A program made the translations under genes and the position numbers. A stretch of 62,156 bases of DNA, the filler included, from Hausera hauseri (lineage: Eukaryota): assembly GCA_046269625.1 (NCBI GenBank). It is 10 parts of 10 records of this genome, joined end to end, with 100 filler letters (N's around TTAATTAATTAA, not from the genome) between each part and the next. Parts side by side here need not be neighbours in the genome. Positions count along the whole stretch, not along the records: positions 41,218 to 46,196 come from JBJURY010372592.1; 9 more parts are not named here. The stretch is one strand, 5' to 3'. This document shows, piece after piece, positions 1 through 62,156 of this stretch. The notes beneath the pieces were generated by a model. It ran no database searches and was not told where the DNA came from. It worked only from the letters and a program-made list of their open reading frames with translations. Position 1 is the stretch's first letter, and each line of letters starts with the position of its first letter.

Positions 1-937
1 ATTTTGCTTATACATCTCAACGAAATCTGCATTCTTGCCCAAAATGATATAATTCACATTGCTATGGGTAAACGTTTCTGAATCGGTGATATAACTGCCG
101 GTTTGTTGAGTAGTCGTTTGAAATGTAACAAGCACCAATTTCGGAAATCGTATATCACCAAACAGCACATCCTTATAGAACGATGTCGAACCTTTGAGTA
201 TGGTGTAAAACACAAGTTCTGTGCATTGTAATGGATAACAGGCGTTTTGTGTTTCCAAACCCAATCGATGTTCCATGAGCAAAGATGGTTCTACCTTTAC
301 TCTAAGAACGTGTAATCGTGCCTCAGTAATTTTCAGTATGGGTTTGAGATTTGCAACTGCAATTTTCACTCAAAAGACGCTGCTGCTGCGTTTGAGTCGA
401 ATCATGGTTTTAACACCAAGCAGTAGGTATTTCAGCTAATTGAAAAGTCAAAATACAGCGGTCCATACATTGTAAATGCTCTTGATTTTGCCACCCATGC
501 CGGTCGGTTTGCCGCTGTGGCATCGTATCCTATGGTTCTCGTCAAATGAGTCGTTTTCGTGTCTGTACTGTTATTCAGAGCCGTTTCAGTTAGTGTTTTG
601 ATACTGTATAGACTGGTGTTGCCTACGATTTTGAGGCTGTTTAGAGTCCGTGAAGCCTTCTGGAACAGTTTGAGGAAAATATAATTGGCCGGTGTGACGA
701 TATCTGTTGCAGCGAGAACCGTTGATACACCCTTTTTAACAATGAGTTTTGCATACAGTAGCATATCGTTTAAATCGAGATATTCATTGTTCGATCCTTT
801 ATACTGAATTAAATGTCAATGTTATCGGCCGTTGAAAGAGAATCAACGGGGTAGATTTCCTCAAATTCTGCATTGTCAATAACGACTTGCGGTGCGGCTT
901 TGTTAAAGATACACAATTCAGATTTTGCAGATGCCAC
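1..937 (-). pseudogene. Polinton-type double jelly-roll major capsid protein (hexon-like), frameshifted, runs off window edge
   Basis: Starts (G)TG-ASAKSEL; contains EYLDLNDMLLYAKLIV, MYGPLYFDF and LKPILKITEARLHV; reverse-complement homologue of 26034-27264. Confidence 0.85.
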
Positions 938-939
938 TT

Positions 940-1287
940 CGTACGACGATGACGTTTGTTTATAGTTGAAAAGCTTGATAATATTCTACGTCGTTTTCTC
1001 AAGCCACTGTCAGTGAAATGTTTTTGGACTGATTCAACGACTCCCGCTGCAGCGCTTTTTATTTCTGCCAAGGTGTTTTCCTTTAACGATGGCAGAACCT
1101 ATTTGTTTTCATGTAGCACATCCTGTGCTATTTTTGCTGCCACGGCTTCAAATCGTTTCAATACCGTAAATGCTAAACGTGCCAATGTACGCAACCATCC
1201 AAAACCGTACTGTTTACCAACGAAATACGGAAGTTCACCGCCCTGCTGAGGTTTACCGCAAATGGAAACGAGTTCAGAATCAATCAT
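940..1287 (-). pseudogene. Polinton core/membrane-active protein (PM / pVII-pX-like) upstream of MCP, one internal stop at 1099
   Basis: QQGGELPYFVGKQYGFGWLRTLARLAF matches the QxGxG..F.G..QxGxG amphipathic motif of the small gene preceding Maverick MCP; basic C-terminus; intact homologue at 25667-26026. Confidence 0.75.
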
Positions 1288-2325
1288 ATTTTTGTCGGAG
1301 ATGAAGCTTTAAACTGGTTTTGGGACCGTACAGAAATTCAGTAAAGTAGCCCGCGTCACATCTGATATTCACTTCAACATTGTTTATAGATGTAGATTCT
1401 ACAGGTATGTACACTGGATTATCGACCTTGATAGTGACACTGTCATCAGCAATATACATGTTACTTTCCAGACAGATTGCACGGGGTAGCGATACACGTA
1501 CTCCACCAACCAAAATTGGTTCGACGAGATTCGTGTAAATGTACATTTGATGTAGAACATTTTTCAGTTTTTGTGTCGCAACATGTGTCTTATTGGACTC
1601 AAACCGTTGTTTTTCAAAACCAGTTACCACAGCCAAAGCTTCGTCAAATGAAATTTCCACAACACCCTTGTTAAGTTCGAATGTGACGTATGTATTTGTA
1701 TATGGCGTAAAAATGTAAATACATCTTTGTACCTTTTATCAGAAAAGTGTTCACAGAGATCGACTAAACATTTACAATAGACATTATTGTCAATTTCGAT
1801 AAATGTATCATACACCGCTATTATATTTTATCCGCTAAAAGTAACGGTCACAAATATTCTTGGGTATGTATTTTGCACAGTGGCATCATCAGCAGAAATA
1901 TGTATACCTCTGATTTATGTAGTTTTGAATCCGAAAGTTTTCGCCATTTGAAAGGATTCGAAGTGGACAGTAAATTCACTTTTGTCCTCAAAGTGTAATT
2001 GGCCACATTTTAGCACAACACAGATTCTGTTGTCTTTCGTACCCTTATTAAATTCGCTCGTGCAAACAAGTAAAGGGTCTGGTCCACAGTTTATTATCTT
2101 CAATTGGTAGATAACATAATTCATTTGCCGTGACACAGTGAGTTAAATGCAATTTATTTTCATACCACTTTTCAATGTCACTGGTACGTAGGGAAAGTTA
2201 TATTCCGTCAGTAAAACTTCACATTGGCCGAATAAATCCAACGAATTGAACCAATCTACAACGTATTGACTGGCCGAGTCGTAGGACAATTGTTGCTCGG
2301 TAACACCATGCAGACACTATTCAAT
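1280..2325 (-). pseudogene. Minor capsid protein (penton-like, single jelly roll), fragmented
   Basis: N-terminal MVLPSN..SQYVVDWFNSLDLFGQCEVLLTEYNFP and C-terminal MYIYTNLVEPILVGG..NPVYIPV..NNVEVNI..LKLHLR match Polinton penton motifs. Confidence 0.8.
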
Positions 2326-2355
2326 GATGATAATGATGATGATACAGTTTGTTTA

Positions 2356-3225
2356 TTATCGACGTGGAAGATGTAGCGTCAAATTTGTTGTTGACCTGAA
2401 CAGAAATTTAATGGGCTTCCAAAATTCATCTAGCATGTGCACTGAAATACTATGCACAACTTTGTGAGATAAAGATAAATACATAGACCGGATGATATTA
2501 ATGTGAAATGTTTCGTCGAGTGTTTTTTACGTGTCAGAATCCAGTGTAATAGAAGCAAGTAGTTTTTTGCGTTCTCCATCAACAAATACAGGTTAGGTCC
2601 GATCCGTTAATATGTTGATTTCATGAAATACTCCATACAGTCGTGGTTTTTGTATTTAGTAACAATAGCTCGACCGCCACCGATATAACCGAATTCTTGT
2701 TTTGTAAAACTCAGATTCTGTGCCAATAGTTCATCAAAAGCAAAATATGTAACATTTTCATGTAGTATAAATGGAATACGACCATCGACGTTTAATTCAT
2801 ATGTCTTTAGAGCCAATTTAGCCACTTCCCTGGTGGATGCACACAATTCTGTTTCTGATTCCAACAGTAAACTGTATCCCGTAGTATACGTGTAAAATAT
2901 AGATTTTGTCATTTGTCAGTTCACTGTAATAACGGTTTTCATGTTTTCGGAAAAGTTCAATTTTTTAGTAGTGATGAAATGTCCACCTAGCTGAAAACCC
3001 TTCGAACGCACATTGACAGATTGAAAACCCCATGCCTCAGCATCATCTATGGATTTAAATTGCCATTCAATCGGATGTCGGTGTTTTAGTACCAAACGAT
3101 TGTTTAAATAAAAAGTATAAATTGTGAAATATTGCCGCGTATAATTGCGAACATGAAACGTTCGCTTAGAATCTCGGATTAACTGCAAACGACTTGAAAG
3201 TATGGGAAAATTGGAAGTCTGCCTC
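2356..3225 (-). pseudogene. Second, divergent minor-capsid (penton-like) paralogue, 5'-truncated
   Basis: Reading 2356-2625 through two stops gives HEINILTDRT*PVFVDGERKKLLASITL..MYLSL..HSISVHMLDE..IKF..TNLTLHL, colinear with the C-terminus of the 1280-1660 ORF. Confidence 0.65.
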
Positions 3226-3230
3226 GTCCC

Positions 3231-3520
3231 GGGGGGTGCGAATCAACAGATCAATTTTGCACATGTGTCAGTCGATAGTGCACAATGTGCACTATCGATC
3301 GGTAGTGTGCTAGGCGACGGTGCCGTTAGGCACTGTTGCAAAAAACATTTTTGCACATTTGACAAATCAATAACTGCACATTGCACAATTGATCGAGTCG
3401 ATCGGAACAAAGTGCTAATCGATAGTGTACATTAGTGCACAGCGATTCGTGCACTGCGCAGGTGTGCAGCACATGTGCAACTGTGCAAAAATGAATAATA
3501 TTGGATTTCCGATATTTCCA
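3231..3520. repeat. G-run-capped, palindrome-rich block of the Polinton-like element
   Basis: GGGGGG at 3231-3236; perfect 13-bp inverted repeat TCGATAGTGCACA-A-TGTGCACTATCGA at 3272-3298; many GCACATGTGC, TGCA and ATCGAT palindromes; homologues at 24330-24540, 24780-25071 (reverse) and 47105-47260. Confidence 0.8.
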
Positions 3521-3669
3521 ATATTTATGATTAGGACATGGCACTGGGTGAATTCGAACACAAACACGGTGCAGTATATTAATTAGTTTTCGAATAATAT
3601 GGACCCAAATTGCAACTGAAACAAACTTCCCATGGGTTTTATTTTCACCTAGCACTCATAATTTGATAT

Positions 3670-4095
3670 TATAATTAGCGGAGACAGATAGGAAATCCAC
3701 TCTGGCGATCTCGAATCTCAAGTCAGATATTCGAAATTTGAATATTTTTGAGCTCGAATATCGAAGTTCGAACTATTCGAAAAATCTAACAACGGCAGTC
3801 GATTCCTCATATATAAAACCCCCTTTTGCATTAAACGTATTCCATGAAAATATGCTATATAGATATAAAATCAATATTTAGAATTACGCAAAATGTGAAT
3901 TTAAAGCCCAGTGAAGCGGAAATCGAGAAATCTAATAGCGGGACTGGATAGGAAGTCATGTATACTGAACTGGAATATGATGTTAGGTATTCAAAGTCGA
4001 GCATTCAAGTCGAATATTTAGCTATTCGAACTCGAATTTTCGGTCAAACATACATTACTCGAAGAATCTGATCATTCCATTCGATTGGCCATGGC
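3670..4095. repeat. Two diverged tandem ~230-bp TTCGAA-rich units
   Basis: Units begin near GATAGGAAATCC (3687) and GATAGGAAGTCA (3947); reverse homologues at ~23760-24160 and a single unit at ~47415-47585. Confidence 0.65.
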
Positions 4096-4235
4096 CGAAA
4101 ACATTACATTTGGTGCCAACATTTATTTAATTTAATTGATTCATTAAAACAAAAGTGCATTAAACCAATCAATAAGCTAGGCAGTACGTGGTGATATGGC
4201 AATAATTTGCATTACTTCCAAAATCACTTCAACGA

Positions 4236-4391
4236 ATGGTGAGTTTTTAATTGTGCTCCTCAAATAATTGGTTGATTTTCAGATGTGCAAAATTTACAGC
4301 GAATGTTTGGCTCAAATCCACGGGCCGAAAAATTGCCACAGTGTTATGAAGAATTACTTTGGCCATGCGTACAACAGGGTTCAGTATTATA
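4236..4391 (+). CDS. 5' end of a spliced viral gene (ATG micro-exon, 44-nt intron, Cys/His-rich exon); probable zinc-finger leader upstream of pPolB
   Basis: ATG|GTGAGT (4239) ... TTTTCAG| (4282) then MCKIYSECLAQIHGPKNCHSVMKNYFGHAYNRVQYY; same structure at 47836-48090. Confidence 0.55.
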
Positions 4392-4491
4392 NNNNNNNNN
4401 NNNNNNNNNNNNNNNNNNNNNNNNNNNNNNNNNNNTTAATTAATTAANNNNNNNNNNNNNNNNNNNNNNNNNNNNNNNNNNNNNNNNNNNN
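4392..4491. other. Artificial contig spacer (N44-TTAATTAATTAA-N44); the same spacer occurs at 11202-11301, 17718-17817, 23390-23489, 29287-29386, 36927-37026, 41118-41217, 46197-46296 and 53744-53843
   Basis: Nine identical 100-nt N blocks with a central all-frame-stop palindrome, giving ten independent contigs. Confidence 0.98.
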
Positions 4492-7400
4492 GAGGATTCT
4501 TCTGCCATCTGTTCGCTTCTGGATGCAATTTTCCTAATACCATTATTATTACGGTTTGTGCTTGTTCTAATTGCCTTCTTTTTATATGGATTATATTTCT
4601 ATCAATGACTTTTCCTTTACTCAGCCGTTCTAGTTAATACGCATGTTTTCCCAGCATTTAACGATTTTTTGTACGGATCATCGTACCTAGGTTGGTGAAT
4701 TTCTTTTGTTTTGGGGAGTATTCTAGTCATTACTGTGTCCCCGATTGACATATAGCTTATTTCTCTTCCTTCTTTAAACAGACACGCCTTTACTTTCTCT
4801 CGAATGCATTGTCCAATTTCACGTTGTTGTTTATTCAGATCAATAACTTAATCGCTCACTAACCTTAGTTTTTGCTAACCAATTCTTTCTTGAGAATAAA
4901 TCGATCTTATCATCCGTCCGTACTTCAAACGATGAGAAACCAGTACTTTGGCTAACTGTACTTCTGAGGCTAAATTCAGTAATGGAGATCACTTCGTCCC
5001 AGTCGCAACCCGATGATCGACATGTAGCAAACAGCATCTTTTTGACGGTACCAAATAGTCTTTTCACAACACCATCGCCTTGTGAATAATATGGGAAAAT
5101 CATCGATTTTCTGACTCACAGAGTCTTACATAATTCCTTCATGATTTCATTCTCATATGAAGTGTCTCGATCAGAGTGAATCTGAGTTGGAATCCCAAAA
5201 ACCGAAGTCCACTCTGAAAAAGCTTCTTTATATTTTTCCATATTTTTCAGTGGGGTTAACATTGGTAAGTTCGAGTAACTTTTTGTGCTTCGTTTCCACC
5301 AAAGGTTCTATGGTGTATATGGATATCATTTCAAACGGATACCCAGCACTGAACGATCCCGGTTTGTTTTCGTTCCAAACATTACTGGCATTTTGTGACT
5401 CCTAGTTTCACGTCAAAGCTCACTTCAGGCCAGTAGAACGTCTGCTGTAGTAAAACAGTTGTTCACACCAATGTGTCCGTGGAACATGTGAGCCTGACCA
5501 ATGACATCTTGCCGCCTACCCATAGACAATATTAATTTATAATCGTCTTTTCGTATCATATGTAGAAGACCTCTAATTCTAAGGTCCTTCCGCTTTACAC
5601 AATATTTTTCGGCCGTTTGAAGTTCTATTGGATATTCCTCATCCAATGTGTTTTCTTTCATCAGTTTAAGAATTAAGTCTAGATTTTCATCTCCTGATCC
5701 ATGCCTTCTTCTTTCTGCATTATACGGCGACAGTGTATAATTATTGCCTTATCGTTCGAGCTATCATCATATGTTACATTTCTTTTAACTTTAGGCTCGT
5801 TGTGGCTCATTATGCATTTTGACACTTCGGGTGCTCTGGACAGGATATCCATATTCCTGTGTTCTTCTCTCTTCATGTACTGAACGGCCATGTTGCGCAT
5901 ACTGTTAGACATTCACTAAATTAGCTTGTTCGAGGGCTCTTTTTGGTGAGCATCCATATTAATGATTTGTGGTCTATTCTTATAACGAATTTCCTATCAA
6001 AAAGGTAGTGTTTGAACATCATAGCATACTTGTAAACGCTTAACAGTTTTTTTCGTGTTAAACAATAATGTTGTTCTGTCTTTAATAGCCTGTGCGAAGC
6101 AAAAGCAATAACTCGTTCCTTTCCTGATTTAATTTGGGAGAGAACTTCCCTTATTGTGTTATCTGATGCGTCCGTGTCCAAGACAAAAAGTCTTTGCTGT
6201 TTGGTATTGATAGGACTGGCGCTGTGGTCAATTGCGTTGTTAGACATCTGTAAGCCTCATCCATTTACCTGACCGTTGCAATTGATGTTATTTTCTAGAG
6301 GATTTTCTATTCCATATCTCTCTACAGGCTCCTTCCAATGGTAATACTATTTTGGTACAGTCGCGAATATAGTTCCTATATTAGACACATGGACAGAAAT
6401 TTTCTCACTTCCTCTTGGGTCTGTAGATTGGGTGAATTTTGGATACACATAATCTTTTCAATGTCTGTCGATATACGTTGATATGATATGCGGTGATCAA
6501 GGTATCGCACATTCTCTTTCAAAAATTCGCATTTCGACAGTGAGACATTTTCAACCCAGCATCCATAACTTTCTTGAGAACTCTCCGTAACCTGCCACTG
6601 TGTTCTTCTTTTGATTTCCCAAATACCAAAACGTCATCTAAATAAATTATTCATTCTTTCCACTCTTTATCTTTGAGAATCAATTTCATGGCTTATTGAA
6701 AAATGGCGGACATTGCTGCCAAGCCAATGGGCATGCGCAGAAATTCCTAGTAGCCTCTTTTGTACTAAAAGCAGTTTTTTCTCTATCTACCTCAGCTAGG
6801 GGAATATTATAATATCCAGCGGCCAGATCAATGGTGCTACAATATTTCGAATTTGCCAGTGTATATAATAATTGCTGAGTGTTTGAAATAGGAAATGCTG
6901 GAGTTTGTTTTCTTATTTAGAGCACAGAAATCCACTGTTAACGGAGTATCCCCAAATTTCTTCGATACAACGATTAGTGGAGCATTCCATTTTGAGTCAC
7001 TCGGTTGTGTGACTTTTCTTTTTAATAATTCCTGAATAAAATCATCAACCTTTTCCTGAAAAGCCACAGGGATTCCTCTTGCGGGTTCATTAATAGGGGT
7101 TTTCTCCCTCAGTTCAATCTTATACTCAATGTAATTTGTTAATCCTATATTGTACTTTGGTAAGCTGAACACGTCCTTAACATCTCTAATAATGTTCACA
7201 ACTTTGTCTACTAAATCACCTCCTTTCAATACTATATTATCAACTATGGTTCTCTCCGAGACCTCAGCTTCTATTATATTACGGATCTGACAAGGCTCAC
7301 ACTGCTCCCGACCCTCAAAACTGCCTATCTAGTTTAAGTGTTTTGTTGGAATTAGCGTCTCAACAACGATACTTGATACGAATGGAAGAAATATTCCTCC

Positions 7401-8790
7401 CTTTTATGTAATTAGACATTAATATCCAAACTCTTCATTCCTCGTATTCCTAAAAGAATATCCGGACACAAGTCGTTGAAAATAATAAATTTGCAGTTTC
7501 TCCTGTTAACCCCAATATCCACTGTATGGCACACTTTGGATTTCATTGCTATTGTAAATCCATCTGCACATTTAACTTCCTTCTTGTACCTCATTATCTT
7601 CACAGTCAAATCCGAGTTTTTGATCTTGGTTATTACGTGTCTACTAATTGTGTTAACCTTTGCACAAGAATCTAACAGAATTGCTTCTTTAACCATATTT
7701 ATCTTTGCATGACACATTGGTTTGTTGTTCCTCTTTTTCGCCGGTTTGGAACTGCTTGCCACATTTTCTTTCCGACTAGGAGGTTTTGTATGTCTAATCC
7801 TGATCCCATTCTCTTGTTAACTCTTTGAGTCCTCACTGTTCACTTTTTTATTTCGGTTACTAGATATAAATTAACTTCACTAGAACTCTCCTCAGATCTA
7901 ATGGATTCGCTTTTCACTATTTGTTGTACCAACGAAGTACAGTGATTTCCTTTTTTCCAGCCTATAGAACATACTACATGTCCCTTCTGTTTACAAAGTC
8001 GAAAGAATTTGTTCTTTCTGCAATCTTTTAATAAATGATTCTTACTGTTTCAATTCCAATACTCAAACCGTTTGTTACCTCCATTTCGTGTTAGATCTGC
8101 ATCTCTGTTGATTTCCTTTTTGTAATCTTCACACTATTTTGACAGTTGCTCGATGAGTTTCTTTAATCCAGAAATTTCCAACCTCAACAATTTTACCTCA
8201 TCTTCCATCGACACATTTAATATGCGTAAGCTATCCGAGGAGTCAACTTCTTTTTTATCACATCGTAGGCATTATTCACTGTTTTCGGTTATAGAATCAA
8301 CAATGTCTTAGCCGTTTCGTTTGATAGGCCGTTGATAAATACTTGAAGCGCCTTTGGTTCCCTTTCATCTGATGTAAGTTCCGGCATCTCTTTGTAACAC
8401 TGAATCCTTACTTCGCTCATAAATTGCTGGATACTTTGACCATCATTCTGTTTCATATTAAATAATTTCATCAAAGTGGAAACGGCAGATTTCTTAACAC
8501 CGTATAAGTTCAGGAAAGTTTCCTTTATCTAGCTATACTTTGCATAATTTTCGCTGAAACCATAATGAGACATTAACAAACATCTTACTTCAGTCTCTAA
8601 ATAATCCATAATCATCGAGCATTTGACATGCTCATTGGAAATATTCATCTGTTTCATGAAGTTTTCCAAAGTATTCACGAACTGTTCTGCACCTTCGTCT
8701 CCCTCAAAGCATTTAGGATGTTTAACGGTTTCTCGTCTCAGAAGTTTCGACATAATAAATTCCAAAGAATTTGCCATTTGACACCAGTGT
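4492..8790 (-). mobile_element. Degenerate Ty3/Gypsy LTR retrotransposon (gag-PR-RT-RH-IN)
   Basis: Gag fragments 8289-8777; protease ILLDSCAKVNTIS 7412-7762; RT SKWNAPLIVVSKK..VDFCALN and YLDDVL; RNase H LDTDAS..VIAFASH; integrase YYSQGDGVVKR; many stops and frameshifts. Confidence 0.92.
8774..8786 (-). promoter_or_regulatory. Putative primer-binding site
   Basis: Minus strand reads ...ACAACA-C-TGGTGTCAAATGG, an LTR-like CA end followed by a TGG-initiated PBS directly upstream of gag. Confidence 0.6.
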
Positions 8791-9443
8791 TGTATTAAGG
8801 AACAATATTTATTTAAAAATCAAAAACAATTTGAATACTAAAACAAATGTTCAACAGTACTCAACATAGAATACTCGAAATAAATAATGTGACCTGTAAG
8901 TCTGTTATCATAATGTATTACAACTCTTCAAAAGAAAGTATAGACACATAAGATCAGCCAGTTAGGTGTTGACCTATAGCTATTTTTACAATATAGATAA
9001 ATGCCAACCTAAAATGCTGTTTTGGGCGAACTGTTTATTAATAAATGTCAATGATTTTGCATGCCATTTCTGTGCATGATAGGTGGTCGAACCACCATAT
9101 ATATACGTGTAACTAAAAGAGAAATAGACCATAATGAAAAATTAGTGAATAAATTTATAACACATTTTTTTGCTTTATTGAAAACACCATGAGTAAGTAT
9201 TTGTTTGATTATTATGTCGACCATTTTAAAAAGGAAAATAAATCGATAATCGTTTTGGTCATAAACCACTAGTAATATTATTCTTATAGATTTATTTGAC
9301 AATCGGGGTGTTACAGTTGGGGTGGCCCTTACCTTCTCCCACTATAACAATATTATTTCCAAATTTATTCGCTTTTCAGCAGGTTAGGATTACTCGTTCT
9401 CGAGTAATCTGCTGTGGCCTAATAAATTTAAATGATGTTATTA

Positions 9444-9966
9444 TGTAATGCTGGTTCTGCGTGCGGAATAAATGAATGTCTCAGTTTATAGATTCTCAAC
9501 TTAGCTATAAGATTTTAAGTCTGATTTTATCCTTAATGTAGTACAAATCGTCTTTAAGAGACGATGAAAATCTATAGATTTTAGAACACAACAATGATAA
9601 TAACCTTTATTCACCCACACACGAATATCAATAATGTCGATCACAAAGGAAATCAATAAGTCTTTAACGGAGAGTTGATAATTGCGAACCTAAGTCGCTA
9701 AATTGTTTCTCATATCTTCTCTTTTAACTTCTTATATAGTAGCAGGTATACATAACATAATATTTACAATGCATTAACTTCAATTTTCCAACATTTCAAA
9801 TAACTTTAACGCATTTACAAATAATTGGCAAGGAAATCTTCTAATACCACTTCCACAAATAACATTTACAATTCAATCTTTTGCTTTTAAATTTAGTTTA
9901 TTTTATAAATTGATTTCTCGTGCAATGTTTGTTCTCGTAATGTTTACTGTTAATCATTTTGCTACA
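9444..9966 (-). repeat. Possible solo LTR
   Basis: TGTA...TACA ends with internal TATA and AATAAA on the minus strand; no convincing target-site duplication. Confidence 0.3.
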
Positions 9967-11477
9967 CTATATATAAACTATAAATAAATTAAAATGTAAC
10001 TCAGAAAATATAAAACTCCACTTGGATTAAATCAAAAAATTTGTGAAAAAGCAGTTTTTGTGCAATACAAATAGTATTTATTGATTGTGCAAGTAAATGA
10101 GAAGAATATGGTAAATTCAGCTGAATTCATAGCTAACAGTATAAAAAATGTGAATTACAAAAAGAATAATTCAACAAATGCTTCACGCCATATACCGGCA
10201 TAAATATCACGAATCCAGGTAAAATACTGTGTTAATCCTGATTATTTGTGCTGTATCAAAAATTAATGAAAATTACCATATTCCTTTGGAAGAAATTTAA
10301 AATACAATTAATAAGCCTCAACGTAAAATAGTTTACAATTATCCAACCGATTGCCAATATATAAATTGGTTTAAATTTTCATAAATTATCATAAAGTAAA
10401 ATGAAATAATAGAAACCGAAAATTTAAATTTAAAAAAGTTGGACTAGGCTCAGAATATGTATTGTTTTCATGACATGTTTCGGCTTCAAGATTCATGATC
10501 ATATAATATACTGAAAGTGAATTGAATTCGCAACCTTAAATATGCGAAGAAACTATTGTGCAATATGCAGACAAACGCTAAAAATTGCAATGGAGAATTA
10601 AAAATTTGAAGCAAGCCTAAATCTTCCGCTTAGACATTCAAACTCGGCTTCAAATACTGTATCTTCAACGCTTCACGTCACACTTTCAAAATAATTATTA
10701 AAATTTTCAATTCACATATCAATTTTTTTACTTCAGTGAACACATTTCGAAATATGCCCATATATGGAGGAATTTCCACTCTGTTGCCCATTGCTGGTTT
10801 ATTGTTTTTGTTCTAAACCGTTTAACATTAAATTGAATTAAACCAGAAAACCTGTTTCTTGGGCGATTAGCCTTACCCCTAAGAAAGGTTTTCCATCTCC
10901 CAAGATCGCAGCCTAATTTTTTACCGGGGATTTAGTGACCATTATTTTATATTGCCAATCTCTGGCTTTTGCCCGACAATTTCCGCAAATTGGTTGATCA
11001 GCACTTCCTACAAGAAACTTTCCTTGAATTGGTTTATGACGTTCTGTGAATCTGAAGCAATCTTCATGGTATGAACGACCCATTGTGAGAATTGTGTAGT
11101 TTCACATACATGATTAATTCCACCATTTAATAAGAATCTGTAAAATCTCAACAAATTTTATTTCTTAAAAATTTAAAATTCAAATTCAATTATTCAATAA
11201 TNNNNNNNNNNNNNNNNNNNNNNNNNNNNNNNNNNNNNNNNNNNNTTAATTAATTAANNNNNNNNNNNNNNNNNNNNNNNNNNNNNNNNNNNNNNNNNNN
11301 NTTACTGATCTTCACCTCCTGCAAGTTTAAATAAAATATATGAAGTGATTCATGTCGTCTGCGACATGCCTCATTGTTTCAGACCTCAGCCAATCAGAGC
11401 TCGGGGTTATTTTCAGCCTCAGAGTTTATCTCTCTAAAACGAACTTTCCTGCTCTCTAACTGGCTTCTACTTTTCAG

Positions 11478-11620
11478 CTCGCTCCATCACGCTGATGCGT
11501 CAGCTGAAGGATGTGACAGTGACAGCCGGAGAGACGGCTACCTTCGAGTGTGAGCTCTCATATGAAGGCATCGAAGTGGAGTGGTTCGTTGGAGGACAGA
11601 AGATGGAAGCCAGCGACCGG
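11478..11620 (+). CDS. ttn: Vertebrate-type titin I-band Ig-domain exon (probably host or contaminant DNA)
   Basis: TTTTCAG| acceptor and |GTCAGT donor flank RSITLMRQLKDVTVTAGETATFECELSYEGIEVEWFVGGQKMEASDR, which I recognise as close to a vertebrate titin Ig repeat; GC content is much higher than the rest of the contig. Confidence 0.8.
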
Positions 11621-12682
11621 GTCAGTTACAGAGTTTATTACTCTTTATGGACAAGAACAGAACCAGAGTCAACTAGAGAAGTTTATTTCATTCATTTCAT
11701 TTTATTGCGATGAGAAATAATTCAAAGTTTTCCAAAAATACAATACTTATCATTCTAACACTATCAAATTATTTCCATTAGAAAACGCATAAAATATTCG
11801 ATGTTGATTTATTTTCATTACTAAAATAATAATTAACTATATAACCATAATTTAATCTAGTAGTGAACTATAACTTTGGACACGTAATTTTATAGGAAAA
11901 TTTTTTAAATGACTCACTTTCATTGGTATACTTGCACTTGTTAAATTCTATATATCTGGAAATATAAATATTATGAATGTCATATTTATGTAACAAAATC
12001 ATTTGAGAATTACTTCAATTTTACTTTTTCTTTTCCATATTGCAGACGTGCACTTATGTAAATAAATTTTGCTCTCAATGGTTAAATTAGCTCAGATGTT
12101 TTAAGTAATATATGGTAAGTTAAGCAAATTTTTTTACAATGCTCATTTTTATTCAGATTGAGATAGGTTCTGGCGAATTTTAAGCAGACTTTAAAAATGT
12201 AGGTCTTCTGGCAAGCCTGAGTCAGGTCACAATGCACAGTAACCAAGAATATCAATAGAGTTGGAGTTAAATTTAATTTATTTAATTTATTGAATGTTAT
12301 AAGTTATAAAAATAGTGTGTTCTTTTTACGTCACCCCATATTACTAACAAGATCTCTTGTGATAATTATGACAGTAATTATTAAAAGTTCACAATTGAAA
12401 GCATATTCATTTCGGGTGTTGTAACGGATATATATGTTCAGCATCTTCTTGTTGTTTGATCTGGAGTTTATAATGATATTTACCTTTATTTCTTATAATT
12501 GTAACAGACTCTTCAATCTACCTTAAGGTCCTACATACAAATCTCTCTCAAAATTTAAGTTTTATGAACTACAAATATTTTACTAATGTCGGATTTCCAG
12601 TTTGCTGTTTGTTACGTCAAAGTACAATGTATTCGTTTCATTATCAGTTACATCACTAATATTTCACCGTTTTATATAAATA

Positions 12683-13481
12683 CGTCGGGTGCCAATTAAA
12701 TATTGATCAAATTAATTCAACCGTTTAACAATAGACAGTAGGCAGCATATTGCTTTGTAGGTGTAAACTACCAGTGTAGGTAATAACAGTTATAGCAGCA
12801 AAACATTGATATTTATTTGTGATTAATGAACTTGTTGTTTTTAATATAAGTTAAAAAGTTTACTGCAATGAGCTATTCTACTTGTTATTCCTGTTATTTT
12901 TGTTGTAACGGATGCACAATTTCACTAGAAAGCAGCTTGGAGATAATAGTAAAACAGTTTACAGTGATTTACGGCAAGTATGGGGAAATAAAACGCCTGC
13001 ATCATCGCGCATTAGACGTGGTTTTGTCGATTTCGACACTGGTCCCATGTCATCGTTTTCCGATGCAGAGCATCCGGGTCATCCAAGTATGGTGAGAATA
13101 GAGGAGAATATAGAAATAGTGAAACAGCTATTAGACAATAAAATGCATGTGTCGACCAATGTCGAAATAGGCAAACCAACGTCTAATGCGTGATGCAGCG
13201 GGCGTTTTATCTCCCCAAATTTGTAGTAAATCATTGTAAAATGTTTTATTATTATCCGCAATCTGTTTTCTAGTGAACGTGTACATCCGAAACATTTCTT
13301 TTGTTACAGCTCGTTGCAGTAAAATTTTCAACTTATATTAAAAACAAGTTGACTAATCACAGATAAATATCAATCCTTTAATACTTATACTGGTAGTTTA
13401 CATCCACAAAGCAATATGCTGCCTACTTTCTACCGTTAGACTGTTAAATTTATTTGATCAATATTTAACTGGCATCCAAAG
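12683..13481. mobile_element. Non-autonomous fold-back mariner derivative (two 5' ends head-to-head), TA target duplication
   Basis: Arms ~12683-13045 and ~13155-13481 are diverged reverse complements; each encodes a mariner HTH start (VYSDLRQVWGNKTPASSRIRR / FYNDLLQIWGDKTPAASRIRRW); TA at 12681-12682 and 13482-13483. Confidence 0.85.
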
Positions 13482-15679
13482 TATTAGCTTTGCACATGAG
13501 TGATGACGTTTTGAGCAAAATAATACACAAATATCAAAAAAACACAATTATTCAAATATTACTAGTCAAAAATTTTCAAAAATTTTGTTAATTCACAAAT
13601 ATCTTCTGCGTGTTAAGGGGAAAATTGAAGAGTTGCGAAATTATGCAACATTTAGAAGGCAATATCGCATAATCTTAGTTTTGTTTGCATATTTTTTTCA
13701 TATTGTTAATCAGCATAAAATGTTGTACTTCTAAGACCTGTAGAAGTAATTTGTATAACATGGTTATTAACACATATAACTTTGTGTTTACCCTCTGTCG
13801 CACAATTTTGGCTATTTGATTTTTAACACGTTTGATTTTATATATACAGTTGGTATGTCATGTAAAGTTAATAATTTTAGTACGGTATTTTTTCGTATTC
13901 ATATTTGACATTTTAATGTGGACAATTGTGTCTTAAAAATATTCTTTAATGGAACATATTTATCCCAGTAGGAATGAAAAGTCTAACGTTTGCAAAAGTA
14001 CAAAAGTATACTCATAATCGTTTACAACTAGGTATGAAATGTAATAGAATTGTTTTTTTGTGGGGGTAAACTAAGTCAACGTCGTTTTACCGATTAATTA
14101 CACACTATTACTATGACAACGATATTTAAGCCCTTTTCTTCCTTTTAACTAAATCGAACCTACCAGCCTTTAAGTAACCAGATAGAATCACTAGCGCACA
14201 ACCTTGATGGAACAGAAGCTTGGTTGAGACTGTCTTAATAGTTTAAGAACACCCTAATCGAAGTTTAGTTTGTCTTTGAAAGTACTTCACTCTCGTTGTT
14301 TTCTTCGAAGTACAATTGATTTATTGTTGTTTCCACAGTTTAAAATTCTAATTTCAACTGTTTCTGTTCTATACTATTTATGCAAACAACAGAAGAATCG
14401 CGGCCGATCACTGAGCGATCCGAGAATTTCCTCTGTACATACAAACTAGTTTATCATCCATTCCATCTAATAAAAGTTTAAGTAAATAAGCAAAAGGTTC
14501 TTTAGGTATATAAAACAAAAAAAAGACAATTAAAGCAAATTAAAATAATTAAGGTGACAAAATTATACCCACTTTGCCAAATTTCGACGTGACGCAACAA
14601 TCAAGCGAGAGGATAACACGGTCGGAATTTACAATTTAATTATCGAATAATCTCTTCGAAGACGACAAAATTTATTTGCTCAAAAATTACACTGTGCAAT
14701 GTTCGTAGTCTTAATAACTTATGTTTGTATATATGTATGACATGACAGAGATAAAAAAAACTAATTAATTTTATCATCACAAAGGCATGCTTATAATTAT
14801 CTGGTTCACAAACAATAACCAGACAATAAAATTATTGTTCTTTATTTTTTCTTTTCTTTTTATAAAAGATTGATTGCAAGGAGCAATCTTCGAGCAGCTG
14901 TTCTATTAGTTCAGTTGTTCCCAACAGAATTATTGTGTAGAGGTACAGAAGCAAATTGCACATAAGGACTTCAGTCTTTCACTGAGTCAAACGTAAACAA
15001 GTTCAAACTCGCATGATCATATGTGGCTAATGTAGTCTAAACTAAACTACAATATCAGAAACACAATTGGGACAGTCAGTCATTGTTATAAGAATTATAT
15101 TTTATCTACCAGATTTATTCTGGAAATCCTTTGGGACATATGTGTCTCGTTAATCGTCAAAGGATTAATAGACATTTTTCAAATCTGTTGTGTTTTGATC
15201 TTAATTTTGATCTCCATATTGAATAAATTATGAAAATTAATTAATCCAAATTAAATTTAGTTATTTAATTTTTATTTGTTAACATTCACTATGCTCCTTA
15301 ATTTGCCACAAGCTACTTATAAAAGTTATTTATATTTCAAATTCATAAGGAAACCATGTTATATATACTTGTATCCAGTGGCGTGCCGAAGAAGGGTAGG
15401 GGTAAAACCCTACAATGGAATCTGACTTCAAGATTTTTTTCATGGAGTATATAACTTAGTTAATTTTATTTTTGGTGACGTTTCAACTTTTAAATTTTTG
15501 TACCATTTGTAAACCATTAAACTTGAATAGATTATGAAATTAAAAAAATTGATAGAGGTACCACCTGTGTAAGAAGTGCCATAAACCAAAAGATGCATAT
15601 GGGGAACCATTATGTTAGAATCTTTTGTTATTACGCAATATATATACATATCCATTGGGAAAATCCGGGATACCACAGC

Positions 15680-16608
15680 TTATACTCAAAGTGATTTTTT
15701 CTTATTTAAAGCATGTCTTTTCTCACAAATTTTTGCATCCAACTGATTGAGAAGGTTGCGATAATATTCAGAATTAATTGCCTTATTTTCCTGAAGATAA
15801 TCCATCAACAAAACGCCTTTGTAATCCCAAAAAACTGTTACCATAACCTTATCTGCTGATAGAACAGTCTTTGCCTTCTTTAATGCACTTCCACCATCTT
15901 TAATGCATTGTTTTGACTGTTATTTTTGCTCCGGTGTATAGTGGTGAATGCAAGTTCCATCAACAGTTATGAAACGACGCTTGAAATCCGTTTTATTTTC
16001 CTTAAAACGATGCAAACATGCCTGAGAAATATGCATTCGAACGCGTTTTGGTCACTTGTTAGCAAATGCGGCACCCATCCTGCACAAAGCTTTTTCGTAT
16101 GTAAATCTTCGTGCAAAATATTTCTAAATCGTTATTTTGAGATGCCTATGACCTCAGCTATTTCACCCACTTTCACTCGTCGATCATCTAACACCATATC
16201 ATGGATTTGTTCAATGATTTGTTGTGTTGTAGCATTTTTTGGACGACCTTAGCGTGGATCATCTTTGAGACTTGTACGTCCAGATTTAAAAAAAGTAGCC
16301 AATTTGTTCACAGTGGAAAGTGAAGGCAATGAATCCTTATACACTTTTAACAATTTCGGATGAATTTCCTTTGGTGTTAAACCATCCAAAACAAAGAATT
16401 TTATCACTGCACGATATTCAATTTTGTACATTCTAAAAAATTAATGACACGTCAGTATTAAAAAACTATTACCACTCAAATAAATTGACAGATTTAAATC
16501 AAATTTTACGCGTGTTTATTTAAATGATTATATAAACAAATTAAACATTTCACGTTAAAATAATTTTCGTTCATTGTTAAACCGAGAACTTTTCAGACTG
16601 CCTACGTA
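15680..16608 (-). mobile_element. Mariner transposon remnant (irritans/Himar-like), 3'-truncated
   Basis: IEYRAVIKFF..GLTPKEIH..SGRTSLKDDPR*GRP, WVPHLLT, KVMVTVFWD; TIR-like TACGTAGGCAGTCTGAAAAGTTCTCGG at ~16582-16608. Confidence 0.9.
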
Positions 16609-17640
16609 ACTTCGAGTAAGTCAATTCTATAAAATCTTATCACTACATTTTTGAAGTAAAATGATCTTCGTGCGATGATTTTCATACCAATCTTATGCAG
16701 AAATTGAATTGGTTTAATGATTCTTAAATTCATGGTGAACATATTATAAATATAGTAACAAATATTAATAAATATAGTATTAATAAATATGGTATATTAT
16801 TCATACACTTTCATAGAGTGACATTCAACACCTACAGCAGAGAACAATTCCTTGATGGCACTCAACGCCTGGCCCGTACTAAAACCGAATAGCTTTTCCT
16901 CTTCAACTACACAGTCTCTTTTCCGCCACGGGGGGTGATGTGGTGCCGCGATGGTGGGCGCGTCTGGTTTTTCCGACGGAGAGATTTCGTGAAGTATGAT
17001 ATACGTACAATGGCTGTCATTCCCGAAGATGTCCAATGCACCATCTGTGGCAAAGTGATTATCGACAATGTTTCATATAGAATATGACCGGCAAAGTGAT
17101 TATCGACAATGTTTCATGTAAAATATGACTAATAAAAAATTTGTAAATAAAGTGTGTCCGAACATCCTTCTAAAATATAGAATAAAGAATCAGTGATGCA
17201 CTTCTCTGTACCGATGCCTAACAAAGTAATTCGCTGTTCAGTATTGTATACCATTTATATGAATTTCTCATCACAAAATGTGGAAAATGGAGCCGAACAA
17301 AATTTTCTGTTTAAGTTTGAAAACGTTTGTGACAAACAATTTTGATCTCAGATTCGCAGATTCAAAGGAAGTTGGGAATATTTTATTCCAGCACCCCATA
17401 TATACTGGTATCGCTGTGACAGTATTACAGAAGTTATTATTATAGTGTAGACATTTGTTGATATATGTGTGTAAATACTTTTTGTATAAAAATGTTGTTT
17501 TTTGAGAGTAGTTCAATAAAGTCAATACGTAATTGGATATCGTGTTTTCTTTCATTATTTCTTTCAACTGTTTTAGTTTGCGATGATGGAATTTATTTTC
17601 TATGAATGGAATTCATTTTGTACATTGGATAAATATAAAC

Positions 17641-17717
17641 CTATCCACGTTCAGTTTTACTTTGGAATACATCTCGGGTACAGATAATTTGGTAGCTGAT
17701 TTCCTATCTAGGTCAGT
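17641..17717 (+). pseudogene. Gypsy RNase H C-terminal fragment at contig end
   Basis: LSTFSFTLEYISGTDNLVADFLSRS; resembles 20085-20160 and 39130-39205 on the minus strand. Confidence 0.7.
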
Positions 17718-18454
17718 NNNNNNNNNNNNNNNNNNNNNNNNNNNNNNNNNNNNNNNNNNNNTTAATTAATTAANNNNNNNNNNNNNNNNNNNNNNNNNNN
17801 NNNNNNNNNNNNNNNNNGGATATAGCAGAATATACTTCTATAGAATAATTCCATTATAGAAATGAGCAAATACGAATAATAGAAAACTTTGTTTCAAATG
17901 TACATAAAATCACTTTTTATCAATAAATTTTCTTTAATTTTTTGTTTTGTAACAACTAATGAAACACAACGTAGACCCATATAGAAAAAGTAAAATTGAA
18001 AGAATTATCTAAAATTTGGGGAAATTTAAATACGACGCGATAACTGCCATATCACTACCAAATAATTAAAATACACAATCATAGAAAATATCACAACCAG
18101 TTACAGCTCCCCTTCGGTAGCAATATAAAGACTATCACTATCTTCGTTTCGATTTTTGACATTCGTAAACATCATCTTCCAACATCGATTTTGAGCGGTG
18201 TCAACAAGTTTCTGATGTTCTAGTTGTTTCCAAACATGAAATAGAGGTTATTAACACGAATTGAAGCAAAGATTAAAATTAGGATTGAAAAGTCGATCAA
18301 ATTGTAATTGCTTTTGATGCACATAATAAACGACATATTTTGCTTTTTCAAGATAACCTTTACATTTATTTTTCGTTTTGTTCAATTTCGTCGTGAGTTT
18401 TGTTCTCAAATGCTGTGACTGGTTTGTTTCTCTGAGTTTGGGGTTTATCGTATA

Positions 18455-18470
18455 CCCCCTCCCCTTTTTT
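18455..18470 (-). promoter_or_regulatory. Polypurine tract
   Basis: Minus strand AAAAAAGGGGAGGGGG downstream of the integrase. Confidence 0.6.
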
Positions 18471-21400
18471 AAGGACCTTCAATTCTCTTTGTAATCGTAT
18501 AACTGATTTTCATGTGAAGTAGACTGTGGTGGCGCCCGAATCCACGGCACCACACTACTCCTGTAGCGTAAGTGAAAACAGTAGAATAAAAGATGTTAAA
18601 GGAACAAAACGATGAAGGAGTAGTTTTTATGAGTTATTGCGTCTTTGTATGGACAAGGCGTTGGATCTTATCGATATTTTGTTCTCTGTTGTATTTGCTG
18701 AAAGTAACTGTTTTGCTTTGTTTAATGTGCCGTTTGATTGTATGCTGAGGTGATTGGGATGAAGGTAAATTTTGATTTGACATGTCAGCAAGTTAAGAAC
18801 TGGTCAGTATGTCGTTTAGTATAGATTTTTGAGTTGATGTAGGTTTTGGAGTAGCAGGTAGTCGTGTAGGTAGAAATGGAGAAGAATTGCAAGAGTCAAG
18901 AAAGGTTTGTGTGGATTCAGCTTAGGAATCCGGCGTGTCATTAACGAAGAATGCATGTTTAACGTTGGTTATGTGCACGTTTTGTTCTTTATTGTTTTTG
19001 AGTATCGTAACTGTGTGTGAGGTAATATTAATAATTTTAAACGGATCTAAATAGTTTGGCTGGAATCCGGAAGGTGAAGGGTTTTTTAACCACACGAATT
19101 TTGCATTAAATAGCGAGTTAGGTAAGTATGATTTGTCACAATGTATTATTTTGCAGAAAGATTCCTGGCTTAATTGAACGAAGTGACTTTGTGCAGATCC
19201 AATTGTTTCGTTAGTTGGTGTGTTGCCCAAATCGGTGAGTTCAAAAAGTGCGCGAATTGTGGTACCCAAAATTTCTTTAGCGGGTGCGCAACCGGTGGTA
19301 GTAGACGGCATGTTGCGTTACCCGAGTAAAACAACAAGGAGGATGGTTGTCCAATTCTTATAAGTTTTGGCCAGGATTTTTAACGAGATCTTGCGAGTGC
19401 GATGAAAGCGTTCTAATAAGCCTATCGACCGGGGATTATATGAATTTGTGTCTATGTAATTTATGCCTAGTAGATTAATTAAAGATTTGAATAGGTTTGA
19501 TTCAAATTGGGGACCTTGGATTGTAATTATATACCGATGTGAACCGAACCGGCTAATCCAAATCCTTATGAATGCACCGACAATCGAGTTTATATGGATG
19601 GAGCGCAAAGGGACGGCTTCAGTCCAACAAGATGCGCGGTCCATCATTGTTAAGATAAATTGGTGGCGTTATCGGAAGGTAATGGGCAAACGATATCCAT
19701 GTGAACTGACTCAAAGCAGGATGTACAGAGGAAATGAAATAATGGTGGCTTAAGATATTTAGCTACCTTGAACGTTTGGCAAGCTACGCATTGCCTAACC
19801 CAGCTCTATACGTCAGACCTCATTGATGGCCATGTTACATGACGTTTGAGGAGGCAGAATGTAGCCTTGGAACCTGGGTGATGCAAAGAATGAACATGTT
19901 GAAATGCAGTTTGTTGGCGAGGAGGTGCCAAAATTGGCAAATGTTGTCCAGGTGTCGAAGTATACATGGCTATTCCATCAATAATTTGCATGGATTTGTA
20001 TTATTTCAAAATTTCATTAAAAAGTGGATTTTCGATTAACTGGTCCTTTGAGAAAATTTGTGTGACGCTAATTTCTCCAACTGACCGTGATAAAAAATCA
20101 GCTATTAAATTGTTTGTGCCAGAAATATGGCAAATTTTAAATCTGAATGTTGACAAATATGGTATATGGCGTTGTTTTTACAGTGATGATTGTTTCATGT
20201 TCATTACGTGAACGAGAGGTTTGTGGTCAGTTTGAATAGTGAAGGAACGAGAGATAAGTATATGTGAAAAATGTTTCAGAGCTAAAACAATGGCCAGGAG
20301 TTATCTATCGAAGGTAGAATTACGGCATTTTTGTGGCTGCAGCTTGCGTGGAAAGAATTCTAACGGCTCATTTATACCTTGAGATATCTGGTGAAGAACC
20401 GCTCCTACTGCTGTAACTGATGCGTCGGTTGTTAAAACTAGGTTAGCATCACGTTTTGGGCAAGCTAAAATTTCGACTGTTTTAAGTTTGTCGCGGAGTT
20501 TATCGAATTTGTTAATAAGTTCTATGTCCAATATATGAGCTTTTTCTTTGGCTCTGCTCCTAGTTGAGCGAAAGGAGCAGTTAAATGGCTACAGTGTGTA
20601 CAAAATGTAAAGTTCCAAGGAAACTACGCATGTCAGTAGTGGTTTTGGGTAGCTCGATGTTTCGTAATTGATGAATTCTATCAGGCTGTGGACTGTGACC
20701 GTCAGGTGTGATGACGTGCCCAAGGAAATTGACTTTTTTGAAAGAAGGAACACTTAGAAAAGTTCACTTGCAAATTTTAGTTGTGCAAGCGTTGGAAAAC
20801 TAGTCTGAGATGTTCTTTGTGTTGTTTGGGCGACGCCGATGCGATTAGTATGTCATCAGTGTATGGATATACAAATGGAAAACCTGAAAGAACTGAATCA
20901 ATGTGCCGTTGGAAGGTTTCTGCGTATTCGAAAAGACCAAAAGATGTTATTATGGTCGTTTTTTAATATCTTCTGGCGCTACCGGTATTTGGTGGTAGGC
21001 TTTTTCGAAATCTATAGTCGAATAGATTGTTGTCTTGTGTAAGGAATGCAATATATCCTTAATCAAAGGTAAAGGATAAGCGTCCATGGTAGTGACGTTA
21101 TTAAGTTGGCGATAATCGCCGCATGAACGGAATGTGACATCTTTTTTGGGACGACGTGGAGTGGTGATGCCCAAGGTGATTGCCAGCGTTTTATTATGCC
21201 AGCCTGCTCGAGTGCAGAGAATTCCGCTTGGACTGCCTGTCAACGGCATGGTAAAAGTGGGCGGAGTTTCTGCCTAACGGGCCTAATATTTTCTGTAATG
21301 ATATGATGAAACGTCGTGTTAGCCTGTCGAAATGCTAGGTCCTTTTTAATTGTATGGAAACCAGACTTGACTAAATATTGTTGCATTTCTTGGCTAAGCG

Positions 21401-22008
21401 TAGTAAAGGTTTGATTAGACTTAGTGTGGCAAATGGTAGAAATCGGGCCGCCTAAATCGGACTGCAACAGAAAAGTAAGATTGTTTATATTGGTATTATC
21501 AGTAAGGTTTTTATTCATATTGGTTAATGGTTTCTTCAATATTGATTTTATAGTTGAGATAGGCTGCATGATTGGTTGGTTATTTGTAGTGGTCGACTTT
21601 GTTAAACTGCTTTTAATTATACGATGTTGTCTACAATCCACAAGGAGGTTGTAGAAGGATAAGAAATCAGACCCAAGTATTGGAGATTGTGTGTCGGCAA
21701 CGATGAATATCCAATTGAAAATGTCGGAGAATGGTGGTAAAGTGAATGAATCTTTGGATGTGCCAAAAATTCGTGAAACGTGGCCATTTGCTGTGTACAG
21801 TTTGGTGTTAGACGGGGAGATAGATAGTCTTTTGATGGATGGTGTAATAAAGAAACAGCTGCCCCAAAGTCAATGAGGAAATTAATTAAATGATTGGATT
21901 CGGAGGTTAAAGAAGCTCTTAGTACAAAAACGGCATAAGTACGGCTATTAGATTGAAAACGTTTGCCTGTGCCAGTATGTTCCGAAACATCTGGCAGCTT
22001 TACGAGTT

Positions 22009-22803
22009 TTATGGAGGCACAGGACTTACGTTGTTGGAAAGAGTAGATCGTGGTGAATGAGATCGGTTAACGAAAGTGCTACCAGTAACGCAATTATGTG
22101 CTTTAGAATTAAATTTGTTATGATAAATACAGATATTGTCGGGTTGTTTAAAATGGGAAGCATAAAATCTGCAACCTAAACAGCATTTAGTAGAGTTGTC
22201 TTCAAATTTGGTGTTATAGTAACACACCATTGACCACGTAGGTGACCTCGCATGCCTTGAATTTTTAGGTGAAATGCGGCTATGGTTCTCATCGGAACGA
22301 TTTCGTCTAGGCATGGACAAAGCTTCGATTTTTGATGTGAGTGCAAAAATTGTTTGATGAATGTTGGCGTTTTCGGCGCGTAAAATATTTATCTGTGAAT
22401 TTAGATTAGCTATGTCACTAGCTTGTTGAGTTGTTGGTGCTTGTAATGTAGCGGTTACTAATGATGCTGTATGTTCATGTAAAAGCTCGTGGGTTTTGTC
22501 AGCCAGTTGTGCTAGTTTTTGTAGTGACGATGTGTCCTCTACTATTGTTAATAGTGCGCGTATGTCTCTTGGCAAAGATTGTAGAAAATACCTGCGTAGT
22601 AGATCGGCGTTATTTGTTTGGTTAACGCCAAGGATACTCAATTTATTTAGTGAGGTTTGTAGACATTCTGAGGGTATCGACGTATCTATGGTGTTGTCAT
22701 TGAAATATTTCTGGATAATGTTAACCAGAGAAGGCTCGGAGAGGTTAAGGACGGCGTTGAGTAGTGTTTCGTTTAAGTCTACGGTCTGAAAAACGGTGGA
22801 CAT
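22009..22803 (-). CDS. gag: CsRN1-type Gag with two CHCC-like motifs
   Basis: LLRRYFLQSLPRDIRALL..LAQLADK core; CYYNTKF..KCCLGC and CIYHNKF..NCVTGS. Confidence 0.8.
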   Translation of the reverse strand: MSTVFQTVDLNETLLNAVLNLSEPSLVNIIQKYFNDNTIDTSIPSECLQTSLNKLSILGVNQTNNADLLRRYFLQSLPRDIRALLTIVEDTSSLQKLAQLADKTHELLHEHTASLVTATLQAPTTQQASDIANLNSQINILRAENANIHQTIFALTSKIEALSMPRRNRSDENHSRISPKNSRHARSPTWSMVCYYNTKFEDNSTKCCLGCRFYASHFKQPDNICIYHNKFNSKAHNCVTGSTFVNRSHSPRSTLSNNVSPVPP

Positions 22804-22877
22804 TAAACCGGGTGTCTAACCGAGTTAAATCGGTATATAGGCAAATTGAATATCCAGTAAGTATTGAACAATCAAAA

Positions 22878-23389
22878 ATGAATACATCTTTAAACCCGAC
22901 AGAACCGATGACGAATACGAAGACAATCGAATTGGTTTTACCGCAATCTCCCGATGCCGAATTGAATTGCTCGCAAATACAAATGAAAATCGAGAAAACA
23001 CTGAAAACGCCACCGAAACCTACCTGGTATGAACCACGAACATTCAAACCGTCAGTTACATATTTCGGCTATACAATCAATTTTCTACGAAAGCCGATAA
23101 TGGTCAGACTTGGAGAAGAAGTCACGTTGAAAACGTGCAAATTCGGCCTGCTCATCAAAGCCATTTGCAATGAGGATGTATCAGAATTGGATAAAGCGCT
23201 GGACGCAGTGATTCAGAACAGTCTATCAATCGATCCAGAAAGTTTTTCCATTAAGAAGTTTAATAAATGGAGTGTGTTCAATTCAATGGGTCAACGGATG
23301 AAAACGCTTCCCGATGAATGCAGAGCCCGAATTCAAATTAAAATCATGGGCTACAAGATAAGTTCAAATGGAAAATCAACTCCAGTCAT
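22878..23389 (+). CDS. Intronless hypothetical protein, possibly a viral OB-fold ssDNA-binding protein; 3'-truncated by contig end
   Basis: Open ~170 aa ORF; the C-terminal WSVFNSMGQRMKTLPDECRARIQIKIMGY..STPV pattern is reminiscent of T7 gp2.5-like SSBs of dsDNA viruses (impression only). Confidence 0.35.
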
Positions 23390-25118
23390 NNNNNNNNNNN
23401 NNNNNNNNNNNNNNNNNNNNNNNNNNNNNNNNNTTAATTAATTAANNNNNNNNNNNNNNNNNNNNNNNNNNNNNNNNNNNNNNNNNNNNTCATTTTTGAA
23501 TATTTTACAACATTTTGTTTTAACACATTTGTAACTTTGAGAGCAGAATTTTGAATAGGCATTTTGAAATAATGAAAGATATAACCATCTCAACAAGAAC
23601 TGTCTACGTTTATGCAAATTTAATAAGTGATACATTAAAACAAAACACATTTTAATAGTGGGTTAATTATCAGACTTATGTATTATTCACATGTATTTGT
23701 GCACTATATATTGATTTAATGGCGTATTGAATCTTTGCACCTTTTATTACCATAGAGTAATCGTATATGGAGAATCGATTGGATTGGTCAACTCTTTCGA
23801 ATAATTTACGCTTGACCAAGTTTTATCCAATTTTCGAGAAAAAAATGGACTTGTAAGCTCGATACAGCAAATCTGATCTCATATTCTGATTCGCCATATA
23901 TGATTTGCTATCCCTCTACGCTCACAGACTTATCGATTTCCGCTTCAGTGAGCATTTTAGCTGATTTCGATTCATTGATTTTTTTAACTGTAGCACATTT
24001 TGAAAATTTCTAACTGGATTTGGGGGTTCTCGCACATGGAAATTCGAATGGTGCAATAAAAATTTCGAATAGTTTGAACTTCGATTTTAAAACTCGAAAT
24101 AATTCGAATTTCGAATATCTGACTATATTTGGAATCTCCATGGTAGATTTCCTATCTACTTACGTTTTCATATTTATGGATTTTTGCTTTCTCTGGCCTT
24201 AAAGACCTATATACCTTCTCCCGCATCTGCACATTTGAGTTGATATTGTTCAAACACTATTCGATCCAATCAAAAACTAATTGCACATTCACATATAGAA
24301 TCGTATTGCACATCGAACTGTATGGTTGACAAGGGCTACCGATCAATTTTAAAATTCTGGGAAAATCGATTTTATAGATTAGCACATGTGCAAAATGCGC
24401 AGGTACAATGTGCCATGGACCGATCGATGCGCCTCGATGTGCTCTATCGATTAGCACTTTGTCCGGACCGATTCCATCAATCCTATGCAGCACAGCGCCA
24501 AATATGTCAAAAGTGAAAAGTGCCTTAGCAACCGTAACCAAGAGAACACTTGATTCGAGTATTTCACTGAACGTTATTGTATCAAGTGCTCTACCTACTA
24601 GTATATGTCCAATATTGATATTATTGATTTTTATTTTATAGCGGGAAGGCCTATGTACCTTCTCCCTCAGTTGGCGTTTTGTCAGAAACCAATCAATAAA
24701 TTTAAATTCTAAATGCACATTTACATAGTGCGTCATATGTGCTTTCGATTTTATCCGTTGCCGGGTTTAAATGATCAATATTGAAATAATCGGAAATCCG
24801 TTATTATTCATTTTTCCACATTTGCGCATGTGCTGCGCACCTGCACTGTGTACTAATCGATGCTCACTGATGTGCTCTATCGATGAACACTTTATCCCGA
24901 TCGATTCGATCTATATAGCGTTGTGCAATTACCGATTGGTCAAACGTGCAAAAATGTGCTTAGCGACAATACCTGGCAACACCCTTGCCTGGCACATGTG
25001 CTGATTGATAGTGCTGCGTGTGCACTATCGATTTGCACATGTGCAACATTTATTTGTCGATACCCCCCCCCAGGTGAGGGAGAAGGTACATTTTCCTCCA
25101 ACAACAGAAAGGGTGTGA

Positions 25119-25661
25119 ATGTCATACGTATCGATTGGAGACAACATCTATTGCGACTCTGTAGCACATATCTGTCAACACTTTTTAAATCAAAAGTACA
25201 AGGACATATTTAAAGTATGCAAGTCAGATGCAAGTAGGTACATGAAATTTGAACTGACTAAAGATACTGTCGACATTTCATTGGGCAAAGCTTTGGTCAT
25301 GGTATTGGGTTTTGAAAACCAGCGGTTTGAGGCATTGAATACGAAGCCGGCGGCGGCACATGTTGCAACTCTTAAACACAAACTAAAAACTGGACTTAGT
25401 CAAATGTACATTTATGTGAACGTCACCGAACTGATTTTGGTCGGTGGAGTACGTGTACCACTACACTGTACAATTTATCTGCAAATCATCAAGTATACTG
25501 CTGGTGACGATAAGTCAAGCTCGATAATCCAATGTACCTACATGTACAACTACATTTATAAAGAATGTTGAAGTGAATATCCCATGTGACGTGGGCTATC
25601 TTATTGAATTTCCGTGCGGTACCACAACCAGTCTAACTCTTCATTTCCGTAAAATTCAATA
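25119..25661 (+). pseudogene. Minor capsid protein (penton-like), 3' half only
   Basis: MYIYVNVTELILVGGVRVPL..TTTSLTLHFRK; homologous to 1280-1815. Confidence 0.8.
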
Positions 25662-25666
25662 ACAAA

Positions 25667-26026
25667 ATGATTGATTCTGAAATCGTTTCCATTTACAGTA
25701 AATCCCAGCATGGCGGTGAAATGCCGTATTTCGTTGGTAAACAGTACGGCTCAAGATGGTTGCGTACATTGGCACGTTTAGCATTTCCGGTGTTGAAGCG
25801 TATTGGAGCCGTGGCAACAAAATCAGCACAGGACGTACTATATGAAAACAAATCGATTTTACCGTCATTGAAGGATCACGCATTGTCAGAAATAAAAAGC
25901 GCTGCACCGAGATTCGTTGAATCAATCAGAAAACAATTCGCTGGCAGTGGCTTTAGAAAATGCCGTAGAGCATCATCGAGCTCATCAACTATAAACAAAC
26001 GTCGTTGTCGTACGATTTTCGATTAA
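25667..26026 (+). CDS. Polinton core/membrane-active protein (PM / pVII-pX-like)
   Basis: Intact 119 aa; QHGGEMPYFVGKQYGSRWLRTLARLAFPVLK; basic tail; lies directly upstream of MCP. Confidence 0.78.
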   Translation: MIDSEIVSIYSKSQHGGEMPYFVGKQYGSRWLRTLARLAFPVLKRIGAVATKSAQDVLYENKSILPSLKDHALSEIKSAAPRFVESIRKQFAGSGFRKCRRASSSSSTINKRRCRTIFD

Positions 26027-26033
26027 CAGACAA

Positions 26034-27264
26034 ATGGCATGTGCAAAATCGGAATTGTATATTCGCAAAGCCGCGCCAAAAGTTGTTATTGACAATGCGG
26101 CATTTGAAGAAATCTGCCCCGTTTATTCGGTTTCAACGGACTATAACATTGACATTCAATTCAACATTATGGCATATGAGAATGAATATCTCGATTTGAA
26201 CGATACGTTAGTTTATGTAAAAGTCATTGTTTAAAGGGAGGCATCAATGGTTCTCGCTGCAACAGACACTGTCACAATGGCCAATTACGTTTTCCTCACA
26301 CTATTCCAGAAGGCTTCACTGACTCTAAACACCATCAAAATTGAAGGCAACACTAGTCTATACAGTATCAAAGTACTCATTGAAACGGCTCTGAATTACA
26401 GTGCAGACACAAAAACGACTTACTTGATGAAAACCATCAGATGTGACACCACTACAGCAAACCGTCACTCATGGGTGGCAGAATCAAAAGGGCTTACAAT
26501 GTGTGGACCGCTGTACTTTGACTTTTTCGATCAGGCGAAATACCTACTGCCCGGTGTTAAAGCCATGATTCGACTCAAATACAGCGACAATGCCTTTTGT
26601 TTGGAAACCACCGTTGCAAATCTCAAACCCATACTGAATATTACCGAGGCACGATTATACGTACGTCGTGTAAAGGAAGAAACATCTGTGCTCATGGGAC
26701 ATCGATTGGGCTTGGAAACACAAAATGCCTGTTACCCTATACAACGCACAGAACTCGTCACTTACACCATACCCAAAGGTTCAACTACGTTTTGCAAAGA
26801 TGCAATGTTTGGCGACATGCAATTGCTAAAATTTGTGCTCGTTACATTTCAAACGACTGTTCAACAAACGGGTAGTTATACCACGGATTCGGAAACGTTT
26901 ACCAATAGCAATGTGAATTACATCAGTTTGGGCCGGAATGCGGATTTCGTTGAGACGCACAAACAAGACTTTGAGTCCAATGATTACGTTTGCACATATA
27001 TGCAATTTATCGTACTCAACATGTTTTCTGAACAAAAACATAAACAATGGCATATCGATGGATTTGTTCAAGTCCGCCTATCCATTCTACACCTTTGTTC
27101 TGGCTCCGCACTATGTCGTTGAACAGACTCAACTACCTCAGCAGGGAAACCTGCGATTGGAGGTTCACTTTGCTAAAGCGTTTCAGCAATCTACCGTGAT
27201 GTACAATTACGGTGCATTTGATGCAGAGGTTGAAATAACGGAAAACGGAACCGTCGTTGTATAA
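26034..27264 (+). pseudogene. Major capsid protein (double jelly roll), nearly full length, one stop and one frameshift
   Basis: MACAKSEL..EYLDLNDT..MCGPLYFDFFDQAKYLLPGV..ITEARLYVRRVK..GNLRLEVHFAK, matching group-1 Maverick MCP motifs; ~410 codons. Confidence 0.9.
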
Positions 27265-27377
27265 ATAAAATCTGCTGTCTCACTTCTTCGCCGTACTATA
27301 AAGTAATTTATTACTATTATCATTATACTTAATTCATATTTAGCTCAACCGAGCTCAGTAATTGCGGAAAACTGCTT

Positions 27378-27701
27378 TTGGGCGTGAAATTTTGTGGCGT
27401 GGTTCCACTAAATGGTGTGCCGCATGATTTACGACAAACTGGCGACAGTGGCTTTATTGTCAATGCACATACTTCGTCGTTGCCGGGCAAACATTACATT
27501 GCTGTGTACCTCCACCATCCGACCAACGTCGTCAGAGTATTCAATCCGCATGGATTTTACTATCCGTCATCGTTAGTTTCGCAAACTGAATGGCAATCAT
27601 CATACCGTGTTGAATATAATCGAGTTCATCATCAACATCCAATGACTATACCGTGCGGACATTACTGCCTATTGTGGCTTACATTACAATCACTTTTGTG
27701 A
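27378..27701 (+). CDS. Adenain-like virion maturation cysteine protease
   Basis: IVN..SSLPGKHYIAV..FNPHG..HQHPMTIPCGHYCLLWL gives the H-(D/N)-Q-C catalytic pattern; follows MCP. Confidence 0.88.
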   Translation: MGVKFCGVVPLNGVPHDLRQTGDSGFIVNAHTSSLPGKHYIAVYLHHPTNVVRVFNPHGFYYPSSLVSQTEWQSSYRVEYNRVHHQHPMTIPCGHYCLLWLTLQSLL

Positions 27702-27879
27702 AATGTGTATTATTTTGTGGCTGTTGCTTTGTATATGAAAGAGCGAACAAATCATGATATGTCACAATCATTCTCCTTGTGAGTAATAGTAGTAGTACTC
27801 AATTATGAGTTCGTCGTACAAAATAAAATTCACACACGACTTTTTACAAAACGAACGAAAGAACGAACAACGATGATGA

Positions 27880-28461
27880 TGATTTTGACTTTTTAAAAAT
27901 GCGTTTATTGTCGTTCGTTCGGTTTCGTTACATTTTCACCCAGATCCATTGGTCTCATCGTGAGGCGGTTATATAAAATGCTCAACTACTGATGGATTGC
28001 GTGCTCAACCAATTTCCACAACCAGCAGACTTGAACAATGGAAAATTTTTACCGTTTGAAATTTCCCCATCAATTTTTTCCAATGTTCCCATGATCAGAC
28101 AACGTTGAAATTGTGCGCATTCGATTCCCCGACATTGATTTGATATTTGCACCGAACATTGAGCAATTCGTAACTCGTGTCTTGTTTCTCATAAAACATT
28201 TCCTGTTTTGCTTGTTTTGCTTCTGGCACCGTCCAGTAAAATTTTGAACTCTCACCGCGCTAGAAACATTTTCTCCACTCATCGAACTCCACCGATTTCC
28301 ATCGGTGACGTGCGACATGTGACGTGCTTCCGGCTGGGGAAGGGGTCTCCGACCAAAAAACATGAAATGCTCAGAACTGCGAGATAGGTTGGGAAAACTA
28401 TGTTTCAGGTCCATCTGAGCATTTTTTGGTATCGGGGGTGGATCGGACACTTCTACCTACT
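27880..28461 (-). repeat. Candidate Polinton terminal (TIR) region beginning AGTAGGTAG
   Basis: Homologous to 45148-45700; homology stops sharply at AGTAGGTAGAAGTG in both places; here it abuts Tc1 coding sequence. Confidence 0.55.
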
Positions 28462-28462
28462 A

Positions 28463-29286
28463 GCAGCATATAAAGTTAGCTACAAGGAATTAGCTGAAAG
28501 CTTTCACGCTTGAAAAGCAACAGTGATTGATTTAGTATCTAAAAGAGGTAGACATCGAATATCATAAGATCTTCAAGATCGGCAGCTAATTCGCCTAGCA
28601 GTTCACGATTCAACAGCAACTAGCCGAAATCTGGCACAACAATGGACTGCTGGAAGCAGTATTCATGCCCATCCACGAAAAATACGAGGTCGATTATGCA
28701 AAGCAGGTGTATATTCCTACATTGCTCCCAAGAAACCTTTACACACAGCCCAACACCGTGCCAGACATCTGCAGTTAGCTAATGATCATATCCATCGGAC
28801 ATTAGCTGAATAGAAGCGTGTACTCTACCGATGAAACTCTGATCAACCTTGTGCAAATTATGCAACGTCGGCGTTTCAGGAGTCGTAGGGGTGCAGGTCG
28901 AATAACAAACATTAGTCTCTTTTAGCTTCGGTGGTGTCTCCATAATAGTATAGGGTGCGTTTTCCTGGGAAGGTATATTTCCCTTTCAGCGCATACGGGA
29001 GACTATTAATGCAGAAGCATACATTAAAGTGCTTCAAAATAATGCGCTACATTTTACGGCTGCAAGAAGCAATTTAATATCAGCAAGATAACGCACCTGC
29101 GCACTGATCTCAGAGTTACCAACTGGTTCAACCAACATCATGTCCATGTAATGGAATGGCCAGCCTGCAGTCCGGACCTGAACCTTCTGGAGAACCGTTG
29201 GGCTAAACTGAAGTCTGAGCTAGAGAAAGAACGCATTCACGAATTCAATGAATTATTTGATGCAGCCAATCGTATATTCCAGTATT
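28463..29286 (+). mobile_element. Tc1-like transposase remnant
   Basis: QDRQLIRLA, KKP..TAQHRARHL, QQDNAPAH and MEWPACSPDLNLLENRW motifs, with frameshifts. Confidence 0.9.
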
Positions 29287-29386
29287 NNNNNNNNNNNNNN
29301 NNNNNNNNNNNNNNNNNNNNNNNNNNNNNNTTAATTAATTAANNNNNNNNNNNNNNNNNNNNNNNNNNNNNNNNNNNNNNNNNNNN

Positions 29387-30100
29387 AAAACTTGGTTTCA
29401 ACGTGCGGCGGAAATTCAGCGTATTTATAAGGTTTCTCTTCAATCGTTATCGCTGATACTCTATACGTGTCTCCTAAAGTAGTATAAGCATGGAGCTTGA
29501 CAGGAGTCTGCGCGTTATTGGCTATTCTAATCGGTACACGACCGGAGTGTACTCTCGTTAGCACATTACTAAGTGTTATACAAGAATTTAACGTTTCCCT
29601 TGGCTCAAAGTATACTGGTTGATCGTCATCTTGCTGAATTTGTGCGTAAATTATTATCTCCGTTCTTGGTGGTATGTTCTCATCTACCGGTATCCATACT
29701 TCTCCAAATTTTCTATCCCTAGCGTTCTTTACGCCCTTTTTTGGTCTAATTTCAATTAACTTTCCTGTTTGTAAGTCGACCGCTATATTCGATAGCCTTT
29801 TCAACAAATCGTATCCTAAAACAACATCATCAGTTAATTGCTCCATAATTGCGAATTCATGACGAAATGTCTGTCCGATTAATTGGACTTCTGGGTTACA
29901 TTTAAACATTGGTTTTGACATTTGGCCAAAAGCTCCTGTACTTCCTGGATCTTTCGTAGATGGTGCATATAACTGTCCTCTTAGCAAATGAGGTATTGAA
30001 TCATTTTTGATGTAAGACATCTCATACCCCGTATCAATTAACGCGTAAACTTCCCAATCCTCAATAATGATTTTGGCGAACGGTCTTCCTTCGATCACTG
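29387..30100 (-). CDS. Retropepsin-like aspartic protease plus post-protease beta-rich region, in frame with the Env TM and tail
   Basis: RPFAKIII..VYALIDTGYEMSYI..DVVLGYDLL; IPPRTE..VPIRIAN..PVKL..TTLG; same ORF (29331-30911) as the Env TM segment. Confidence 0.9.
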
Positions 30101-30789
30101 TTCCGAAGCAGTTCGATGCTACTTTCGAACGTTTGGTCATTGATATTTTATGTCCGTTTAATCGTATTTCTGCTGCGGATACTATGTTTTCCGATAACTG
30201 TCTTAACTCTTCGTTCGGATATAATTTGTTATTTTCTACGTGCAATTTTTCCACTTCATGAGTACTAATTAGTGGCTCCTGATTGTTAGTATGTAGTTCA
30301 GTATGTTGGAAAGTTTTAAATCTTGGGTTGTCCCAAACTGTCGACCTAGTTTCAATATTCTTAAATTCTCTTGGTAAATACAACATCTTGGGATCATCTG
30401 CGGATTGTCGATAGCACATTTTTCGTAGAATTCCGTAACGTTTTGTTCCCTCGCAGGGATCTTCTACATTAAATGTTCTTTTATAGATTTCCGTGTGATA
30501 TGAGCTCATGGATCGTTTGTCACAATCTTCGTAGAGCGGAGCTGTAGGAGGTAACATGGGCAATGGTGCATTAACGACGGAGTACACCTTATGCCTATTT
30601 ATTCCTGCAAGTGTTTCTCCTCCCTTAGGCTTGTCATCATCTGAATTATTTCTTTGTGTAATAGGTTTTGTAAATTTTTGTTTCAGTAGGAATATAGGCC
30701 TTCTTCTTCTTTTACGATTATAATAGCCAACATGGCGTTCTACATCTGATTTCCATCTATTTTCTTCGTATGATTTCAAGAATTTTTCA

Positions 30790-32610
30790 AAAGGCGTTAT
30801 GATTGCAGTCAGCATTTTACATGAAAATCCAGTTAGTGTAAATATTTCGTATCTATTTATTACTGCTTGGATGACTGTCTTAATAATTTGAATTAGAAAG
30901 TATATTGCCAAAAATCCTGATGTGGCTTATCCGAAAATCAAAAATCTTCCCCAAATTTTGTAGATTATTTCTGTTGTTACTCTCTGATAATGGTTTACGC
31001 CAAGTAATAATTCCCATTTAGCCTGATATCGTGTGTCGTCTACTACAGATGCCATTGCTCGATTTAGCTTATGTGTTCGTTGTCGTGGAAAGGCAAAAAA
31101 TTGTCTGAAAGCCTCGATTTCCTTCGGCCTGTATATACCTTTTGACGAGTGTCTTGAAATTTATCGTCTGTAATTCCTTTTGCAAGATTCGTTCCTGTCA
31201 GCTTGTTTGGAGCGGCAGTGATACCTCCATTCGGTAAACTGACCCAGTCTGTTTCACTACGTCTAAACATTGGTTCTCCTAAGCTCGCTTTACAATCCTT
31301 AAGAATGGTTGGTTGTGTCGCATTATCTAACAACACTCTTGTCAGTGGCATAGCTAATCTCGGAGTATCCTGATAAATGACAGGAAGTTCTTGAAGGCAA
31401 CGTTTTTCCTCTACGTTGATGGGTACTTCTCTCTTTTCACATTCATAGGTTAGTAACACCTCACCGGTAACTCGACCGAAAATTCCTTCTCTCATAGGAA
31501 TTATTGGAGAAGCCAATTCTGGGTTTGCATATATAAGAGCCATTTTAGTTCTCATAATTTCGGTGTCCAATTTACAGTCGTTCATTATCATTTTGTGGTA
31601 TAATTCTGTTATCCCAACTTGTCCCTTATAGTAGAAATAGTCGTCCCTATTTTTGAGGTAGTCCTCAATTCGAACGTCTTGAGTTTCCAATTTGTAAGTT
31701 TTCGTGTTTATTTCTGTTTCGGCTACAAAGAACGCTTCATAGTTTGTGGCGAACATTACTACATCGCAGCGTGTCATCATCCCTTTCTTAATAAATTTTA
31801 GTCCGTGCGGGTCGGAAATTAGTATAGTCGGTGTCGGGTGTTCCGATACATCTTCGCGTGTTCTCGAATTAGTCTCCGATTTATCTACGTATCGTTTTCC
31901 GCTGGTTTCGTTAAACTTTAACTCTTTGATTCTGATGAAGTTACAATTCCTTCCAGAGGGAGGTTCCCATATTATGACCGAGCTTCTAAAAGCGCATGTT
32001 CCGTCCTGCATATGACATTTCTGGTTCTCGGTGTATAGTTTCGTAACACTATGAAACATTACTTTTTGTGATCGCATTTCTGCTTCGTAGAAATCCACGA
32101 CCACGACATTTGATTCTAATCCTTTTCCCGTGTCATATTCCGCTCCATTACAATGTCCGCTATGCATATCCAATCTCCCAGCTACTACTTTGTATGCTCT
32201 AATTATTTTTCCGGGCTTCATTTCCAGTTGCATGCTATCCCATTGTATCCTTCCAGTTTCTTTAGCTTGTTTGCAATGTTGGCGCTCTAAATTCATCGGA
32301 ATTAAAGGGGTGGTGGGCTTAATTATGGAGGAGTGCCCATGTATTAGTCCGCAATGAAAAATGCTGCGTGAGCGTTTTAGTATGCATTCCATACCATCTA
32401 ACGATACCAATTCTTGTTGTTGATACAGGAAGTAACTTTTCTCGCGCGTTTCTAGTTTGTGTGGCCTCGCATCTTCGCAGGCTTCTAGATCCATTAGAGA
32501 ATATTTTTGTCCCAATTTAAACTTGTCACAATCGTAGACAGTTACTGCACTTATGTGCTTCATTATCATCATTAATGTAAATAAACTAATCAGCCAGTTC
32601 GATTTAGTTT
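30790..32610 (-). CDS. env: Class III viral fusion glycoprotein (chuvirus G / herpes gB-like) with internal signal peptide and TM anchor
   Basis: WLISLFTLMMIMKHISA|VTVYDC..YSL..C; C...HCG..HSS; GHCNGAEY..NVVVV; GEVLLTYEC; CLQELPV; then (frameshift) GIY..E..FP and WGRFLIFG*ATSGFLAIYFLIQIIKTVIQAVI..GFS..LTA, the motif series of chuviral-type glycoproteins. Confidence 0.85.
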
Positions 32611-33319
32611 TTCGACCTCCAACGTCCGATGTTGTCAGACTACGTAATATATCGTCGAGCCTATTGTTGCCGGGTTTATCTTCTTCCTTATCAAATAATT
32701 TTGTCCAATTTACTTCGCCGGGTATTTTTCTCGCCGCCTTCCGTGCTAAATTTATTGCTCGGTTGATTTCAGTTTCTCGGTTCGGGTTTATTTTGACGGC
32801 TAAATACAGCATAACTTTCCTCAATTCTTCATTCGTGTTTTCTACCATAATCTTCTCTATTACCGACTCATCGGTTAAGTTACTTTTTGATAGTTTGAAA
32901 CGAGTACTTTTCATTACTTTAGCTGCGTCGAAAATTATCTTTTCCTTATCATCTAGTACGTCTCCTCGAAAACTCGAATAATTCACGATCCGTACTAAAT
33001 TTTTTATCAACTCCGTTAACTCCTCGTTTTCGGTACTAAGGGTCGGAATCGACATTTGTCTCAATTCTCTGATTAGCTCTCCTTTGTAATCCACTTCTTC
33101 TCGAATCTTCCTAGGTCTGCCGACCGGACGTTTCGATCTTGGACCTTTAGGGTTTGCATGGTTTAGTGGTACTAAATTTATATCGTATTGTTCTTTATCT
33201 TCGTCTGTTTGTAAATACTCAAAATATAGCGCCGCATCTCGAACTCCCATAATTTGTCCAACGCATTGCTCTGCTATGGCCTTGCTTGTGGCTTCCTCCT
33301 TTGTCTGTTCATTAGTTGC

Positions 33320-33541
33320 TATTACTACTATTCGATTTGTTTCGTCGGGGATGATCCCTACGTCTATCAATTGTTCTAAGTCATCTAATATTCTACCCCT
33401 AAAATAAAGTCTATAACTCAGCTCATTTGTCCCTCCATTCTTCACTAGCCATTTTTTTACATCCTTTACGTAAGAATGTGTAGTCAGTTCGCATTCTTTC
33501 TCGTCCATCCATTCGGCTGACACCATAACTTTCATCGTCAC
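33320..33541 (-). CDS. Ubiquitin-like domain within the 1333-aa ORF
   Basis: VKDVKKWLVKNGG..YRLYFRGRILDDLEQLIDVGI matches the ubiquitin-fold pattern V..+K..+...G...RL.F.G+.L.D...L.D.GI; no C-terminal GG. Confidence 0.7.
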
Positions 33542-36369
33542 CTCAGGTTTAGCCCTTAAAGTTTTAGCGTACTTCTTTATCAGCAGTTTCGGCACCGTAC
33601 TATAAATTGTGTTTTCGCTAGACAACTTAGTTAAAGTTGGAATAAGTTGTCGTAGTTTATTCTCAGTAATATTTACGTTAATCAATTCCATCAAATCTTT
33701 CTCAGTTAGGGCTGAGTCCAGTAGCATTTCTACTTTGAACCTCCTGTCCTTGGGACAAGTTTCTATCTCGTTTAGCTGCACGGGAGTCATGGGTTTTTCG
33801 GCCAGTATCTCGTCGAAATATGCATCCCAGTCGGGTTCGTTTCCAGCATCTGGAAGCTGGCAGTCCACTACAACCGTATTGGCTCTTTTATTGTTCTCCC
33901 GAATTCCCTTTAATTTGGGTTGTATTTCTTTCATTCTCGTAGTTCGGAAACCTACTCCATTTCCACAGGCATATTGTATAGCTTTTAGTAATTCCCCGAA
34001 TTCGTTAGAATCAATCAACCCTTTTTGATGATAATCTGTTAATTCAAGAATCACATCCTTTTCCCACCGTTTTACAAATTCTCGTTTATTTTTAATCTCC
34101 GATTCAGTAAAAGCATACTTATTACGATAGACCGCGAGCTCTTTTGTTAATTCATCCATTCTTATCGCTTTTTGTTTCGTTTTGATAGCCGTTTCTTCTA
34201 CCTTGTGTATTTTGGGCATCAGTTGCCTCATCTGCTCATCGCTGATTTCCGCCATTTCCACCAATAAATGAGCTAATTCATACATCTCATTTATGGTCTT
34301 TGAATCCGGATCCATCGCATCCGATAATTTCTTCACGAATTTGTGTTCCTGAAAGCTAAAATGTGGATCATTTCCTATTTCTATTAACTTGGTATGGAAA
34401 TTCTGATCTGATCCGACCATCCATTCTTGAGGTCTCTGTAAGAAACTTATTGCGTCAGTTAGCGTATCTCGGTATCCTGGACAAATGTCTAGGATTTCAA
34501 TATCTTGTGCAAGAATTTCATTGATTGGTTTTCCGGTTAAGTATTGAATCCCTTCCAGCCGGACGACCTTTAACTTTGAATTTACATCGTGAATCATATT
34601 CCGTTTCTCCGTAAAATTTGTTTCTTCGATCAATTTGTAGATTTCTTCCATTGTTGATAATTCTCGTTCCTTTTCCATAAATTTCAGTTGTCGCAACGCT
34701 TCAAATTGAGTACGGATATTTATCTCTATTTTCAACGTGGCTAAGTTGTGCGCACTCTCCTCTAATCGCTGCTTCACCGTTTGCTCGCTTTGTGGAAATT
34801 CCGCTTTACGATCTTCTACCAATTTGGTTAGTCGCGCTACTAACTTGCACCATTCTGGCAATTGATTTGTAATTACAGGCTTCGCCATTACGGCTTTATC
34901 TAACATCTTGTACGCATCTTCTAGTTCATCATCCGGTCCTTTCAGGAAATTCATAACTCGTCCGATATAGTTAAACTTGTCCTTGTATTCGTCTAATTCT
35001 ACAGTACAGGCCTTTACTATATATTGAGTCTCTTCATGGTTGGGGAACATGATACGGTTCCTCAAGCTATAAATTTGTGCTCGCTTTTAATTTTCTATCT
35101 TCAGCCGGTTCTCCAAGTTTGTATATTGTTTGAGCGTATCAAATGCGATTTTTATCATCTTTATTAAAGGAGGAATATCTAACGGATCTATACCCATTAT
35201 TTCCAAGTCGATATTACTGCGTTTGTTAGGCGGTCTTTCCCTAAGCCGTTTAATCATCGCATACCGAATTTCGTTCATGATACGTTTTACGTTACGAACT
35301 ACTCTCTTCAGTTTCGGGTTTTCTTTTAATGTAGACAATAGGTTTTGGGTCTCAGTGACTTTTACTTCAACTTTATCTTCGTTCTTATTCCATCCTTCTA
35401 CAAACTCGACTCCGCTTTTGATCCACAATTCTAATTCGTGGTTCCATTTTGGTAATCTTTTCGGAGATACCTCTTCCGGCTGGCGTACCTCGATTGCTTC
35501 AACGAATTTCCCTTCGCTACGTAATTTCAAACTTTTATATAGCTTCTCGGCGTATTGTTGTTCTTTTCCAGATATATCGACTTGTTCGATAATTCGCTTG
35601 AGCTTTTCTAAATTTCGTTGCAATATTTCAGGCTCTAAACAATAAATTCTTATTTTCTTTAATTCGTCGGCGTTTTTCCATGAACGTCGGATTTTCCACT
35701 TCTTGGGCTCAAAATCTTCAGTAATCATTGTTTCTTCCTCACTAATGGGAAGTGGGCATATTTCGTTAATTTCGTCAATTGACTCTTCTGGTTCTGGTGT
35801 ATTTAAGCCAAGGTCCGTGCCGCCTTCTAGAACGACGCTCGGCTTTTCTGTTTTCTCAATTTTCTTTTTGTTATTTTGGAACGCGAACGGCTTCTATGTT
35901 TGGTTTTTAATGATGGGCTGCGGCCTCTATTTTTTGTAATTTTAAGTATTAATGGCTCCATGAATTCTTTTTCTGTCGCTTCATCTTCAGTAAGTTTAGC
36001 AACTTTTTCAACTGCGAGGTCGGGCTCTGCGTCTAAATCGACTACCGTCGATGGGCCTGATTCATCGGGCACCTTGTTACTTGTCGGAATACTCTTCTTC
36101 TGTGTCATATCGCTTCGCTTAGGTGCTATCTCGTGCTCGTATTCCGTTTCGGGTTCTGTTAGACCATGATATACCTCTAGCAATCGCAATTTATCTCCGT
36201 ATTCTCTTCTGGCCATCAAAATTTGTACGTTCGTAGTGTCTGGTTGAGTCTCCAAGAATTTTCTCAAATCCTGTATATCGATGATGGTGGTCGTATCTCC
36301 CCGGACGCCATATTTTGCTTCTAAGTTCTCATTAATTCTAATCATACTAGTCTTATTTGGTTCCGTAAA

Positions 36370-36926
36370 TGAAACGCTACGCGGATTTGGACACGACCTC
36401 GAAATGTGTCCTTCTTTGCCTCAAGTAAAACAAACCAAGTTTCCATTCCTGCCGACTCTCTGTCGACCGTCTTCGTTAACTGGTGACTTGGATCTAATTA
36501 TGCCTTTACTAAACTGAATTGACGGGCTTTGCGTATTATCGGTATATCGTTTGTTATCATTACCTCGGTAATCGCCAGTTTGATTTGAGTAGGTCGAACT
36601 TCTGTAACTTCCTCTATTCCTATCCCAATCCGAGTCTGGTTTGTTTGTATAATTATTACCTCTGCCATTTCTGTAACTGTTATTATTATTCCTATTTCCA
36701 TAATTTCTATTACCTGTAAATCGTCTGTCATCTCTTCGGTCATCTCTTCTATCATTCCTTCCATGATTTTCATTGCGATTTCTATCATTACGGTCACTCC
36801 GATCAGTATTCCTCTCGTTTCTATCGTTGTGCCTGGCGTATCTATCCAGCGCCATTTCTAGATCTTGAGCTAGTCGTAAGGTTTCTTCAAAATTTTCAGG
36901 TCTGGCCAGAATCAATTGTTTAACTA
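36370..36926 (-). CDS. gag: Gag C-terminus with R/D/N-rich region and CCHC zinc knuckle (one Cys codon now TGA)
   Basis: LARPENFEETLRLAQDLE capsid C-terminal motif; CFT*GKEGHISRSC fits CX2CX4HX4C. Confidence 0.85.
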
Positions 36927-37599
36927 NNNNNNNNNNNNNNNNNNNNNNNNNNNNNNNNNNNNNNNNNNNNTTAATTAATTAANNNNNNNNNNNNNNNNNN
37001 NNNNNNNNNNNNNNNNNNNNNNNNNNGGAAATTTGAAAATTGAGGAAACATATACACTGAATCGTCGAGATTGTCATCCAGGAATAATGGGTGGTAAAAT
37101 ATTTTCGTTGATGTAGGTCTATAAATCTAAGACGGATGGATACAAGAACTAATGACTTCCCATAACATTTTGTCTGTCATTACAAAAAAATATCTGGAAA
37201 CTGGCCTCTCAGTACTTTCATTACAACTTACATGACTTTACGACATTCATCATATGGACTTTTTTAACATCGTACTCTTCACCTTAAATTTCAGAAGCCG
37301 TAAATCCAACAGTTCCTAGCATCGTATCCAAAATCGCCATGCTTAACATTTAGATATCGATCCGTCGTTTGCTTTCTAAAATGAGAGTAACATGTTGGAG
37401 AGATTGCTATCGCCACTTGAAGTTGAATTTTCGCCTCTTAGGAAATGAGCTCTGTCCCCCCATGGTCAGATGAAGACTATAAAAAGAAGAATAAATGGAG
37501 ATTATAGTAGGAAAAGGAAGAACTTGTATCTATTTGGTTATCGTCCGTGTTAGACGTTGGACTCCGTCTATAAACTTCTCTTTGCTGTAAGTACTTAAC

Positions 37600-40500
37600 G
37601 TCACATGACGTGATTTGTTAGATGTTACTGGTGCTTTTGGAGTTATTCGAGGGAGAGATACTGTGGATTTTGTGGTGCTTTGGGAGGATGCTTAATAAAA
37701 AGGAGAGAGTAGAGAAGAAACTGAGAAAGGAAAAGGATCACGCAAAGAAGGTGAGACTGGAGATGGCACCGAATCGCGCGATGAAGGTGAAATGAGTAGT
37801 GGATGTGCAGGCGATGACGGAGAGGCAGATAGTGAGGGAGCAGTTGATGATGACGAAGTGAAGAGAGCTGATTTTGACTCGAGAGTGAATGCTGCGAAGA
37901 ATTAAACTCATCAAGGACATTAGATGATGACTCGAGTGTAGAGAAGTTAAAGTTGGGATTTGAAACAATGCTGTTATCCTGGTCATCGTCAACGAAGAAG
38001 GCTGGATTAAGATTAAAGATATGTACGATTTGACATTTGTCCTTGCGTAAAATAGTAGTGGTATGCGAAGAAAGGTTCAATAATTTGTAAGGGTTAACGT
38101 ATTGGGGCCGAAAACCAGAAGGCAACGGATCCTTCAGCCATACAAACTTATCTGAGTGTAAGTCGTCTGGGATATAAGATTTGTCTTTATTCATGAAACG
38201 GCAAAAGCGTTTGAGTTGACATCAGCAAAGTGGGGCTTTGCCGCACGAATAATTTCATTTGACGGACTTTCATCAAGATTGGAAAGCTCAAATAGTGCAC
38301 GAATTGGTGTCTCAAAGAGAGCCTCAGCTGGAGCACAGCCTGTGGTGGTGGATGACGTGTTGCGCCATCCGAGTAGGACAAGAGGAAGAATAGAAGTGCA
38401 GTTTTGATTGTTGTTTGCCATGATTTTTAAGCAAATCTTCATAGTGCGATGAAATCCCTAGAGAAGACCGTTTGCTTGGGGATAGTACGACGTCGTATGG
38501 AAATGGGCTATCCCAAAGTGCTTTACAAGAGATTTGAAAAGATCAGCTTCAAATTTCGGACCCTGGTCCGTTATAATGTGACGTGGTGAGCCAAAATGGC
38601 TGATCCATATCTTGATAAATGCATCAGCTACTAAGTCAGTGTATTTAATCGAAGCGGAACGGCTTCCGGCCAGCCAGAAGCGCGATCCATCATGGATAGG
38701 ATATATTGATAACCATTGTCGGCAGATAGAGGACGCACAAGATCCAAATACATGGTTTCAAAACGAGAAGTGCAAGGGAAGTGGTAGAGTAATGATTTGA
38801 GGTGTTTATGAAACTTGTATTGTTGACATGCTACACATCTCTTGACCCAGATCTGTATATCGTTACGCATAGTTGGCCATACAACGTGGCGTTGCAGTAG
38901 ACGAAATGTGGCTTTTAAACCCGGATAATGAAGAGAGTGAAAGTGATTGAAATCTGTCTTTTGTAGCGATGGAGCAAAAATGATTTTCTTGTTGGTCGAG
39001 TTGGAAGTGTCATAATATATGTCATCTATGATTTCAACAGATTTGAAAGCTTGGAGAATATAAGATGATGGCTGATTGCTTCTCAGGACCTCAGAGGAAG
39101 AAATTGGCTGATCTGTAATTGAATTAACCGACCGCGAAAGAAAGTCTGCTACTAAATTTTCGGTGCCTTAAATATATTTCATGGAAAAACTAAAGTTGAC
39201 AGTTATGATGTTTGTCGTTCTTGCCAGGGTGAGGGATGTTTCAAAGTCATTATGTGAAGTAGATGCTTATGGTCGGTTTGGATGATAAATTGGCGTGATA
39301 GAAGCTAGTGCTTGGAAAGCTTTACCGCTAGAACTACAGCCAAGAGTTCACGATCGAATGTTGAGTATCAGCTTTCGGGTTGCGTGTGCTTTCGGGAATA
39401 GAATTCTAATGGTACATGGATGACATTGTATATTTGGCGTAATATTGCACCAATTGCTGTGATTGAGGCATCGGTAGTTAATATTAGTTCAGCGTTTAGC
39501 TTTGGAAAGACCAGATTATCACAGTTTTCAGACCTTCACGAAGGCGATCAAATTGGTTTACTAAATGGGGAGTCCAAAGGATTTATTATCTTTTCTTTCC
39601 AGATGAGAGGCGTGCGAAAGGTGCCGTTATTACGGAGAAGTGTGGCACGTATTTGTGTACGAAATGCAATGTCCCTAGAAAAGTCCTCATATCGGTAATA
39701 GTAGTTGGCAACGTCACATTTTTTAACCGTTGTAAGCGATCAGGCTGGGGCGAATGTCCTTTGGGAGTAATTATGTGGCCTAAGAAGTTGACACGTTTCT
39801 GGAAGAAATTGCATTTGGTGAAATTAACTTGCAGGTTGCTTTGATGCAATCTGTGAAGAATAATCATAAGGTGCTTATTATGTTGTTGGATGGAGGAGGA
39901 AGCGACTAATATGTCATTTATGTATGGGCGAGTAAAATCAAGACCAGAAAGAACGGTGTCAATGTGGCGCTGAAAGATCTGATATGCGCTACGAAGGCCG
40001 AAAGGCATGAAGATGTATTCATAAAGACCAAATGGTGTGATGACAACAGTTTTTGGTATATTATTAGGAGCAACAGGAATTTGATTGTAGGCTTTGTGCA
40101 GATCAATGGTAGAATAGGTATTGGTGTTGTTGAGGCTACGAACAATATCTTTAATGAGTGGTAGTAGATAGACATGCAACAGTTAGATTGTTTAATTGTC
40201 GATAGTCGCCACATGGTATGTAGATACCATCTTTCTTTACTACTAAATGAAGAGGAGACGCTCACGGTAAATGCTATCTCCGAATGATTCCAAACCTTTC
40301 CAATTTATTAAATTCCTGTTCCACAGATTTACATTTGCGAGACGACAAGGGTCTGACCTTTTGTTTGATCGGCCTCTAACACTCTGTTATTATGTGATGA
40401 TAATTTGTGGATGGAGGCTTAAAGTTGAAGTCTTTTTTAACTATGCGAAAGCAAGACGTTGTGACGTATGATTTAAGATTGGAATCTAGAGACAAGAATG

Positions 40501-41117
40501 AATGAGGCATATCATTAGAGAGAACAGCTCCAGTGATTGACAAAAAGCAACTGGCATCGCTACTGTACACGCCTAATTTGGATTTTTGGTATAGAATAGA
40601 TTTATGATTGTCGTTCATAACTGAAATATTATCGACTTTATCGGACGTTTTTATAGATGAAGAAGCATTCACCAGGTTCATAGATGAGTGCAGTGAATTG
40701 CTCGCTAAAATATCTACGAGGCACATGTTTGGAGTTGCAATTGATTTCCTGCTTAAAAGACAGCTGTATTTGCAATCGACCAAAAGATTATATGCAGCGA
40801 GAAAATCTGAGCCTATTAAGGGAGATTTAATGTTGGCCACGTGGAACTTCTGGACAAACTTATGCGGCAAGTTTGCGAATGTAAAAGTCATTTCCGTGGT
40901 TTCTGCAACATGCAACGGTTGGCCACTGGCAGTGAAAAGCGGTGGACAGGAAATCATAGTCTATGTAGGAACGAATGACAAGCGAAGGAGCGAAAAGACA
41001 GCTCCTGAGTCTATAAGGAAGTCGATATGTGAAGTATCTCTGCATAGCAGTACAGCTTTGAACAGAAAGACTGCAGAGGCCGTGTTGAAACGGCCAGAAG
41101 ATTACGTTATGTTGCCT
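37600..41117 (-). mobile_element. Degenerate Ty3/Gypsy pol (PR-RT-RH-IN), related to 18455-22810
   Basis: FLIDSGAVFS protease, IDLHKAYNQIP..TPFGLYEY..YINDIL RT, LITDAS RNase H, MDRASGWPEAVPL integrase. Confidence 0.92.
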
Positions 41118-41217
41118 NNNNNNNNNNNNNNNNNNNNNNNNNNNNNNNNNNNNNNNNNNNNTTAATTAATTAANNNNNNNNNNNNNNNNNNNNNNNNNNN
41201 NNNNNNNNNNNNNNNNN

Positions 41218-44150
41218 ATACTTAGTAACATACTGACAGGAGTACACTCCGGTTGTGTACCAATCAGAATAGCAAATAGTGCACCGACTCCCGTCAAGCC
41301 TTATGAGTATACTACTTTAGGAAATACTTATAGAGTGTAGTCTATAACTATTGAAGAAAAGCCTTCCAAGTATGCCGAATTCCCACCTCATATCGAAACT
41401 AAGTTTTCCTCCAAATCTTACTTCCGATTCTATGAATTATTATGCCGTAATAAATCGATTATTGCTAAAGACAACGAAGATATCGCCAGAGCAAAAGCAT
41501 TAAAATTGACTATCCCGGTTAAGAAAAAGCCGGGTTCAAATGAAGAAATAGATCTTGAGGACCAGAAGATTCAGAAATGGTATCCTCCACCTCATTCACT
41601 GAATCACGAGATAACAAAGGAGGTCGAATGGATGCTTAAGGCCGACATAATCAGGCCCAGCTATAAATCTTGGTATTCACCAATTCTTATTGTCAAAAAG
41701 AAAGATACTAAAAAACATCGATTCTGTATTGACTACAGAGCATTAAATAATCCTATGATGAAAGATTCTTTTTCATTGCCATCAGTAAAAGAGGCTCTAG
41801 GCAAACTCTCAGGAGCAAAATGGTTTATCACTCTGGATTTACAATTCGGATATTGGCAAGTAAAAATCGAGGACGAAAATCGATATAAGACAGCGTTCAA
41901 GATACATGATGGCGTTTATGAATTTAATGTCATGCCATTCAGTGTTACTACCGGACCAGCCATCTTTACAAGGATGATGAATAAAATGTTAATGGAACAA
42001 GACCATGCTCTTGCATACTTAGATGAGGTAATGATGGCGTCCAGGACAGAAGAAGAATACTTAAAATATATCGAACACACGCTGATGCGACTGGAACAGG
42101 CCGGATTGAAACTAAATCCGAAGAAATGTAAATGGGCTCAAAACGCAGTGTTCTATCTTGGCCATATAGTTAGAGAAGGAGGATGAAAAACAGATAAATC
42201 ATTGTTGAACAAAATAACAGATTGCATGAAGCTACAAAATCAGAAAGAGTTAAGACATTGGCTAGGTCTCTGCGGATATTATGCAACTTATGTTCCCGAC
42301 AACTCGAAATAAATGCACCCCTGTATCGCCTACTTAAAAAGGAATTAAATGGAAATAGAATGATGTTGAACAGAAAGCTTTCGACAAAGTGAAGAAGATA
42401 TTAACAAGCGAACCCATTTTACGATACTTGGACTTTAACTTACCCTTTATAATCAAGGCAGATGCCAGTAAAGAAGGCATTGGGTATGAATTTGCACAAA
42501 ATAGAGAAGATGAAGAACTATAACACTCAATTGCTTATGAAGGACGTTCCTTGAAGAAGGCTAAAAAAAATTATTCCATCAGCGAATTAGAAACTTTAGC
42601 CGTTAAAGAAGCGCTACGACATTTTAATGTTTACGTGTAAGGGGCAAAAAATCATAATTGTTATTGATCACAGAGCCGTCAGGATCCTAAAAGGACTAGC
42701 AAACAATCCAACATGTAGACTTAACAGATGGATTGAAGACATCTCCACGTATAATATTGAGTTTTAGTATAAACCAGGAAACAAACATGTAGATGCCGAT
42801 GCACTATAGATATTAAAGATCAAAACAAGTGCAATTATTGTACTGAAGAAAAGTCAGCTTGAAGAAATAAGAGATCGTCAGCGCATCTTAACGATGAATA
42901 AAGCTTTAAAATCTCAACCGAACAAAGAAAGGATAAAATATCCATCAGATTATAGAATTTTCTGAAAAGGATATAGTACTAAAATGACGACAATTAAAGA
43001 AACATCTACGTAGGCACGGACACAAATATTGCGTTCTGAACAACAAGGGCCTCGAAAACCTTCTATATTATGAGCGAAAAAGAGGAAAACTGATAGTAAT
43101 TCCGAAAAGCCTACGAATTGAAGTTTTGATGTCGGAACACGATTCATATTTGGCTTGACACATGTCCTGGAAGAAAACATTAGAAAGAATATTGAACAAA
43201 TACTTTTGGACCAGCATTTATATCGATATAAAGAATTGGGTAAATGCTTGTGAAGCATGCGCAACTAAACAGAAAAGAGCAAAGAACTACATAGCAGAGC
43301 TAAAACCAATTGCCGTACCATATAGGCTTATGCAAGCCGTGTCAATGGATATTGTGGGACCGTTACCCACGACTCACAGAAATAATAAGTATATATTGAC
43401 TTATATAGATCGGCTAACTCATTTTGTGTAATTAATAGCCTTGACTGACCAAAAGGTAGAAACCCTAACATAGGCTGTAGTGAGAAGAATTATTTATAGA
43501 TATGGAAATCCAGATGAAATACTGACAGACCGAGGAAGAAATTTTACTAGCGAACTGTTTGGGAAGATTATTGAAATATCTGAGATTAAGCGGTTAACTA
43601 CCACCTCATACCATTCTCAATGTAATAGAATGGTTGAACGAATGAATGCAACTGTCATACGCATACTATTAACAGTGGTAGCTAAGGACTAAAAAGATTG
43701 GGACGAATTTTTAGAAGAAATCCAGTTTGCAATCAATACTACACCCCATCCGGCAACAGAATTTACGCCATTCTTCATGATATATGGACAAAAAGCTGTA
43801 TTACTCACAGATTTAGGTATGACACCACACACAGTAAATCCCGAAAATTTGGAACAAAACTTTGCAGAAGTATTACGGCGGCGACTACAAAAGTGTTGGG
43901 AAATCGCTGAACAGTTACCACAAGAATATCAAGAACAGTTTGAAAAGCAATACGATAAAAAGGCAAAGCCACGCGATTTAGAACCAGGAAATTTGGTTTA
44001 TGTACATTATCCAGTAGCCAAGAAAGGTACGTCGTTAAAACTGACTCATACGGACAGAGGACAGTCGGAGTTATCAGAGTTACGCCAACTACGGTGTATA
44101 TCAACAAGAATGGAAAGTAAGAAGTCGTGTGTATACAAAAAGTTGTTAAG
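41218..44150 (+). mobile_element. pol: Pol (RT-RH-IN) of a sibling copy of the envelope-bearing element, degenerate
   Basis: 41218-41408 is a diverged homologue of the reverse complement of 29387-29580; then RFCIDYRALN, LDLQFGYWQ, YLDEV, ADASKEGIG, CEAC, VSMDIVGPLP, TDRGRNF, VERMN in Gypsy order. Confidence 0.92.
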
Positions 44151-45146
44151 ACGGAGATACTGCCCAATAAACGCAAGATAAAAACTTCTTCAGTAATTAC
44201 TAGACAGATATCATACGTTCAGATAGTTTTAGCACTAACGTTAATTGCTTCTCGTATCCCGAGAACACAAACTCAATGGCGGTACGATAAATCTACGCTA
44301 GGAAACGTAGACGGAATATGGAAAAGCGGATTAAAGGCGAAAAATACCATAGCGGAGAAGAAACCAACAGCCGAAGACATCCAAAAACAAGAAGACACTA
44401 GACTGATACAATCAATGACCGTTAATTACTTTTCTCCAGACGCTGTCTGTGTAGGATTTAAGAATAGAAGACCATATCACGTTTTCCGGAGATTTCAAAT
44501 AGTCCTGTACGACACAGCAGTGAAGGAAAGCAAAGAAGAAAAATTTTTAACCCGGAGATTATATCCAGTGTTGCAATATAGACTTTGGACATACTTACAA
44601 CCTTACTTATCGCCTGTATTTACCAGACTCAGCAGAAGTTTATATTGAAGTAAATCCACCACTTCAGTTGGTCATTCATGCTTTAATCAAATTATTCGAA
44701 GTAAAGCCCGACGAAATGCTTCAATCCACCGACCAAATTGGAAGGATATTAGACGAGAATATTAAGGGAGTCTCAAGAAACAAAGATGGACGATGATTCC
44801 AAGTAGATTCTGGAACGGAATTAAATTTTAATCAAGAAATCTGTATTGTTTTTGAAGCAATAAGCGGAAAACTCCGAAAATAAAATACTGTTCTGTTCAT
44901 GCCGGTGTGGAACACCCATGTTGTAAGTTACCAGTAAACCAAGAATTCAAAATAAAATTTGATCTACATGACGTACGACCGAATAAACCGAGCAAACATT
45001 TGAGAACCTATTACCCGAAGAATAGAATATGGAGGATTCCAATAGAAACGACAACCGAAAAGCCAACTGCTCGAGTTAGTGCCATTACGAGACCCGTTAC
45101 ATCCTTTACACAAGTCAAACGGCGGTGGAAACGGGTAGACTCATAG
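44127..45146 (+). pseudogene. Unknown ORF continuing from the integrase C-terminus, with a hydrophobic signal-like segment
   Basis: Same frame as the GPY/F-region tail (GVIRVTPTTVYINKNGK*EVVCIQKV); ISYVQIVLALTLIA; coding-like sequence continues with frameshifts to ~45146. Confidence 0.5.
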
Positions 45147-45147
45147 C

Positions 45148-45700
45148 CCATCAGTAGTTGAGCATTTCATATTATAGCCGCCTCACGATCAGACGAAAGA
45201 ATCCAGGTGAAAATGGCAACCGAACGAAAAATACACCGAAAAAACATATTATTAAAAGTCTAAGTCAAAATCATATAGTAGGTAGAAGTGAGCTTTCAAC
45301 CCCATTTCCAAAAGTGTTCAGGTCGACCTCGGACCAAGTTTTCCCCACCTATCTCGCAATTCTGATTATTTCATGTTTTGTGGTCGAGGACCCCCCAGCT
45401 GGAAGCACATGTCACAGTTGCACATGCCACCGATGGAAATCGGTAGAGCTCGATGAGTGGAGCAAATTTTCTAGAGAGGCGAGAGTCAAAAATTTTACTG
45501 GGCGGCGCTAGATGCAAAAGAAGAAAAACAGGAAATGTTTTATGAGAAACGAGACACGTGTTACGAATTGCGCAATGTTTGGTGCAAATGTCAAATCAAT
45601 ATCGGGGTATCGAATGCACACAATTTCAGCGTTGCCTGACCATGGGAACATGGAGAAAAATTAATGGGGAAATTTCAAACTATAAATATTTCCCATTGTT
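45148..45700 (+). repeat. Second copy of the candidate Polinton terminal region (sub-blocks in permuted order)
   Basis: 45277-45700 matches the reverse complement of 28035-28461; 45148-45274 matches the reverse complement of ~27880-27996. Confidence 0.75.
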
Positions 45701-46119
45701 ATATTGCAAGGCATATAGGATCACTAAATAGTTTGCCGAATATAATAAAGAGTTTACCAAACTTACTTATGGGACATTTTGGGTCCAGTACAAATGTTAT
45801 TATTGGTTCAATTATGTTGCAAATATTGTAGAAATCTAAATTCTTCTATTTACATTAGAAAGGTCTAAGTAGATGCAGATGGCATGTTGTCCGATCATGA
45901 CATCTGCTGTGATCCTTCTGATCATCACACTAAGACTGCAGGAGGGTTAAACAGTCAGACCAGAAGCAGAAAAATGTAATCTGCAAATATTAACTGGACT
46001 CTCCCTTTTGCAGTGCTGCAAAGGAAGGAAATGCTATTGTTTTGTTTTACCATCTAAAAATGAAACCTAAAAAAGGTTTTAATATTTGCAAATATATACA
46101 TTCAATTAGTATGTGATGT

Positions 46120-46196
46120 GGGCTGCACAGTGGCGCAGTTGGTAGAGCTGTTGCCTTGCAGCAAGAAGGTTCTGGGTTCGATTCCCGGCCCGGGGT
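46120..46196 (+). mobile_element. 5' head of a tRNA-derived SINE of teleost type (probably host or contaminant DNA)
   Basis: A box TGGCGCAGTTGG and B box GGTTCGATTCC around GCTGTTGCCTTGCAGCAAGAAGG, a head I recognise from fish SINEs. Confidence 0.7.
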
Positions 46197-46296
46197 NNNN
46201 NNNNNNNNNNNNNNNNNNNNNNNNNNNNNNNNNNNNNNNNTTAATTAATTAANNNNNNNNNNNNNNNNNNNNNNNNNNNNNNNNNNNNNNNNNNNN

Positions 46297-46445
46297 CTGA
46301 AGGCAGCTTCTCGTGAAAGGGAAGAGACTCTGGTGAGAGCCGATGATAGAATATGTTCGGGGTACAACCTCCTGTGGAAGAAGTCCATCATCTGATGGGC
46401 GTGTGCCATGAAATCTTTTTTCTTCTATTTTGGGGAGTAGATGTT
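46297..46445 (-). pseudogene. Penelope-like RT C-terminal fragment
   Basis: DFMAHAHQMMDFFHRRLYPEHILSSALTRVSSLSRE resembles the F..RGYP..I..A..R motif. Confidence 0.45.
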
Positions 46446-46896
46446 TTCCAAAGAGTTCTGTAAACTATTCGGTCGCCTTCTTTTTCTTGTTTCAAGCAAA
46501 CCGTCATGTTGCCTTGGCAACCGGTTCTCTTCTCAGACACAATGCGAGGCGAACCATCCTGAAAAATGTCTCGGTACAACCGCCATGAGATGGAAGGGGG
46601 CTTCACATATTAATGCCGCTGCGCCAGGGCCACAGCGAGTGCCAGGTTATCTTAATGATGATGCTAATGGGCTCTAATGGAGGCTGGGAGGTATCGGCGC
46701 AGACCCCTCATTAAAATCGCTGCAAAAAGCTCCGGCACACGGATGTATGAATATGACAAAAGACGGACACTGGCGTTTTCACTCTTGGCACAGGCAGACG
46801 CAAACAAATTAAGCCCAGACATCTTCATTTTACTGGAGCACATCAGAAAGCGAAAAAGGAGACACGGATTGACAGAAAAAAGCAAAAAGCTTTATT

Positions 46897-47103
46897 AGAC
46901 ATATGATAAAATATCTGCAAGGGGATTGGGATCTTGAGGAAGCGGTAGATAAACTCCAAGCGGATACACGAAGATATGCCAAGCGGCAATTGACATGGTT
47001 TGGGGCGGATCCTGAAGCCCTCTGGATGGATCCGAAGGACACGGATAAAATAATCGAGAAAATCGAAAAATTTATTTTTCAAATAAGCGATTTTGCAGAA
47101 TAA
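46897..47103 (+). pseudogene. miaA: C-terminal fragment of bacterial tRNA dimethylallyltransferase
   Basis: RHMIKYLQGDWDLEEAVDKLQADTRRYAKRQLTWF is the MiaA C-terminal signature; the rest of the gene is absent. Confidence 0.8.
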
Positions 47104-47835
47104 TCCGTTCGATTTATCGATCGGGTTAAAGTGTTAATCGATAGTGCTCAAGTGTGTGCATCGATCTATGCACTTGAAATATTCGATGTACTATTCAAAA
47201 TGGACGAAAATCAACAATATTGATTTTCCGATAATTCCAATATCGATGATTCGAACTTGTGACCAACTCCAATCGATTGAAAAAACGTTTCTCCGTACAA
47301 TTGCAATCAGTTTTAAATCGATCGATTGGTTATCAAACAATATTGATTAGAATGTTGGTGTGTTTTAGCACACGTGTTTTTCACCCACAAGCAAGCAAAA
47401 TTCGAAAAATCTTTAAGCGTAGACAGATAGGAAACAACATATGGGGAATCCGAATCCGGTTACAGATAATCGAAAACAAGTTCCCGAATCGAATAATTAT
47501 CGACTAGAACTCGAAATCTCGATGAAGCGTAAACTATTTGAAGTACCTGACCATTTCATTAGATTCCCCATATATAAGAACCTTAAAGAAGTTTTAAATG
47601 TGGCACGGTGAAACTCATAAAATTGATGTGTTAAAACATTTTAATTTTGTTCTGAAATATTCAAAAATTAATAATTTTAAATTTTAAATTCAAATTATAA
47701 AGTCAATAAGCTTGAAATTCAAATTTGAATTGTAATAAAAAATCAATAAATTCAACATTTGAATTTTAAAAATCGGCAAACAAGACAGTGTGCGTTATCA
47801 CGGTTATTTCATTATTTCAAAAATCACGTCAGAGA

Positions 47836-48090
47836 ATGGTGAGTTTTAAATTTTGCTCTCCTGAAAATTAACCTTTTATTTAGAATTGAAAATTCTATAT
47901 CAACGGTTTGCCAAATGTTCATGATTTGAACAGAATTGTCACAAGGTGATGAAACCATATTTCAGTCACAGTTTCAATAGATGTGAATATTTTATATGTC
48001 GAACGTGTGAGGCAGTATGCAAAACCACCTATGAAGATTTCCACGATATGCATAAACAACATCTTCAATCCTATTAAACATCGAAAAAGC
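47836..48090 (+). pseudogene. Spliced zinc-finger leader upstream of pPolB
   Basis: ATG|GTGAGT (47839)...TTTAG| (47883); NCHKVMKPYFSHSFNRCEYFICRTCEAVC..HKQHLQS. Confidence 0.55.
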
Positions 48091-48489
48091 AAATCTTCAA
48101 CCGAAATAAACCGAACATGACTTTTGTTCCACGAGTAGTGAATTTTCGATTATGCTCTCTTCAATTAATTACCTATTTTAGAATTCCAAATATGATTTAT
48201 ACAGTGATTGTACAACTGATGTACACATTCCTCAGAACTGCTACAGTACAAAGCAACGATATTATGCATACAGATTCAACAGACTCGACTTCTTCATATA
48301 TCCAAGATGTGAAATTATCAGCTGAACAGTATATCAGCAGTTTTATGACAATCATAAAACTCACAACCAAGTCAAAGTTGATCTTTGATGAACATAAAGA
48401 TGAAATGGCCCAAAATGTATTAAATCATGTAACAACATCAGTGCAACCCGTTATTCATACAGGATTAAAATGGATCGGAAATAATTCAA

Positions 48490-51400
48490 ATGATCAATCC
48501 AAAGCACAAAGATAAGAAATCCAGAAACAAACTGAGGCGATGTGCCATTGCTGCCACAGGACAATCAACATTCCATGATTTCCTGGATTATGCAAAGGAC
48601 AAAACTGTTGGTATCGTACAAGATAACGTGATAGGGCTGAAAGCTCTGAAAGATAAGCTAAATTTAGGGGCCACATTCACCAGTGTCTATGACGAGGAAT
48701 CAAATAGGGCATTCAAGACGAGAAATAGACCAATATTGGAAGCCAGCAGTATATCAGAGTTTCTACATGAGAAACATGCTAAAATGATACGTGAAGCTGA
48801 GGAGGGCCAGGATAAGGAAAGCGGCTGGACTCTTGTATACATCAAGCAATTGATCATTCATGTGCAGAAATATTCCTCGATGAGAGGGAGTTCGTATACA
48901 ACTTCCGGAATGGATAATGGAGAAAGCGCATGCATCAATGTGAAAAGTGATGACAACATGTGCTTGAAGTATGCGATTCTCTCAAAATATGTAACGGATC
49001 AAGATCATGCTTTACGTGTTTCATTATATCAAACATCCAACATTACTAGGATTTCGATTGTATTCCGTTTTCACCAACAATGGATGACAATAAAAGATTT
49101 GAACAAACGAAACAGATAACCATCAATATCGTCGGAGTGGATAAAACGGATAAATTCTATCCTCTAAAAGTATGCAAAGCTGAATTAGAGGGCCATAGGT
49201 ATCTGTTCCTTCTAGACGATGGCGAAAAGGGTCATTTCATCTGGATCAAGAACTTTAAACGTCTAGTAAGATCCCAAGTAACAAAAAATAAGACAGGATT
49301 TGAAATTTTCAAACGATGTTAAACCCATTTCAGTAGTGAATGATCTGTGGAGAGGCTTGAAGAACACAAAAGTGTATTGCAACAGCAATTGTTGTATCAG
49401 AACGGAATTCTACAAAGAAGATTATATTGAATTCAAAGAATATGAGATGCACAAAGTCCATTTTGTCGTATATTGTGACTTAGTCTAGTTTAGAGTTGCA
49501 GCCCAAATCTGCAACAAAGCAGCACAACGGCATACCAATATCACTAACTCTCATCGTATTGTACGTATGCAAAAGGATTGGACAAGAAGCTATTTCTATT
49601 CGGGATCCAAATTTAGCAGCACATTTTATGAAGCAATTAAAAGAAATGACCCACAGGAATGAAGTTATGTTGCAGCAGCATAAGGATTTGGATAAAACGA
49701 CTATGTTTAAGAAGCAAGAAGACGAATTGCGTTAGGCAACAACATGCTACTTATGCTACAAATCCTTCACAACGGCGAATCGCAAAGTCAGGTCTCACTG
49801 CCATTTTACAGGCAAATATCGAGGTGCAGCATGCAATTCATGCTATTTACGTTTCAAAACAGTGACATTTGTGCCTGTAGTATTCCACAATTTCAGTGGC
49901 TATGATTCCCATTTCATAGATCGAGAATTTGGAAACATTGAGGGTATCATCGATGTGGTTCCCAACAGTCAGGCGAAATATGTCACCTTTATGAAGAATG
50001 TCGGAAAAACCAGACTCCGATTCATAGACAGCTTCTGCTTCATGCCTTCTTCACTTGACGGCCTGGACAAGAATTTCCCGAGAGAAGAACTTAAAGAAAT
50101 GAGGCGGTTTTTTCCAACTACATTTGACTTGATTAAGAAAGGAGTGTTTCCATAAGATTACATTACATTATGGGGCTCACTGAATAAAACCTCATTGCCG
50201 ACCAAAAAGGACTTTTACAGTCAGGTTTCAGACTCAGATATCAGCGATGCGGATTGTCAACAGACACAAAAGGTCTGGCTGGCATTAAAATGTAGGACAA
50301 TCGGTGAATATAGTGATGTATACCTTAAGGTGGACGTGCTGCTGCTAACATATGTCTTTGAAAGCTTCAAGATGGTGACTCTGCAGAGCCATCAGCTGGA
50401 TCCAACTCATTTCTTCACAGCTCCAGGAATGAGTTGGACAACAATGCTATGATATACCGGTATTAGGCTGCAGATATTGAAGGATTATGACATTATCTTC
50501 ATGATCGGGAGAGGTATTAGGGGCAGAATGTGCCAGGCCATTCACCGGTATAGTGAGGCCAACAATAAGTATATAGTTTAATATGATCCATCGAAGGCAT
50601 CCTCGTATATCACATACTTGGATGCCAACAACTTGTATGAATGGGCAATGAGCGCCCCATTGCCATATGATAACTTCAAATGGGTGGATCATCCGGAAGA
50701 CATAGCAATACAAGATGTAGATCCCAATGGAGATATTCCATACATATTGGAGGTGGATGTTGAATATCCACATAACATTCATACAAGGCATCAACAGCTG
50801 CCTTTCCTTCCTGAAAGCAAGCAGCCACCTAATGGTAAACATAGAAAGCTGCTCTGCTACCTAGGTAATAGGGAGAGATATGTAGCCGACTACATAAATC
50901 TCCAATAGTCAATGAAGAATGGATTCCGCATCATGAAGATTCATCGAGCCTTGCAGTTCAGCCAGTCTACATGTCTGAAACCTTATACAGACTTTAATAC
51001 ACAGTTGCGGGCCAATGCCAAAAATGACTTTGAAAAGGACTAGTTAAAGTTATCTAACAACTTTTTTGGCAAAATGATGGAGAACGTCCGGAACAGGATT
51101 AACATCGAACTGCTCTGTGAGTGTAAAAGGGCCAAGAAGCTGATTGCTAAGCCGAACTTCCACAGCAGCACGATATATGTTGAAGACATCGTCGGAATTC
51201 AATAAGCCCATATATGTTGGCATGTTGATATTGGACTTATCCAATGCCTTGATATATGACTTACACTATAACATTATGGTCCCAACATTTACGGAGCTTC
51301 AGCTTATGTATATGGATACTGATAGTTTCATATATCAGATCCATACAGATAACATCTTTGATGACTTTGCTGAATTGGCGCAGCATATGGATACTTCCGA

Positions 51401-51740
51401 CTATCCGAATGACCATAGGAACTTCTCTGTGATGAACAAAAGGTCCTCGGGAAGTTCAAAGATGAGGTAAAGGGTCAAATGATAATAAGATTCGTGGCGT
51501 TAAAGTCCAAGGTGTATGCCGTCGATGTAAGCGGCCAAATCAAAAAGAGGTGAAAGACGTGCAAAGAGCCATATTAGTTAAAGAGATCGGCTTCCAAGAT
51601 TCTGTGGCAGTTCTGAGGGATCAGGCACATTATGTCGGATATGAGCCGAATTCATTCTATGGCTCATGAAATTCAAACAGTAGACCTGTGGAAAAAGAAC
51701 TGTGACAGAATGGACGACGGAATCTGCACTCTGCCTCATG
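48490..51740 (+). pseudogene. Protein-primed family B DNA polymerase with endonuclease VII-like insert, heavily frameshifted
   Basis: ESGW, FVVYCD, KVRSHCHFTGKYRGAACNSC, FHNFSGYDSHF, RFIDSF, KGVFP, YLKVDVLLL, YLDANNLYEWAM, FGKMMEN, KPIYVG, YMDTDSF. Confidence 0.93.
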
Positions 51741-51977
51741 GGCATGCTGTATTATTGTAAATATCGACATCGTTATTATGACTTTGTAGTTCTTGTTGAT
51801 GTCGTTGTATTGTTGTATCAATAAATTTTGTTTCAAAAATCGTGCTGCATTTTTGATTAATAGATATGGCATAAGGCCAAGTAAAACTAATTAAATACTA
51901 GTAGGACAAGTAAATATAGGTAATATTCAAATGCAGTGCGTCAGTAATCATATTACACTCTCATGATTTCAAAATCA

Positions 51978-52135
51978 ATGTGGATAAAACTTGCCCAATC
52001 TGCCTTGAAGATATGAATGACAAGACGATGAGCCTCGCAACTTGTAATAAACATAGTTTCTGTGAGCTGCCTCAAAGAATGGCTGTGCCGCAAAATGTCC
52101 TGCCCAATATGCAGGACAAAATGCGAATGTGTAAT
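51978..52135 (+). pseudogene. RING-finger protein (putative E3 ligase), one frameshift
   Basis: CPICLED..CNKHSFC/(shift)CLKEWL..CPICR. Confidence 0.8.
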
Positions 52136-52880
52136 CGTTCAGGATGCCCAAGGCCAATGTATGTTTCATGGGTAGGGTGCTCAACACAGACTCTAATATA
52201 TCTTTGGCCCGATACTGACAGTGAATATGATAGTAATGTAAAGGTTATGTCATTTATTTCTTGTTATATTAATACATGTTTTTACACATTGTCTTTTTGT
52301 CTTATATAAAACAGAAACAGGTATTTCATAACATTCATTTAATACCAACATAGCTTTGACACAACGCTAAACACTTTGTAAATGATCAATGTGAACCATG
52401 TTCATGATAAATACATGTAATGTTTTTTGGTATAGTTGCCAATTTGCAACATTCATATACACATTCGTAATTCTGGAAATGTAGTGTTCAGTAGCTTCTT
52501 TCGCCCATCAACATGATCCTTGACGTAGAGCAAAACATCATGCGTATCACAGTGACCCAATGTCTCATATTAGACAGTCTCTACAAAAGTGTACCTCAGA
52601 TTCTTCCCGCATCAATTTATGATGATGCTGCGTCAGATAAGCATTTGTTGTTTGTGTCTTGTTTGAGCAACAATGTATTAGGGATCTAAATAGCATATAT
52701 TATATCTACTATACTAAAATTCACTTACGCAAATACATAATGTAGTAGATTAAACATTATCCACCGACATTATACACAACTCCTTATTTATGTAATCATT
52801 ATTAGTATCTACAAATCCCTCCAAGTCAATGAAGACAGACATTTTTAATAACATTTATTAACACAACAACGTTTATAACA

Positions 52881-53165
52881 TTATCTACATTGACGTCTAT
52901 GGCAGTCCACACAATATTTCTTACATAGAAATATCAATGGATGTTGATATATAATGTCATTGTATGCGACAGGTTGTCCCATACGTTCCAATTTTGTCAC
53001 CAATGCTGATGGATAATGCATCCCAGATGGATGAAACTCATGAATATGATCTGGTGAAACATGTATTGCAATCCAGTGTTCCTCCTGTAAATTAACAGAA
53101 TATGTATTAATCACATCTTCCGTTGAGTAAATAATCTGGAACTTTATCCAAGGAATATACTCCAC
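52881..53165 (-). pseudogene. Adenain-like cysteine protease, second diverged copy
   Basis: EHWIAI..FHPSGMHYPSALV..YQHPLIFLCKKYC; aligns with 27378-27701. Confidence 0.8.
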
Positions 53166-54869
53166 GGAAATTTGGAATTCTGTTCAATGCTTTTTTATTC
53201 TGAAATGTACTACATACATGAAATAAATAATTCATTAAAACTTATTTCATATCAACATCCAACAATTACCAGTACCGTTTATACTATAATTAATCCAAAT
53301 TTTTGGATTTGTATTTCAATATTGTTGGATTAGCGTAATTAATCATGTGGGTTTTACACGGGTTATATTATCCAACATGGAAAAACCCTGTTTAACATTA
53401 CATGCATCAGTCTCATTAAAACAAATTATGTATTTCATACTTTTCCTAAAGCAATCATGAATGAGCAGCTTATAAGTCAATAATGTTCCTCAGCACTTAT
53501 TTCGACTTCAAAAAGTTAGGTCCTAAAGCATTTTATAGATTTATTCAGAAAATCTTTCCATCGGCATCGCTTATCTAATTACAAGAAAAATGTTGCACCA
53601 AATAAATGATTCAAATAAAAATAATCAGCGCTACGCCATATATATACACTCATACATATACAAATACAGGTAACATTTAAATATTTTAAATAATATGAAA
53701 ACAATTCACAGTATAGAATTTATCCACATAAATGAGAATTGCTNNNNNNNNNNNNNNNNNNNNNNNNNNNNNNNNNNNNNNNNNNNNTTAATTAATTAAN
53801 NNNNNNNNNNNNNNNNNNNNNNNNNNNNNNNNNNNNNNNNNNNAACCGTTAAACTTTCCAACCAAAAATTTTTTATGGGTGACAGAGGAAGATTTGGGCT
53901 ACCCGTTTCTGTTGTCTCCTGCAAGTTATCGTGTTCAGAAATATGAAAAATCTCTTTCAAAAATTTTCAAAAAATCTCTTTCAAGTTTTAACATTGAAAT
54001 TTGTCTGCTTAAAGGATACCAAGTTGATAAGAAACAAAGTAGTGTGTATTGTTAACTTCAGGTAATATTCTGTGTATTCATTGGCACACAATCACCATAT
54101 TTATCCAATTCGGTAATAGTTATTCAGAATACATATAATTAATTATTATGTATTATATTTTAATCAATATACAAAAAATGACATAATCAACACAATGGTA
54201 AACTGACAGGTAAATACAGGTGCAATACAACATTTAGTTACTAAAATAGCACCGATCAATAAGCCAATGCGCATGTCAAGCATTAACGTGGCACATCGAA
54301 ATGAATAATATACTATAAAAATAATAAACACTAACACGGATTGTATAAAAACCTTGATACAAAAGTCATCTAATATATTCAAATTTATGTGACAAGTATG
54401 AAAACACAGCGCCAGTTAAACAAATTGATTCTCCATTTTCTAAATATATTAAACCACTTCTTACTAAAATTACCAAAACAAAACTCAAAAGCAATAAATA
54501 AAAATTTAATAAAAAGCCAATTAAATCGCAACCAATTTCACAGAAAAGTCAAAGATACGTTTTTAATAGAGAGGAGATAGTGAATTAACGGAATTGAAAA
54601 GTTATATTCTTTTGCAAACATAGAAGTAAAAATAAGTAACACAAGCAAAAAAAGAAATCTATTAAAACCAAAATTAAAAATACATAGATAATTCAAAATT
54701 AAAAACAGTAATAAGGAAACGCAATATTGTATTGTATTTATGTAATATTTTGTATACGGAATATCGATAATCAAAGCAGCAATTTGAAATTTAAATGACT
54801 CACACACGTACAAAAGAATAATTTTTTCTCATGCTTCGATTCTTAAATCAAGTAACATCTATCGCGAAA

Positions 54870-55154
54870 CCCGGAACTTCATTAAACTGATGGTCCATCA
54901 CCCATATCTCTTTTTGCAACAAGAATACGATACCACATGGCTCCCTCTCTCAATTGCTGATCGAGAATTTTATTCAATTCTCGATGGAACGCTTCCGAAT
55001 TGAGGATTTTTGATACGCGCCGACGTTACTCCATCAGTTTGACGTCTTCCTTGATTTCTGCAGGTCGCAACATTTCCCGCTGGAAATCCGGACTTTCCAT
55101 GTCAAATCCCTCGGCTTTGCTATCTTGTTTATTTACTGCTTGAACTCCAGGCAT
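54870..55154 (-). pseudogene. Adducin/Hts N-terminal fragment with an in-frame TAA
   Basis: MLRPAEIKEDVKLME*RRRVSKILNSEAFHRELNKILDQQL matches the adducin head start; stop at 55026-55028; no aldolase-like domain seen downstream. Confidence 0.7.
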
Positions 55155-55324
55155 TCTGGAAATTGTTAAAAATTATCAACCATCTAAATAATTCCCATCA
55201 ATTATGTGTTTCACGCACAAGTAAATTGGACAATAAATATTTACATATTGCTGTTAAATAACTGATTAGATTGTTTAAGGATTAAAAAATGAAAAGATAG
55301 AAATTGATTGATCAAAAAATTATC

Positions 55325-56572
55325 ATTTTATTTCCCACTTTTCAATAATGCTAATCCCCTCCAATTTCGTCGTGATATTCTCCAACCAATCGTCACTGTA
55401 ATAATAGTCTTGCCAATTAGCCGACTGACATTCTGTATTATTCTGTTTCTCTTCGGCCTGTAATTTCTACAACAAACCGCATAACAGGCCGAGCGAAAAT
55501 CAAATAACGAACATCCTCAAACGACATGGCAAATTCCAAATTCGTATAGAACAAATCGCTAACGAGTTTCCTCAGATCTTTCATTTGATCTTTGAAAATA
55601 GTATGGAGAACAAAATACGAGCTATAGAGCAATTTCAGCAAAACATTTGTTGCACATTGATTTGCCAATCCGAGACACTGATGTCGCCCACACGGCTCCG
55701 ACGCTATATCCATGTTTGTACGACACCAACAGTCGAGAATTACTGACACGTTTGCATCATCGGTATTGCTGTGATGTTTGATAATGCTGTGCAGCAAATG
55801 TTCCAGTTGGTAAATTTGACAGTGTTTGCCCCAATCTTCGACGGATTCAATCCAACGACATTTTTGATTCCGATCGGCAAACATGGAGGTTAATGAAAGG
55901 CCAACATTGTACTGGTTATCACTTTTCTGTATAATAACAAATATGATCCATGTAGTCTATTTTTAAAAAGTTAAGCAAAAATTCGTGTGACTTAATTAAT
56001 TTCATGAAAATTAACTAAAAATACCGGAACAAAAATTGGTTCATTGCCGATGAAATTCTTCAACTCGCTAATGCAATAGTCCAACGGCTTGTGATCCCTA
56101 AACTCATCCGGTGACCACCCGACAGTATCCTTCACTAAAATACAACGGAAACTCGACAATCTCCAAATAATTTACGATGCTCGTATAAATCCTGTCGATA
56201 ACCCGGCGCAACGCTGATTAATTCAGGAAACAGCGTCATAACCTTCTTAATTCCAGACGCGATGGAAAATTTTACGCAGCAAATCTCACTCGTCGCAAAT
56301 AACGTTTCGTTGTCCTCGCCGCGGATGAAATCAACACCTGACACGAAAAGGGCGATAAATTCTTTGGTGAATACGCTTTCTGGTTCTGCAAATTTATTTA
56401 TTATTCCGGCAGTATCTTTATCCCACTGAGCTTTTCTTTGTTCCATTTCTGTGACTTCCTACATTAAACATTCAATTTTACTAGACAAATTCGACACAAA
56501 CCGCCAATAAATTTCCTAACGCATCTTTCTGTGTTGTGAAACTAGGTTTCTCTCGTTTTTCATTTATCCGTT
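55325..56572 (-). CDS. Maelstrom-domain protein, multi-exon with short introns
   Basis: SEICCVKFSIASGIKK..PGYRQDLYEH and CGRHQ..NQCATN resemble the MAEL domain; short GT-AG introns at ~56135-56175, ~55929-56023 and ~55467-55511 preserve frame. Confidence 0.6.
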
Positions 56573-56929
56573 TAGCATTTACACTAAAAAGTCACGTAAA
56601 CTCAGACTTTTGAACATTGCTGACGCAGTTTTTTGTCGTAAACACCACATGAGTTTTTACGCATATAATTGTAATATAATGAAAATGGAGTAACTTTTTT
56701 ACTCATCTGAATTAATGTGCAATAATATTACTTTTCATGATAAATATTCACTAACGGTTATTTGATTTCAGAACAGAATAGAATGCGACAAAATGGTCTG
56801 TCAAAAATAATTTTACCGCAATGCGCAATTAATAAAACAAGACAAAATAAATAATCTGTTAAAATGAAGGGTAAATCAAACTTCACGGTACTTAGACATG
56901 AAGGGGAATTTTTCTACTAATCTTAATTA

Positions 56930-57658
56930 CCGCGCGAATCAATACCGAAAATGAACTGTACTGCGATTCATTGTCAGATCACAGTAAAAAAATTCAGTCG
57001 TCAGATTTGATACTCAGCGGCCGAATCCTCAATGCAGTAGATAATGACGGAGTTGTTTCCGTTTTGAAAATATTAAAGGGCTTCAAAATAATCAATGAAG
57101 TTCGAAGGTCAAGTCAGAAAAATGACTATCATTTAATTGTCATTCGGCATATTGATAAAATGAAAGACTGTCAAATAACTCCAAAAGCGGGAGAAGATTA
57201 CGTGTTTTATTTGAAAAAACCGATCAACAAAATTTCTTCGAATACCTTTTCAGTAATGAATACGGTGATGGGATTTTGGAAAACGCATTTATGCATTTCT
57301 AAATGGTATAAATTCAACCATAAGGTATTAACTGTTTATTTGACTTTAAAGGTGTCCCAAGTAGACTTGTTCAACGAAACGATCCATGTTCCAAGTTAAA
57401 CTGTAAATTCGGAGCAACTTGTACAACGTGGCCTTCTCCACAGCCAAAAGCAGTTTGCCATTGTTCGACTACACAGTGTAATCCAGGAAACGACGAGACG
57501 AAAGTTTGCGGCAGTGACGGATCATTTTACGAAACGGAATGCCATCTGAAATTGCAGCAGTGCTTATCACAGCGCGCCATAATGATATCGCCGAAACGAA
57601 TTTGTGATGGATCGATGGATACTGAGGCACAAAGTAAAACCATTGATGGGATATTATA
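56930..57658 (+). CDS. Agrin-like secreted protein: NtA-like domain plus follistatin/Kazal domain (exon borders approximate)
   Basis: C..SDLILSGRI..VSVLKILKG..DC..YVFYL (NtA-like); DPCSKLNCKFGATC..CHC..C..VCGSDGSFYETECHLKLQQC at ~57380-57606. Confidence 0.7.
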
Positions 57659-58294
57659 ATAAGATTATTCATAACCTTAAAAATGCCGTTCGGTAGAGTT
57701 GACTAAATGTTATCAAAACAGGTAATATCGACGAATGAAGATCAGTGGTTAAAATTGAAATAAATCCTATATTAAGCATATGATTTGATTACATAACTTG
57801 TTCAGTATGCCATACATGATTCGTTATAAACAAATTAATTTTGTACATGTGACTCATAGGATTTTGAACTTCATGGTTTTATTTTGTATTTTATTCTTTC
57901 AATCTACCGGACAGGATCTGTAGACTCGACCTATATTGAGAGAGCACTGCAAAGTTCGTCTGCTATTTCAAAATCTTTAATGTTTGGATGTTTCTTAACT
58001 TCTCTCGCTTGATATTACTGGCCGCCCTGAGTTTGGCGTATCGGTCATACTGAACTCCAGATTTTACTCATTTCACAATTTATCATTTTCTAGTTTTTAA
58101 AGTGATTTCAAAAAGTTTTTTATACTAAGAATGAACAGCGCCTTACTGTTAGTTGGAGTTTTACAAGTTCTACGTTTAAAATAAGTAAAAAATTTTATAC
58201 TGATTAATAATATGAAAAACATTTTTGCAAACAAAGCTAAAATGCAGTGTTGGCTTCTAAATGTTACGTCATTTCAACCAATATTTTACTAAGG

Positions 58295-58410
58295 TCACAT
58301 TTCCAATTTGTCTTTCATGTTATGTCAAAGTACAATGTATTCGTCTAATTATCAGTTACGTCACTAATATTTCTTCCTTCTGTATAAATATTAACTTTAC
58401 ACATGATCGA
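58295..58410 (+). repeat. Dispersed repeat representing the empty site of the 12683-13481 insertion
   Basis: Matches 12593-12682 joined to 13484-13500 across a single TA. Confidence 0.75.
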
Positions 58411-61400
58411 TTACATGATATGAGTCAATTATTAGATGGATATTTACTAGGAACCATTGTTTTTCTTTTATTTTTAATTGCTGGGGAAAAGCAAATTTTC
58501 GGTAATAATTACAAAATTTCCTAATCACATAAATTTTTGATTTTTTCTTTTGAGTAAATACGTTACTGTCTAGCATAAAAATCATTAATACATTTTTACT
58601 TTTAGCTAAATAATATTTCTTATAGTTTTTACTTTTTTAATTGACGTAAAAACCCAGTTGGTATTATTGAGAAACCCCCATTGGAATCTTCGGATATTAA
58701 CTACGAATTAGAAAGTTTCGAGCGAAATATTTATCGACATAAACTGGGTAAATTAAGTGGTTGGGAGAATTTCCCTGTTAAGCGATCGTTGAAATTCAGA
58801 TGAAAACCAGTGCATGAAGTCGAGTCAGATGCTGGTAGATTCATTTTTTTAAATGAGCTGACGAACAACCGAGTACAGAACGTTGATTTTAGCGTTACGA
58901 AATCGGAAAAGTCATTTGATAACGAAGTGAATAAATCGGTTGAAGACGGAAAGCTTTTGTCGAAATTAAATAATACTCGGTTTAATTCGAATGTTGATGC
59001 ATTGAACTCCGTACACATTCAGAATATGTCCGCTTTAAAATCTTTAATCGATAATCAAGTACGTTATTTATTTGATATTCATTGACGGGAATTATTATTG
59101 GATTAGAATGGACACATCTATCTTTTGGTTAAGGGTGAACCGCTTCAAGCGTTGGATTCCAGTGGAAACTTTTCGAATATTATTGATTCGAATGGCTATT
59201 CACAATCGTTACAAATGTCATGTGTGAAAATGGGTATTTATTTAATTTTATTTGTTTGTTGATATATTTGTGTGTGTGTGTGATTTTTCTTTTTGACTTT
59301 GTATCAGAATTATCCGTATTTTTATGGATGAAAAGAGTTTTCTATTTATCTCAATGGTGGTGGAGGCGAACCAATAAAAATTTTAAAAAAATTGAGGGGC
59401 TGGCCTATTACCCGCATAACACATCTACTGACGTTGCATGGTAACCTTTCATAATTATCGTGGGGTGTCCTCGGCGAGGGGTTCTGAGCAAGAACCGCTA
59501 ATTTGGATTACTATTGATGACTTCTACGAGCCAGTCACAACCCGTACTTGGTACTCTAACCTAGATGACTTAATGGCTACCAAGAACAAGTTTTCTATGG
59601 GATGTGTAAAATATTCTGGCTGATAGATTACAACGAAAATTGTGGAACGTTTCAAAATTCTTACTGCATTAGTGCTCCTTGCGCAATACTCGACTAAGAT
59701 TTAATGGAGCCGTAAGATATTGCAGGTAGTGGGATGTTTTAAAATATTAAAGTGGAACTCTCTTCTATGAGCGATAAATTGTTTCTGGTTTATGTAATGA
59801 ATGGAAACATACTATATAGAAATGAGAAAACCAATGATATTGTAGGAACCCCGGGACAGACTGTCTAGATATCCTGGAATACGTCATAGTAAGTTTCAAA
59901 AATCTGGAATGCGTTCAGTATTGGATGGTATGTCGGAAATTTGGCTCATACGGTCACACGGGGTTACATATTTTGAAGACCCCAAGAGCGTGAGGTCTAC
60001 GCTATAGATTGCGTAGCTTACAGGATGTTCCAAACTATTTTTGCATATATTTATTGACTCATGCACTATTCCCCTCATACAAATATTCATTCTGGCTATT
60101 TTATATAAATCACCCCTACTTTTTTATGAACTTTCCATTAATACTTACCACCGAAAATTTCATCATTAATATTCTGTCAATATTCCTTGAAAATAAAACG
60201 TACACTAAATAGAATTCTGTTAACAGAATATTAGGTAGCAATTTCTGATTTCTGAAGGAACAGCGATATTAAATCACAAAGTAAAAAGTCGACTATTAGC
60301 AGGAAAGTGAAGACAAAATTGGATGAAATCTTGTAAAATTCCTAAAAATGCTTAATCATTTTTGGCGGGAGATAGTGCATAAGTACATAAATATATGCAA
60401 AAATTACACTGGGGCACTTATTATAAATATTATTTTTTCTGTTTATTTCCAAAATGTGTACAAATAAAACGCCCCTCTACTGATAAGGAGGGACAAACCT
60501 CGCTTTTCCTTTTGTTACCTCGCTATGTAAGGCTTGGGAAATTTTAGTCGCCCTCTTCATATTTGAATGTAATGTATCGAAGACAATATCAACACGAATT
60601 CAAAAGCCAACTGAACATTTTTATTGATAAAATTCGCCTTCCCAATAACTAATTTAGTAACAAGCACAATTTGTTAGCTACAGAATATTGAAGCACTAAA
60701 ACGAATTGCCGATCAATAACTGAAAACGTTCAACACTAACCGGTAGATTAAATTCACATAGCAACCATTCTGGCAATTAAAAACCATTTATAAAACTGCA
60801 AAAATGAGCACAACACCTATACGAAATTCGTCACGTACTTAAACAGACAAAAATATAATTTCACAACACAGAACAATTTACTACTGTATTTATTAACAGT
60901 CGTATAGTAACTTTATGTTATTATTGATTTAATTAATTTCCAACATAATCAAGGAATTACATAATAAGATAGCGGAATGTTTTTACATAATTTTCATAAA
61001 CAAATTCCACAAAAAACCAAGGAATATCATTACATATTTTTTGGCAGGAGTAGCTCGATTTATGCAATAGTAGACGTTTTGCTGAATAATTAGAAATAAT
61101 TTGAAAAATTACGCGCTACATAACATAAGTAGTCGTAACATTCTGGTCAATGTGTCTTGTTAAAAATACCCGAATTTGGCATGCTAAAATTTGCAGACGT
61201 CACATGGACACAACGACATCGACACACAATTATGTTGTTAATAATAACAGAGCACACCAATTCTTCAAACCAATAAATATTGTTGTTACAACTCCACTGA
61301 CTTGAGATCTCGTTGACATCATCGGTGCATGCATCAATCATCGTGAAAGTCAATGCGTGTTTAGATTTTTTATTTGATCATTTATTTTCGCGTTTATTCA

Positions 61401-62156
61401 ATAATGATTATTGTCGTTTGATTACAATGATTTGTAAGTAAATTACTTATTTTTATTTCCGTATTTCTGTGAATTCAAAACCACTCTTTATTTGTGCAAC
61501 ATTACAAAGTGGTATTTTTCATTTTGTAGCTGCCAAAGAAAGGGTAATTTTGTATTCATTAATCGAATTCATTTGACTTTTATTTTCTAAACAATTGGAG
61601 ATTATGTTGAATGGCAAAACTATTTGGGTTGATCGTCAAAGATATTGGATTTGATTTTATGCACATTCAATTAGGAGGATTGTACTTATCGTGGGTAATT
61701 GATTAATACTTTAGATATCGTGATGTTCGGTAGCGTGAGATTTTGGCTAATCGTGGTTAGTTACTGTGAGTTATTTTCTGTGAGTATCGCAATGAAGTCG
61801 ACGATTTAATTTGTTGTTTAATAAGGTATATCAGATTATAGAATTTTAGAATAAACGCTGTTTGGAGTTTTAAATTTGTGTTTGACATATTTGAGTTTAA
61901 CAAAATTTTAAAGAAATTGAGGTTTATTTTTTTGGCCATATTTGTTTTTATTTACATTTGACGAGTCATTCGTTATGAATAATGCAAATATTTGTTGTGG
62001 AAATTGAATAAGTTAAATTAATATCGGTCTTATTTTTCATTTAGAAATATATTTATGTATTGCAGCAACAATGAGTGGATTGGGTACTACGAAATAATCC
62101 TGAAATTCATTGTAACCGATAGATTTTCTGAGCTCCATATTTATAAAATAATTTAT

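Follow-up and report, generated by a model that had tools for sequence, protein, structure and literature searches.

The contig at positions 29387 to 36926 of the window, the 62,156-nucleotide stretch of Hausera hauseri DNA analysed as a whole, is very probably part of the interior of one decayed copy of a high-copy Ty3/gypsy retrotransposon in which an env gene of gB fold lies between Gag and protease. Our best overall explanation, to which we give a probability of roughly 0.7, is that this piece comes from a family encoding a Gag-spacer-Env-Pol polyprotein. Six-frame translation bears out the minus-strand path of the original prediction, which runs over about 2510 codons from the Gag knuckle through spacer, signal, ectodomain, transmembrane (TM) segment and linker to a DTG protease. 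The five breaks that had been claimed were also seen, namely stops at 36421-36423, 35087-35089 and 30927-30929 and frame changes at ~35866 and ~31148, as were both shared reading frames: the TM core and the protease lie within one 513-aa ORF, and about 830 aa of the spacer lie with most of the ectodomain within a 1340-aa ORF. The contig stops within an ORF at its ends and is flanked by assembly linkers (N44-TTAATTAATTAA-N44; N runs 29287-29386 and 36927-37026), so that the Gag start, the RT, RNase H and integrase, and the LTRs fall off the contig. The features are:

29387..36926, minus strand: whole contig, probable inner part of a single decayed Ty3/gypsy-type element, with linkers at both ends
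36391..36926, minus strand: C-terminal Gag, with the end of the capsid region, an R/D/N-rich nucleocapsid stretch and one CCHC knuckle (translation)
36367..36381, minus strand: RSVSF motif directly after the knuckle (motif scan)
33545..36366, minus strand: spacer without explanation, about 940-950 aa, holding the ~35866 frame change and the 35087-35089 stop (translation)
33314..33541, minus strand: probable ubiquitin-like domain (Pfam ubiquitin E 0.0011, below the cut-off)
33107..33130, minus strand: RPVGRPRK, AT-hook-like motif (motif scan)
32690..33025, minus strand: helical bundle, at the site of a Bcl-2-like domain in relatives (model and comparison)
32546..32599, minus strand: internal signal sequence, with basic residues ahead of it (hydropathy)
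30930..32545, minus strand: class III (gB/chuvirus-G-like) fusion ectodomain, with the ~31148 frame change and followed by the 30927-30929 stop (Pfam and model)
30789..30914, minus strand: TM helix at 30858-30914, then a second, weaker hydrophobic one at 30789-30845 (hydropathy)
30090..30788, minus strand: predicted cytosolic tail, or linker (translation and motif scan)
29790..30089, minus strand: retropepsin (DTG) protease (RVP E 0.00047, gag-asp_proteas E 0.00039)
29388..29741, minus strand: protease-RT interval domain, homologous to the same interval in the relatives P0003, P0001, P0151 and P0017
41218..44650, plus strand: separate related element on a separate contig, more decayed, with interval domain, RT, RNase H, integrase and a signal-like hydrophobic stretch

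A Gag with a CCHC knuckle upstream of a retropepsin is present, as in Ty3/gypsy elements (Metaviridae). The knuckle (36391-36432) gives a zf-CCHC match of E 0.052 with X at the stop, which is weak taken alone, and the relatives P0006, P0008 and P0016 have the same R/N-rich stretch and knuckle. The DTG of the protease lies at 30027-30044, and the protease region aligns to P0003 (1134-1351, E 1e-16). The claimed Gypsy affiliation gains support from the related contig at 41218..44650, which is 77% identical to the focal contig in DNA and 79% in protein over 62 codons, with differences of 7/6/30 by codon position. This contig carries RVT_1, RT_RNaseH, Integrase_H2C2 and rve in Ty3/gypsy order, and its RT shares 36-48% identity with those of the Env relatives; the gypsy-type order of protease, RT, RNase H and integrase also occurs in P0001, P0003, P0010 and P0015, and is absent from the focal contig itself. 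No single record spans the element, the RT-integrase part being taken from this related, non-identical contig, which counts against the overall explanation. No LTR was found on 41218..44650, and a 430-bp repeat (28034-28462 / 45276-45700) was rejected as an LTR, as it adjoins a Polinton-like module and does not recur close to the element. The family is multi-copy: 15,627 and 1,144 Logan contigs from two runs aligned to 29387-36926, covering 30 of 30 bins, and the 15,627 of one run, at 85-100% likeness, represent diverged copies and not a number of intact ones. No related loci were found in viral and metagenome contigs.

The class III fold claimed for the ectodomain was recovered by Pfam, by a profile search of the PDB and by Foldseek, with both the gB and the chuvirus G likeness that had been expected. 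Three consecutive stretches match Pfam PF24664 in the order of the model (5-444, 474-548 and 551-605), with E values of 8.6e-41, 1.1e-4 and 6.7e-8, far past chance. In the PDB profile search, herpes gB accounts for 34 of 35 rows (best E 1.7e-4); a direct phmmer search of the ectodomain against the PDB gave no match, and single-sequence fold prediction (pLDDT 28.5) gave no usable model. The Env model, a monomer built without the 70 C-terminal aa, which are broken, reaches a pLDDT of at least 90 at 371 of 808 residues, with about 90 for the fusogen. Its fold is complete and contains the fusion domain, long central helix and crown domain of gB. Foldseek matched it to gB (E 3.5e-14) and to a chuvirus-like G (E 1e-31), and superposition on HSV-1 gB gave a VIA Z of 11.0 and an rmsd of 7.2 over 389 aligned residues. 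The ectodomain is Cys-rich (14 Cys in 468 aa), and all 14 fall at columns conserved in at least 90% of 123 alignment rows. The signal peptide and C-terminal TM of class III fusogens are both present by hydropathy only: the signal (Kyte-Doolittle 1.76) is the sole peak within the 1340-aa ORF and ends right before the conserved xYDC with which mature Env begins, and the TM helix, 542 aa further on, scores 2.07, against 1.38 for the second helix. Both hydrophobic helices are kept in relatives.

In the family, according to relatives and contig evidence, gag, env and protease lie in that order within one ORF, as originally claimed. A 50%-representative protein search gave 17 best Env matches, 14 of them long, and in 11 of these 14 a protease lies behind Env in the same protein; five also carry RT, and four carry a Pfam Gag marker in front. 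P0015 encodes knuckle, Env, protease, RT, RNase H and integrase in 2146 aa, while P0140, among the weaker Env matches, has env behind pol. In the Env tree, the focal Env and all 11 Env-protease proteins fall in one 20-row clade (SH 99), apart from stand-alone glycoproteins of about 650 aa. The focal Env is a divergent branch, its nearest relative having 32% Env identity.

These relationships bear on the very unlikely alternative that the env block is a nested insertion, from an endogenous chuvirus G or another element, or an assembly chimera within a gag-pol element. The assembly is fragmented and the nearest viral structures are chuvirus G proteins, as this alternative would have it, but the signal and ectodomain are in frame with the spacer and the TM with the protease, Env groups with Env-protease polyproteins rather than with stand-alone glycoproteins, and none of the 15 joints listed (of 75) skips env. 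Moreover, no repeats flank env and strand bias is even across 30001-37000; a nested insertion is already largely refuted. More serious, though still unlikely, is the proposal that Gag is (mostly) made separately, a programmed frameshift at ~35866 giving excess Gag while a minority of ribosomes enter spacer-Env-Pol. The break is a -1 switch just after the nucleocapsid region, behind which gypsy elements often shift, and such a shift would solve the Gag:Pol ratio; contig cover at this point is thin. Against it, the frame overlap (35830-35893) holds no usable canonical slippery heptamer, that at 35935, though in register, leads into stops, and P0006, P0011, P0013 and P0015 hold Gag and Env in one ORF. 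The lone listed contig with a gap at ~35866 differs in length (depth 29.3 of 145.9), very few contigs covering the site.

The other breaks look like decay of the focal copy. The 36421-36423 stop falls on the second Cys of the knuckle, the 35087-35089 stop is absent from 33 contigs (depth 3261 of 3344), length at ~31148 differs in 15 contigs of one run and 5 of the other, and relatives read through the region of the 30927 stop; the 36421 and 30927 stops are not among the 40 contig differences listed out of 1178. Thus the predicted single polyprotein stands in so far as one-ORF relatives exist and four of the five breaks look private, and is less secure at the weakly tested ~35866 frame change. 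For the family, an unbroken Gag-to-Pol ORF is likely; the focal copy cannot make the full polyprotein.

The distance from knuckle to signal is 1261 aa, and this spacer of about 1260 aa is the longest among the relatives measured. Its unexplained part (33545..36366) gave no Pfam match, no PDB match under E 0.8, no Atlas match and no blastp match among 153 fetched proteins, relatives included. RSVSF may be a protease site or a PP1-docking motif, and a similar [RK]xVxF occurs in five of seven relatives checked. Closer to Env, 33314..33541 probably encodes a ubiquitin-like domain, to judge from its sequence: PDB matches are mostly ubiquitin or ISG15, P0011 has a ubiquitin match at the equivalent place (E 0.0033 for its slice), and with an HMM from three relatives only 1 of 200 shuffles scored as high (hhalign 0 of 60). 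Pfam found no ubiquitin match in the P0006 or P0016 slices, and the AlphaFold model did not recover the domain, with pLDDT under 60 there. GRP[KR], as in the AT-hook-like motif, also lies upstream of Env in P0003, P0005, P0006, P0011 and P0151. Bcl-2-like domains match in P0004 (E 0.00096), P0011 (E 0.055) and P0002 (E 0.2). On the focal bundle a Bcl-2 HMM beat 200 of 200 shuffles in a first test, and its score was reached by 14 of 500 and 11 of 60 shuffles in later ones; structural matches to BCL-xL (Z 5.3) and BAK1 (Z 5.0) are level with unrelated bundles, and Atlas gave no usable match for the helical part. The interval domain has no Pfam or PDB match.

In non-canonical nematode ERVs the ORF is reportedly a continuous gag-env-pro-pol. 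These elements (Sacco et al. 2022, cited in PMC13524379) place ENV before POL, a metavirus having captured an RNA-virus glycoprotein; their hosts are nematodes, and the likeness to the focal element is drawn from the title and the citing passage, not from sequence. The suggested novelty of the layout does not hold, as it is already in print (PMC6431247 and PMC13524379). Arkhipova and Yushenova (2019, PMC6431247) described the giant planarian gypsy elements Burro / GYPSM1, in which an in-frame env separates gag from pol and which also carry ubiquitin-like and BCL2-like domains. By description, not by sequence, these share with the focal piece a CCHC Gag, a long accessory region, a ubiquitin/SUMO-like domain upstream of Env (here with a Pfam score below cut-off), an in-frame env, a protease, an interval domain and RT. 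The Burro env matches mononegavirus-type glycoproteins, its interval domain is dUTPase-like, and its BCL2-like domain lies just before Env; at that place the focal copy has a helical bundle whose Bcl-2 score some shuffles reach. Burro exceeds 30 kb, and the focal piece spans 7.5 kb with its ends missing; Pfam found no MATH, BIR or ankyrin match in it, and it has one protease and, the Gag start being off the contig, one knuckle. Chary and Hayashi (eLife 2026, PMC13524379), the sole match of our literature search on gag-env-pol order or env upstream of pol, reported GAG-ENV-POL order in nematodes, bryozoans and flatworms. Their HSV/gB-type errantiviruses resemble the focal element in Ty3/gypsy Pol, gB-type Env, gene order and many copies, and differ from it in its decay and its 1261-aa spacer. 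By eye, the focal Env looks like the 'C1a' rows for Schmidtea in supplement 2 and unlike the bryozoan or nematode rows shown; six 9-residue motifs from the Schmidtea rows occur in none of the 153 fetched proteins. In chuvirus-type G elements of BEL/Pao and gypsy (Dezordi et al. 2020, cited in PMC13524379), the glycoprotein family is that of the focal Env (PF24664), but env is a separate 3' gene behind pol. New here are the very long spacer (about 950 aa without explanation, then the ubiquitin-like domain) and the late-domain-like motifs of the tail; the contribution of the focal copy, itself dead, is chiefly a divergent branch with such a spacer.

How a Gag-Env-Pol polyprotein builds a particle is not addressed in the parts of PMC6431247 and PMC13524379 at hand. 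The main text of the latter makes no mention of polyprotein, ESCRT, late domain, Burro, BCL or ubiquitin, while its figures may show ORF continuity. In the explanation we favour, ribosomes would begin with Gag in the cytosol, and the ectodomain would be sent into the ER lumen by the internal signal. Host signal peptidase would likely cut that signal, whose stub would then hold Gag-spacer at the membrane. Past the TM the chain would be back in the cytosol, placing tail, protease, RT and integrase on the Env tail. Given one ORF, this threaded topology, which follows from one signal, one strong TM and a basic cluster after the TM (30696-30716), is highly likely as a prediction; the second hydrophobic helix, if membrane-crossing, would instead put Pol in the lumen. 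Env trimers would then gather Gag and Pol at one membrane patch, where the protease would dimerise and free the enzymes. A 1:1:1 output of Gag, Env and Pol is a poor ratio for particle building and counts against this scheme.

Within the 224-aa linker between TM and protease, PTAP (30537-30548) and LYPNEEL (30204-30224) resemble ESCRT late domains, and PTAP and LYPxL could recruit TSG101 and ALIX in place of Gag p6; the odds of such budding are, on these motifs, slightly below even. Of 11 Env-tail linkers, 7 contain YPx(1-3)[LI] (mean in shuffles 1.29, with 0 of 2000 reaching as many) and 2 contain P[ST]AP (mean 0.03, 1 of 2000), these related sequences not being independent samples; PPxY, in 1 of 11, is not enriched. 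Our literature search found no paper linking such elements with late domains, ALIX or particles. It is also conceivable, if rather unlikely, that Env within the polyprotein no longer serves cell-to-cell spread and is a membrane tether or relic, the element transposing inside the cell. What is available of PMC6431247 and PMC13524379 holds no particle or infectivity data, and the fold needs no furin-type site; a tether or relic sits poorly with the conservation of all 14 ectodomain Cys, the complete fold and the enriched tail motifs. If Env tails do carry late domains and tether Pol, they would provide a second route for packaging enzymes and envelope together, without Gag-Pol fusion or a separate env RNA, and would point to a means by which such elements exit the cell. 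More tentatively, and less likely than not, invertebrate enveloped retroviruses of this kind might assemble inside out, from a membrane-threaded polyprotein cut by signal peptidase, with Gag on the signal stub, Pol on the Env tail and ESCRT signals in that tail and not in Gag. The gB-like fusogen may then have its attachment partner in a second type I membrane protein fused behind integrase, and the spacer of ~950 aa, with its ubiquitin-like domain, may be cargo for host control that is specific to the family and has no known fold. The YPxL motif lies 15-45 aa ahead of the protease, and could instead aid protease folding or cutting.

Nine N44-TTAATTAATTAA-N44 linkers join short contigs into the window, and adjoining pieces are not neighbours in the genome. 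The focal element occupies one entire contig (29387-36926). On the minus strand about 2510 codons can be followed, beginning in the last part of Gag and finishing in a domain beyond the protease; RT, the LTRs and the start of Gag fall outside this contig. The original prediction of a minus-strand gag-env-protease path with five breaks was accurate, and the element is real and correctly read. The breaks are:

36421-36423, minus-strand path: stop
near 35866, minus-strand path: frame change
35087-35089, minus-strand path: stop
near 31148, minus-strand path: frame change
30927-30929, minus-strand path: stop

A search with the focal Env over 1.84 billion representatives gave 517 matches, and domains were scanned in the 14 of the 17 best that exceed 700 aa (the other three have 426-492 aa) and in three weaker long ones. 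In 11 of the 14 long relatives a protease follows Env within a single protein; five also contain RT, and in four Env is preceded by a Pfam Gag marker. By their CCHC pattern, P0001 and P0008 join those with a Gag mark. In a FastTree phylogeny of 119 of 123 Env rows (four with fewer than 300 aligned residues were dropped), the focal Env groups with all 11 Env-protease relatives in a 20-row clade (SH 99), and stand-alone glycoproteins lie outside it. P0001, the best Env match, is recorded under a Flavobacteriaceae MAG but has the complete knuckle-Env-PR-RT-RH-IN polyprotein architecture, and is likely animal DNA within a bacterial bin. Moreover, P0002, P0003, P0005, P0006, P0013, P0014 and P0151 contain two to seven retropepsin-like domains per polyprotein.

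Two public runs contain the family (15,627 and 1,144 contigs), with all 30 bins of the focal contig covered. Four of the five breaks look like decay of the focal copy, because the 35087-35089 stop is absent from 33 contigs representing 97% of depth, fifteen and five contigs of the two runs differ in length near 31148, relatives read through the 30927 stop, which falls within the Env model, and the 36421 stop takes the place of a knuckle Cys. Neither of the latter two stops is among the 40 of 1178 rows listed for the public-run contigs. The fifth break, near 35866, has thin cover and may or may not be decay; one contig has another length there, and no usable slippery heptamer was found in the frame overlap. 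As for a nested env insertion, nothing on the focal contig or among the public-run contigs points to one.

The class III fold proposed for the ectodomain was borne out. PF24664 (Monjiviricetes fusion glycoprotein) matches three successive Env pieces in model order, and herpesvirus gB accounts for 34 of 35 rows of a PDB profile search using 123 aligned relatives. An 808-residue alignment-based model (pLDDT near 90 across the ectodomain) has as top Foldseek matches gB in the PDB (E 3.5e-14) and a chuvirus-like G among viral models (E 1e-31), and VIA-align superimposes it on HSV-1 gB with Z 11.0 and rmsd 7.2 over 389 aligned residues. For each of the 14 Cys in a 468-aa Env piece, the alignment column is conserved in 90% or more of the rows.

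The layout itself is already in print. Elements with the envelope gene between gag and pol and a gB-type Env have been described from nematodes, bryozoans and flatworms, in several clades (Chary and Hayashi 2026, PMC13524379), and that paper credits Sacco et al. 2022. The focal element shares their working and bears their testable marks, and its Env resembles, by eye, planarian rows of the eLife supplement (PMC13524379). It may also be a Burro, the giant gypsy element of planarians, in the narrow meaning of that name. It is a new, divergent, decayed member of an already published layout, and its testable part is the assembly mechanism.

Hydropathy of the focal path indicates one signal ahead of the ectodomain and one strong TM after it; the chain then continues with a second, weaker helix and a cluster of basic residues. 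From the signal and strong TM, a single polyprotein would keep Gag-spacer on the cytosolic side, place Env in the lumen and return tail-Pol to the cytosol; signal peptidase would separate Gag-spacer from Env-Pol, and the viral protease would make the remaining cuts. The 1:1:1 Gag:Env:Pol ratio is the weak point of this mechanism. The focal tail linker contains PTAP and LYPNEEL; YPxL binds ALIX and PTAP binds TSG101. Eleven linkers were compared, the focal one and ten from relatives (P0010, where no protease motif was found, was dropped; that of P0014 extends past its first protease). Seven of the eleven have YPx(1-3)[LI] (shuffle mean 1.29; 0 of 2000 shuffles had as many), two have P[ST]AP (mean 0.03) and one has PPxY (mean 0.27). 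Since the linkers, 49-309 aa long, are otherwise dissimilar, these sequences argue for motifs kept by selection, with the reservation that kin are not independent and YPx(1-3)[LI] lies near the protease.

The focal spacer, 1261 aa, is longer than those of six relatives measured (220-612 aa). Its first 940 aa gave no match in Pfam, the PDB (E < 0.8), blastp among 153 proteins or the Atlas. A probable ubiquitin-like domain follows (Pfam E 0.0011, below cut-off), its fold not being recovered in the structure model of the focal copy, then an AT-hook-like motif and finally a helical bundle. P0011 encodes, in order within one ORF, a knuckle, a ubiquitin-like domain, an AT hook, a Bcl-2-like domain and Env; the helical bundle of the focal copy is at most a candidate for the Bcl-2-like domain.

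A second contig extends the backbone:

41218-46196, plus strand: related contig, overlapping the last 62 codons of the focal path
44121-44650, plus strand: signal-like stretch behind integrase
46128-46196, end of the related contig: tRNA-like SINE head, which may resemble fish SINEs

Over the 62 codons, protein identity is 79% and 30 of 43 differences fall at third codon positions; beyond, the contig runs into RT, RNase H and integrase, in Ty3/gypsy order. It is a kindred element, a different copy from the focal one. P0001 (2257-2560), P0003 (2486-2740), P0151 (4361-4730) and P0010 (from 2780) have an additional signal peptide-ectodomain-TM unit fused behind integrase, possibly a second envelope or attachment protein. 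Three of these regions share a C..L.P.T.Y motif and are presumably FN3-like; those of P0003 and P0151 match by blastp at E 5e-4. The stretch at 44121-44650 occupies the same place, with no match to these post-integrase proteins.

Other elements in the window are:

4-1781 and 25147-26966; 27333-27701; 48469-50155: Polinton/adintovirus-like module
49736-50152: DNA_pol_B_2 and Endonuclease_7 piece
6546-7816, 18922-22815, 37643-40960: gypsy relics of the ordinary gag-pol kind, lacking env
28600-29286: decayed transposase piece, presumably Tc1/mariner-like

The capsid and protease labels of the Polinton/adintovirus-like module are our assumption, neither having a Pfam match; the module has two inverted copies, 78% identical.

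Follow-up and report, generated by a model that had tools for sequence, protein, structure and literature searches.

Decayed Ty3/gypsy contigs in the Hausera hauseri assembly with a gB-like env ahead of the protease, likely of the Burro or GAG-ENV-POL type

Two contigs of the Hausera hauseri assembly (GCA_046269625.1), designated A and B, are best read as the decayed remains of a high-copy Ty3/gypsy element of the Burro or GAG-ENV-POL type, each from one of two likely sister copies. Its intact form likely encoded one long polyprotein (probability about 0.8). Both lie in a window of 62,156 nucleotides, the whole stretch of DNA analyzed here, which is composed of ten contigs with N-spacers between them. 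Contig A occupies 29387-36926 on the minus strand and contig B occupies 41218-46196 on the plus strand.

Results

Contig A from Gag to protease

Contig A was followed from Gag to the spacer beyond the protease (Table 1). The Gag knuckle is interrupted by a stop at 36421-36423, and the Gag N-terminus lies beyond the contig edge. The accessory region is interrupted by a frame change near 35830-35896 and by a stop at 35087-35089. Except for the ubiquitin-like domain, it showed no family match in Pfam, and the protein atlas returned no usable match. This ubiquitin-like domain was also matched upstream of env in P0108 (E 2.5e-5, 13-sequence set). The hydrophobic segment directly before the ectodomain falls below the 1.9 threshold of the 15-mer scan, while relatives have a stronger segment at the same place, and it is likely an internal signal sequence; the signal and anchor calls on A come from a simple hydropathy scan, not a signal-peptide predictor. 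The ectodomain has a frame change near 31066-31163 and a stop at 30927-30929. Its structure was predicted with a pLDDT of 92.9 from a 102-row alignment, and comparison of the model with the PDB identified herpesvirus gB (E 3.6e-13), which occupied 37 of the 37 listed rows. Additionally, the protein atlas placed the env of A in a Monjiviricetes cluster at 0.94. The frame 30926-29387 is open from the env anchor through the linker and protease to the spacer, with zero stops, and contig A in total has 3 stops and 2 frame changes over 7.5 kb. The sequence-only reading held that the second contig fixes env upstream of pol; env does precede the protease, as is seen from contig A alone, whereas B does not play that role, its own upstream env being deduced from homologs.

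Table 1. Features of the element on contigs A and B, with positions in the window
Position	Strand	Feature	Basis
36250..36926	-	Gag C-terminal part, RG/N-rich stretch, CCHC zinc knuckle	zf-CCHC E 0.013 (under cut-off), knuckle match to P0118
32597..36249	-	Long K/E-rich accessory region between Gag and env	Translation, domain scan
33287..33574	-	Ubiquitin-like domain, weak	PF00240 E 0.0016, under cut-off
32537..32593	-	Hydrophobic segment directly before env ectodomain	19-mer hydropathy 1.76
30930..32548	-	Env ectodomain, Monjiviricetes-type, herpes gB fold	PF24664 E 9e-41; predicted fold
30858..30914	-	Env transmembrane anchor, shares one open frame with protease	Domain scan; hydropathy 2.07
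30090..30857	-	Env tail/linker, PTAP motif (30537-30548) and LYPxxxL motif (30204-30224)	Motif scan
29790..30089	-	Aspartic protease, DTG at 30035	Domain scan, motif
29387..29576	-	End of contig A, post-protease spacer, overlaps B	Ungapped alignment, codon analysis
41218..41407	+	Start of contig B, homologous spacer, 77% identical to A, stop at 41338	Alignment, codon analysis, shuffles
41408..42345	+	Reverse transcriptase and connection; altered catalytic motif at 42016; stops at 42184, 42310	Pfam, motif scan
42346..42810	+	RNase H; two frame changes, three stops	Pfam, motif scan
42991..44190	+	Integrase: HHCC, D-D-E core, C-terminal part	Pfam, homolog mapping
44191..45146	+	Possible post-integrase extension, opens with hydrophobic segment 44193-44249	Translation, hydropathy

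The region before env was also modeled from the single sequence (pLDDT 37; best VIA Z 6.7). In this low-confidence model, a helical region at 32600-32900, ahead of the env signal, weakly matched C-terminal domains of retroviral capsids (Z 4.8-6.5); these matches stood among unrelated helical rows and were not counted as evidence. The structure matches listed for the same model included no BCL2 row, and P0111 showed a weak Bcl-2 match at the same place, just before env. A metagenome search for related loci yielded 28 pattern matches, with 0 confirmed, and no RNA data set with the element was among the matches listed.

The env tail of A combines PTAP and LYPxxxL motifs. Of 13 linkers, 5 contain [LIV]YPx(1-3)L (shuffled expectation 0.24), 4 contain YPxL (0.45), 2 from one cluster contain PPxY (0.42), and 1 contains PTAP. 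These patterns were picked after three of the 13 sequences had been inspected; among the ten linkers not inspected beforehand, 3 have a YP-L motif. Among the titles listed in one literature search, none dealt with late domains in the env tails of Gypsy elements. We treat the motifs as a possible lead for ESCRT budding, not as a result.

Contig B from reverse transcriptase to the post-integrase stretch

Pfam matches on B follow the order RVT_1 (E 1e-30), RT_RNaseH_2 (2e-13), Integrase_H2C2 (8e-11), and rve (4e-4, under cut-off), in agreement with the earlier claim that B runs on into reverse transcriptase (RT), RNase H, and integrase in Gypsy order. The closest matches of its pol have Gypsy-order pol domains, and the named ones among them are Ty3/gypsy proteins; the RT core is at most 48% identical to anything retrieved. 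The integrase has four stops in the core frame, a frame change near 44065, and a stop at 44118, and the contig up to 44120 has about 11 stops and 4 frame changes. Uninterrupted frames, a feature of intact elements, are absent from both copies. Contigs A and B are relics, and this state bears on the two copies, not on their lineage.

The stretch at 44191-45146 showed no homolog in the 259-protein set or in Pfam. A search of B for a 3' env with the env profile found no gB-like sequence anywhere on the contig, this stretch included. A post-integrase hydrophobic segment followed by a second one is present in 4 of the 4 checked relatives that extend well past integrase (P0262 is not among them), and the segment on B may start a second lumenal piece. 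The codon count is 2513 for A and 914 for B to 44150, about 3430 in total, or about 3760 to 45146. A reconstructed polyprotein of more than 3700 aa, as proposed earlier, is therefore not reached at 44150 and is reached only if 44191-45146 is coding; including this stretch may be fair, given the hydrophobic segment shared with relatives.

Overlap of the two contigs

Positions 41218-41407 of B align with 29576-29387 of A without a gap, with 146 of 190 nucleotides identical. Residues are identical in 49 of the 63 overlap codons (78% protein identity), and the differences fall 7/7/30 on codon positions 1/2/3. With 28 synonymous and 14 non-synonymous changes (Fisher p 4e-12), dN/dS, the check proposed for the overlap, is 0.075 at a dS of about 1.4. 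The overlap is under purifying selection, and these values indicate that the lines of A and B diverged as working elements, long ago. Thus, the first ~190 nt of B do match the end of the env-protease ORF with many synonymous changes, and both translations given in the sequence-only reading were reproduced, including the stop at 41338. At 3 of the 3 listed places of difference, the majority of other copies carry the letter of A, so that the decay at these places is private to B.

Short public contigs matching A and B number in the thousands, in support of at least two diverged copies. The accompanying idea of one family fits less well with 77% identity and a dS of about 1.4, and on sequence grounds A and B are more aptly treated as sister subfamilies.

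Relatives that join env and pol

A search with the ectodomain of A returned 557 matches, and the domain scan covered 18 taken from 150 by score or length. Env, protease, and RT lie in one chain in 5 of these 18, and env is followed by protease in 5 more; integrase precedes env in 1, and 7 have no pol domain. The cluster members P0258 and P0262 are two further chains with env, protease, RT, RNase H, and integrase. Overall, P0108, P0110, P0117, P0121, P0124, P0258, and P0262 carry env through RNase H as a single chain, with integrase too except in P0124, and P0113, P0118, and P0120 have Gag motifs joined to env in one chain. Env identity of the env-pol relatives is 26-33%, and for the RT core it reaches no more than 48%. 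Three of them, P0108, P0110, and P0258, are collinear with A and then B, and the overlap falls on the same residues from both sides.

Against contig B, the env-pol relatives rank 1-6, 10, and 53 among 115 proteins, a set that includes 107 found with the RT of B itself, the env-pol relatives having been found through env. Against Gypsy contigs 2, 4, and 7, their best ranks in the same set are 10, 5, and 4. The env-pol set also supplies the top 4 RT and the top 5 integrase matches of B among 259 proteins. In the RT tree, from which 18 near-redundant plant rows had been dropped, B lies on a long branch at an open fork. The integrase tree and a second RT tree were built from the top 32 covering matches, without P0259; B is a weak sister to three env-pol rows in the former (86/37) and stands beside a non-env row in the latter (85/94). 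A single clade of B and the env-pol rows was not rejected (p-AU 0.48, 0.35). The three trees put B outside or only weakly beside the env-pol clade.

Between env and RT, P0109, P0110, P0112, P0113, P0120, P0123, P0258, and P0262 appear to have at least two protease-like domains; P0258 has up to six such stretches, and contig A shows one. The best env-pol relative, P0108, is assigned in its record to a Flavobacteriaceae MAG, where its contig is 9 kb long, and is likely a misbinned animal sequence.

Read depth, host, and other repeats in the window

Public contigs from two runs (X1 and X2) cover all 30 bins of A and of B. In most bins of B, the element is about 50 to 90 times deeper in X1 than in X2. 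The last bin holds a tRNA-like SINE, likely of fish type, and is about 48 times deeper in X2. This opposite depth of element and SINE points to two genomes, and the element is likely not that of the fish. It is likely from a flatworm, and a free-living worm sampled together with fish DNA would also accommodate the data. At 45866-46196, single-copy DNA covered by X1 gives way on B to DNA covered by X2, with the SINE at its end; this tail is either an assembly chimera or fish DNA inserted in a worm genome.

A 595-bp repeat at 45106-45700 has a related unit on contig 5 (27879-28462), with the order permuted between the two. Apart from the SINE, no part of B has greater depth in run X1. The repeat contains a short palindrome near 45662-45697 and occurs in tandem, as public contigs join its end to its start. 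It may be a satellite or a rolling-circle-type element. Its reading as an LTR was set aside, given that TG..CA ends and a purine tract were not seen and that the order is permuted relative to the contig 5 copy. Rfam gave no match on 45000-46196, nor did ARAGORN on the whole window.

Three other decayed Gypsy pol fragments (4492-11201, 17818-23389, and 37027-41117) are not closest to the env-pol set. Contigs 5 (24900-27700) and 1 (4-1781) share about 1.8 kb at 78%; their ORFs, which have no Pfam match, are reminiscent of the capsid and protease genes of Polinton/Maverick elements. Positions 28568-29286 hold the remnant of a Tc1-like transposase, and contig 9 (49736-52306) has DNA polymerase B, endonuclease VII, and RING-finger matches as a decayed Polinton-like element. 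Host-like immunoglobulin and Kazal domains are found on contigs 3 and 10 (11438-11710, 57324-57656), and contig 3 has a 366-bp inverted repeat.

Comparison with described elements

Burro/GYPSM1, the giant Gypsy-like elements of planarians, are described as gag, a ubiquitin-like domain, in-frame env, protease, spacer, and pol, with a mononegavirus-like env in frame between gag and pol and an internal region of up to 25 kb (PMC6431247). By this published description, A/B resemble Burro in a CCHC Gag, a long accessory region, an in-frame env between gag and pol, high copy number, and decayed copies (PMC6431247). The ubiquitin/SUMO-like domain upstream of env in Burro may have a counterpart in A, where the PF00240 match is under cut-off. 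Where Burro has a dUTPase-like domain between protease and RT, A/B have a spacer that suits it in size and position and lines up with relatives; it has no Pfam dUTPase match. In contrast to the two or three knuckles of Burro, one is seen on contig A, and the BCL2, MATH, BIR, and ankyrin domains described for Burro have no Pfam match in A/B (PMC6431247).

GAG-ENV-POL errantiviruses of the HSV/gB type within Ty3/gypsy are reported from Platyhelminthes, Nematoda, and Bryozoa, and the nine annotated flatworm elements come from the free-living Macrostomum, Prostheceraeus, and Schmidtea (PMC13524379). They and A/B are alike in gene order, Gypsy pol, gB fold, and an ectodomain between a signal-like segment and an anchor, and in a by-eye comparison the A ectodomain shares the cysteine spacing and a C-terminal ATNY motif with six Schmidtea rows; the published elements are intact, whereas A and B are decayed (PMC13524379). 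The non-canonical nematode ERVs of Sacco et al. 2022, as cited in PMC13524379, are a metavirus with env before pol, a feature that, by description, A shares. The unnamed env-pol polyproteins join env, protease, RT, and RNase H in one chain collinear with A then B, several of them with extra protease-like copies.

For A/B, the Ty3/gypsy order of protease, RT, RNase H, and integrase is made up of the protease on A and the remainder on B, joined through the overlap and homologs only. A class III ectodomain, env between gag and pol (on A; by deduction for copy B), and flanking signal and anchor segments were found, and by gene order, ectodomain fold, and topology the element belongs to the gB class of GAG-ENV-POL errantiviruses; its assignment to Burro proper is tentative. 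No LTR was recognized on B, the 5' end of the element lies beyond contig A, and neither contig has a primer site. Env before pol in one frame is the layout of this lineage, as already published for Burro/GYPSM1 and the GAG-ENV-POL errantiviruses.

Discussion

The joining of A and B depends first on whether their overlap could reflect a generic likeness between unrelated Gypsy families or an assembly artefact. The presence of three other Gypsy pol fragments in the window and the possibly chimeric tail of B would fit such an origin, but the overlap spacer is poorly conserved, alone matching 0 of the 259 proteins, and yet retains 78% protein identity between A and B. Moreover, the best of 100 shuffles over all offsets of A reached just 81/190, and a 350-bp public contig is identical to B with zero differences, so that we give this origin hardly any credence. 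Env upstream in the line of B is very probable, although it is derived from homologs, the listed public contigs being shorter than 400 bp each. B could instead represent an env-less sister subfamily, with env deleted or never there and thus specific to the line of A. The 77% identity and the dS leave time for a loss, the trees do not place B within the env-pol clade, and, as B begins at 41218, the bridging to env rests on homologs. However, the high ranks of the env-pol relatives (1-6) are specific to B and do not extend to the other Gypsy contigs, other copies have the letters of A at the listed overlap places, and in both runs the depth over the env region of A equals or exceeds that over its protease region (summed contig depth, a rough guide). 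We consider an env-less line of B improbable.

Env might also lie upstream but in a separate frame, reached by programmed frameshift or read-through, with no single giant polyprotein. Programmed frameshifts commonly sit just after Gag, and one of the two frame changes of A, which also has three stops, sits there. Against this, A has no stop between the env anchor and the protease, env through RT forms a single chain in the seven natural relatives, and P0113, P0118, and P0120 hold Gag motifs and env in one chain; the break after Gag also has an indel in one public contig, a weak indication. Furthermore, about 98% of the depth from public copies differs at the stop at 35087-35089, and at the env frame change an indel sets 20 public contigs apart from this copy, and both interruptions therefore look private to A. 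A separate env frame is, in our judgment, very improbable, and one long polyprotein in the intact element is preferred.

For this polyprotein, the order of signal, ectodomain, anchor, and Pol suggests that it would be threaded through the membrane. Alphaviruses and flaviviruses thread their polyproteins through the membrane in a comparable way. Gag and the accessory domains would be made in the cytosol, and the hydrophobic segment at 32537-32593 would serve as an internal signal that the host signal peptidase cleaves. In the ER lumen, the ectodomain would then adopt the fold of a class III fusogen. Transfer would halt at the anchor (30858-30914), and the protease, RT, RNase H, and integrase would stay tethered on the cytosolic tail until the protease frees them during assembly. 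We infer the env upstream of B, the single Gag-to-integrase frame of intact copies, and the topology, processing, particle release, and host of the element. A fuller picture would be a Burro-like enveloped element at high copy in a fish-parasitic flatworm, with a polyprotein crossing the ER membrane twice (the fusogen before Pol and a second membrane protein after integrase) and ESCRT budding by late domains on the Env tail instead of Gag; taken as a whole, this picture is speculative and rather unlikely.

The order with env inside Gag-Pol has been in print since 2019, and A/B add a divergent lineage to the small set of Gypsy elements whose Gag-Pol polyprotein encloses a fusogen. For the threading and cutting of such a polyprotein, the hydrophobic segment that relatives share after integrase is a place to look, as are the late-domain-like motifs. 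In the survey table, cestode, monogenean, and trematode rows have one env-pol env match each in 3 of the 40 rows viewed (50 in total, many cells blank), and five free-living flatworms have 5 to 253 (PMC13524379). If the host is a parasitic flatworm, the known range of env-pol Gypsy elements would be extended.
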